Assembly (NCBI RefSeq): GCF_964194155.1
Contig: NC_135887.1
Coordinates: 40,486,001 to 40,550,000, forward strand
Reading direction: 5' to 3'
DNA from: Cetorhinus maximus
Taxonomy: Eukaryota
DNA: 64,000 nt
Shown: one piece after another, positions 1 through 64,000 of the stretch
Layout of the letters: every line of letters starts with the position of its first letter
How positions within the stretch are numbered: the stretch's first letter is position 1
Program-made: the position numbers and the translations under genes
Notes under the pieces: generated by a model
Database searches by the model: none
What the model was told of the DNA's origin: nothing
What the model saw: only the letters and a program-made list of their open reading frames with translations

Positions 1-2300
1 ATCATTGGGGGAAATATTTTTCCACACAGTACGCGGACATGCATTAATTCTCTGGGCGGACATCTGCTACTTATGTGGCCCACGTGGGATTCCCATTTGA
101 TATGGGGAAACCCGCGTGGCTTTGTTTTTATTTGTCCTTGGTATGTGAGAACACATGAGATAGGGACAAGGGTAGACCATTTAAGGCCCGTGGGCATTGC
201 TAGCCGCCAGCATTTATTGCCCATCCCTAATTGCCCTTGAGCTGATGGTGGTGAGCCGCTGCCTTGAATCACTGCAGACATTTTGGAGTATGTACACCCG
301 CCGTATTACAGTACACCCCCCATGATACAGTAGTGACCCATGGTGCTGACTGACCCTGGAGTATTTACATAGTTGTGTAGTGACGCTCCAAGCTATTCGA
401 ATGAATTTTCCCACCAATCGTCTTCTCTATGTGACCTTCCTCTCTGCATGATGTACGTCCATCATGCATGGTATAATGTGAGAGGGAAATATCTGTCATA
501 CTGAAAGCCTGCAATAGGTTATTGAGGCAACAGAATAAATGTTAAGAGGTGTTTGTCCATAATATGTTCTCCATAAAACAGGCTGCTTGGCCCATTCAAT
601 CATATTCCTTTCCTTTCCTTAAAGGAGATCCTGCTTAGCTGCATGTTGACCCAGAGACTTCATTGTTTATTTTGTGATGTCCTCAAGTTTCCGACTGCAG
701 CTATTCAAATCTTCACAATGCTGCATCCATTGGCTGTCTATCAGCTGAGGGAATGGTTATTGAGTTTGCTTAAATAGAATCTGTGGACAACCCCATAACT
801 ACCCCTTGTTATCTGCTTTTTCTAGAGAAGGAAGGGCAAGATCAAAAGCTGTTTAGACAGCCAGGATTTTTCAACATTGTTGTCACAGAATTTTGCCCTG
901 TAAAAAGACCTCACTAAGTAGAGCACAATAGAAAACAGATAGCAGCAGCCAGTGTCAGAGGGCAACCATGCAATATGAGATGTTATCCACAAGGAATTGG
1001 GCAAATAACAGTAGTGAAAAGGAAAATTATAACACATAGTTAAGTGCCTAAAACAGGCAAGGCATAACACTTACCTGTGCATGTTCCCAATAACCTGGCA
1101 TTATTCCCCTTGGCCCAGACACACATCACCCATAAATGCAACAGCATTTCTCCGCAGCTACCTTAATATTCCTCATTCCAAGGGAACCATTAAGAACAAC
1201 TCATTTTTTAAATTAAATATTATTGTATGTGGTGCAGGTATTCACTGTTGACCTTTAGTAAAAGCATATAGTATGTATCTTCAGCATCCTGTGTGCTTTT
1301 TCTAAATGTTTTCTCCTTTGGGAGGAGGAAGTGAGGTAGTTGGCTGATAGGTGTTGGTGCTTGCCCTAGGGATGGAGGAAGTCTCATTACCTACTTGTAC
1401 TGGGTCAGTAAATGGCCCTGTTTACTGCTGATGTTGATGTGATGACTGCCTGAACATGTATGCAACATAATATATATGATCATTTGCATAGGGTAGTTGG
1501 GTGATAAAAATGCAGCTTTGGAGACAGCAACTTTCATCTATGTTAAATCCATCAAGGTGAAACTGATGTAAGTTGGAGGCCCAAGTTTCTTGAGTTTCAG
1601 TCATAGCGTTCGCTGTGACTGTGGCTCAACTTATGTAGCTAAGAGTGGCCTCCTTTACAGGGGCATTGGATTGGACATTCTTTCCATTAGGGTTCTCAGC
1701 TCAGCCATGCAGATATGGTTGTGGACTGTTCCATAGATCATCCCAAATGGCACAGTCTGTTTGGCTTTCCCTCACATGACTGCATGAACTGCTGTTACTA
1801 AGCTGGATAACTGGTAGGTCCTGAAAGTTGCACATACCTGTGTGGTGCATGTCACTGTACGGGTAAGTCGAGCAAGAAGCGCTCAGTTGAAGGTACGTAT
1901 TTTGCCCTATAATGTCTCTTGAGAATTTATAGAAGCAGAGGAATGGGTTAAAAATGCTGTTATCCCTTGAATAAAAGCTTATATGGCAAGACATTGCAAC
2001 AAATTCTGTTGCAGTATATGCATGCTAATGGGGGAGTAAAGGGAATAAGAAGATAAAATTATATAAATGAGACAAAGGATTATACTGACCATGAGCTTGA
2101 GGAAAACCTGTTACAAATTCAGGTCCTTATCAGGTTCAGTGTTGCCAGTAAATCCCTGAATCAGCCTGAGTGCCCTTTTATGGGAGCTAGCTCACAGGAA
2201 TCTATTCATATGGCACTGAAATCTGGGGTAGTAACAATAGGATTCCCTGGCAATCTATATTTCTTCAATTTCTCAGTCAGCAGCAATGTTAACATTTTTT

Positions 2301-2633
2301 AAAAATTCTTTCATGGGATGTGGGTGTCGCTGGCAAAGCCAGCATTTGTTGCCCAAGCCTAAGTGCCCCTTGAACTGAGTGGCTTGCTAGGCCATTTCAG
2401 AGGGCAGTTAAGAGTCAACCACATGGCTGTGGGTCTGGAGTCACATGTAGACCAGACCAGGTAAGGATGGCAGATTTCCTTCCTTAATTGTCATGGTCAC
2501 CATCACTGAAACTAGCTTTATACTCCAGACTTTTTACTAATTGAATTTAAATTCCACCAGCTGCCATGGTGGGATTTGAACCCATGTCTGGATTACTAAT
2601 CCAGTGACTTTACTATTACACCACTGTCTCCCC
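2301..2633 (-). mobile_element. tRNA-derived SINE made of the family A head and tail
   Basis: A-box-like TGGTGTAATAG (2613-2623) and B-box GGTTCAAATCC (2572-2582); body matches 24158-24400 and tail matches 21200-21267. Confidence 0.85.
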
Positions 2634-2669
2634 AACCTTTGGTTTGATTTGTAAATTGTTTGCCTTCAG

Positions 2670-3315
2670 TTTTTATTTCATAGGATGTAGGCATTGTTGG
2701 AAAGACTGGCATTTATTGCACTTAGAAAGCAGAGGTTGAAAGGTCAGCCATCTGTAGAGAGAAACAGATTTAATACTTCAGATTGATGACCCTTCATCAG
2801 AACAGGGTCATCGAACAGGAATGTTAACTCTGTTTCTCTCCACAGATCCTGCTTGACCTGCTCCGTATTTCTGGCAGTTTTTTGTTTTTATTTTTGATTT
2901 CCAGCATCTGCAGTATTTTGCTTTCATGTTGAAGTAGTAGTGGTTGGCCTTTTTGAACCACTTGTAGCAATTTGATATAACTGTGGCCTGCTAGACTACT
3001 TCATAAGGTAATTAAGAGTCAGCCACATTGGTGTAGATCTGGAGTTACACGTAGGCCAGACTAGGTGAGGGTGGCAGAGATGGGTTGTTGGCTGTTCCAC
3101 GAATCTCCCTAAACTGACTGCTTGACTTAATAAAGGACATTAGGGAATCAGTTGGGTTTTTACAACAATCCAACAGATTCATGGTCACTTTTACTAATGC
3201 CAGTTTAATTATTACTAGATTTTTTTCTAATTATTTCAAATTCTCAAACTGCCAGGGAGGGATTTGAAGTTATATTTGCTGCGTTGCTAATCTGGTACAA
3301 AACCACTACACTATG
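2670..3315 (-). mobile_element. Older family A SINE copy interrupted by a Penelope-like terminal fragment (~2745-2925)
   Basis: Head and body at ~2935-3315, tail at ~2670-2720, matching the 2301-2633 element. Confidence 0.65.
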
Positions 3316-3984
3316 ATACTAAGGTAGATATGATCAGAATTTCACATAATTAAAAAAAGAACACGCACTACTGTCTCCCTTTAAGTGGTAGTATTACTAA
3401 ACTGAAACAGAATAATCCCTCTGCACCCTATCCTGCAGCTCAGGACAGATTCATTCTCCCTGCAGTCTTCTGTACTTTTAACCTTCTTGCAGCACTCTGC
3501 TGCTTAACTGACTTTTATGTCTGTGAATCTTTTTTTAAAAATTCTATTCCAGTGCCAACTTTTAGTCAAAAAACCGATGACCCTCCTACAGGGCTAGCAA
3601 GTCTAATTTGGCGCTGAGCTGAAAGGTGAGTGTGAATAGTCACTGGGATGTCAAATCATCTTTCATTCTGGGATGAACTCTAATACATGCTTACCAGGAT
3701 TGCTGGCTTTTGAATTAACCCCCTTAAAGCAAGTATTAACTTAAAAAGCACATTTTAAAATTGTTCATATCTCGATTTTTTTTCTGTGGCAAAATGGTCA
3801 AAAATCCAGAACTGGGACTGCTGCAGCTGCCCAGTCAACTCCCTGTATTGACTCCAAGCCTGCATCTGATACTCTTCTGTTAGGGGGTCACAGCTATAGA
3901 ACAGTACATACTGCCATCTGTATTGTGCCAACTTGTTGTGCAACAGGTAGAAAGAAGACATGTGTTGAAAAGTAGAACCTGACT

Positions 3985-4575
3985 GCAACAGCTTGCATTT
4001 ATATAGCACCTTTAACTTGGTAAAATGTCCTTGGGTGCTTCACAGGGGCATTAACAAACAAAACTTGACACTGGGTCACATATGGAGATATATGGGCAGA
4101 TAGTCAAAGACATAGCTTTTAAGCAGTGTCTTAAAAGAGCAAAGAGAGGTGGAGAGGTTTAGGGAGGGTAATTGAGAGTTTAGTTTCTTGGCAGCTGAAG
4201 GCACAACCACCAGCGGCGAAGCAATTAAAATTGGAGAATCTTAAGAAGCCAGAATTGGAGGAGCGCAGATATCTCAGAAGGTTGTAGGGATGATTCAGGT
4301 TACACAGATAGGAAGGAGCAGAGCTATGGAGGGATTTGAAAACAAGGATGAGAATTTTAAAATCGAGACATTGAGCAACAAAAAATTAGTGTGGCTCAGT
4401 GGGAAAAAGGGGCGATGAGATTAGGATAGAGGCGATGGAGTTTTGGATGAGTTTAGGTTTATCAAGGATAGAAGATGGGACTCCCCAACCAGGAGTGCAT
4501 TGGAATAGTCAAATCTGGAGATGACAAAGGCGTTGATGAGAGTTTCAGGAGTAGATGATGCATGGCAGAGTTGGG
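3985..4575 (-). mobile_element. L2-like LINE 3' fragment
   Basis: CAACAGCTTGCATTTATATAGCACCTTTAAC..GTGCTTCACAG is the reverse complement of an L2-type 3' end; purine-rich body. Confidence 0.7.
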
Positions 4576-4814
4576 GTCGAGACATGTGTGCCACTCAAGT
4601 ACCTGAAGCAGGCTATCCAACCAGGCAGCCTGCCAAAGGATTTTGTGAAACCCGCAAGATTTCATAGATCTTAAGCAGGTATCTCCTGCTTAAAAGCACA
4701 TTCTAATAGCACGCTTTCGTTTTAGTGTGATTTGTAATTTAGGGTCGTACCCTAAATAGCATTCTTTCCATTTTCATTTTAGTGCAGTTACTCAGTATGC
4801 TTTTAAAAACAAAC

Positions 4815-5480
4815 TGCCACCTCCCTCCTGTTCACCACCATCCCCCTCCAACCGTCCTGTTCACCACCCCGACCCTCCTGCTCGCCATCTCACCTGACCT
4901 TTCTGCTCACCACCTCCCCACAACCCTCCCACTCACTGAATCTTCCACTTGCCCCACTCATCACTCCCCTCCCCGACCTTCCTGCTCACTGCTTCCCTCC
5001 CACTCATCACTTACCTCCTTGATTCTGCTAGTCCCTGCCCCCGACTCTCCCACTCGCCGCCTCCACCCCGACCTTCCAGCTTGCCGCCTCCACACCCGAC
5101 CCTCCCGCTCATCGCCTCCCCCCAGAGCTCCTTCACTTGCCGTCTCCCGCCCTGCTCCCTCTCTCGCACTCGCAGCCGCTCTTGCTCCTTTGCTTGCCTC
5201 CTCCCTCTCCTGAGTGTTCAGGAAAGGAGAGAGGAGTGGGAGAGGAAAGTGGTGAGCAAGAGGATTGGTGAGCAAGAGGGCTGGAGGGGGAAGCACTGAG
5301 CAGGAGTGTCAGGGAGGGAATCGACGAGCTGGAAGATCAGGGAGGGAAATGCCAAACGAGAGGGTTGGGGAGGGAAGCACTGAGCAGAAAGGTTGTGGAG
5401 GGAAGCAGTAAACGTAAGGTTCGGTGAGCAGGGGGCTTGGTGAATGGGAAGCGGTGAGCTGGAGACATAAGGTGGCAAGC
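4815..5480. repeat. Low-complexity C-rich then G-rich tract
   Basis: Pyrimidine-rich 4815-5210 switches abruptly to purine-rich 5220-5480; GG(G/A)AGGGAAGCA-like units recur in the second half. Confidence 0.7.
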
Positions 5481-5884
5481 ACAAGGTAAGTATAAAGAGT
5501 TTTTAAGTTATTAAGAGTTTAAGTATGAAGAGTCACACTTGCCACTACACAGATAGATGTAGATTTGTCTGCTCTTGTAAGTGAGAGCAGTTGTCCACAC
5601 TGTTCACGCTAAAGGTGGTATGCATTGTTTGTATATTGTTCATATTTGTAAATGTTCTTCATATCTAACCCTTCAATTATTATTTGTGTGCTTGTGCTTC
5701 GTATATCTTGTTACTACATATGAGAGATCATGTTTCACTTGGCTGTAAAAATATTTCATTTTAGAATTGCAGCCCAAGAGTGTGTGCCTAAGGTAAAATG
5801 TGGCAGCTTTGTGATTATAATTTGGGCAGTCCTGGTCTAAAGCATGTTGACTGAATTTGTGAGCATGTGGGTTTTAAGTTTTAA

Positions 5885-6300
5885 GTTGGTCCTATAGTAA
5901 TATTTGTGCCTCTGAGTCAGAAGGTTGTGGTTTCAAGTCTCATTCCAGGACTAGATTAACACTTGAGGGTGGTCCTGAGAGTGTTGCATTGTTGGAGCTG
6001 CTGCCTTTAGAGTGAGACATTTATCTGAGACTTCATCTGCCTATTTAGGTGGATGTAGAAGATTCCATTGCTTTGTTAGATAGAGAGCATGGAATTTTCT
6101 TCCAGTGCTCTGGCCAAAATTTTTTCCTCAATTATTACCATTAAAACAGATTACCATTTATTATATTGTTTTTTGTGGCACTATTGTGTGCACAAATTGA
6201 CTGCAAATTTGCCTGCAAAATAATCATGATTGCACTTCAACAAATAATCCATTAGTTGTGTAGCATTTTGGAACATCATAAGGATGTGATGTACAAGTTC
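5885..6300 (+). mobile_element. DeuSINE-like (SacSINE1-type) SINE
   Basis: GCCTCTGAGTCAGAAGGTTGTGGTTTCAAGTC head and AGGTGGATGTAGAAGATTCCAT..CTGGCCAA..AAAACAGATTA..CAAATTG body, matched from memory; further minus remnants at ~18775-19020 and ~45830-46075. Confidence 0.65.
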
Positions 6301-6495
6301 TTTCATTTAAATTTATGTTGGTATCTTGTTATTTGTTGCTTGCCATATATACTGGGTTATATTGCCATACCGTAATACATACTGTTGAAATAAAGCCCGG
6401 GTATACTTGCACATTTGGAAAGTATGTGAACAATTTAAAATTACCTCTTATATAACTTCAGCAATATTTTTCCCGTTTTCCCTTTCATTCTGCAG

Positions 6496-6552
6496 CTTAA
6501 CCTACAAAGTGTAACTGCTAAGACACAAGTGGCCTTTCTGGAAGAACTCTAA
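6496..6552 (+). CDS. Probable terminal coding exon of an upstream gene (possibly TMEM248)
   Basis: Strong acceptor TTTTTCCCGTTTTCCCTTTCATTCTGCAG; LNLQSVTAKTQVAFLEEL then TAA, loosely like the human TMEM248 end VALAEA; human order is TMEM248(+), SBDS(-), TYW1(+). No upstream exon recognised in the window. Confidence 0.5.
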   Translation, partial: LNLQSVTAKTQVAFLEEL

Positions 6553-8450
6553 CATCCTCAACACTGGACTGTCCAGCCTGGGAATGAGTTTGATGATGAC
6601 CTTTCTGCATTCCAGAGCCATCACACAAAAGAAGTTGGATTTAGCAAAGCGTTCTTAATGAATTTCAGCTGCTAGTTTTGTAAGGGACGTTGATACTGCT
6701 TCAGAATATGCAAATATAACCATTTGAACATGAAGAAAGACATGTTTTAGTAGCTCAGTAAACACGAGCACACTAAATGGAAATGGTGTTTATGGTTCTC
6801 AGTTATAACACTAAACATTGGTCCCTTTGCTGTTTATTTTAAAAGCAGCAACTATAGGCTAATGGAATCCCTTTAGGCTTTCTAATGGAATATGTAGCTC
6901 ATAGACTGTTTAAAAATTCATTGATCAATTCACCAAGTAAGCAGTTCACCCAATTAACACACATTCGAGTGCCTTATCATCATTATTTTCACTGCTCCTT
7001 ATATCTTTATTTTCGTTACGGCAAAATATCATGTTTCACATTTATCAGTGTCCTGCTTCTTATTTCAAAAATGACCATCAGTTTACACATTGTTATGGTT
7101 GTTATTTCACACTCCTTTTGTTGTACTTTATTGATGATATTTAGAAATTCTTCCAAATCAATATGTGTCATATAATTGCTGCATATATATAATCTTCACA
7201 GCAGTTGAAAATACCTTTTATTAGCTACATTAACGTTGGTGACTATCAGCTATCCAATCCTCATGATCATTGCACACAAACATATAAAGGATATTCAAAT
7301 CCAAGTCATTTTTGATTAAGTTGAATTATTTTTATGCTGTCGTGAAATACTGAACACAGGTGGCCAAACTTGTTACAGTTAAAAATATTTGAGACAATTG
7401 AACTGGTGATTACAGAATTTCTTTAAACCATAGTTTAACTTTCAAGTCTCGCAAATTATAAAATCTGATTCCATCTTTCCTGTAACTGGATGATTTTGTT
7501 CATTCAGCTTCATTATGGGGCTAATGGATGTACGGCTATTGTTTTTAAATCCTTTTTTTGATCTAAAACTCTACATTTTATTCCTATTCAAAGTTCTGTT
7601 ATTGGTTAAAGAGGTACAAAAGAATGAATCCTCAAACTAAAATTGTAACACAGTCACAAGACAGGAAAAGGATTCAAGTTGGGCTTGCATAAATGACATT
7701 CATATTTGGCCCTGGCAAGAGGAGAGCTTGTTGGTCCCTGTTGGATTGCTTAATGGACTGAAGAAAACAGCAATTTTTGCATGATCTACTAAGGAATGTG
7801 CATCTTTGCAGAGCTTCAGTTGTGGGAGTGCCCAAACTTCACAAAGAACTAAGATCATGTTTTTGTCAGGAGTAGGGGGAGAAAATACTAAGAAAGAAAT
7901 GTCAAACTATTAAAAATCCAGGGTTCTTTAATGGAGAAGAGCCCATATGTAAATCAGCAGAAGAAACAAATAACTGCTTATTGAGCACAAGACAGAGAGG
8001 AAGTTGAGTTGAACTTTATTCTGTGTAAGTGTCTGGTGCTTTTAATAGTCCATGCTTATTGCTGCTTGACAATAAATGTTAGCAACAATGAGTGCAAAAC
8101 TGATTAAAAGCCTGTTTAAATTGCATCTGAATTTTACTTCTTGTAGATAATCTGTACTCTCTCTTGTAGAAGTTACAATAACAGTTAATGACAGTTTAGT
8201 TTCATAGTGAACTAAATTACATGCAATTTAATTGCAATTTTGGTTCAATTCTTGATAAAAGAGAAGTTTTGAAAACTCTAAGCATGTAAACATATTGACT
8301 GGCATATCACTGTGTATTCTTTCAATGTTGCTCAATTTTTGATGAATAGCACAACAAGGTGAAGGGAAAAGAAATGGTGTGCTTTACATTCTGTGAGGCT
8401 CCAAGCAAACTTAACTGAAACTGCCACAAAACTCACTTTCAATAAAGGAG
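6553..8450 (+). other. Probable long 3'UTR of the upstream gene
   Basis: ~1.9 kb AT-rich stretch with no recognisable repeats in a repeat-dense window; AATAAA at 8071-8076 and 8441-8446. Confidence 0.45.
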
Positions 8451-9816
8451 CGTCCATTCCTGTGACAACCCATCAGCAGCTGTAATTTTCCCAAAGACTC
8501 AGAAATTAAACATTAAATTTATTTTAAAAATTATATCATCCAAAATAATTGATAATTTTGTGGCTTCCTTGTTCAGTGGTAAACACATCATATGGTGTAG
8601 TACTGAATCGTTCTAACTCCTGCTCTGTGGTGTTAGCTCATTTTAGCTTGAGTGATAAAGGGTACTAGAGTTAGCTTCAATGCTCCAAGGCTAGAGCCCA
8701 AGCAGGGGGGGGATCTTCTGATATGCTGAGCAAAGAAAGATAATGCTGGAATTACACATCTATACAATTACATCAGTATCTAAAATGAAAATACAGGTTA
8801 ACATTTCATGTGTAACCTATTTGTCTGTTGATGGCTTATTGGCAAAATACTGTACACAGTATAAAGTGAGCTGACAGAAGGTTCCATGTTTGATTCCTAG
8901 ACTTTGCTGATTTCAGCCATATATGTAGTTGAGGTGTGAGAATTGGCATCAGCACCAACTGAGAGTTACCGAACAGGAAGTAAAAAAAATCAGGATTGCT
9001 ACTCCTGGTTGGTGTCCAGTGACCTATAATCTGTGCATGTTAATGTTACAGGAAGATAGTTTTGTGCTGGCTTTCTCAAACAGGCCACTGACATGTATAG
9101 AATGAATCACTTGGATGAGGTGCTGGAGGACTGTTACCCTGGGGAGCTTCAAGGTGAGCAGATTGATGGAAAATTATAGAATAAAGGCATTGAGAATGTC
9201 CAGTTTTTCCAGCATGCTGGTAATGTGAAACTAATGGATTACAATTCTCGAGTATGCCAAGGATTCCCACAAAGGCCTCTCTATACCACTGAGTGCATTA
9301 TAAAATTATAAAACATGTTGAGTTTTTTTTTGTAGATTGCAGCATCTTTACCATATTTTAAACTGTTATCAATTACACTCCTTCCAACGTGTTAAGAACT
9401 AGACAATTCCTTCTGCACTGTGAATACTATATTCATACCTAGAATCATAGAATGGTTATGGCACGGAAGGTCGTCATTCAGCCTGTTGTCTGTGCTGGCT
9501 TTCTGAAGGAGTAATTCACTTGAGGAAACAAAGTCAGAAGAGTGATCAGATTAGAAAGTGAGGGGAGAAAACTGAAGCTATTAAGATATGATGTAAGAAT
9601 GGACGAAAGTCAACTACCATTTAAATTCCTTATTTTTGATTAATGAACCTATGATATCTTCAAAAGCCTGTGTTAAATAATTTAACATCTTATACCTCGC
9701 CATAGCACCCTTCTGCTGATCTACACACTAATATTTACATTATTGGATGATCCGTGCATTTGAGATTACTTGAATTAAATTTTGAAAGCCATTGACAACT
9801 GATTATTTAAAAGGTG

Positions 9817-9985
9817 TATAAAAGCAAAATACTGCAGATGCTGGAAATCTGAAATAAAAACAGAAAATGACAAAAAAACTCTGAAGAAGAGTTTTCCAAA
9901 TGGACTCGAAATGTTAATTCTGTTTCTCTCTCCACAGATACTGTCAGACCTGCTGAGTTTTTCCATCGTTTTCTGTTTTTATTTA
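9817..9985. mobile_element. P1 terminal-repeat fragments in inverted arrangement
   Basis: AAAAGCAAAATACTGCAGATGCTGGAAATCTG (minus piece) followed by CTGAAGAAGAG..GGACTCGAAATGTTAA..CCACAGAT (plus piece). Confidence 0.8.
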
Positions 9986-10807
9986 AAAGTTGTATATTAT
10001 TGACCAGCACGCCACACCTTTAAATAAATCACACTTCTTCCTCCTTTCCTTCACCTTCATGAAGCGCCTTGGAACACTTTAATGTTACTGTTGCTTGTTC
10101 AGCAGTTGACCTTCAATTCACAGTCAAATTTACACTTGGTTTATCCTTAAAATAACTTTTTTTGCATAATTTTCTGCCTTTTCTGTTTCGAGCATTGGGG
10201 TGCATATATATTTTCTCATTTGTTTTTCATTTCTTAGGAAGCAGCTGCACCTGTATTTTTTTATGCATTTTTGTTATTTTTGAGAATTTCTGCAAACTTC
10301 CTTACACCTGTATCAGGAAATAAGGGAGGGTATGCTGTAAATTTATGATTTGTATATTCCTGAACTATTACTGCTCAAAATAAACTTATCTTCAATTATT
10401 TGATTGCATTTCCAATATCTTTATTACATATCCCCCATCTACTAGAATGATATGAAGTGACTTCTTAAATTTTACATGCCTTTTACCTTTTCTCTGCACA
10501 TTTAGATATTCCTATTAGAGCCACTGCAGGATAGATTGATGAGAGATATTCCTCATCAATCCACAGTGGATTGCAGAAACGAGTGAAAAGATTTGGTTGG
10601 TGCACAACTATATTGTTTCTTAGCTGCCCCAAACCTGTCCTGCTTACCATGTTATAAAAATCCCACACACCCCTTGTAACACACGTATTTTTTTCAGTAT
10701 AAAAAATTAGTTATGCAATTAAACACTTACTTTTGTTTTACTTACAACTTAAATACTATCCTTCAGTCTTTCCACTTTGACTGAGATCCTCTCTTTCCTC
10801 CACACTC

Positions 10808-11340
10808 TAATTGGACTAGTCATATAAATACTGTTGCTACAAGAGCAGATCGGAAGCTAGGAGTACTGCAGCGAGTAACTCGCCTCCTGTCTCCTCAAAG
10901 CCTGTCTACCATCTACAAGGCATAAGTCAGGAGTGTAATAGAATACTTTCCACTTGCCTGGATGAGTGCAGCTCCAATAACACTCAAGAAGCTTGACACC
11001 ATCCAGGGCAAAGCAGCCCGCTTGCTTGGCACCTTGTCCACGAGCATTCACTTCCTCCACCACGGCGCACAGTGGCAGCACTGTGTACCATCTACAAGAT
11101 GCACTGTAGAAACTCACCAAGGTTCCTTTGACAGCACCTTCCAAACCCATGACTGCTACCAATTAGAAGGACAAGGGCAGCAGACACAAGGGAACACAAC
11201 CCGGAAGTTCCCCTCCCTAACAGCACTGGACTGCAGTGTTTCAAGAAGGCAGCTCACCACCACCTTCTCAAGGGCAATTAGGATGGGCAATAAATGCTGG
11301 TCTAGCCAATAATGCCCACATCCCATGAATGAATAAATAA
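10808..11340 (+). mobile_element. Family A LINE 3' fragment
   Basis: MSAAPITLKKLDTIQGKAARL and tail CCCACATCCCATGAATGAAT. Confidence 0.88.
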
Positions 11341-13796
11341 CAAAACAAATGACCAGAGACATCTCATAATTAGCCTTCCAACTTGCAAATTCTTTCTACC
11401 TTGAGCATTTTTCAAAAAAATGTATATACTGTATAAATATGGCACTGGACACGATTGTAATTCCCAATGATATAGCGAACAATAAGTAATTCAATTGGAG
11501 ATGGCAGGCGTTGTATTTCTATGTTTGCTTAATGCAAACTTACCATTCACTCACAAGACATAAACTAAACATAGGTTTGGTTTAATTGAAGATGTAGTGC
11601 AGGATTGCTCAGCAGACGGATTTGCTATAAAGATTCAACAGCTATTGTTAGCAGGAAAATGCAGTTGCAACTCCTTCACACCACATGCTGCCAGCCAAAC
11701 AGAAAGCTACTCAGTATAACGCCTGCTGAACACTTGGTTTACATCCTGGCTACTTACACATTAGCATATTCTAAAAGTGATATCACAACAGCGGCTCGGA
11801 GAGTGAAATCATAAGCATCGGGTGATACTAAGGAGAAATAAGTGCGAAGAAATGCATGAACATGGAGAATTTTGCCTACTGAGCTAACGCACATAATCAT
11901 GTGGGGAAATGAGATGAAACATTCTCTCGTATCAGTTCTCAGCACTGTTCACTGGGCAAAGACTCAGCATCTTAGTTCCTTGCCCTAGCTCCTGTCTTGT
12001 CCCAGGCTATCCCTCAGTGCATTGCACTCGAGAATCGACAGGTGCTGCCTCTTGTATAGACTGGCTTGCCTATCTTCTCTACCTCTTTATCCTTCAATCC
12101 AAACCTGTGAAAACAAAAAGGAGGCCCCAGCTCTGATTCACACTCATTGGATGGCATCCCTGGATTGACAGGGCATCTTAACTGCTGCTTGTCCTGATTC
12201 TAATTGGTCTATTATCACGTGAATTTTTTTTCTGTACATTCCGTTTTTTTTTGGCAGACCTCTAAAAACTTTCTTGTGAACCCCTGATGTAAAGAATTAA
12301 AAGAAGTAATATTTTATATATGTTGATGGGATTTTCTATTTAAATACATATTGTTTGGATGTAACCTTCTTCCTGTAGTGCTTGCCAGTTTTTATTGTTT
12401 TTCTCTATAAATAGGACCATCTGGATTAGTTAGTAAAAACTCCAGTACAGGCACTGACTATTGGATAACACTAGAGCATGTTTTCCTCTTAGCTCTGACT
12501 CTAACATATTGGATTTTCTACTGTAAGTTAGCTGGGGAAGCAGCTTATTACTTAACTATGAGTGTCTTATCTATTTGATATTAATTCTTCACTTGGAAGT
12601 ACCTATTTCTGCCACCCTGTCTGTCATTTCTGTTTGTGTTCAGTTCTAATTTAATGGCCTGATAATAGCTCTTTTTTTATTTCTATTGCCCTCTCACCTC
12701 ATTTACTTCTCTCTTTTCCTTTCACTCCTACCCTATGCCCTCTCCCACTGCTTTGCTTCTCTTTCTTTCATAGGTTAAAAATATGGTGTTGTCTGATGCA
12801 TAGTTCACTATCATCAAAGCCACCAATTCACGAAGTAAGTCAAATTCTGTTCTATCGAATCAGCAGGAAATGTGACACTTGCAGGCATTGTTTCATTTAT
12901 GTAAGACTTTCAATGTTTATAATATTTATAAATCTTGCCCCTACACTTTCTGCAGTCCATCCCTAAGGCTTCAAAGTCTCTTAATTGTTGAGGATTCATA
13001 CACTTGCCCTTGGGCATTCATGCTCGGAGAGACAGTTACAAATATGACAGTAGGTGCAGTGAGGACAAAACTTTCCTGTCACAGAGTGACAATGGACTAA
13101 ACAATGACTTTCCATCTGCCGCACATCCTGGAAAATCATTTTCAGTGTTTGAAAATAGGTATGGTGCTTGCTAACCATTTTGTTCAGAGGAAGGTCAATG
13201 AGCCATTGTTCAAAGGGCTGTCTCTTGGGATTGGCAGGCTCCATTTAAATTTGCCATTGATCTGTCTCTTATTCAGGTGCTCTGTGACCAAATCTTCATC
13301 TCCACCATCTTACTCCTTTGGGAGAATCACTCCAGCCCGATGATGGAGCGAATAGAAAAAATTGGCATGCCTGAAACTGTAGGCCTATGCTCATACATAA
13401 AGGGAAAAATATAATTTCTTCCTGCTCCTCTTGTTCTTGTCATTCATCACCAGTAAAGAGGTTACAATGAATTGTATGCACTCATAAAAAGGCAGAATTG
13501 CAGGAGTAGCAAGTTGTGTGATGGGGCGATGAAAGTTAGCCTGTGCTGCTCAAGCAAGATGGAAATTCAAGGCAGAAAAGATGTAGCCACAACTGGGAGA
13601 AGCTTAACTTAAATTGCTGATTGCTAGTGCAGAGTGCCTCCTAGGCCACTGGAAAATTTGGGATACTCGTCAGTGAACCAGCTGCTTAATGTCAGGGATT
13701 CCCTGCCACTACCCATTCCTGACCCCTGTCTCTCTGAGAAATGAAAAGCCATCTTACCCCTGCAAGGACAAGACAGTATGAAAGGTTTGTGCTTTT

Positions 13797-14745
13797 CAAA
13801 AATTCATTCACTGGATGTAGGTGTTGCTGGCTAGACCAGCATTTATTGTCCACCCCTAATTGCCCTTGAGAAGGTGGTGGTGAGCTGCCTGCTTGAACCG
13901 CTGCAGCCCATGTGCTGTAGTTACACCCAAAGTGCTGTTAGGGAGTTCCAGGATTTTGACCCAGCAACAGTGAAGGAACGGCGATATATTTCCAATTCAG
14001 GATGATGAGTGACTTGGAGTGGAATTTCCAGGTGGTGGTGTTCCCAGGTGTCTGCTCCCTTGTCCTTTTAGATAGTAGTGGTCATGGGTTTGGAAGGTGC
14101 TGTCTAAGGAGCCTTAGTGAGTTCCTGCAGTGCATCTTGTAGATGGTACAGTGCTGCTACTGTCTGTCGGTGGTGGAGGGAGTGAATGTGGTGCCAATCA
14201 AGTAGGTTGCTTTGCCCTGGACGGTGTCAAGCTTCTTGAGTGTTGTGGGAGCTGCACTCATCCAGGCAAGTGAGGAATATTCCATCACATCCCTGACTTG
14301 TGCCTTGTAGATGGTGGACAGGTTTTGGGGAGTCAGGTGGTAACTTGTCGCTGGATTCCTAGCCTCTGACCTGCTCTTGTAACCACAGTATTTATATGGC
14401 TAGTCCCGTTCAGTTTCTGGTCAATGGTAACCCCCAGGATGTTGATAGTGGGGAATTCAGTGATGTTAATGCCATTGAACGTCAAGGGGTGATGGTTAAA
14501 TTCTCTCTTGTTGGAGATGGTCATTGCCTGGCACTTGTGTGGCAAGAATGTTTCTTGCCAATCATTGGCCCAAGCCTGGAAATTGTCCAGGTTGTGCTGC
14601 ATTTGGACATGGACTGATACCTGAGTTGTGAACGGTGCTGAACATTGTGCAATTATCAGCGAACATCCCCACTCCTTACCTTATGATGGAAGGCCATTGA
14701 TGAAGCAGCTGAAGATAGTTGGGCCGAGGACACTACCCTGAGGAG
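13797..14745 (-). mobile_element. Family A LINE, 5'-truncated copy
   Basis: Closely matches 21200-22175 (HKCQAMTISNKR...NILGVTIDQKL) and has the same GAATGAAT tail. Confidence 0.9.
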
Positions 14746-15129
14746 TAAACCATTCAAGGTATCACAGGCTGATATTAAGTGCTGGCAAGACACAAAGATA
14801 GGAGAGTTGGGAGGGGGTGCATGCATAACTTTAGTCAGTTCCCTGAACTTTTTCTGGTACTGGTGCAGATTTGTGGTGACTCCCTCCCAATTACCACTTT
14901 TTTTGATATTTCCGCTCATGGATAAGCATGTTTCTCACCTTCACTGCACTTAATTAGTTTTAGATTTTTTTTCTACCATGAAAACCTTCAGACGGCTGTA
15001 AACGGAAGATAAAGGTGATAAATATACAAATCTGGGCAAAAACACTTTCAGCTAACTTCCTTAAAGACTATATTATTTTAAACAGTGAAATGTGTTATAT
15101 TTAAACACACACCTGCTCTAAACACTCTG

Positions 15130-15920
15130 GGTACAGTAGAATAGTGGTTGTTACTGGACAAGTAATCCAGAAGTCTGGGTTTGTAATCCAAAGATGTCAG
15201 TTCAAATCCCACCATGGTAATTTTCCAACAATACTCAAGAAGCTTGACAGCATCCAGGACAAAGAAACCCACTTGATTAGCACCCCCAAATGAATATAAA
15301 CAAATTTATGAATTTGCATCTAGTTTAAAAAAAAATCTGAATCAAATCAGTAATGATGATCATGAAGCTCTATGTCTTAAAAACCCAGCTGGGTTTCTAT
15401 TACCCTTTATGGGAGGAAATCTACTTTTCCATGCAACCCCAGACCCACAGCAAGGGCCTGCTAAGCCACTCCATTATATCAGACCTCTTATTGAGAAGTA
15501 TAATGAAACTGGATGGGCCATTCAACTAAAGGCCATTGCTGCAGATTTCCACAGGGCAGTGTCTTGGGCTCAACCATCTTCAGCTGTTTCAACAATGGCC
15601 TTCCCTTCATCATAAAGTCCGAAGTGGGTATGTTTGCTATATTCAGTTCCATTTGCAATTCCTCAGCCAGTGAAGCTTTTGTGCTCAGACATAAGACATG
15701 GAAAAAATTGTAGTGGACCAGTTAGGTAGGCTGTGGCTACAAGAGCAGGTCAGAGGTTGGGTGTTATGCAGCATGTGACTACCAAAGCCTTTCCATCACC
15801 TACAAGGCACAAGTCAAGGGTGTGATTTAATATTTGCCACATGCCTGTACAAGTACAGCTCCAACTACACTCAAGCACAACACCATCCGGGGCACAGCAG
15901 CTTGCTTTATAAGCATTCCA
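15130..15920 (+). mobile_element. Family A deletion derivative (tRNA-like head plus RT fragments)
   Basis: Head with GTTCAAATCCCACCATGG, followed in the same orientation by PQGSVLG..IFSCF and GCTACAAGAGCAGGTCAGAGG patches. Confidence 0.75.
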
Positions 15921-16201
15921 CCACTACCAGTTGAATGCATGAGTTAAAAAGAAACGATCACATGGATTCAATATATATTTTAATTAAATACATTTATAAG
16001 AAAAGGAAAAATTCGATCAGAACACACTCTGAAAAGAATATCAATTAAAGTGGTTAAGGATTAAAAATCGTAATTGCTATTTCATTCATTCATTGTGAGC
16101 TCCCACTGAAGATGACATGGTCACCTCATACAAGTTAAGTGAATACTTATTGGTACAAGTGTAGTTTAAGAAAACTTAACATGGTTATGTAGCTTAAGTA
16201 G

Positions 16202-16207
16202 TTTATT
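16202..16207 (-). promoter_or_regulatory. Candidate SBDS polyadenylation signal
   Basis: AATAAA on the minus strand ~30 nt after the SBDS stop codon; usage not demonstrable from sequence. Confidence 0.45.
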
Positions 16208-16236
16208 GATTTTGCAAGACCAGAGCTCTCATGAAC

Positions 16237-16365
16237 TTATTCAAATTTCTCATCTCCTTCCTCCACCTCCTTTAAGCTGAGAACTTCCAGGGAAGCCTTT
16301 CCCTTTGTTTCACGTCGGATTAGTTCATCAATTTCTCTGAAGCAGCCAGGATCAATCAAACACAC
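16237..16365 (-). CDS. SBDS: SBDS coding exon 5 (terminal)
   Basis: TTTAG acceptor; [42 protein letters not shown] then TAA; 129 nt; the five exons total 753 nt. Confidence 0.98.
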
Positions 16366-17404
16366 CTAAAGTAAAATCAAAAAATAGTGTAAATCACAGC
16401 TATAGAAATAATAAGTAACAGCAAAGCAAAAAAGCTATTTGGCCCATCACATCTGTGCTGACTTTTCAACTGGAAATTTATCAACATTAAAATTGTTGTT
16501 CTCAAAATCCTTTTCCAATACTAATTTATATATTTTAAATTATGTTCTGCCTCAGTAGCTCCTTGTGGTAAAGCATTCCATATTCTAATAACCTGCTATT
16601 TGAAGTAGTTTACCCTAACATCTACCTTTGTTCCTCTGGGATAATTTTCAGACCTTGAACCCTCTCCAACCTGACATTTTTATGGTCCATCACCCTTGTT
16701 CAATATCAATCTAACTGATGTACCTACACCTGATATGTACAGGCATTTAATTCTGTCTCCCCTTTCCCCTGCCCACCCAGCTGAGCCTTTGTCTACTTTT
16801 CTCCATCCCCAACTCATCATCTCTCAAGCATGAAGTGACCTACCATCATCCCTAAAATGGTTCCATCCCTTCTATGACTATTTTTGTTATTTTCTTATAA
16901 AAATCTCTAGTGCCTTTTGTGTGGACTATCTTGTCTTTCATACTTCCCTCAGCCTTCCTATTCTCGTTTCCCTTTGTATCTTTTACAACTATCATAGGTA
17001 TTATCACCCATATTATGCTTTTTTTGGAATCGTGATCTTGATAACACCTTCTCCAATCTCTTGCCACCGTCCCCCACAACCGCCCCATGAAAGAAAACTG
17101 ATGCCAATGGTTCATCTTCAGAGTTTTCATTTCTGCAGGTCTCACATCGACCAAGGTTATTTTGCGAAAATATATTGAACTAAGGTGCTGCAATTCCTTC
17201 CCTGCCATCCTCTATACAAGATGCTAACTCTTCCAGGCCCTTTGCAAGGGCTATGTGTGAGCCTATACTGTGAATGATGGCAGGCCACGGAGGAAGAAAC
17301 CACAAATAAGCTCAATGTTTTATCATTTAATATCCACACAGGTACATTTCCTCCTAACAAGAACCATAAATGAGCAATCAGGAGTGATTTTCTTCTTATG
17401 TACT

Positions 17405-17706
17405 CCCTCCCTCCTTCAGGTACCATGCCCTAAGAGGGCATTGGCAACCACAGACTCCCATTGATTATACTTGGCGAAGAACTGAAGTGGTTTGCTGTTG
17501 CCTTCTGCAGTATGGCTGACCAGGAATCTCTCCCACTCTTACTGCCTGCCAGCAGGTGTGTGGAAAGATTCACAGGTCGATAATCAACCTGTTTGGCCAC
17601 GTTATGAATGCACCTACCGCGGCCATCAAGCCCTGAAATGGGGCTTGAACCCAGAGCTTCTGGCCCAGAGGTAGGGATGCTACCAATGCGCCACTAGACC
17701 GCCCCT
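17405..17706 (-). mobile_element. tRNA-derived SINE with RTE-type tail
   Basis: A-box TGGCGCATTGG, B-box GGTTCAAGCCC; tail GGCAACAGCAAACCACTTCAGTTCTTCGCCAAG resembles RTE/Bov-A-type motifs. Confidence 0.65.
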
Positions 17707-17715
17707 TTTATATAC

Positions 17716-17855
17716 TATAAAAGCAAAATATTGCAGATGCTGGAAATCTGGAATGAAAACAGAAAGTGCTGAAAAACTCAGCAGGTCTGGCAGCATCTCT
17801 GGAGAGAAAAACAGAATTAATGTTTCAACTCCAATATGACTCTTCTTCGGAACAT
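17716..17855 (-). mobile_element. P1 terminal-repeat fragment
   Basis: Reverse complement of 31648-31785. Confidence 0.8.
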
Positions 17856-18318
17856 TAATTTTCTTCTTGCCAGCCCAGAGCAGCTGAGGACCCCAGTTGC
17901 TGCCCCAGCTGAGATCTGCTAATTGAGGGCATTAAACAGAGATCTTATGCTCTGTGCTGCTTCAACTGCAAATAATTTATTTTTTTCCTTTATTCACCTA
18001 CGCAGACTTTCACCTGTTGTCAGGTTCCCAAATATTATCATCAGGGCCACTGTTTTATAGTGATTGAATAAGTCAAACTTTGCTTTTATTCAATGGCATT
18101 AAGGGATTTTGACCAGCGCTTAGTTAATTGCTTTCTGCAACTCTATTTATATTTAGACCCATTGATCTATGATGGCTGAATAAATCAAATTCCACTTTGA
18201 TTAGGTGGGAATGGATATTTTTACCAATCTTGGTGCATAAAATTCTGTTTTTCTATAAAAACCACCAAAGAAAGTGATTATGATACATCAGTAAACCAAG
18301 AATATAAGTAAAACTTAC

Positions 18319-18483
18319 AATTTCTAACTCCTCAGAAAATTCTTCACTTTCCATCACTTTAATCAATGGCTTCAACTTTTCCTTAAGACGCTTTCCATCC
18401 CTTGCCGGGAGCCTGAGTCGGAGTCTCATGTGAGCACGTTCAATCTTCATACTCTCCTTTAGTAATCTTATTACTTCGAGTGC
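18319..18483 (-). CDS. SBDS: SBDS coding exon 4
   Basis: [55 protein letters not shown]; 165 nt; AAG acceptor, GTAAGT donor. Confidence 0.97.
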
Positions 18484-19554
18484 CTTTGTTTGTGGAGGAA
18501 TTAAAAATACATTATTTCTAACCTGCACATTGGACCATTTAATTGGGTAGAATTTATGACAATATCAATGCATTTGAGAGGATATCGTATACAAACCAAT
18601 TCAAAACAATTAAGTTTGTTTTGATTACAGTACAGTATTGATATTTGAGAATTGGTATGTAAATATGAAAAATAACCAGTGCTTGTTTTGAGTTTTGTCT
18701 ATTGGATCTCCTACCTCAATTTATGGATTGTTCTTTCAAAGTGCAAAAAGTGTCAAACCGGGCAGCTAATACACAGATAGCAAAGTCCTGCAAATAGCAA
18801 GTGCGTGAATGACCAGATAATCTGTTCCTTGTGGTGGTGGTTGAGGGATATATGTTGCCAAAAACCTGGGAGAAATATGACTTAAAATAGCAGCATCCAA
18901 TTTTTTATGTCCAACTGTGCAGGCCGATAGAGCCTTGGTTGAATATTTCATCAAGACCTCCAACAATGCTGTACTCCCTCAATTCTGCACTGAACTACAA
19001 ACCTACGTTATGTGCTTACATTGAAGAATGCAACTGACCACTACCATGCCAGGGCAAAGAGGAATGGGCAATAAATGCCAGCTTTGCCAGCTACATCCAA
19101 AGCCCAAGAATGATTAAGAGAAGTCTGCGAAAGGGCTTGAACTGAATAACTTTAAGAAGCAAGAGTGCAACCAAATGAATCAAGTGGATCTTTCCACAAT
19201 TTAATTAAAAATTGTGAGCAACTTACAAAAGTTCCTCAATTAAAGGATTCTCACATTTTACATGAAAACCTATCAAAAATCAATCAAAATGGTATGAAAT
19301 AGCAAAGCTTAAAAGATGCTGTAGCAAGATTAAACAAATGGTTTATAAAACATAAAATGAAACTAATCTAATCATGTAAAATAAAGCTCCCATTGCTAGA
19401 TATCGCACATTATATACAGCTGAAGTGGTAACCAGGCAACCACTTCAATACCTTTTGGAAATCTTATTCTCCTTAATGAGAATCATAACTATCAAAACAT
19501 ATTCTGTAAATACAAACATCATTTTTCCCTAGTCAACGTCCAATGTTAATCTAC

Positions 19555-19755
19555 CTGCTGTTTTGTACTCTTGTTGGCTTTCACAGAGTAGTGGATGTCC
19601 TTCATGGCTCGCTCAATCAGGTTTACTGTGTAAGGTCTCTTAGTTTCTGGGTTCACACACTTCTCTACTACTATAGTTGCTATGTCTCTAAACATCTGTT
19701 CGAGCTGTGCATGTCGCTCCTTATCAGATACTTGCAATTCACCCTTTGCCAGAAT
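19555..19755 (-). CDS. SBDS: SBDS coding exon 3
   Basis: TTTTACAG acceptor; [67 protein letters not shown]; 201 nt; donor GTAGAT. Confidence 0.98.
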
Positions 19756-21191
19756 CTGTAAAAGAAAACATTTAGATATATTTGAAGTTTAATTCTGATA
19801 TATAAAAAAAGGAACTTGTCCAATAAGCTGACACAATCCTGATTGTTAGGAAGAGAGGCATCAGTATTTATTTTTAAACTAGCTTTCTCACTATTACTGC
19901 TTATTACACTTTGACATTATTGGTTAGAGGCAGTTTGGGAACAGATGGAGTCTGGAATATCTTTGATTCTACATATATTCATGTTGTTACCACATACAAC
20001 CACACAATGTAACATCAATATTTGCTATTTCTGAAAGATTACAGGCAATGTGTAAATGTTTCCAGTGTGCCAAATTAAATTAAATTGGATCACTTCCATT
20101 CATTTCTCAAACAACATTCCAATCAAAAAATGTACAACTTTGTTCCTATAAGGAGGGGCAAAATAAAACAAATTATTCAAATGCACAAAACCAAGATTGT
20201 GTGAAATAATTATTACTATTTGCATAATAATTTGATAATGTAAATCATTTTGTCATCTATTTTTTAATCTTAAAAGGATATACTTTGGGACCGGCTTACA
20301 AAAATATTTAATGAAGCAATGTCTGAAAGATTAGCCATTCAGAAATGTACAGTATTCTGGTTGCAAGTTCCACCTGTGTCCAACTTTCCAAGAAACTAAA
20401 AATAATTATATTGGCGGGGCATGGACAAGTGAAATCTGTGTTTTCATAATTTAATTATTTCTTTGAGTAAGGAAAACAAATTTCCCAGGAAGCAATCAGA
20501 AGACACTACATTTAACATTTGCAGAGATCTCTTAGGAGCTCACAACATACGATGGACAAAGGGAAACTAACCCTCATATTTGAGAGATCCCAGGAATTCA
20601 GTGAGCTAAACTTCACATTTCAACACTGGGTGTTGCCAAACCCTCAATTTTCCCTGCAATGTTGCCAAACCTTAACACTTATAACCTTAGTGCTACATTC
20701 CTGTGCTAGCAAACTTCAGGACCATCTCAAAGCAACAAAACCTCAGGATTGCTACACACCCCTGCTGCACCCCTCACCCTGTCCCGGCAATACCACTAAA
20801 CACCAATAAATGATGCATGGTGCCTTGCTGTGTATCCTTAGATTTAAAAATGGATATGGATTAATTATAGAAGTAAAATAATTCTATATTTAACGGTTAT
20901 CACTTATTTTTAAGAATCTTCCTTTTCAAGAAACTATCCAGTTCCATTATAAAATTATTTACAGATTCAGGAGGTTTGTGACAGATAAATTGCAACTTCC
21001 ACAGTGCTATCAAGCTGTAAGAGGTCACGAGGTCCTTCCCAATGTCACCAAATTACAGGACTCAAAATCTTAGGATTTAAAAATGCCAAACAAAAAACAC
21101 TTACTTCTGAAGATAACATGCCCAATGATTGCAAATAAATAATGAGTGAAAGACACTAATCAAGAATTAGACACAATCTGAAATCCCAATT

Positions 21192-24100
21192 TTAAAAAAA
21201 ATTCATTCACGGGATGTGGGCATTGTTGACTGGGCCAGCATTTATTGCCCATCCCTAGTTGCCCTTGAGAAGGTGATTGTGAGCTGCCATCTTGTACTGC
21301 TGCAGTCCATGTGGTGTTGATACACCCACAGTGCTGTTAGGAAGGGAGTTCCAGGATTTTGACCCAGTGACATTGAAGGAACCGCGATATATTTCCAAGT
21401 CAAGATAGTGAGTGACTTGGAGGGGAACTTCTAGGTGGTGGTGTTCCCATCTATCTACTGCCCTTCTCCTACTAGAAGGTAGTGTTTGTGGGTTTGGAAG
21501 GTTCTGTCTAAGGAGCCTTGGTGAATTCCTGCAGTGCATCTTGTAGATGATGCACATTGCTGCTACTGTGCGTCGGTGGTGTAAAGAGTAAATGTTTGTG
21601 GATGTGGTGCCATTCAAGCGGGCTGCTTTGTTCTTGATGGTGTCAAGCTTCTTGAGTGTTGTGGGAGTTGCACTCATCCAAGCAAGTGGGGAGTATTCCA
21701 TCACACTCCTGACTTGTGCCTTGTAGATGGTGGACAGGCTTTGGGGAGGCAGGAGGTGAGTTACTCGTCACAGGATTCCTAGCCTCTGACCTGCTCTTGT
21801 AGCCACAGTATTTATATGGCTAGTCCAGCTCAGTTTCTGGTCAATGGTAACCCCCAGGATGTTGATAGTGGGGAATTCAGTGATGGTAATGGCATTGAAC
21901 ATCAAGGGATGATGGTTAGATTCTTTCTTGTTGGAAATGGTCATTGCCTGGCACTTGTGTGGCGCGAATGTTACTTGCCACTTGTCAGCCCAAGCCTCGA
22001 TATTGTCCAAGTCTTGCTGCATTTGTACATGGACTGCTTCAGTGTCTGAGGAGTCTTGAATGGTGCTGAACATTGTGCAATCATCAACGAACATCCCCAC
22101 TTCTGACCTTATGATGAAAGGCAGGACATTGTTGAAGCAGCTGAAGATGGTTGGGCCGAGGACACTATCCTGAGGAACTCCTGCAGTGATATCCTGGAGC
22201 CGAGCTGACTGACCTCCAACAACCAGAGCCAATCCTTTGTGCTAGATATGACTCCAACAATGAAAGTTTTCCCCCTGATTCCCATTGACTCCAGTTTTGC
22301 TAGGGTTCCTTGATGCCACACTTGGTCAAATGTGGCATTGATGTCAAGGGCAGTCACTCTCACCTCACTTCGGGAGTTCAACTCTTTTGTCCATGTTTGA
22401 ACCAAGGCTGTAATGAGGTCAGGAGCTGAATGGCCCTGCCGGAATCCGAACTGGGCATTAGTGAGCATTGCTAAGCAAGTGCCGCTTGATAGCACTGTTG
22501 ATGACCCCTTCCATTACTTTACTGATAATCAAGAGTAGGCTGTTGGGACGGTTTTTGGCGGGTTGGATTTGTCCTGCTTTTTGTGAACAGGACATACCTG
22601 GGCAATTTTCCACATAGCCCAGCAGATGTCAGTGTTGTAGCTGTACTGGAACAGCTTGGCTGGGGGCCCGGCAAGTACAGGAGCACAAGTCTTCAGTACT
22701 ATTGCCGGAATATTGTCAGGCCCTTAGCTTTTGCACTATCCAGTGCCTTCAGCCATTTCTTGATATCAAGTGGAGTGAATTGAATTGGCTGAAGACTGGC
22801 ATCTGTGATGCTGGGGACCTCTGGAGGAGGCCAAGATGGATCATCTACTCCGCACTTCTGGCTGAAGATTGTAGCAAACGCTTCAGCCTTATCTTTTGCA
22901 CTGATGTGCGGGACTCCTCCATCCTTAAGCATGGGGATATTTGTGGAGCCTCCTCCTCCAGTGAGTTACTTAATTGTCCACCATCATGCACAACTGGATG
23001 TGGCAGTACCGTAGAGCTTAGGTCTGATCTGTTGATTGTGGGATCGCTTAGCTCTGTCTATCACTTGCTGCTTACGTTGTTTGGTATGCAAATAGTCCTG
23101 TGTTATAGCTTCACCAGGTTGACACCTCAATTTTAGGTACGCCTGGTGCTGCTCCTGGCATGGACTCCTGCACTCTTCATTGAACCAGGGTTGATCCCCT
23201 GGCTTGATGGCAATGGTAGAGTGGGGTAACGCCAGGCCATGAGGTTACAGATTACGTTCCAGTACAATTCAGCTGCTGCTCATGGCCCACAGCACCTCAT
23301 GGATGCCCAGTCTTCAGTTGCTAGATCTGTTTGAAATCTATCCCATTTAGCATGGTGGTAGTGCCACACAACACGATGGAGGGTATCATCAATGTGAAGG
23401 CTGGACTTTGTCTCCATGACGACTCTGCGGTGGTCACTCCTACCGATACTGTCATAGACAGATGCATCTGCGGCAGGCAGGTTGGTGAGGATGAGGTCAA
23501 GTATGTTTTTCCCTTCTGTTGGCTCCCTCACCACCTGCCGCAGACCCAGTCTAGCAGCTATGTCATTTAGGACTCGGCCAGCTTGGTCAGTAGTGGTGCT
23601 ACCGAGCCACTCTTGGTGATGGACATTGAAGTCCCCCACCCAGAGTACATTCTGCACCTTTGCCACTCTCAATGCTTCCTCCAAGTGGTGTTCAACATGG
23701 AGGAGCACTGATTCATCAGCTGAAGGAGGATGGTATGTGGTAATCAGCAGGAGGTTTCCTTACCCATGTTTGACCAGATGCCATGAAACTTCATGGGGTC
23801 CGGAGTCGATGTTGAGGGCTCCCAGGGCAACTCCCTCCCGACTGTATAACACTGTGCTGTCACCTCTGCTGGGTCTGTCCTGCCTGTGGGATGGGGCATA
23901 CCCAGGGATGGTGATGGTGATGACTGGGACATTATCTATAAGATATGATTCAGTGAGGATGACTATGTCAGGCTGTTGCTTGACTAGTCTGTGAGACAGC
24001 TCTCCCAATTTTGACAGTAATCCCCAGATGTTAATAAGGAGGACTTTGCAGGGTCGACAGGGCTGAGTTTACCATTGTTGTTTCTGGTGCCTAGGTTGAT

Positions 24101-24438
24101 GCCAGGTGGTTCTTCCAGTTTCATTCCTTTGTTTGAGACTTTGCAGAGGTTTGATACAACTGAGTGGCTTGCTAGGCCATTTCAGAGGGCATTTAAGAGT
24201 CAACCACATTGCTGTAGGTCTAGAGTCACATGTAGGCCAGACCAGGTAATGACGGCAGATTTCCTTCCCCAAGGGACATTGGTGAACCAGATGGGTTTTT
24301 ACAACAATCGACAATGGTTTCATGGTCATCATTAGACTTTTAATTCCAGATTTTTATTAAATTCAAATTCCACCATCTGCCTTGGTGGGATTTGAACCCA
24401 GGTCCCCAGAGCATTACCCTGGGTCTGTGGATTACTAA
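21192..24438 (-). mobile_element. Near full-length single-ORF non-LTR retrotransposon (family A; CR1/L2-group-like APE+RT) with tRNA-like 5' head
   Basis: Frameshifted ORF with APE motifs (PDIVILTESYL, VGDFNVHH, LDLILTN, SDH) and RT motifs (QFGFR, ALDINATFDQVWH, GVPQDSVLGP, FVDD); 3' tail CCCACATCCCGTGAATGAAT+A; B-box GGTTCAAATCC at 24388-24398. Confidence 0.92.
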
Positions 24439-24459
24439 TATTGGACCACATACTATATT

Positions 24460-25392
24460 AATATCAAGCGGCACTTACACAGCAATAACCTGCTCACCGA
24501 TACTCGGGTGCAGTTCCGCCAGGGCCAATCAACTCCTGACCTCATTACAGCCTTGGTCCAAACATCAAGAAAAGAGCTGGATGTAAGCAGTGAGCTGAGA
24601 GTGACTGCCCTTGGCACAAAGCATTTGACCGAGTGTGGCATCAAGGAGCTCTAGGAAAATTGGGGAATGGGGGAAAACGCTCTACAGGTTCAAGTCATAC
24701 CTAGCACAAAGGAAGATGGTTGAGGCCAATCGTCTCAGCCCAGGAGCATCACTGTAGGAGTTCCAACACAGATGCCAGGTAATGACCATCTCCAAGAGAG
24801 AATCTAACCATCTCCCCATGCATTCAATGGAAATGCCATGGCTGAAACTCCACTGTCAATATCCTGGGCTGGGGCTTACCATTGACTGGAAACTTAACTT
24901 GGTAAGCCACATAAATATTGTGGCTAAAAGAGCAGGTCAGAGGCTGGGAATTCTGCAGCAAGTAACTCAGCTCTTAGCTCCCCAAAACCTGTATACCATC
25001 GACAAGGCACAGGTCTGAGTATGGTGGAATACTCTCCACTTACTTGCATGAGTGCAACTCCAACATCACTCAAGAAGCCCTGTCCACCACCTTAAATATT
25101 CATTCCCTCTGTTGCCAACACACAGTGGCAGCAGTGTGTACCATATTTAAGTTGCACTGCAACAACTTCCAAACCTGCTCCTTCTACAACCGAGAAGGAC
25201 AAGGGCAGCAGATGCATGGACCCACCACCACCTGCAAGTTCCCACCCACCATTCTGACTTGGAACTATATCACCGTTCTTTCACTGTCGCTGGGTCAAAA
25301 TCCTGAACTCCCTTCCTGATAGCACTGTGGGTGTACCTGCATTAACGGACTGCAGCAGTTCAAGAAGCTGGCTCACCACCACCTTCTTTAAG
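24460..25392 (+). mobile_element. Family A LINE, internally deleted older copy
   Basis: Collinear patches matching the RT and C-terminal region of 21192-24438 in the opposite orientation; a matching tail piece appears at ~28762-28807. Confidence 0.85.
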
Positions 25393-25659
25393 TGAGATTT
25401 AAAGGAATTCAGCTTTCCTCACATTGCAGCATTTGAGGTATGGATCTGAAACATTAACCTAGAAGCACCGAATCATTGAAGCACTAAAGGAGGCCATTCA
25501 GCCCATCGTGCCTGCACCAGCTTGTTTTAGAACCACTCTCCTGTTCTATCTGCGTGGATCTAAAAATCATTCCTTTGCAATTATTTATCTTATTTCTGTT
25601 TGAGTGTTATTGAATCTGTTTTCCCCACCTTTTCAGGCAGTGCATTCTGGATTGTAGCT

Positions 25660-28600
25660 TGTGAGGTGGTCACACCGCAGGTAAAGAGTGCACAGGCAGA
25701 AAGGGAATGGGGTGACTGTCAGATTAAAAGCACTAGTCAGGTAATGCAGGAGTCCCCTGGGTCCATCTTCCTCTCTTACAGATTTTCCGTTTTGGATACT
25801 GCTGGGGGAGATGGTTTCTCAGGGGAATGCAGCAAGAGCCAAGTCCGTGGCAACACCAGTGGCTCAGCTGCACGGACAGTGGGGGGTGGGAGAATGAAGG
25901 ATAGAAAAGTAGAAAGCAAAATTGGAAGGCAGAGGAAATAATGGCTAGCAGCAAATAGGGCCATAGTACAAAAGATGATGTGTAACAATGTTAAAAAGAC
26001 ACATCTAAAGGCACTGTATCTGAATGCATGGAGCATTCGCAATAAGGTAGACAAATTAACAGCACAAATAGATGTACAATACGATTGCAATTATGGACAC
26101 ATGGCTGCAGGGTGACTAAGGCTGGGAGCTGACTATCCAAGGGTACTCAATATTCAGGATGAACAGGCAAAAGGAAAAGGAGGTGGGGTGGCATTGTTAG
26201 GTAAGGATGAAATCAGTGCGATAGTGAGAGGATTTCGGGTCATAAAATCTAGATGTAGAATCAGTCTGGGTGGAGCTAAGAATCAACAAGGGGTGGAAAA
26301 CATTAGTGGGAGGTGTCTACAGGCCTCCAAACAGTAGCGGTAAAGTAGGGGATGGCATTAAACAGGAAATTAGAGATGCATGTAACAAGGGTGCTGCAGT
26401 AATCATGGGTGACTTTAATCTACATATAGACTGGGGAAACCAAATTAGCAATAACACTGTGGCAGATGAATTCCTGAGTGTGTACAGGATGGATGTTTTG
26501 ACCAGTACATCGAGGAACCAACTAGGGAAGAGGCTATCATAGATTTGGTGTTGTCCAATGAGAAGGGGTTAATTAATAATCTTGTTGTGCGGGGTCATCT
26601 AGTGATCATAATATGATTTAATTCCTCATTAGGGTGGAAAGTGAAGTAGTCCGATCCGAAAGTAGGGCCCTAAATCTAAACAAAGGAAACTACGAAGGTA
26701 TGAGGTGCAAGTTGGCTTAGATTAGGAAACTTCATTAAAAGGCATGATGGTGGATAGGCAATGGCTAACATTTAAGGAACTAATGTATGCATTGCAACAG
26801 CTATACATTCCTTTCTGGCGCAAAAGCACAACAGGAAAAGTGGTCCAACCGTGGTTAACAAAATAAATTAAGAATAGTATTAGATCCAAAAAGGAGTCAC
26901 AAAGTTGCTAGAAAAAGTCGCAAGCCTGAGGATTGGCAGCAGTTTACAATTCAGCAAAGTAGGGCCAAGAGATTGATTAAGAGGGGAAAAATAGTGTATG
27001 AGAGTAAACTTGCAAGGAACATAAAAGTAGACTGTAAAAGCTTCTGCAAGTATGTAAAAAGAAAAAGATTAGTGAAGACAAATGTAGGTCCCTTACAGTC
27101 CGAAACAGGAGAATTTATACTAGATAACAAGGAAATGGCAGAGTAATTAAACATCTACTTTGGTTTTGTCTTCACAGAGGAAGACACAAATAACTTCCCA
27201 GAAATGCGAGGGAACCAAGGGTCCGGTTAGGAGGAGGAATTGAAGGAAATTAGTATTACTAAAACAATAGTTCTGGAGAAATTAATGGGACTGAAAGGCG
27301 ATAAATCCCCATGGCCTGACTATCCACATCCCAGGGCACTAAAGGAGATGGCCACGAAACTAGCGGATGCATTAGTCATCATCTTCCAAAATTCTACAGA
27401 TCCTGGAACAGTCCCGGCAGATTGGAGGGTGACAAATGTAACCCCACTATTTAAAGGAGGAGAAAACTGGGAATTACAGACCCATTAGCCTAGCAATAGT
27501 AGGGAAAATGCTCAAGTCTATTATAAAGGACACTTAGAAAATATCAACGGGATTAGACAAGGTCAACATGGGTTTATGAAAGGGAAATCATGTTTGATGA
27601 ACCTACTGGAGTTTTTTGAGGACATAACAAGCAGAATAAATTAGGAAGAACCAGTGGATGTGGCGTATTTGGATTTTCAGAAAGCTTTTGATAAAGTTCC
27701 ATGAGGTTGGTGTGCAAAATTAAAGCACATGGGATTGGAGGTAATACATCGGCATGGATTGAGAATTGGCTAGCAGACAGGGAACAGAGAGTAGGAATAA
27801 ATGGGTCTTTTTCAGAGTGGCGGGTGGTGACTAGTGGGATACTGCAGGGATCAGTGCTTGGGCCCCAGCTATTCACAATTTATATCAATGATTTGGATGA
27901 GGGAACCAAATGTAATATTTCCAAGTTTGCTGATGACATGAAACTTGGTGGGAGTGTGAGCAGCGAGGAGGATGTTAAGAGGTTCAAGGCGATTTAGACA
28001 AGTTGAGTGGGCAAATACATGAAAGATGCAGTATAACGTGGATAAGTGTGAAGTTATTTACTTCGGTAGGAAAAACTGAATGGCAGAGTATTATTTAAAC
28101 GGTGATAGATTGGGAAATGTTGATGTATAAAGAGACCTGGATGGGTGTCCTTGTACACCAATCACTGTAAGTAAGCATGCAGGTGCAGCAAGCAGTTAAG
28201 AAGGCAAATGGTATGTTGATGTTCATTGCAAGAGGACTTGAATACAGGAGCAAGGATGTCTTACTGCAGCTGAAAAGGGCCTTGGTGAGACCACACCTGG
28301 AGTATTGTGTGCAATTTTGGTCTCCTTACCTAAGAAGGGATATACTTGCCATCGGGGGAGTGCATTTAAGGTTCACCAGGCTGATTCCTGGGATGGCAGG
28401 ATTGTCATATGAGGAGAGGTTGGGCCAACTAGGCCTGTATTTACTGGAGTTTAGAAGAATGAGAGGGGATCTCGTTGAAATGTATAAAATTCTAACATCT
28501 GGATGCCGGGGTGATATTTCCACTGATTGGGTAGGGGGGGTCTAGAACCAGGAGTCACAGTCTCAGGATATGGAGTAGACCATTTAGGACTGAGATGAGG

Positions 28601-28762
28601 AGAAACTTCTTTACTGAGAGGGTGGTGAACCTGTGGCATTCTCTACCACAGAAGGCTGTGGAGGCCAAGTCACTGAATATATTTAAGGAGGAAACAGATA
28701 GATTTCTAGCAGGCACGAAGAGTCGAATGACCTACTTCCGCTCTTATTTTCTATGTTTTCTA
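25660..28762 (+). mobile_element. CR1-clade LINE (degenerate; partial ORF1 plus APE-RT ORF2)
   Basis: [62 protein letters not shown]; CR1-type 3' end TTTTCTATGTTTTCTAT. Confidence 0.93.
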
Positions 28763-28981
28763 TTGGTCTTGCCAGCGATGCTCACCTCCCATGAATGAAT
28801 TAAAAAATTACATGCATATTGTTTAACTTTACTGCAAGTAATGTCACAGATCATTAATATAAATCTAATTCATTGGCAATTTAAAAGATCTATGGTCAAA
28901 TGAATTCAAAAGTTGAGCTTCTGCTGAGTATTTAAATATTTTGCAAGGCAACTCATTTTGTTGTAGTTTCTCAAAACTGAC

Positions 28982-29111
28982 CTGTTTACATATTTCAGTG
29001 AGTTCGTCTGTCTGAAATGCTGCAATACAGTCCTCTTTCTTTGCCACCTGTCCTTTTGACACATTTGTAAATACGGTGTGAGTTTGAAGAACTTCATCAA
29101 GATCCTTTTCA
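28982..29111 (-). CDS. SBDS: SBDS coding exon 2
   Basis: TTTTCAG acceptor; encodes (A)[43 protein letters not shown]; 130 nt, phase fits exon 1; donor GTCAGT. Confidence 0.97.
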
Positions 29112-29344
29112 CTGAAAATGCATAGAAGTCATGTTGAGAAAGAGAGCTACATTTACTCATACATACAGAAGGAAACCACATGATCTTTCCCTTTCTAAAT
29201 ATCCCAAACTTCACTCTGAGAATATCCAACAAGATAACATTATTCCAAGTTTTCGATCACCCTATGCCTTGATCCTTTCCCTAACGCAGAATGCAAGTTA
29301 GATGACTCGACTCCTGCAATCAGAAATCAAACTTTTGCTCTTGA

Positions 29345-31790
29345 TTTTTTCATTGCGAACTGTCGGCGTGACATCGGCCATCTCAATTTCTCTGCTCCTT
29401 TCACCCACTCTAACCTGTCTCCTTCTGAACTTGCCGCATTCCAACCCTGACTTTGTTATCAAATTTGCTGACAAGGGCGGTGCTGTTGTTGTCTGGTGTA
29501 CTGACCTCTACCTCACAGAGGCTGAGTGCCAACTCACAGGCACTTCCTCCTACCTCCCCCTGGACCATGACCCCACCACCGAACATCAAGCCATTGTTTC
29601 CAGGACTGTCACTGACCTCATCTCCTCTGGAGATCCTCCCTGCACAGCTTCCAACCTCAGTCTCCCAACCTCGGACAATCCGCTTCTACCTCCTCCCCAA
29701 AATCCACAAACAGGACTATCCCGATCGTGTCAGCCTGTTTCTGCCCCACGGAACTCATTTCTTCCTATTTTGACTCCGTTCTCTCTCCCCTTGTCCAGTC
29801 TCTTCCCACCTACATCCGCGATTCCTCTGATGCCCTACATCACATCAACAATTTCCAGTTCCCTGATCCTAACCGCCTCCTCTTCACCATGGACATCTAA
29901 TCCCTCTACACCTCCATCCCCCAAAGGATGGTCTGAGGACTCTCCGCTTCTTCCTTGAACAGAGGCCCGAACAATCCCCAACCATCACCACTCTCTCTGT
30001 CTGGCTGAACTTGTTCTCTCACTGAACAATTTCTCCTTAAACTCATCTCACTTCCTCCAAATAAAAGGTGTGGCTATGGGTACCCATATGGGCCCCAGTT
30101 ATGCCTGTCTCTTTATGGGGTATGTGGAACACTCCTTGTTCCAGTCCTACTCAGGCCCTCTCCCACAACTCTTTCTCCAGTACATTGATGATTACTTCGG
30201 TGCTGCTTCATGCTCTCATCTGGACCTGGAAAAATTTATTAATTTTGCTTCCAATTTCCACCCCTCCATCACTTTCACATGGTCCATCACTGACACTTCC
30301 CTTCCCTTCCTTGACCTCTCTGTCTCAATTTCTGGTGATAGACTGTCCACCAATATTCATTACAAGCCCACCGACTCCCACAGCTACCTCAACTACAACT
30401 CCTCACACCCTGCTTCCTATAAGGACTCCATCCCATTCTCTCAGTTCCTTTGCCTCCGTCGCATCTGTTCCGATGATGCCACTTTCAAAAACAGTTCCTC
30501 TGACATGTCTTCCTTCTTCCTTAACCGAGGTTTCCCACCCACGGTGGTCTCCGGGCCCTCAACCGTGTCCAACCCATCTCCCGCACCTCTGCCCTCACAC
30601 CTTCCTCTCCCTCCTGGAACCATGATAGGGTCCCCCTTGTCCTCACTTTTCACCTCACCAGCCTCCGCATTCAAAGGATCCTCCGCCATTTCCGCCAACT
30701 CCAGCATGATGCCACCACCAACCATATCTTCCCTTCACCCCCCCCCCACCCCGGTCAGCATTCCGTAGGGACCGTTCCCTCCGGAACATCCTGGTCCATT
30801 CCTCCATCATCCCCTACACCTCAACCCCCTCCCACGGCACCTTCCCATGCAATCGCAGAAGGTGCAACACTTGCCCCTTTAGTTCCCCCCTCCTCACCGT
30901 CCAAGGGCCCAAACACTCTTTTCAAGTGAAGCAGCGCCTCACTTGCACTTCCCTCAATTTGGTCTACTGCATTCGCTGCTCCCAATGCGGTCTCCTCTAC
31001 ATTGGAGAGACCAAACGCAGACTGGGTGACCGCTTTGCGGAACACCTTCGGTCTGTCCACAAGCACGACCCAGACCTTCCTGTCGCTTGGCATTTCAACA
31101 CACCACCCTGCTCTCATGCCCACATGTCTGTCCTTGGCCTGCTGCAATGTTTCAGTGAAGCTCAACGTAAACTGAAGGAACAGCACCTCATTTTCCGATT
31201 AGGCAATTTACAGTCTTCTGGTCTTAACACTGAGTTCAACAACTTCAGATCATGAACACTCTCCTCCATCCTCACCCCTTTTTTCAATATTTATCTTTTA
31301 ATTTATATATTTTTCCCCCACCTATTTCTATTATTATTTTAAAAAATTTATTTCCAATCATTGTTTTATCCCCACCTTTTAGCCTATTTCAATCTTTTTT
31401 CCCACACTGTCCCCTCTCCCCACCCCACCCCACCAAGATCATCCGTCACTTGCTCATCCTGCTTTCTACTCTTAATGTCACCATTAGCACCTCCTTTAGC
31501 CAGTATCACCACCGTCAACACCCCTTTGTTTATGACATCTTCTGCAATCTCTCCTTTGCCTTCACCTATCGCTGGCCTTCTATCCAGCTTCACCTGCTCC
31601 ACCCCCCTTAAACAGTATATGTTTCACCACATTTCTACTTCTCTTCAGTTCTGAAGAAGAGTCATACGGACTCGAAACGTTAACTCTGTCCTTCTCTCCA
31701 CAGATGCTGTCAGACCTGCTGAGCTTTTCCAGCAATTTTTGTTTTTGTTTCAGATTTCCAGCATCCGCAGTATTTTGCTTTTATTCTATA
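29345..31790 (+). mobile_element. Penelope-like element (family P1; RT plus GIY-YIG), 5'-truncated, in SBDS intron 1
   Basis: ADKGGAVVV, FYLLPKIHK, GVAMGTHMGPSYA, YIDD, LPFLDL, YKPTDSH; GIY-YIG NLVYCIRC..LYIGETKRRL; terminal repeat with hammerhead-like motif. Confidence 0.93.
31647..31685 (+). ncRNA. Minimal hammerhead ribozyme-like motif in the P1 terminus
   Basis: AGTT-CTGAAGA-A-GAGTC(ATACG)GACTC-GAAAC-GTT-AACT: stem I, CUGANGA, stem II, GAAA, palindromic ACGT in place of helix III. Confidence 0.7.
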
Positions 31791-32018
31791 TTAAGTGCTG
31801 CTTTTGATTCACATTTTACAGAAATATGCACCAGTAAGAAAGATGGATATTTCCTTACATGTGACTTTCTAGATCAAAGGATTGAATATCCCTTCTATTG
31901 GGTTGCAACAAGAATCACTAATACAATTATAAAATATGCTCCCAATGATTTGACTTAATTCTATTTATGAAGTAAAATATAAATTGCCAGTTCTGTTGCT
32001 GGGGAATCGGGATACTCA

Positions 32019-32755
<737 letters not shown>

Positions 32756-32760
<5 letters not shown>

Positions 32761-33995
32761 GGGAGGGGTTAGTGTTCAAGGTTTTTTTTGGGTGGGGGGG
32801 GGTAGTCAGTGTCCAAGATTTTTTTGGAGGTGGGGGGTAGTCAGTGTCCAAGTTTTTTTTTGGGGGGGGGGGGGGGTAGTCAGTGTCCAAGTTTTTTTTT
32901 GGGGGGGGGGGTAGTCAGTGTCCAAGTTTTTTTGGGGGGTGGGGGTAGTTAGTGTCCAAGTTTTGGGGGGGGGGGGGGTAGTCAGTGTCCAAGGTTGGTT
33001 GGGGGTGGGGGGGGTAGTCAGTGTCCAAGGTTGGGGGGGGAGTCAGTGTCCAAGGTTGGGGGCGGAGGGGTAGTCAGTGTCCAAGGTTGGGGTGGGGTAG
33101 TCAGTGTCCAAGGTCAGGGTGGGGCAGTCAGTGTCCAAGGAGTGGGTGGGGAGCTGGGTTAGTCAGTGTCCAAGGTGGGGGTGGGGTAGTCTGTTCAAGG
33201 TTGGGGGGGGGGCGGTGGGCGGTAGTCAGTGTCCAAGGTTGGGGTTGGTAATCAGTGTCCAAGGTTGGGGTGGGGTAGGGTCAGTGTCCAAGGTGGGGGT
33301 TTGCAGGGGGTGCCTGGTCAGTGACCAAGGTTGGGGAGATGGCGTGGGGGGTGGCGGGGTCAGTTTCCAGGTTTTGGTGGGGGGAAGGTGGGATCAGTGT
33401 CCAGGTTTGGGGGGAAGGGGGGGTGGGGTCAGTGTCCAAGGTTGAGGGTTTGTGGGGGGGGTCAGTGTCCAAGGTTGCCGGGGGTCAGTGACCAAGGTTG
33501 TGGGTTTGTGAGGGGGGGGGTCAGTGTCCAAGGTTGGAGAGAAGGGGGGAGTCAGTGTCTAATGTTGGGGAGAAGGTGTGAGGGGGGTAGGGTCAGTGTC
33601 CAGGTTTGGGGAGAAGGTGTGAGGGTGGTGTCAGTGTCCAGGTTTGGGGGGAAGGTTGGTGGGCTGGGGTCAGTGTCCAGGTTTGTGGGAGTTGGTGAGT
33701 GCCCAGGTTTAGGGGGCGGAGAGGGTGTAAGTGTCCAGCTTTGGGGGGTGGAAAGTAGAGGTCAGTGTCCAGGTTTGGGGGCGGAGGAGGATCAGTGTCC
33801 AGGTTTAGGGGGTGGGCATCAGTATCCAGGTTTTGAGGTGGTCAGTATCTAATTTTAGGAAACTTTGGGAGGGTGGGGTGGTGTTGGTTAGCATCCAGAC
33901 GTAGGGGCTGTGGTGGTCAGTGTCTAGATTTAGGTAGTGGCCTGTGTCCAGGTTGATGGGGAGTGGGGTTTGGGAGAGATGGTCAATGTCCAGGT
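32756..33995. repeat. G-rich minisatellite (~28-35 bp unit)
   Basis: Roughly 35-40 copies of (GTA)GTCAGTGTCCA(A)GGTT separated by G-runs, degenerating to the right. Confidence 0.93.
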
Positions 33996-34814
33996 AAGGA
34001 GGAGACTTCAAAGTTAAATAAATGACTCACTAAGTCATGAGGAATTGGGCATTGAATCAGTGGAAGGTAGATTAAGAAGAGTGACTAAAAACATGGCCAA
34101 GGAGTTGGATTTTAAGCTCTTAAAGGAGAAGAGAGAGATGGATGGTTTAGGAAAAAAATTCTCTAAATGCAATCTAGCCGGCTGAAGGCATGATCGCCAA
34201 TGACACGAGAGAAATTCAGGAGTCCAGTCAGAGGAATGGGGAGTTCATTGGAGGGATTGGGGATAAAGAGGCTGGAATTGGTTGTAAGACTTGAGGAGAT
34301 TGGGACCATGGAATTAAGGTGAGTTTTTAAAGAAGAGGTGATGATGATAATATTGAAAGAAGGTGGCAGGTCTTGAAGCGAAAAATTAATTTATAGTATT
34401 GCATTGCATGGTGGCTTGGAAGGGAAGTTGGCTGCTCAGTTGGAGTGGTGTTGAGGGAACAGGAGGTTGGTCTTATGGAGGAGGTGAACTTGGAGGTGAT
34501 AAGGAAGAAATTAGAGGGATATTGAATTTAGGATTGGAGTGACAAGAAGAATGTGGGAAGGTTTAACTTAATGCCACGCTGGGATGAATGACAACCACCT
34601 GTACTGTTTGATTCTACCTCTGCTTGTCTTTGAAGGGAGGGCTTTTTAAGAACGAAAAGAGACACTAGATAGTCAGAAAAGAAACAAAGGCTGCAAAATA
34701 AGCGAGCAGAGAGGGTACTACAGAAAAATAACATTTGCTGTTAGCGGGACAAACTGCAGACTGAACAAACTGAACATGGACATTCTTTATTTTTGTAACA
34801 ATACTGAAACACAA

Positions 34815-34925
34815 CTAAAATAAAAACAGAAAGTGCTGGAAAAACTCAGCAGGTTTGACTGCATCTGAGGAGAGAGAAACAGAGTTAACATTTCAAGTCT
34901 AATATGACTCTTCTTCAGAACTGGA
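34815..34925 (-). mobile_element. P1 terminal-repeat fragment
   Basis: Reverse complement of 31645-31750. Confidence 0.8.
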
Positions 34926-35567
34926 ACACAACCAAATGTACTAAGCGACTTTAGTTGTACTCACTGTCTTATATGTGGAAAAAACAGCTGACAAACTGAA
35001 CCCTTGCTCAGTGTTAATTTAATCCATTGAGAAATTAAAGGTGTTTAAACAAATATAAAGACAGAGATGAGGTCCGGATTACAAGGGAGTTTAATTGTTA
35101 CGTTCCAAGCTAGTGGTTAGCTGTGGGCCAACTTTCATAAAAAGCAGGCAAACAGACTACTTAAAGGAACAATTTACTTCACTTTCCCTTAGTAGATTGC
35201 TGCAACAGATCTGAATCAATAATTTCAATTCATCTTTACTAATGTTCCAGTACCAGTTTATACTATTATACGCTGTAGCACAAGAGATGCTTCAAAGAAC
35301 AAATTACCAGATCCCAGCACAGTTGTGGTAAACTGGCTTTGGGTCTGTCTAGTGGAGGTCATAAAGGATTGAAATGTCAGGGTTCAGTGTCAGGAGATGG
35401 AGACTGACTGGGAGAAAATGGCATGTGAGGGAACAGAATTGGACTCTGGTGGAGGGATGAAAGGTTAAGGAAAGGGGAGTGGATTGGGTGTAAACCATCA
35501 GGACAACAAAGCTGTATCTGACTAATATTTTTAATGACAGCATGTTTTTAATGCAGACCATTTGGGT

Positions 35568-38398
35568 GGTCAAGAAAATTTAAGAATTTTCATAATGTTA
35601 TTGGAATTTATTGTAAGGTAGGAATAATGTGTGTGTAGGGGGGACTTAAATGAAATAAAGACCTGGAGGCTTTGATGTATCAGAAGAGAAGCTAGGTTTG
35701 AAATGTTAAATAGATAAACATGGCTGAAGTTTTAGAATGTGAGGTATAAAGGAAAAATTTGCATTTTTAGATAAACCAGAATATTTTGAATTTCAGAAGA
35801 GGTGGTGAAATGTTACACTTAGCCAGAAGAAGCCAAACAATGTGTTTAATTTTCCCTAAGCTTACTGATAAAATTGATACTATGAAAGATTTTTATTATT
35901 AGAAAAGTAGAGTTGAAAAGTCATATTGGGACAATTAAGAAGGCAGAAACCTGTATAAAGGAGATGGGGTTATGAGTAAGAGTTCAATGAAGAGTGCAGG
36001 AGGGCATGCCAGGAGCAGCACCAGGCATACCTAAAAATGAGGTGTCAACCTGGTGAAGCTATAAAACAGGATTACTTGCATGCCAAACAGCATAAGCAGC
36101 AAGTGATAGACAGAGCTAAGCGATCCCAGAACCAACAGATCAGATCTAAGCTCTGCAGTCCAGCTACATCCAGTCGTGAATGGTGGTGGACAATTAAACA
36201 ACTCACTTGAGGAGGTGGCTTCACAAATATCCCCATCCTCAATGATGGGGGAGCCCAGCACATCAGTGCAAAAGATAAGGCTGAAGCATTTGCAACAATC
36301 TTCAGCCAGAAATGCCGAGTGGATGATCCATCTCGGCCTCCTCCGGAGGTCCCCAGCATCACAGATGCCAGTCTTCAGCCAATTCGATTCACTTCACGTG
36401 ATATCAAGAAACGGCTGAAGGCACTGGAAACTGCAAAGGCCCTAACAACATTCCGGCAATAGTACTGAAGACTTGTGCTCCAGAACTTGCTGTGCCCCTA
36501 GCCAAGCTGTTCCAGTACTGCTATAACACTGACATCTACCAGGCTATGTGGAAAATTGCCCAGGTATGTCCTGTACACAAAAAGCTGGACAAATCCAACC
36601 CAGCCAATTACCGCCTCATCAGTCTACTCTTGATCATCAGTAAAGAAATGGAAGTGGTCATCAACAGTGCTATCAAGCGGCACTTGCTTAGCAATAACCT
36701 GCTCACTGATGCCCAGTTTGGATTCCACCAGGACCACTCAGCTCCTGACCTCGTTACAGACTTGGTTCAAACATGGACAAAAGAGCTGAACTCCCGAGGT
36801 GAGGTGAGAGTGACTGCCCTTGACATCAAGGCAGCATTTGACCAAGTGTGGCATCAAGGAGCCCTAGCAAAAGTGGAGTCAATGGGAATCAGGGGGAAAA
36901 CTCTCCACCGATTGAGTCATACCTAGCACAAAGGAAGATGGCTGTGGTTGCTGGAGGTCAATCATCTCAACTCCAGGACATCACTTCAGGAGTTCCTCAG
37001 GGCCCAACCATCTTCAGCTGCTTCATCAATGACCTTCCCTCCATCATAAGGTCAGAAGGGGGGATGTTTGCTGATGATTGCACAATATTCAGCACCATTC
37101 GCGACTCCTCAGAAACTGAAGCAGTCCATGTACAAATGCAGCAAGACCTGGACAATATCCAGGTTTGGGCAAGTAACATTCACACCACACAAGTGTCAGG
37201 CAATGACCATCCCCAACAAGAGAGAGTCTAACCATCATCCCTTGATGTTCAATGGCATTACCATCACTGAAACCCCCACTATCAACATCCTGGGGGTTAC
37301 CATTGACCAGAAACTGAACTAGACTAGCCATATTAATACTGTGGCTACAAGAGCAAGTCAGAGGCTGGGAATCTTGTGGCGAGTAACTTACCTCCTGACT
37401 CGCCAAAGCCTGTCCACCACCTACAAGGCACAAGTCAGGAGTGTGATGGAATACTCCCCACTTGCCTGGATGAGTGCAGCTCGTACAACACCGAAGAAGC
37501 TGGACACCATCCAGGACAAAACAGTCCGCTTGATTGGCACCACATCCACAAACATTCACTCCCTCCACCACCGACGCACAGTAGCAGCAGTGTGCACCAT
37601 CTACAAGATGCACTGCAGGAATTCACCAAGGTTCCTTAGACAGCACCTTCCAAACCCACGACCACTGCCAGCTAGAAGGACAAGGACAGCAGATAGATGG
37701 GAACACTCGCACCTGGAAGTTCGCCTCCAAGTCACTCACCATCCTGACTTGGAAATATATCGCCATTCCTTCACTGTCGCTGGGTCAAAATTCTGGAACT
37801 CCCTTCCTAACAGCACTGTGGGTATACCTACACCACATTGACTTCAGTGGTTTAAGAAGGCAGCTCACCACCACCTCCTCAAGGGCAACTAGGGATGGGT
37901 AATAAATGCTGGCTCAACCAGCGAAGCCCACATCCCGTGAATGAATTAAAAAAAAGAGAAAGGAATTCTAAGATCTAACAAGTGTGAAAAGCCTCCAGCC
38001 TCTCAGCCTCAAATTGCTGCATACACAAACTGAAGTGAAGAAAACTCAATTTGAATTCAACTGTTTAGGGCATCGTGTTACTTTGCTTGGATATTTTAAA
38101 ATCTGCGTTTTACTGTTGCCTTAACAGAGGTGTAACTCGGAGTTAGATTAACTGGAGGAGCTAGGAATTATCATAGTAGTAATTTGTAAACCTATGTATG
38201 TGTTTAAAACCATTTTTATTTTAATAAAGGCTTAATTTAGTTTTGTAAGAGACCTATAAGATTCAGTGGTCTTATTACTACGGAATTCAAGGCATGCATC
38301 TCAAAATAAATATAAATTGTAAAATAGTTGTGCCATTTGTTTCAAGTTTCCCTCTGGATCTGAACAGCTCAGCATTTACCATCCACTGTGCTATAACA
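35568..38398 (+). mobile_element. Related solo LTR split by the family A LINE
   Basis: 38220-38398 resembles the reverse complement of 40049-40230 (AGGGAAACTTGA shared) and ends ATAACA; the 35568 end resembles the reverse complement of the 41034 end; left boundary approximate. Confidence 0.65.
35980..37955 (+). mobile_element. Family A LINE, 5'-truncated copy inside a solo LTR
   Basis: RT motifs ANYRLISLL, QFGF, ALDIKAAFDQVWH, FADD; ends CCCACATCCCGTGAATGAATTAAAAAAA. Confidence 0.92.
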
Positions 38399-39717
38399 GG
38401 CTGTATGAAATCTGCAGAATACAAGTTGAGCTATTGCTATCTTAAACCGGAAGATAACCATGAAAAAACAGAAAAAATACACCATGGATAAAATACTGCA
38501 TATTTTTCAGATCATTGCCCCCCCCCCCCCCCACCACCCCCAATTCAGATAAGTGCTCGACTGACAGCTCACTCATAAAACCCATACTCACAGCATGTGT
38601 CACGGGAGCGGTTGCCAGGTCCTTGCCTCCTCCTCCTCCTTCCATAGACTGTGTGGAGCTCACCCAGAAGACATGCCAACCCTGTGTTAAGCATGTCGGC
38701 ATCTTTATTATTCAATGGTGCTGTTCAGAGTGTTTGCCATCAATCAGCCCACATTTGTCCTTTAGCTAGACAACCTTGTACAACTAACTCTGTCCGATGA
38801 CAGTGACTGTGAGGTGCAACACAGGCCTTGCACCGGTTGTTCTTGTAACACAGCCAAGCTGAAGTGAGTAGGAAGTTCACTTTATTCCACTTGAATGTGC
38901 TAACTTATGTGACCTTTTGCATCTTTCCTTTGAGCGGGGTGGACACCTCATCATAGATGGAAAGTGGTGTCAAACTTTTACTGCACCGTGCTAGGCATCT
39001 CTGAAAGACCACTAAAGTCTCCTGAATAAAATGACTCTTTAAACCTGGACTGTACTGAGGTATGCACTCTAGTTGGTTTCTCATACAGGGTCAGCTAGTT
39101 GAATCTGTTTGAGTTCCACTTTATATGCATTACTTTGTTCCCCTCAACAACTGGATACTGAATGATGTTCAGTGAATGCTTTGTAACTCTGCACATTGTT
39201 CATTTTAAGATCTAACCTGTCACAGGAATCTTTGGCATCATCGTTCTATGACATGTTCGGCTGCACCAGCAGAATCTCATGGCCCAATTAGCTGGCTCAG
39301 TAAGTCCCTCAATGGACAGATGATGTGGGGTAACTGACTTATCAGCCATGTGTCAGTTTCCCAATGCTGCAAGAGCGCAAAGTGATTGGCATTCTCAACC
39401 AATTCATATATAATTGTTTTGTATTTGTGGTTCTATGGCCCCATGCTGAAATGGTCATGAACAATCCCTAGAAGTTGATTTGCCAACATGAATTAACTTA
39501 TTTGTTCTGTGGACACTGTTTTCTCTCCCTCCTACCATAGCTTTCATAGCACTTACCTTTCTAGGTAATTCTTTGTCTGTACAATTAGGCTCTTAGTGTC
39601 CCATCCTACACCTGTCCTATAAGGCTCTTGTGTCAGATCAGATCAGCTAATGTAGGTCAACTCCTATGGCATGTTTTACAGTAATGCAGCCCATTCAGAG
39701 TTGTGGTTTTGTGTGTA

Positions 39718-42065
39718 ACAACAACAATTACTTGCATCCATATGACACCTTCAGGACAGAAAACCATCCCATGGGACTTCTCAGGGGAGTACTCAGACAA
39801 AAGCTGATGCCAACCTACGTTAGGAGATTTTAGAAGGAGTGATGAAAAATTTGATGAGTTAAGTTTTATAGAAAGTTTTAAAGGAGAAGGAGTGGTATGG
39901 GTTTAGGGAGTGACTCCTGGAATTTGTGACCTAGAGAGCTAAAGACATGGCCACCAATTGTGGGGTGACAAAGAATGGGATGCACAAGAGATAAAAGGCA
40001 GAGGAACACAAGGGTTTAGGGTAAGAGTTGTAGGACTGGCAGAGGTAGTGTTATGATATGGCAGGTCATATCTGCCAGGCTGACCAAATCCCAAAGGGAA
40101 ACTTGACCATGCTATCACAATGATTTTGCAATTTCTATCTATTACGAGGTTTGTGCACTGAAGTCAGAAGTAACGAGTCCACTACCACCTTTAGAGATTT
40201 TAAAGATTAAATTAATACATTTATTAACATAAGAAAATAAACATTAAACACACAAGACTACAGTTACACAGTTGCATTTAGTTTAATAATAGTTCTCACC
40301 GGATTTCTACTTAGCTACTCCCAACTACACACCCCTTTCAGGCAACAGTCCAATTAGATTCTTAATATATAAAACATACAGCAATATTACTACAAGCACC
40401 CACTGTTGCTGGAAAGGAGGTATTTCACAGCTTCTTTCCCCCTCTCACTCGACAATGGAATTCCAAAGGCTTTTAACAAAACCTCGGTTACTGGAACAGC
40501 AAACTTCCCCAGGGTGGCGAGAGGCTTTTTCCCACATATCTATTTCACACAGTGCACCTTTCAAGATCTCATATGGCCACTCCTCCATACAGCTTTCCAT
40601 CTTTCTTTAAATATATTTCTCCCTTTTGATCTGTACATCCCATTGTTTTAACCTTTCTTTGGAATATAAAATCTTTCATGTTGTCATTATAGCCAGCACT
40701 TTCAGGAAAGATAAACTTAATAACTTTGCATTATTTATCTTGCCAGTTGTAAACATTTTATCATGTCTCTTGGAAAATCAAACAACCTCTCAACTTATCT
40801 AAAAATGCAAGTTCCATTCACGCTGTATCTGCTGAGACTTCACCCTAGCTTACCAATCTCCATTTCAAATGCCTGTTTTACATCCAAGCCCTTTTGATGA
40901 TTCTAACCTTGCAGTCTGACTGTCTGCAGTTTAATTAAACTAGACACATACACAAACATACGTACACACAGTCCCCATAAGCCTGCTTCAGTATCTCACA
41001 GTAATAACAGGGAAATTTTTAAATTTCCTTTACAGTAGTGAGGTGAGGCTTTGAATTTAGCATGAGGATGAGCATTTTAAATTGGAGGCTTGGAGGATTG
41101 GGAGCCAATGTATGTCAACTAAGGCATAATTGATAGGTGAGTGAGAATAGATGTTGAATAGGATATGGCAGCAGAGTTTTGAATGAACTTAAGTTTTTGG
41201 AAAGTGGAGGATGGGAGACTGGCCAGATGAGAACTGGTGGTGGTAACAAAGGTATGCATGAGCATTTTATCCACAGATGGGTTGAGGTAGGCTCAGAATG
41301 AGGTGGTGTTACAGAGGTATATATAGTAGTCTTTGCGAATGAGAGGGTTTGAGATCAGAAGCCGAGCTCCAAGTCGAGGTTGTGAACAGTTTGGTTCATC
41401 CTGAGACAAGGGCCAAGGAAAGGAATGGATTTGGTAGATGGGTACAAAGTTATGGTGAATGCCAAAGGACAATGACTTCAGGCAATCCAGTAATTAGCTG
41501 GATGACATTTTGGTTCATGTCAGAGTGGATGTTGGTCAGGCATTCTGACAGCAAAAATAATGGAAGGGTTAAAAGGCTAAAGGCTAAAAGGTGGCGAGGT
41601 AGAGCAAGTCATTGTACAGGTGGAAGGTAACTTACCTTTGCTTCATGTTGGCAAGGAGTAACATGTAGATGAGGAAGCCAAGGATAGATCTTTGGACCAC
41701 TCCACATTAACAGAATGGGAAGCCATTATTTGAGATGCTCTGAGTGTAACAATGGAATCAATAGGATGATTCCACTGTCAATCAATGTAGGTAACAATGG
41801 AATCAATAGGATGATTCCACTGAGCTGGACAACAGAGGAGAGGTGTTGATGAAGAATAATTTTATCAAACATGTTAAAGGCTGCGGAGAGTCCGAGGGGG
41901 TAACACACCATGGTCACAGTTACAGAGGATCTAATTTGTGACTTTGATTAATTTTGGTGCTAAGGAACAATGGAAAACACATTGGAAAGATTCAAACACA
42001 GAGTTGCAGGAAAGATTAGCATGGATTTGAAGGTGACAACATGATCATGCACTTTGAGAGAAAAT
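39718..42065 (-). mobile_element. L2-like LINE remnant interrupted by the solo LTR
   Basis: Same 3' end type as 3985 at 39718; LSAAFNMFD..IL..HL RT remnant at 41726-41917. Confidence 0.65.
40049..41034 (-). mobile_element. Solo LTR (986 bp) inserted in an L2 remnant
   Basis: TGTTA...TTACA termini with 4-bp direct repeat GTAG at 40045-40048 and 41035-41038; L2-like sequence on both sides; strand assigned from AATAAA position. Confidence 0.8.
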
Positions 42066-42504
42066 GGAAGTCAGAATTTTCCAATATTATCCTTGCTAGC
42101 CTCTCAAACTCCAACTTATCCATTTTCCCTGTCACTTGCATCCTGACCCTGCACAATTCATCCATCACCCCACCCTCATCTACTGGCTTCATATCATTTA
42201 TTGTACTAAAATGCTTCTACATGCTTACAAATGACTCCATCACCTTGCTCCTTCAACTCTATGGTAGCTCTTTACCCCTTCCAGTAGCTTAGCACCTTGA
42301 CTCTGATTATCTATGCACCACATCTAGGTGCTTGGTACAACTTTCTGGTACTCTTGCCATTTCCCTCCCAGCCTTTAAGGACCTCCTCAAAACCAATTAT
42401 TTAGATTGTGCTTTCAAGTAGCTGTTCTCAACTGTAGTAGGACTGTTTGATTTTTGTTTAGGACTGTTTGATGTTGTATTTTTTCTAATTGTTAAATGAG
42501 CTGG

Positions 42505-44787
42505 GATGAAGTTGAGGAGTTTGATGTGTTTTAGCTGATCAAGTTGTTAGAGTTGGGTTGTGGATGAGGATTTTGAAATCTTCTTTAGAAGGCTTCCTAG
42601 AGTTGGGCTGAAGTTGAGTTTGATGTGTTCGAGCTGATGAAGTGGAGTTGGGTGGAAGTTGAGGAGTTTGATGTGTTCGAGCTGATGAAGTGGAGTTGGG
42701 TGGAAGTTGAGGAGTTTGATGTGTTCTAGCTGATGAAGTGGAGTTGGGTGGAAGTTGAGGAGTTTGATGTGTTCGAGCTGATGAAGAGGAGTTGGGTGGA
42801 AGTTGAGGAGTTTGATGTGTTCTAGCTGATGAAGTGGAGTTGGGTGGAAGTTGAGGAGTTTGATGTGTTCTAGCTGATGAAGTGGAGTTGGGTGGAAGTT
42901 GAGGAGTTTGATGTGTTTGAGCTGATGAAGTGGAGTTGGGTGGAAGTTGAGGAGTTTGATGTGTTCGAGCTGATGAAGTGGAGTTGGGTGGAAGTTGAGG
43001 AGTTCGATGTGTTCGAGCTGATGAAGTGGAGTTGGGTGGAAGTTGAGGAGTTTGATGAAGTGGAGCTGGGTGGAAGTTGAGGAGTTTGATGTGTTCTAGC
43101 TGATGAAGTGGAGTTAGGTGGAAGTTGAGGAGTTTGATGTGTTCGAGCTGATGAAGTGGAGTTGGGTGGAAGTTGAGGAGTTTGATGAAGTGGAGTTGGG
43201 TGGAAGTTGAGGAGTTTGATGTGTTCGAGCTGATGAAGTGGAGTTGGGTGGAAGTTGAGGAGTTTGATGTGTTCGAGCTGATGAAGTGGAGTTGGGTGGA
43301 AGTTGAGGAGTTTGATGTGTTCTAGCTGATGAAGTGGAGTTGGGTGGAAGTTGAAGAGTTTGATGTGTTCGAGCTGATGAAGTGGAGTTGGGTGGAAGTT
43401 GAGGAGTTTGATGAAGTGGAGTTGGGTGGAAGTTGAGGAGTTTGATGTGTTCGAGCTGATGAAGTGGAGTTGGGTGGAAGTTGAGGAGTTTGATGTGTTC
43501 GAGCTGATGAAGTGGAGTTGGGTGGAAGTTGAGGAGTTTGATGTGTTCTAGCTGATGAAGTGGAGTTGGGTGGAAGTTGAAGAGTTTGATGTGTTCGAGC
43601 TGATGAAGTGGAGTTGGATGGGAGTTGAGGAGTTTGATGTGTTCGAGCTGATGAAGTGGAGTTGGGTGGAAGTTGAGGAGTTTGATGAAGTGGAGTTCGG
43701 TGGAAGTTGAGGAGTTTGATGTGTTCTAGCTGATGAAGTGGAGTTAGGTGGAAGTTGAGGAGTTTGATGTGTTCGAGCTGATGAAGTGGAGTTGGGTGGA
43801 AGTTGAGGAGTTTGTTGAAGTGGAGTTGGGTGGAAGTTGAGGAGTTTGATGTGTTCGAGCTGATGAAGTGGAGTTGGGTGGAAGTTGAGGAGTTTGATGT
43901 GTTCGAGCTGATGAAGTGGAGTTGGGTGGAAGTTGAGGAGTTTGATGTGTTCTAGCTGATGAAGTGGAGTTGGGTGGAAGTTGAAGAGTTTGATGTGTTC
44001 GAGCTGATGAAGTGGAGTTGGATGGGAGTTGAGGAGTTTGATGTGTTCGAGCTGATGAAGTGGAGTTGGGTGGGAGTTGAGGAGTTTGATGTGTTCTAGC
44101 TGATGAAGCGGAGTTGGGTGGAAGTTGAGGAGTTTGATGTGTTTGAGCTGATGAAGTGGAGTTGGGTGGAAGTTGAGGAGTTTGATGTGTTCGAGCTGAT
44201 GAAGTGGAGTTGGGTGGGAGTTGAGGAGTTTGATGTGTTCTAGCTGATGAAGCGGAGTTGGGTGGAAGTTGAGGAGTTTGATGTGTTCGAGCTGATGAAG
44301 TGGAGTTGGGTGGAAGTTGAGGAGTTTGATGTGTTCGAGCTGATGAAGTGGAGTTGGGTGGAAGTTGAGGAGTTTGATGTGTTCTAGCTGATGAAGTGGA
44401 GTTGGATGGAAGTTGAGGAGTTTGATGTGTTCGAGCTGATGAAGTGGAGTTGGGTGGAAGTTGAGGAGTTTGATGTGTTCTAGCTGATGAAGTGGAGTTG
44501 GGTGGAAGTTGAGGAGTTTGATGTGTTCTAGCTGATGAAGCGGAGTTGGGTGGAAGTTGAGGAGTTTGATGTGTTCTAGCTGATGAAGTGGAGTTGGGTG
44601 GGAGTTGAGGAGTTTGATGAAGTGGAGTTGGGTGGAAGTTGAGGAGTTTGATGTGTTCTAGCTGATGAAGCGGAGTTGGGTGGAAGTTGAGGAGTTTGAT
44701 GTGTTCTAGCTGATGAAGTGGAGTTGGGTGGAAGTTGAGGAGTTTGATGTGTTCTAGCTGATGAAGTGGAACTGGGTGGAAGTTGAG
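42505..44787. repeat. 48-bp minisatellite with 34-bp variant units
   Basis: Unit GATGAAGTGGAGTTGGGTGGAAGTTGAGGAGTTTGATGTGTTC(G/T)AGCT, about 45-47 units, homogeneous from ~42620. Confidence 0.97.
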
Positions 44788-44799
44788 CTTTTAAATGTA

Positions 44800-45235
44800 A
44801 GTTGTTGTTGGCGGCCTCCCAGCATGCTCGGCGGGGCTAATGGTGGCGCTCTGTCTGTCTGTGTGTGTGTGTGTGTGTGTGTGTGGGGGGGAGGGGAGGG
44901 TGCGGATTTAAATCCCGATTCTGCAGCTTTCCTGAAGGATTTTGAGTAATTGCCGAGCGGCGGGTTATTGCCCAGGGGGCGGCCATGCGGGAGTTTGTTA
45001 GCCTGGTTTTGCTGTGGTGTCTTTTCCGGCCGGGCTGCGGGGAAGAGCGCGATGATGGTGAGGTCGCAGCTTTTACTGATGGAGTTCCCCTCATGGCCTC
45101 TCCGGATTGGGAGCGCCGCGCGTTTACCATTATTTGTAAAATATTCTAACCCCCCCGCCCAACCGCGATGGACCCATTTCAATAATTTCTGCTTTAACCT
45201 TCTCCCTCGGTCCGGGATAACTCGCCCCTTAGTCC
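44800..45235 (+). promoter_or_regulatory. CpG-rich TYW1 promoter/first-exon region
   Basis: Local CpG cluster ~1 kb upstream of TYW1 exon 2, with a GGGGCGG box just before the predicted ATG and a (TG)n tract at ~44860-44885. Confidence 0.7.
44985..45057 (+). CDS. TYW1: TYW1 predicted coding exon 1
   Basis: gcggccATG in a CpG-rich island; MREFVSLVLLWCLFRPGCGEERDD plus one G, then donor GTGAGG; the phase-1 end matches the phase needed by exon 2. Based on frame and splice logic, not on recognised homology. Confidence 0.65.
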
Positions 45236-46255
45236 AGCTCTTTGAAAGTGGCTTTTGAAAAGATTGCAGGAGGGATATCTATTTTAATAAATATTATTCC
45301 GTTCCTCTCGGTTCAGCTGCTCAGATTCCCCATTATTCAGTCCAACTTGAATAGTTCTTCTCCCTCTGCATTTCTTGGAAGCCAAGCGTTGATCACTGTT
45401 TGTGAAGAAATTCTTCTGAATTAGTCCTGTCCCTCACCAATGTGAAATTATATTCTTTCCCCCCCCCACCAACCTTTACCCTGACGTGATGTTCAGCGTT
45501 TACCTTTCCTGTGGCATTTAATATTTTCTCTACCTCAGTGAGATTTTCATTCAGTTGTCCTTCAGTAACGACTTGTATTAATCTAACACTATCCCAAGAA
45601 TGGATGCCAGGATTAGGAATAGTGACCAAACCCTTGGTCAGAGTTTTAAGAAGGATCTTAAAGGAGGAGAGGCAAATAGGGAAGCTGGGGGTTACAGGGG
45701 GGAGTTCCAGAGAGTTTGACCTAGACAGCTGAAGGCGTGGATGGGTGAAATAAAGCCAGATTTCGAGGACTAGAGGGTCTGGATTGAGTTGTATACAAAG
45801 AAAAATAATGAATTGGCTTTCATAACACATCAGTAATTCCAAAGTGCTTCACAACCAACAAAATAAAATTTTGAACTGCAGTCACTGTTATATGGAAACC
45901 AAGCAGCTATGAACAACAATGAAATAATTACCAGATAGTCTTTGTTTGAGGGATAAATGTTGGAACTTTGGAGAGATCTTTTGGTATTTGTCTAGTGGCA
46001 TGAGGTTTTTATGCCCATTTGAGAGTTAGTTTAACACTTAATCTGAAAGACAGCAATCTCTCAGTACTCCACTGGAGGAAGTTTCAGGGAAAGGTAGAGG
46101 TGAGATTAAGGCAGGATTTAAGAACAAGGCTGAGAATTTTAAATTGGAGCCATGCAGGTCAGCGAGGACACCGGTGATTGATTTCCGTACTGTAGTGCCT
46201 TGTGTCAAAGTTTTGAATGAGCTGATGTTTACTGAAGCTTTTGTTTCCTTTCTAG

Positions 46256-46395
46256 TTCACATTTTTGATACCTGGAACTCCTTGCAGAATTATGCATTGT
46301 CGTTGTGGCACGTTAGACACTACATCTATTCGACCATTGTTGTTGCCATAGGAGTTTGGGCAGCTGTTGAGTTCTTAAGTAAAAACCACAACAAG
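46256..46395 (+). CDS. TYW1: TYW1 coding exon 2 (hydrophobic N-terminal anchor)
   Basis: TTTCCTTTCTAG acceptor; (V)HIFDTWNSLQNYALSLWHVRHYIYSTIVVAIGVWAAVEFLSKNHNK resembles the TYW1 DTW..SLW..R.YIY segment; donor GTAATA. Confidence 0.88.
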
Positions 46396-46925
46396 GTAAT
46401 AAATCTACAGCTCTGCGTCTGCATGATTTGTAATAGAGGCAATAAAGTATTGAAATGTGGGTTCTGTCTGCCACTCTGCTGAAGGTACCAATCTTAGTTA
46501 TGTGAGCTTCTGAGTGAATGTTTAACATTTCCTCATAGGTGGTGTGGGGATTGCGGTGTGAGAGTCGAGAGAAAATCAGATTGAAGATCATCCCTTGATC
46601 ACTAATGTATGAGACTTATTCCATGGAAAAATAAAAGGATCAACATGTAAATGGTTTATCGCTACATGATTAAGTCTTTAGAGCATTGTCATTTGTATAT
46701 CAGTTAAGCTACTTTGAAAATGGATGTCTTGTACAGCTACTTCCCTGTTCTTTCATTTCTTAATTTCAAATTGTTTTGTTTGTCCATAGAATAAATGCCT
46801 CTCATTGATATATTCTATTTATATATATATATAAAATATATATATGAATGATGTGCACTGGTTCTTGTTGTGAAAAGGTTTTGTGTTAATGGAAATTGAC
46901 TGTATACTGAAAATATTTTGAACAG

Positions 46926-47060
46926 CAGAAAGTTGAGGACAGCATTGTACCAAAAGTAGCCAAAGAAATCATTCAAAATGGGCATTTAACCCAAGAAGAA
47001 AAAGAAGTTCATGTTGCTGGGGTGAAGATTTTCTTTGGTTCTCAAACAGGTACTGCTGAG
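46926..47060 (+). CDS. TYW1: TYW1 coding exon 3 (start of flavodoxin domain)
   Basis: QKVEDSIVPKVAKEIIQNGHLTQEEKEVHVAGVKIFFGSQTGTAE with the FMN-binding GSQTGTA motif; CAGCAG acceptor; GTAAGA donor. Confidence 0.94.
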
Positions 47061-47439
47061 GTAAGAATTTAAAAAATTCTGTTAAGCGAGTTCTTGCATA
47101 TTTTCTCACTTTAGTGTTTAGCTGTGTTTTGAAGTTTTATAATATATTATTTCAAATGTCGAAAATCATCTCCGAAGCAGGTTCACCAAGCTGCTTTCAG
47201 CTGTTCGCGTGTGGTTGGATGTAGTAATGAATTACATAGGCTTCTGTTTCCCATTATAACATTGAAGCAACTGTTAACATTCCAACTATTTACAGTTTAT
47301 AGCACATATCCTTTAGGAATTGTTGAAATATTCCTCACATTTCTACATTAATGTGATAGCTAGCCTGTTCCAAAGTGGCATGCCTGATGAGGGAGATTGG
47401 AATTAGGCCGATCTGCTATGACAGAGCCAGTAATCAGAT

Positions 47440-47615
47440 TCCTGATAAAAGATCATCCACCTGAAGTATTAGCTCTGTTTCTCTTTCAATATTGGCTCTC
47501 TGTTTCTCTCTCCATATTGGCTGCTCAATTTCCATACAGTGTTGCCAGACCTGCTGAGCATTTCCAGCCTTTTCTGTTTTTATTTCCGATTTCCAGTATC
47601 TGCAGATTTTGCTCA
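47440..47615 (+). mobile_element. P1 terminal-repeat fragment (old)
   Basis: CAGACCTGCTGAGCATTTCCAGC..TTTCCAGTATCTGCAG matches the P1 terminus. Confidence 0.7.
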
Positions 47616-48199
47616 GATATTTAAGTTAGTCAGGTCCATAGCTCTTCAGGGTGTTGTTATTGATTGATCAACCATTCTGGCTCATTGATGTAACCTAGAG
47701 GGGTAGACCAGTCTATTGAGTGATGGGTTGCTTCTGCTAATCTCCAGAAACATGGGGATATTGGCTTGTAGGGTAATTTGCAGATTATTAGTGATGTCTT
47801 TGTGGCCTACGTATATACGTATAATGAAATCTCAAGGTTGCTTAAATCCATGTTTTGTTGAACTTAGTGTTCTGATTTAGGTTCCTCAGTGCGAGATAAA
47901 TCCTATGGTAAAAGCAGCCCATTTCAATGCTCCAAAACTCAGACAGGACGAACAAGTAAAACAAGAGATGTAAGTGAAAATAAGACTTGTTGATTGGAGC
48001 CCAATCCAATTTGGGTTTGGGTTAGAGGTTGGACTCCCTTCGACTAGACAAAGATTGGGATGCTTACTATAATATGGTTGTAAGCTGTACAGATTTTTGG
48101 ATGATTATGTTCTAGCAATATATGAACATATGCAGGTAGACACCCTCTTTTGAGTAGTCAAAAGCGTATGATAGCAGCATGGAGAAAAGTGAGGAATTC

Positions 48200-49580
48200 T
48201 GCGTGGTTTGAGGCTTATTGGACTGAAATGGAGCTAGTCACTGCAACCAAGAGGACAGCCCTCATGAACTACAAGCAACTCTCCAGCTAACAAAATCTAG
48301 ATGCTGTCAGAGCTGCCAGAATTAAGTCTCAGCAGAAACCGTGCAACAGCCATACAATCTGCTGCTGAATCCGGGGATGCTAGAGGTGTGTTTGAAGGAA
48401 TCAAGAAAGCAAGAAGCCCATCAGCAACCAAATCAATCCCCTTGAAGACAAATAGAGATGATCAACACCAAACCTAGCAAGCAGCTGGAAAGGTGGGTGG
48501 AGCGCTATCTTAAACTCTTTGCAACAGAGAACATTGTTGCTGAAGAAGCTCGCAGCACCATTCCAGACTTTCTTGTCAGGGAGGATCTGGACAGCAAGCC
48601 CACCATAATAGAGCTCAATGAAACCATTGACCATCTTGCCAGTGGAAAAACCCCAGGAAATGTTAGCATTCCACCTGAAATCATGAAAAGTGGAAAAGCA
48701 ACACCCATGAACTTTGTGACCGCTGGAAGGAAGGATTTGTGCCTCAAGACATGTGTGATATAAAAATAATCATCATCTACTAAAACAAAGGAGATCACAG
48801 TGACTGTAACTATTACTGAGGCATTTTCTTGTCTAGTATTGTGAGGAAGGTCTTTGCTCGCTTTGCTCGGTCCAGACATCAGATCTTGGCATCATGACCT
48901 TGAGCCTCAGTGTGGCTTCAGAGCTGGCAGATCGACAATTGATATGATTTTCTCACTTTGACAGTTACAGGAGAAGTGCCACAAAGAGCCTAGACCACTC
49001 TACATTGCCGCTATAGACCTCACCAAGGCCTTTGACCTTGTTAGCAGAGATGGACACTTTATACTGCTGCATGAAATAGGCTGCCTGCCTGGACCACTTG
49101 GCATCATTTTTTCTTTCTACAAGACCATGCAGAGTTTCATCAGTTACAATGGAGCATCATTGGAGCATCATTCATGATCAGCAGCAGGATAAAGTAGAGC
49201 TGCACCCAACAGGTCGCCCACATCTGCGATACAAGGATGTCTACAAGCGAGACTTCAAGTTGAACGGGATCAGAGTCGATGCATAGGAAGTCCTCACTGC
49301 TGACCAGAGTGCCTGGAGACAAGCAGTCAGGAAGGGAGCGACAAAAGCAGACGGATAAAGAAGACCAGATTTTGGAAAAAAGAGCCTGCCAGAAGGAAAG
49401 AACACCGGTTGACTTTGGGCCAATGCTATTCATCTGTGCCAGCTGTGGAAGGCAATGTCACTCACGAATCAACCTCTATACCCACAACAGACAATGTTCA
49501 ATACAGAAGTAACATACATCCCAGGTGCAGTCCACCATCTCCCAAGACAGATGGATGCCTAACTAGAAACTAACTAACGA
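48200..49580 (+). mobile_element. RTE-clade LINE, internally deleted
   Basis: LASGKTPG..IPPE, QCGFRAGRSTIDMIF, DLTKAFDLVSR, GRPHLRYKD, CASCGRQCHSRINLYTH; tail GACAGATGGATGCCTAAC. Confidence 0.88.
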
Positions 49581-49629
49581 CATGAATATAGGAATTGTTA
49601 GATAAAAAAAATTAAGATCTTGCAAATTT

Positions 49630-50875
49630 ATAAAAATAGAAAATGCTGGAAATACTCAGCAGATCTGGAAGCATCTGTGGAGAGAAAAACATTTAATGTT
49701 TTGGGTCAATGACTTTTCATCAGAACTGGGAAAAAATAGAAATGTAATAGGTTTCAAGTGAAAGGGAGAGCAGGAAAAAGAACCTAAGGGAAGGCCTGTG
49801 ATTGGAAGATATGAGAGATTAAATGACAAAAAAGTTGGTGGTACAAGACCAAAATGAGTGGTAATGAGACGAGTTAAGAAACAAAAGCTTTGTCTAGAGG
49901 AGGTGTGAATGGCAGAATGATGAGCAGCTGCCATTTGAAAACTAAAAAAAGAGTAGAACAAGAGTAAGACAGTAACCTGCAAAGAAAAGGGAAACAAAAT
50001 GTGGGCAGAGATTAAGTTTTAAAATTATTGAACTCAGAGTCTGGCAAGCTGTGAAGAGCCTAATCAAAAGATATGGTGCTGTTCCTCGAGCCTCATTAGA
50101 GCACTGCAGGAGGCTGAGAATAGAGAGGTCAACGTGAGAGCAAGTTGGGGAATTAAAATGATGGGATTGGAAGCTTGGGGTCTTGCTTGTGGACTGAATG
50201 GAGATGTTCTTCAAAACAGTCACCCAATCTGTATTTCGTTCTCCCTTTTAGCAGTAAATACAGTATACTAAATTTAAAGAAGTATACATATACTGTTGTT
50301 TCAACTGGAAGGCGTGCTTGGGGCCTTGGGCGGTGAGGAGAAAGGAGGTGAAAGGGAAGGTGTTGCCTCTTCTGCGTTATATGAGAAAGTGCCAAGTGAA
50401 GGGAAAGGGAGGGGCTTTTGGTGCTGAGTGAGGAGTGGACCAGGTGTCATGGAGGGAGTGGTCCCTTCAGAATGCTGGGATTGGAGGGGAAAATGTGTCT
50501 GTGATGGCATCACATTGAAGGTAGCAGGAATGGTGGAGGATGATTCTTTGAATACAGAGGTTGCGGGGGTGGAAGGTCAGAAGGGGAACCCCATTGTGGT
50601 TCTTGGAGGGAAGGGAAGGGGTGAGCAGAAGTGTGGGAAATGGGACAAACCGGATCAAGAACCCTATCAACCATGGTGATGGGGAGTTCTTGGTTGAGGA
50701 AAAAGGAAGAAAAGAGTAATGCTGGTGTGGAAGGTTGCATCATTCGGACAGATGCAAAAGAGACAGAGAAATTGGGAAAATGGAATGGAGCCCTTACAGG
50801 AACCAGGGTGTAAGGAAGCATAGTTGAGATAGCGGCGGAAGCCAGTGGGCTTATAGCAAATATTTGTTATGATCT
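49630..50875 (-). mobile_element. Penelope-like P1 degenerate copy
   Basis: YKPT..YLNY..SIPFSQFL and EHLHSVHKQDP remnants plus the P1 terminal repeat at ~49630-49730. Confidence 0.85.
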
Positions 50876-51744
50876 CTAGTTTGCCTTCTACCACCTTTGG
50901 TTGTTGCATGAAACAATAATGGAGTTGTTGATTAAACATAACACTCAATCCCTTTCAATTACTGTACAAGAGATCCAGACATGAAGGGATGTAAACCTCA
51001 GTGGCTGAAAGCTTTGGGAGCCATAAGTTCAAAGTTAGCTCTCCCTCCTAAGTATTGCTACGCTTGAGGAGGGGATTTCTAAGTTTCATCTGTTGCAAAC
51101 TTGCAGCTATAACTTGTTGCCTTACTCTACCTGACCTTTGTAACCTTCAAGAAAATATCCCAGCTCACATCCTTTCTCTTGGATATGGATTATTGTACAA
51201 CCCTTGCTTTTCCTCCACCGCCTGTGGCAAAGCATTCAACATTCATACCTTGCTGTCTGATTCTCTTTCTAAACCCTTTTGCCTTAGTTGCCCCATCTTC
51301 AAAAACCTTCTCAAAACTTTGTCTCTTTAATCATGTCCCCTCTTCTGATTGCAGCTCATTCCACCCAGCTACGGAGCACCTTGGGATATTTCTGTTTGCT
51401 AAATGCATTGTATAATTAATTTTGTTGTATGGTGTATTCCTCAAGGGGAGAATGTCCACCTCATGTTTGACAAACAGAAATTCCACATGTGAATTTCTCA
51501 GTTATTTGGTTTGGCTACTCTTAGACATATTCGAGTTTTCATTTAGTCAGACACATTGGAAAGAGTGGGGGCTGGATATTAGAAGACACTGCTCACTCAC
51601 AATGCTGTGATTTGAATTTGAGCTGAGCTTGCTATGAACACAATGTGGAGTGCTGATACTAGTGCCAAACAGAACTTTTGCAGAGCACATCTTTCACATT
51701 TTGAATTCCTAAGGGATTTTTTCAAAAAAATTATTGTATTCCAG

Positions 51745-51846
51745 AGGTTTGCCACAACCCTTGCAGATGCTGTACAAAAACTTGGATTACCTGTGGAAGT
51801 TGTTGATCTGAAGGAGTATGATCCAGATGAAAACCTGGTAGATGAG
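51745..51846 (+). CDS. TYW1: TYW1 coding exon 4
   Basis: RFATTLADAVQKLGLPVEVVDLKEYDPDENLVDE; 102 nt; TTCCAG acceptor, GTTAGT donor. Confidence 0.96.
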
Positions 51847-53267
51847 GTTAGTGATTTTATGTTCGTCAATTTCTATATTGTTGATAAAAACTTTGGTAAT
51901 ACATGAAATTAGGTAACTAACATCTTACTCATGGCATTGCATGGGGTAAATTGGATGATTTGCTATTTTATGCGCAGCAGTGTTTGCTTATCAAGGTGGT
52001 GGGTTTCTAAGTGTATCAGATTCCCAATGTTAGCAGCAGCTCCAGTATCAGAAGAGCATTGCTATTTCATCAGTGTGACATTTTTTTCATTTCCTACACC
52101 TGCAATCCTGTGCCCATCTGAGTGACGTGCGTAATTAATTCTAAATGAGGATAGATTGTTTCGCTGTAGGAATTTTATTGAAACTGTCCTCACTTATTTC
52201 ATATTTGAAGACTTTCATCCCATCAGTCTGGGCAGGATTTGAATCCTGTTCCCAAAGATGGACTGTATCAGTCCCATTTCCCAAACAGAAATGTTGCACT
52301 ATGAAATATAAATGTATCTATGCCCTTAGAGCTGCAACCTAATTGTGGAGTAAACAGAAATTCACTTAGTTCAGAGTCCAATTGTTGCTTTGTTAGAAAA
52401 GTTTGCAGGTTGGAGTGGCCTCATCACTTTCAGGCTGGAAATTTAAAGAACAGGCCTGAAACAACACAGCGTACCTTAAGGCAACAGGGAGCGAGAACTT
52501 GCTTAAGGGAGTAGTCATAGATGCTGAGCCTGAGGGAAAAACCAAAAATACAATGTATCCCTTGGCGACTGTTCTTTTATCCTGAGTTTTGTTTTTAGAT
52601 TTGTTTATGATTTCAATCTTGTACACATTGTTAAAAATGTTGTTAATTTTTCCTGGGGTTATTGCGAGATGGCATGTTGCTTTTATCTTTCCTAATGAAT
52701 GATTGAAAATAATTATTTAGCGCATTAACTGTTTATTGTGCTCATCATCAGCTTTAGCCCTGTTTGTAGTCTCTTCTGACTTTTTACTGTTATGGAACTG
52801 AAAAAATGCATACCTACTTTCTGACCATCATCCCTTCTGTGCTGTTGCATTGAGGACTTTATAACATTTAAACATTTACAGCTATTACTATTCACTAACA
52901 TCAAATCTGAATTCTGACTGTGTTGAACAAACTTTTAAACCTTGTATCAAACAAAAATAAATTGATTACTGTATTTTAATACATTCTTGGTTATGTTCCA
53001 AAGCAGCAAATTGTAATCTTCAATCTATGACTAAAATTTATATGGCTAAAATTTTTAAAAATTCTACTTTTCTGAGATGTGTTTTGAAAGAAAAGTCTGA
53101 TCTTGCCTAGTATCCTCCTCTACTGACCCAAATTCTGAGTGATTTAAAAAAGTTAATTCATGGATGATAGATTGGGGAGAATGATAGATGGGCTGAGATA
53201 AGACCACAGAAATTTATTTTATGATTTAATCTGCTTATTGAAAAAATATGCTTTATTATTTGTGCAG

Positions 53268-53462
53268 GTATACAGTAAAACTATCTGTGTATTCATGGTT
53301 TCCACATACACTGATGGACAACCAAATGAAAGTGCAGCCTGGTTTTGTAAGTGGTTGGAAGATGCAACACATGACTTCAGATATGGCAAAACCTACCTCA
53401 AAGGTTTGAGATATGCAGTATTCGGCTTGGGCAACTCTGTTTATGTAAATCATTACAACACC
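53268..53462 (+). CDS. TYW1: TYW1 coding exon 5
   Basis: VYSKTICVFMVSTYTDGQPNESAAWFCKWLEDATHDFRYGKTYLKGLRYAVFGLGNSVYVNHYNT; flavodoxin motifs TYTDG and YAVFGLGNS; 195 nt; GTAAGT donor. Confidence 0.97.
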
Positions 53463-53964
53463 GTAAGTATATTGTCCTTGCTTCTGTAACTGCTCACGGT
53501 TCTGCTATGTGGCTGCAATCTTTAAAAATGCGTACAAAACTGTAGTGTGATAAGAATCAACTGCCTTCTGAGATTTTATTGCAACTTGACCAATGCCAAT
53601 GACTATTAGAAGGGTGGGAGGAGGTTCGTGTAAAGCATAATTGTCAGCATTGACCAGTTGAGCAGCATAGTCTGTTTCTCTGGTGTGGATGCTAAATTAC
53701 TCTGTGTTGTACAAATCTAAAATTCTGATCTAGGTTGCAAACTTTTGTTAGTCTGTGTGATTTTTCTTTTTAATTTTATTTTAACATTGTTAAAACAGAT
53801 TAGTGCAGGTATACATTGCTACCACCTCAAAGGGGTTGGGTAAAAAGGTGCCAGTAATGCAGTAGTAAGATTGCAGCCATCCTAATGAATGCCTGTTACT
53901 ACATTTCTGCTTTTAGTTATTTATTTCCCTTGGTTATATTCAGTTATATTACATTTAAATGTAT

Positions 53965-54350
53965 TTTAATCTGTTATATGCAAGTTATTTGGGAATGGGA
54001 GTTGGAATCTCACCATGGAAATATGCAAATTTGAACTTTTTTTTTTCATAAAAACTGGTAATATAAAGCTGAGACCAGTAAAATTAACCATGAAGCTGTC
54101 AGATTGCTGTAAAAACCCAACTGGTTCACTCATGTCTTTTCGGGAAGACAGCCTGTTATCCTTACCCAATCTGGCTTCTATGTGATCCAGTCCCACATGT
54201 GGTTGACACTTAACCATCTTCTTAAGTGTCCTAGCAAGTCACTCAGTTGTATCAAACTGCACAAAGTGGTTCAAGAAGAAGGACAACTAGGATGGGCAAT
54301 AAATACCAGTCTTGCCAGTAGTAGCCATACCCCGAAAATGAGAAAAAAAA
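53965..54350 (+). mobile_element. Family A SINE copy
   Basis: AAAAACCCAACTGGTTCACT...CCTAGCAAGTCACTCAGTTGTATCAAA body joined to the GGATGGGCAATAAAT..TTGCCAG tail. Confidence 0.75.
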
Positions 54351-54649
54351 CACAATCGGTATATTTACATTTGCACTTAAGTTACATTGATCACTGTATG
54401 ACACGTGTTTCAGGGGCTGGGATGAAACATTCTTTTAGTGTCGCAAATACTGTTTTCCTAACCTAAAAATTCTTTCTTTTTCTCAATTACCCATGTAGCT
54501 AAACATTGCTTTTTATTTTTATTGCAAAGATTGAAATACTCTTTCTATTGATGCTCTTTTGTATACTGCATTTCATGTTCACAAGTTTACTGTGAGTAAT
54601 GAAATAAACTGTTATAGCTTTAACTGTACAGCGCTTGTCCTTTTGTCAG

Positions 54650-54940
54650 GTCGGTAAAAATATTGATATGTGGCTGTGGATGTTGAGTGCCAGTCGTATT
54701 ATGACCCGTGGAGAAGGTGATTGCAATGTGGTAAAGAGCAAACATGGCAGCATCGAGGCTGACTTTAGTGAATGGCAAACCATGTTCTTGAGCAGAGTAC
54801 AAGCACTCTACAAAGAGGAAAAAAAAGAGTGTAATGGCAACTGCAAAAAGGGGAAATGCAAGTCCAAAGAGGAGAAACATAAAGAGGAATCCAGTCAGAA
54901 TGAAGTGCCAGAAGAGATAAAAGATCACAGTAGTGAAGAG
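54650..54940 (+). CDS. TYW1: TYW1 coding exon 6
   Basis: VGKNIDMWLWMLSASRIMTRGEGDCNVVKSKHGSIEADF...CNGNCKKGKC...SSEE; 291 nt; TTTTGTCAG acceptor, GTAAAT donor. Confidence 0.97.
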
Positions 54941-55719
54941 GTAAATTAGACCACATTAAAGGTACTCTACTGAACGTACAGAATTGTAATAAATGCTTAT
55001 CTCATGACTCAGTCCTCCATGGCTTTCCCATTTTCTGTTCACTGCTAAATGCCTAAATTGGATTTTGGTAACATGAGCTCTAAAACCTGCTCATTTTAAT
55101 ATAGCTTGTAGATGTTTAAGACCTCTTCCCCCCACCAACCCCACCCCACTCTCGCTACAAATGTGGGACCTCCATCAAACTGTCGGTTTCTGTAATCAGT
55201 GTGCTGTATAGAAGACTAGCGAAATCAAAATGCAGTCACTTGTGCAGTGTGTTTTATATTACAGCGAGAGTTCACTATCCTCCTGAATTTTCTCTGTAAT
55301 GTATGTACTCTGGGAATGGGGAATACATATTTCTAGCATTTTTTTAATGAAAATTATTTCCTGCAACTTTGTTCAACCTATCACCATTCCCAACTTGTTA
55401 GTTAAGTACTCATATTGAGTACTTTTATTAAAATAATTTTGGGGGTGGGAGGTAGAGGGAGACTCTAGATTGGACCTCAAATTCAGTACTGTCCAATTGC
55501 CTGAATTGTTTATCCATTCTCCTTTTTTGTTCACCAAGTTTGGTTCCTTCCTGCCAATAGCTCTCAATGGAAACACTTCCTCTAAAATTAGCTTTTTCTT
55601 CTATAAGTGCTTAGACTGTACCTGGAGCAATTGAGTGCCTGATGGCATCAATAAGCATTGACGCTGTCAAGTAAGACTCTGACAATAGTGGAGCAGGAGA
55701 AACTGTTGTTGACTGCTGA

Positions 55720-56250
55720 AGTACACCGTCTGGAGTACTGTGCACAGTTCTGGTCTCCTTATTTGAAAAATATAATTGCGTTAGAAGCAGTTCAGAGAAG
55801 GTTCACTCGATTCATTCCTGGGATAAAGAAAGGGTGAACAGATTGGGTCTATACCCATTGGAGTTTAGAAGAATGCGAGGTGATCTTACTGAAACGTATA
55901 AGATCCTGAGGGGACTTGTTAGGGTGGATACTGGGAGGATGTTTCCTCTTGTGGGGGAGACTAGAAGTAGGGGGACACATTAAAGGATAAGAGGTCTCCC
56001 GTTTAAGATGAAGATGAGGAGAAATCTCTCTCAGTATGGAATTCTCTTTCTCAGAAAGCAGTGGAGGCTGGGTCATTGAATTTATTCAAGGCAGAGTTAG
56101 ATAGATTTTTGATAGACGAGAGAGTCAATGATTATGTGGGGACAGACAGGAAAATGGAGTTGAGACCACAACCAGATCAGCCATGATCTTATTGAATGGC
56201 AGAGCTGCTTAGGCCGAATGGCCTACTCCTGCTCCTAAGTCCTATGTTCT
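55720..56250 (+). mobile_element. CR1 3' fragment
   Basis: LEYCAQFWSP coding remnant and GGCCGAATGGCCTACTCCTGCTCC..CCTATGTTCTT tail. Confidence 0.88.
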
Positions 56251-57455
56251 TTCCCACACCTGTGACCCTGAGATACTGACCTTATTCATTGCTGAAGGTA
56301 AGGACCGTCCCTAGATCCCAACTTTCTGTCCAATGGACAATAAGAATGACCGAGAACATCTGCATGCTACCCACAGTGAGGCAGTGCCGAACTACTGTTA
56401 GCCTTGTAGCCCTGGACATCAAGAGCTCAACAGTCCCAGTCTCTAGACTTGAACTATTGACCTGGCCCAGGACAGTGCCCATGTTTTGACCACCGAACAA
56501 ATGTTTAAAGAACAGAGAGTAGGAATAAATGAGTTGAGGTTAGCAGGCTGTTACGAGTGAGAGGCTGCAATGATCTGTGCTGGGGCCTTGGTTATTTACA
56601 ATCTATATCACTAACTTAGATGAAGGGACCGAGTGTGATGTATTCAGATGATTCTGTTACAACTCAGACCATGAATATTACCCATCAGTCCAATAATCAC
56701 TTCTTAGCCTATTAAACAAATCCAGCTTTTCCAATGTTTTCCAGCAAACTCTGGCTTCCTGGCTGTGAGAAATATCTTAGTCCCATTTGCTGGGCAGATT
56801 TTGTACTTTTTCCTTTGGCCATCATTTAGACCACAAGACTTTATCTGATATCAGTTTAATAGGTGGTATTGTTTGTACACATAATTGCACGTCTATTTCT
56901 TTTGTCCATTTATGCGAATGTATGTTGGTGTATATTTGTCTGCAAAATCTGCCCCACACCAACATCTCCCATTTAAAATTTTCATCCTAGTGCTCAAATC
57001 CATTCATAGCCTCACCCATCTTTAACTTTGTCACTTCCTTCAGCCTGCCACACCACCTCCCACCACCCCTCACCCTACCACCCCAAACCTTCCATTCCTC
57101 TGTTTCTGGCCTCTTGCATTATTCCTATCTCTTTGTCCCATATTTGAGGCTGTGCTGTCAGCCACCCAGACTGCAAGTTCTAGAATTTCCTCCTTGTACT
57201 CTGCTGCTTCTCTGTGTGGAGCCAAAACAAATGCTTGTGGTATTGACCAGTGTGATAGGGAAGAAATGCAACAAGCCACAAAGGGTGTGATGCAGCAACA
57301 ATTGCCCTTATGATGTATCAAATTGTACCTCATTGGGAGTGAAAGGTGATTTAAAGTTGAGCATTTCTGAAACCTCATTTCCCCACATTGCTCAGGCCTA
57401 ATAAAATTCAGCTAATTACATAGCCAACGTTTTTAAAATAGTCTCACTCTTTTGC

Positions 57456-58870
57456 ATTGCTGAAAAAAGACATTTTGTTAAAGCTTTTTGTTTTGCACTC
57501 ATCAGGACAATTGCAAGAATACCAATGTCAGGGGAAACAACAGAAGAGAGTGCTGACTGATTGGCAAGTGGGCTCTGGTAGAGGCGTTGCCATGGAGAAT
57601 GCACCAGATCGATGATATGTTTGCTATATTTAAAACCAAAGCAGCATGTAATAATTTCCTTACATGTCTAAATGGGCTCAGTCCGGTGCCCAAATTCACC
57701 TTTGAAATGGAGCATTCAAATTAACTCCCTTTCCTGGATATACTAGTTGAGAAATCTGCCAGGGGGTTCTCTACCACGGTCTATTGCAAGCCTACCTTCA
57801 CTGGTCAGTACACGCTTTTGGGATTCTTACAGTTCCACGTGCTATGATTGGCCTTATTGGCAACCTTGTAAATAGGGCCCGAGCCATTTGCTCACCATGC
57901 AAGCTTGATGCTGAAATAGGGCACATCAAAGACATCCTGCGGGATAATAGCCACCCTGATTACTTCACACTGTATATCATGTAAACTCATGAACTGGCCT
58001 AAGGCTGTCACTTTCGGCCCTGAAAAGTGCCCATTCTACCTCAGATTACCCTGGAAGGGCAAGGTATCTCAAAAAATTCGAGCAACAGGTGAAGCTAGCT
58101 GTTTCACGCTGCTACTATGCGGTAGCAACAAGAGTGGTATTCGCCACTAACAGAATGCTGCTGTCAAGCCAAAAGGACTTTCTACCTATCTCACAAATGA
58201 GTAATGTGGTATATCAATTTCAGTACCAGTGTGATGCTAGGTATGTAGGCTGTACGTGCCAAAGACTGGCGGATCATATCAAGCATGCCCCTTCCGCTGT
58301 TTGCAACGGGCAAGATACAGACTGTATGCAACCAGTTCGTGCTTGCAAAACTCAAAACACAGTGTCCAACATTATATTTGATTCCGTGATTGGAGAACAT
58401 TTGCTAAATAATCCTCAGTGTGCTAAAAATTATGCTGACAACCAATTTAAGGTTGTCAGTTGGGCTCGCAGTGCGACACGTTTGCGTGTACTGGAAGCTA
58501 CATATATTAATGCACGGGGCCCTGTTCTTTGCAGGCAGAAAGAACATGTAAGCACATTGCACCTGTTTCAGCTAAACAAAATAAGTGATAGTCATCCACT
58601 GCTTCACTCCTCAGGGCAATGCCTTGACCAGTCAGAGTCAAGCTGCCTGGTTTAAATATTCAAACAATGCTTGGCAGTTAATTGTTAGCCACCATTAACT
58701 GGTGCATTCTCCATGGCAACCCCTCTACCAATCAGAGCCCACTTGCCAACCAATCAGTACTCTCTTCTCATATAGTATAATGTTGCTGTTTCACCTGATA
58801 TTGGTATTCTTGCGATTGTCCTGATGAGTGCAAAACGAGAAGCTTTGACAAAATGTCCTTTTGCAGCAAT
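57456..58870 (+). mobile_element. Penelope-like element (family P2) with inverted terminal repeats
   Basis: DDMFAIF, LPFLDILV, VYCKPTFTG RT end; GIY-YIG NVVYQF..RYVGCT..RL; 57456-57607 is the reverse complement of 58699-58870. Confidence 0.9.
58816..58851 (+). ncRNA. Degenerate hammerhead-like motif in the P2 terminus
   Basis: TTGTC-CTGATGA-GT(GCAAA)AC-GAGA-AGCTTT-GACAA; GAAA box reads GAGA. Confidence 0.55.
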
Positions 58871-58910
58871 ACTCACATTCTGTAGTACCAAACTACTATC
58901 TAATTGTTTG

Positions 58911-59090
58911 AATGTTTCGAGTCCTATGACTCTTCTTCAGAGCTAAGCTTAGCTCTGAAGAAGATTCATATGGACTCAAAACGTTAACTCTGTTTTTCTC
59001 TCCACAGATGCTGTTAGACCTGCTGAATTTTTCCAGCATTTTCTGTTTTTGTTTCAGATTTCCATCATCTGCAGTGTTTGCTTTTGTGTG
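58911..59090. mobile_element. P1 terminal-repeat fragment with inverted partial copy
   Basis: Matches 31651-31785 on plus, preceded by a reverse-complement partial copy; perfect 34-bp palindrome 58931-58964. Confidence 0.85.
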
Positions 59091-59461
59091 ATGTTTAGTC
59101 AGGTCCCTCCATTAGATAAATTATCTGTCTAGTGAGTGTCTTGGTTTATTTCTTCACCCTGATTTGTTACCGCCTCCATATATTTACCAATAGTTTTGGC
59201 ATGTAAACATTCATCTGTGACTTTAACACAGTTCTGTAGCTGACCAATTGCATAGCTACTTGTAATTTTAATACAAAAACCCACAGTATCATCTAATAAA
59301 CTGAAATACCTGAAATGATTTTTTATTGAAAGTTCCTGTAGATGAGGTGAGGCATGTGAATAAATGTCATCCCTGACTGATTTGTTTGTTAGTATATATG
59401 ATTGGCACTTAACTTTGGTTGATTCTATTTCTTACGTTTCGATTCTTCTTTGTCTCTCCAG

Positions 59462-59581
59462 GAAGAATTGTTTGAGACAACAAGTGAAGAAGAATCTGGA
59501 TTGGAAGATGAAACTGAAGCTGCTTCTGTCATTGATGTAGAAGACCTGGGCAATGTTATGAACAATATGAAACAAGCAAAG
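59462..59581 (+). CDS. TYW1: TYW1 coding exon 7 (acidic linker); gene continues beyond the window
   Basis: Long pyrimidine tract and CAG; EELFETTSEEESGLEDETEAASVIDVEDLGNVMNNMKQAK with the DVEDLG motif; 120 nt; GTATGG donor. Confidence 0.95.
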
Positions 59582-60099
59582 GTATGGGCTCATTTATCAT
59601 TTTGATAGGTACTGATACAATTAACTAAGGCTGTCCTCAATCAATCAGAGCTCTGGAGCAAAACGAAACTAAGGTTCAGGAAGCGTGGATTTAATTAAGT
59701 GCTTTTGGGGCAAAATTGAGATTGCCTTAATTTTTACATTATTTCTCCATCTTGGTTAGAAGTACCTGGATTAATTTTTCATAATGTTTTGAAGTTCAGA
59801 GATCTGTGTTGTTGTTTGATGGATGAGGTAATATGGTAGCTATTGTCTGGAAAAATTCTTTATAACAAGTTAAGGGAATTTTCAAAGCTCTGCAATGGCC
59901 TTATCCTTGAACTTTACCAGTGAAAGTTCCAAGAAGAAAAGATCTTCTGATGGACCTTCCTATTTTGAACGTGTGCACACCAACTGTTAGGCTTGCTTGT
60001 AACCTTTGCCTTTGATGCTGTCATTCCGAGAGAATTTCCAGTGTTAATCTGAGATTTGAGGTGTAACGCTGAACCTGCCGCAGAGAAATCATGAAAAGC

Positions 60100-61950
60100 T
60101 TCTTGGAGACTGTGTGTGGCTTAAACTCTGGCCGGTGGCTGGTATGCAGCAGTCTTGTTTACTTTTGAAGTCAGCCTTTCCCTCTCAAGTTTCCTGCTCT
60201 GCGAGGTTGAAGATGGCTTCTAAATTTTGAATATATTCTGCTGCCTTTTTTATTGTGAGCTGTCTATAAGGTGGTGAATGAGGGGATATTCACACCTCAG
60301 GAATGTAGTGGGACGTATAACGCAATTTTTTATTGAGGAGTTGTTGAAAATTATTTTTTCAGCATTGATGGATGCTGAAGGTTTTTTTTGCCATTTGACC
60401 TTGGTCTATAGATGGCCCTGGTGGCTTCTAAAAGGCTACACGCATCATGATGGTCAGCATTTTGTTGGATCTCTCAGGCTTTCTCTTCCCACCACGTGTC
60501 CTTTATCTTCCAGATTTGTCTTTGGGCATCACCCTTGAGCTGTTGGAATGCTGCTTTCTTGACTTGCGACCTTGGGTTGTATGATCAGGCAATGAAGGCT
60601 GCTCAGTTTTGTTCTAGGTCACTTTTTTCGCATTGTTTTTGTCAAATCAGTGCTGGTAATGATGTGCTCGAACCCAATGGTCAGAACACAGCAATCTAGC
60701 ACAGCTGGCTTTATTTAATCTCGCTGTCCTGGAATTGAGTTGGGTGTGTGAAGATTTTCCAGAATAATTGTGAGCTGCACTTGGAATTCCCCTCTTCAAT
60801 TGGGCTGTATTAGGGCTGAGACATTGATCTCCTCCCTCTTACACTTTTTGGCCTTGTGATGTCTTGGTGCTAGGTGAATGCTCATCACCGATTGAACACG
60901 GCAATGATCTGTTCGCTGGGCACCAGTCCCCGCATGGATTGAATGTAACAGACATCTCTTGGACCTTTGAGCCAAACAATGACATAATCAAGGAGATGCC
61001 AGTGCTTCGATCTAGGATACCTCCAGGTGGTTTTGTATTTTGTATCCTGACAGAAGAGGGTGCTTGTTATAAGGAGGCCATGGTGAGCACACTTCGTCAG
61101 CAGGAGGACACCATTTTTGCATTGTGTTTTTCCATCCTGATTTTCCCAATGGTTCCTCTACGGACATCAGGGTCATGGCCAGCCCTCGCATTAAAGTCCC
61201 CAAGAATAATGATCTTTCTTTTTTGGGATGACAATGAGGAAGGAATTCATCAAGGTCAGAATAGAACTCTTCCATAACACCTCCATCAGAGTTGAGGATT
61301 GAGGCATAAGCACTGATAACGGTGGTGTATCGGTTACAACTGAGCTGTAGGTGAAATGTTATGAACCTTTCATTTATACAGTTATGGAGTTCTGGCAGTG
61401 CAATCAAAGATTGGATGGCGAAACCAACTTTGTACACACAAGGGTTGCTGTCAGCCTTTCCTTTTCAGTAGCAGGTGTATCCCCCTGCTTGTTCCTTTAG
61501 CTGCCCCTCCTGAGGAAGTAAGGTCTCTTGTTCGATCAATGATAAACATCCATCTTGCACCAAGACCTCACACGATCCAAAAATCCAAGAGGAAGATGAT
61601 CAATGTCTCAGTCCTAAAACAACCCGACTGAAGAAAGGAATTCCAAGTGCAGCTCATGACCAATCTGGAAAACCTTCACACATCTAACTTGCCAAACTTA
61701 ATTCACTGGGGGTGGTGATGTCAATTTGGAGCTTTGATAGCTCGCGTGATTACAGTTCTTCTAAGCGGACGGTCACTCTTGAGAATATCCATGAGTGTTC
61801 TAACAATCCAAGTTTCAAAATTTAAAGTTTTCTTTCTTTGACCACTAAGATGGTGATCCCACAAGGTGTGGTTCCCCAGTCATGAGAAAGTAGGACAGAC
61901 TGTTTTTAGGGCACCTATTCTAGCTCCCTCCCAATTGGGGTGAGCAGAGG
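60100..61950 (-). mobile_element. RTE-clade LINE 5' part (APE domain), degenerate
   Basis: RELSKLQIDI, EGQLKEQAGGYT, VGFAI, INERFIT, TVISAYA..EEFYSDL. Confidence 0.8.
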
Positions 61951-62080
61951 GTGTCCTGAAGAGGACTGCTTAGTCACAGATGCTGCTGCCCAAAGACACC
62001 TCTGACCCAACTGTTATGATGAAGTGAGAAGGGGTGAACTGCTCCCCTCAATTCAACCTCCTGCTCTGATGTAGATTTTC

Positions 62081-64000
62081 CTACAAGTAGCTGCTCCCAG
62101 TCCACTTTGGCCAGATCCTGTCTTGTCTTATATTAAAATTGGCCTTCTCCCAATTCAGAACCATTATTTCCGGTCCTTCTTTGTCCTTTTCCATAACTAG
62201 CTTAAACCTTACTGAGTTATGGTCACTATCACCGAAATGCTCTCCCACTGACACTTCTACCACTTGCCCGGCTTCGTTCCCTAAGATTAGGTCCAGCACC
62301 ACCCCTCACTTGTAGGACCTCCTACGTGTTGACTTAAAAAGCTCTCCTGGATTCTTTTTAGGAATTCTGCCCCCTCTAAGCCTTTCACCCTTTGTCTATC
62401 CCAGTTAATATTGGGGAAGTTGAATTCCCCTACTATTATTACCCTGTTATTTTTACACTTCCCTGAGATTTGCCCACATTTCTGCCCCTCTATCTCTCCC
62501 TGACTGTTTGGCGGTCTATAGTACACTCCCAGTAGTGTGATTGCCCCTTTTTTGTGTTTAAGCTCTACCTACATGGCCTCATTTGAGGAACCTTCTGAGA
62601 TGTTATTCCTCCTTATTGCAGTAATTGACTCCTTGATCAATATTACAACACCACCACCTCTTTTACGCTCCCCCCACCCCGTCTCACCTGAAGATTCTAT
62701 AACCCGGAATAATGAGCTGCCAGTCCTGCCCCTCCCTCAACCATGTCTCTGTGATGGCAATGAAATAGTAGCCCAATGTGTTAATCAACACCCTCAACTC
62801 ATCTGCCTTACTCGCAAGACTCCTTGCATTAAAGTAAATGCCATCCAGCCTTGCCATGCACCCTTGTGCCTTAACTTGACTATACACGCTCTTCCTTCCA
62901 GACTGACTTGATTTTTCTTCTGTACTTGTCTGTGCATCAGCCCCTACTATACCTCCACTCTGTATCCCAACCCTCTGCCAAATTAGTTTAAACCCCCACT
63001 AACAGCACTAGCAAACTTCCCCGCAAGGATATTGATCCCATTCCGGTTCAGGTGCAACCCGTCAGATATTTAGAGGTCTCGCCTTCCCCAGAAACGGACC
63101 CAGTGATCTAGGAATCTAAAGCCCTCCCTCCTGCTCCAACTCTTCAGCCACGCATTCATCTGCTCTATCCGCCTTTTCCTATACTCACTAGCACGTGGCA
63201 CAGGGAGTAATTCAGAGATTACAACCTTTGAGGTCCTGTTTTTCAATCTGCTACCTAGCTCCCTAAATCCTTGTTGAAGGACCTCATTCCGCCCCCCCTT
63301 TCTACCTATGTCATTGGTACCAATGTGAACCATGATCTCTGACTGTTTGCCCTCTCCCTTCAGAATGCCCTGCAGCAGTTCAGCGAAGCCCTTGACCCTG
63401 GCCCCAGGGAGGCAACACACCATCCTGGTATCACGTCTGCAGCCGCAGAAATGCCTGACTGTACCCCTCACTATTGAGTCTCTTACTATTTCTCTTCCTC
63501 TCTTTCTCCTCCCACCTTGTGCAGCTGGGCTCTGGCTCCACTCCCCAGAGGAACCATCACTCTCACCATTTTCCAACGCAGAAAAACTGTTCTTGAGTGA
63601 GATGCACTCTGGGGCTTTCCTGACTGACTGCCTGCCTGCCTCCCTTCTGACTGGTGGTCACCCATTCCTTCTCTGACTGTACTTACTTCAGCTGAGGGGT
63701 GACCACATCTAAAAACGTGCTAGCCATGTAATTCTCAGCCTCACAGATGCACTGCTGTGCCTCCAGCTGACGCTCAAGCTCCGAATCCCGATGCTCAAGC
63801 TGGTCAAACCGGTGGCACTTCCTGCAGATGTGGTTATCCAGACTGCCAGGAGCGCCTAAGAATTCCCACATCCTGCAGGCTGTGCAAAACACGGGACTGA
63901 GCTCCCCTGCCATACCTTTAGTTAGAATACTCTTGACCTAAATTTAAGCCAAACAGCGGGACTTTGGGCCCTTTGAACGGCGGGACTTTGGGCCCTTTGA
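62081..64000 (-). mobile_element. CR1-clade LINE 5' half (zinc-finger/SGNH-esterase ORF1 plus APE), RT absent
   Basis: CTAC..CRKC finger, DSIVRG, CCLPGARV, VHIGTNDI; APE YFNARSL, IAITETWL, YYRPPNS, LDLILGN, SDHNS; GGGACTTTGGGCCCTTTGA repeats at the window edge. Confidence 0.92.

Follow-up and report, generated by a model that had tools for sequence, protein, structure and literature searches.

A shark Zenon LINE with a tRNA-like SINE head and a sense strand purged of T-runs: a candidate for Pol III transcription

The stretch of Cetorhinus maximus DNA analysed here (the window; 64,000 nucleotides of contig NC_135887.1) carries on its minus strand, at 21191-24437, a 5'-clipped, decayed and dead copy of an elasmobranch Zenon LINE (CR1 group; full length ~3.3 kb), accompanied by several relatives (Table 1). 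The nearest named proteins to this element are those of shark and ray, and the APE-RT frame that the initial annotation had read from the sequence was recovered by Pfam as remnants of an endonuclease (Exo_endo_phos_2, E 3.6e-14) and a reverse transcriptase (RVT_1, E 2.7e-11). Upstream of the frame lies a tRNA-like head followed by a conserved SINE body, which we take to be Deu-like. The B-box proposed in the head is present (24398-24388), reading GGTTCAAATCC in this copy and GGTTCGAATCC in the family majority, and the A-box is indeed missing, because the copy begins 35 nt inside the head. The head had been put at ~400 bp; it is present, but only ~280 bp (24437-24158) are common to the SINE and the next ~125 bp form a spacer specific to the LINE. 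The reported lack of an ORF1 likewise stands but is not unusual, as all the Zenon LINEs surveyed by Stuart et al. 2026 (PMC13343379) are without one.

Table 1. Positions of the studied element, its parts, its relatives and the control families in the window
Feature	Position	Strand	Remarks
Main SINE family copy	2301-2633	-	fixed junction CAGTT/CAAGGG; private internal deletion
Old head-plus-tail derivative	2670-3315	-	LINE-specific bases kept after body; interrupted by another repeat
5'-truncated, internally deleted Zenon LINE copy	10809-11344	+	87-88%
5'-truncated Zenon LINE copy	13802-14744	-	88.8%
Old, heavily deleted copy	15130-15920	+	head, body and RT patches (68-76%)
3' UTR stem-loop and A/T tail	21191-21254	-	same in SINEs; z -2.1 (L062 tail)
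Single APE-RT reading frame	21255-24171	-	stops and frameshifts in this copy
LINE-specific spacer 5' of endonuclease	24033-24157	-	out-of-frame ATG at 24124-24122; no in-frame ATG
tRNA-like head and conserved SINE body	24158-24437	-	common to SINE family; first 35 nt, with A-box, missing
ATG GCC TAG at end of body, in ORF frame	24172-24180	-	inside a predicted hairpin
Pol III B-box	24388-24398	-	see text for sequences
Older Zenon LINE fragment, unrelated insertion	24462-25387	+	73-80%; head-to-head with studied copy
CR1-like control family copy	27574-28545	+	
5'-truncated Zenon LINE copy	35982-37955	+	93.5% to majority
RTE-like control family copy	48401-49457	+	
Old head-plus-tail derivative	53965-54350	+	LINE-specific bases kept after body

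Searches of the genome (4.0 Gb) began from the boundary between head and endonuclease. A 311-bp query spanning it gave 6335 first-look candidates, and all 40 matches that were scored cover it from end to end, one of them being the window copy itself and the others showing 89-91% identity. An 18-mer laid across the junction at the end of the body has 5827 exact matches, against none for the reversed control. On both counts the junction is not due to chance. The first 30 exact matches to the 18-mer made of the body end and GTA, taken unselected, comprise 23 that continue into APE, six that pass directly to the tail, each at a different junction, and one that ends. A further query from the start of the endonuclease, chosen without the head so as not to select for it, gave 11044 candidates, and in 24 of the 29 other loci that were fetched the upstream sequence reaches head or body, the remaining five breaking off in the spacer. 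Eight of the 29 extend to the first 2-4 bases of the head and carry both A and B boxes. Among these 29 loci no common sequence was found upstream of the head, save for one pair with another repeat, and neither they nor the family majority showed an ORF1 upstream of the endonuclease. The junction is thus not confined to one or two loci, and longer copies run into the head rather than into a conventional 5' UTR and ORF1.

The family majority rests on 29 sequences, the window copy plus 28 loci picked for coverage from a set of 40. It is 3293 nt long, which puts the full length at ~3.29 kb, with the A-box at 11-21, the B-box at 75-85 and a frame of 975 codons from 302; the only stop in this frame falls on a CpG site, at which the copies tie 10 to 10. 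Copies are 91-97% identical to the majority, and no intact copy was found among those examined. The full-length unit of the family is therefore head, spacer, ORF and tail. AATAAA lies ~45 nt upstream of the tail, which is a T followed by at least three As in 37 of 74 tails and a T-run followed by A in 19 more. Target-site duplications were sought in 19 near-full copies listed, eight of them testable, and none was convincing. Rfam gave no match in the window or the head, tRNA included, while ARAGORN called a tRNA on the head of one of the 11 loci scanned (L073). RNAalifold detected no covariation in eight heads (1 of 49 pairs), and single folds of head and body were no better than those of shuffles.

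As the initial annotation had allowed, the family is already catalogued, head included, in the supplement of Stuart et al. 2026 (PMC13343379), which gives Zenon LINEs from five elasmobranchs (CarCar_, HypSab_, RhiTyp_, ScyCan_ and SquAca_Zenon), all without ORF1 and with poly(A), the main entries being 3244-3314 long. These belong to the same family: their first 400 nt match the majority by eye, and three short motifs of the element match the published rows. Over the same 400 nt, and again by eye, all seven elasmobranch rows, from five sharks and rays, carry an A-like and a B-like box as well as the body and this junction, whereas the hagfish and coelacanth rows have no such head. The two boxes are kept across the five species while the spacing between them varies. 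The main text of the same paper contains no occurrence of tRNA, polymerase III or SacSINE, and the head, the avoidance of T-runs, the missing start codon and the derivatives described below are not discussed there. Known, then, are the family and the lack of an ORF1 in Zenon; the tRNA-headed architecture and the controlled T-run signature are unremarked. A literature search found no account of a Zenon with a tRNA head or of a LINE transcribed by Pol III, although prior annotation in repeat databases is possible. A quick RT tree (60 rows, mostly without named references) groups the element near butterfly proteins with an SH-aLRT of 89.

Chimeras between transposable elements that arise by template switching are known, and the headed copies might be such products, one-off or recurrent, in which a SINE was joined to a 5'-truncated LINE at insertion, there being no headed LINE that propagates itself. 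Such an origin can hardly be credited for one junction that stands at thousands of loci, and is the same in five species (PMC13343379), when the 29 loci of the head-free query offer no other 5' end; the fixed junction and the lack of an alternative 5' end refute it.

Runs of four or more T end transcription by Pol III, and a check of the consensus sense strand for such terminators had been proposed from the window alone. The sense strand of the majority contains no T4, against 4.5 expected from shuffles, and six T3 against 21.9, while runs of A, C and G are at expectation. The depletion extends to the choice of codons: there are 4 T3 in the ORF as against 13.0 under same-codon permutation (0 of 3000), and an NTT codon is never followed by a codon starting with T (0/43, compared with 124/769 elsewhere). 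With codon usage fixed the absence of T4 is by itself weak (P0 ~0.09), and the strong signal is that of T3. The density of T4 in the copies is 0.31 per kb, as against 3.7 per kb in a co-resident CR1-like LINE family of like age, which shows no depletion (observed/expected 6/6.1 for T4 and 28/25.4 for T3); the corresponding figures for an RTE-like single-ORF LINE family with a similar T content (21% T) are 5/5.5 and 21/25.9. Headless homologs provide another comparison. A first metagenome scan gave no match, but a second yielded 80 homolog loci, in which a profile search found no tRNA-like head; among the 21 with long matches all contain T4 runs and none shows depletion. The sense strand of the headed family has thus been specifically purged of T-runs, down to the choice of codons.

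The 5' region of one of the headless homologs (L298:250-480) looks, by eye, like the beginning of the coelacanth Zenon row (PMC13343379), a likeness that suggests another conserved 5' module among Zenons; Rfam gave no match for it. Within the shark family the A-tails often consist of a T-run and then an A-run, as at 21191-21200 in the window. That such T-runs are fossil terminators was ruled out, TTTTTAAAAA being a general pattern in the fetched loci (50, against 5 in the reverse order), and the bias is an unexplained mutational pattern.

Avoidance of T-runs is the mark that would be expected of transcription by Pol III. On the sequence evidence, the element is best read as a decayed copy of an elasmobranch Zenon with a tRNA-derived SINE head and body as its 5' end, the family having probably been transcribed by Pol III from the A and B boxes; we put the probability of this reading at roughly 0.6. 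A translated Pol III transcript of 3.3 kb is unusual, and an RNA made by Pol II would be capped and translatable. The head might then be a passenger or a processing signal, the RNA starting at an internal promoter in the body or arising by read-through from a host gene and being cut at the tRNA-like fold in the manner of RNase P, and T-runs being avoided through lineage composition or the shunning of U-rich splicing or decay signals. The AATAAA before the tail would suit such an RNA, and both the lepidopteran Zenon and its derivative Persaeus work without a Pol III promoter (PMC6740152). Phe is also scarce in some relatives: its content is 1.8% in the ORF of the element and similarly low (1.8-2.2%) in P0034, P0023 and P0071, so that the bias may in part be older than the head. 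A Pol II origin nevertheless appears doubtful, as the depletion is limited to T-runs of the sense strand and is absent both from the two co-resident LINE families and from the 21 headless homologs, and as the A and B boxes are maintained in five species despite their varying spacing (PMC13343379). The three low-Phe relatives could themselves be further Pol III-type LINEs, or could share a compositional trait of their lineage.

Variants were collected from 68 copies and counted as shared when present in at least 15% of them. Omega is ~0.23 on the shared variants (16 nonsynonymous, 24 synonymous) against 1.04 on singletons; the protein encoded by the source elements therefore worked, and their copies have decayed neutrally. 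The ORF was thus under purifying selection in the source elements. How it would be translated is less obvious. Past the end of the body no in-frame AUG precedes the endonuclease, the first in-frame Met lying ~290 codons in, past the endonuclease. The ATG GCC at the end of the body was ruled out as a start: the next codon is TAG in 39 of 58 loci (GAG in 8), and a TAA variant is shared by 25 of 81. The TAG/GAG variation is linked to no other site. The out-of-frame ATG of the spacer survives in 72 of 86 copies and is also present in the published shark and ray Zenon heads (PMC13343379), and shared non-CpG changes between it and the endonuclease are few.

The initial annotation had further regarded the LINE and a series of short elements as a single system, in which SINEs arise from the LINE by internal deletion. 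Pieces of the head do occur at 2670-3315, 53965-54350 and 15130-15920, as it had stated. The last is an old copy that has a 61-bp piece of the LINE 3' part inside its head (15224-15284), and a search for its relatives gave RT patches only. Local BLAST also bears out that the element at 2301-2633 joins LINE position 24158 to 21268/21267, with one shared T. This element is not, however, a deletion step from the studied LINE subfamily, as it belongs to a separate high-copy family (hereafter the main SINE) with 5554 exact matches to a single fixed junction and diagnostic bases of its own in head and tail. What survives of the single system is a headed, multi-copy LINE that has repeatedly given birth to derivatives. 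These were sought with a gapped pattern in which the join had to be flanked by LINE-only bases, which gave 120 exact matches; the 100 listed fall into 32 length classes, 22 being of 51 nt and 13 of 43 nt, and several of the short derivatives carry, by eye, an older type of head. Head-plus-tail deletion derivatives have therefore arisen many times, and at least two junctions (51 nt and 43 nt) have been amplified. In having the joined 5' and 3' ends of a LINE in multiple copies with a fixed junction, the 51-nt and 43-nt classes are SIDEs. The main SINE copy and the derivatives are also short and non-coding like other tRNA-derived SINEs (SINE2), which the long element is not.

Deletions within long copies are of another kind. 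The 40 long copies have 24 internal deletions, all of them private, and a replicated series was ruled out by the absence of any recurrent deletion (0/24) in the 40 loci. Microhomology of at least 3 nt is found at 29% of these deletions, compared with 6% at random. The comparison with the control family (4 deletions in 35 kb) is biased by how the segments were cut.

Repeated deletion has a precedent in the lepidopteran Zenon, from which Persaeus, a SIDE, was derived as a repeated deletion derivative, microhomology and template jumping being proposed (Wang et al. 2019, PMC6740152). The two systems are alike in that Zenon LINEs repeatedly yield derivatives joining their 5' and 3' ends. They differ in that Persaeus is described as lacking tRNA homology or a Pol III promoter, whereas the derivatives found here inherit the A and B boxes and are thus SINE-like at birth. 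The main SINE, presumably SacSINE1, consists of exactly head, body and tail and contains nothing foreign. In tRNA head, Deu body and LINE-like tail it agrees with SacSINE1 as published; SacSINE1 and LmeSINE1 are Deu-SINEs reported from sharks, skate, chimaera and coelacanth (Luchetti et al. 2017, PMC5499810). In that account only the tail is homologous to the partner LINE, L2-2_CM, whereas here head, body and tail are all common with a coding LINE. A comparable case is provided by the bipartite SINEs of Kojima 2018 (PMC5786205), in which, too, the middle matches a LINE 5' region; those found in the SINE bodies of Repbase came solely from RTE and Vingi. There the RNA-derived head was added after the deletion, while here an autonomous LINE carries the head together with a widely conserved SINE body.

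Taken with the preferred reading of a SINE-headed, probably Pol III-transcribed LINE, these comparisons allow a history to be proposed. An ancestral Zenon may have acquired its head and body from an older SINE of Deu type, by template switch or recombination, before the split of sharks and rays; the main SINE is likely older than the headed LINE and the donor of its head. TFIIIC and Pol III would then make a 3.3 kb RNA from the head, an RNA that must lack UUUU, and its translation without an in-frame AUG could begin at a non-AUG codon or depend on the conserved upstream AUG, through a frameshift or reinitiation. The APE-RT would copy the RNA from its 3' stem-loop by target-primed reverse transcription. 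As promoter and RT-recognition tail occupy the two ends, a single internal deletion would yield a complete SINE-like unit, many times over, with at least two junctions amplified in turn.

The direction of the capture rests on published distributions: the wider range of the SINEs and the different 5' module of the coelacanth Zenon favour capture of a SINE head by Zenon before the shark-ray split. The reverse order, in which a tRNA/Deu-headed Zenon is ancient in jawed vertebrates, SINEs of the SacSINE1/LmeSINE1 type are its oldest deletion products and the Deu body is by origin a LINE 5' UTR, has some appeal, as the main SINE contains nothing foreign to the LINE and the same process has been repeated in this genome. 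Kojima 2018 (PMC5786205) had proposed such an origin for SINE bodies, none having been found by then. It is nonetheless unlikely. SacSINE1-like SINEs are reported from chimaera and coelacanth (PMC5499810), yet there is no chimaera row among the published Zenons and the coelacanth Zenon opens like the invertebrate homolog L298 by eye (PMC13343379), and Deu-type bodies are paired with many heads and tails in distant animals (PMC7245038, PMC11481361).

A fuller version of the proposal can be put forward tentatively. The family would be an autonomous protein-coding retrotransposon with an uncapped 3.3 kb RNA, made by Pol III and cleared of U-runs. Ribosomes would be recruited by the Deu body, so that translation of the APE-RT needs no AUG, and single deletions would make the element a factory of SINEs. 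The origin of conserved SINE bodies was given as unknown by Kojima 2018 (PMC5786205), no matching LINE sequence having been found, and if the reading as an autonomous Pol III retrotransposon is true the headed Zenon would supply a highly conserved SINE domain with its first working context. Textbooks assign LINEs to Pol II and SINEs to Pol III; the headed Zenon blurs this division and is a natural place to test whether an RNA both long and translated can come from Pol III. The role of conserved bodies such as Deu becomes a testable question, as does the birth of SINEs, since a single genome here displays many independent events and two junctions that were amplified.

Several minor observations were made alongside. 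Eight shark gene models (P0001, P0002, P0061, P0074, P0080, P0089, P0100 and P0106) have pieces of the LINE fused into unrelated proteins, through exonisation or annotation error, and a run labelled as a coral metatranscriptome (X20) has contigs over all 30 bins of the element. Within the window, exon-like frames at 18253-18564 (minus strand) and 54608-54949 (plus strand) flank a GC-rich stretch near 32100-32700. They look to us like exons of SBDS and TYW1, in which case the studied LINE would presumably lie in an SBDS intron in sense orientation. From their translations, 29302-31255 (plus strand) and 57993-58655 (minus strand) are presumably remnants of a Penelope-like RT and GIY-YIG. A long degenerate tandem repeat, open in several frames, occupies 42539-44790.
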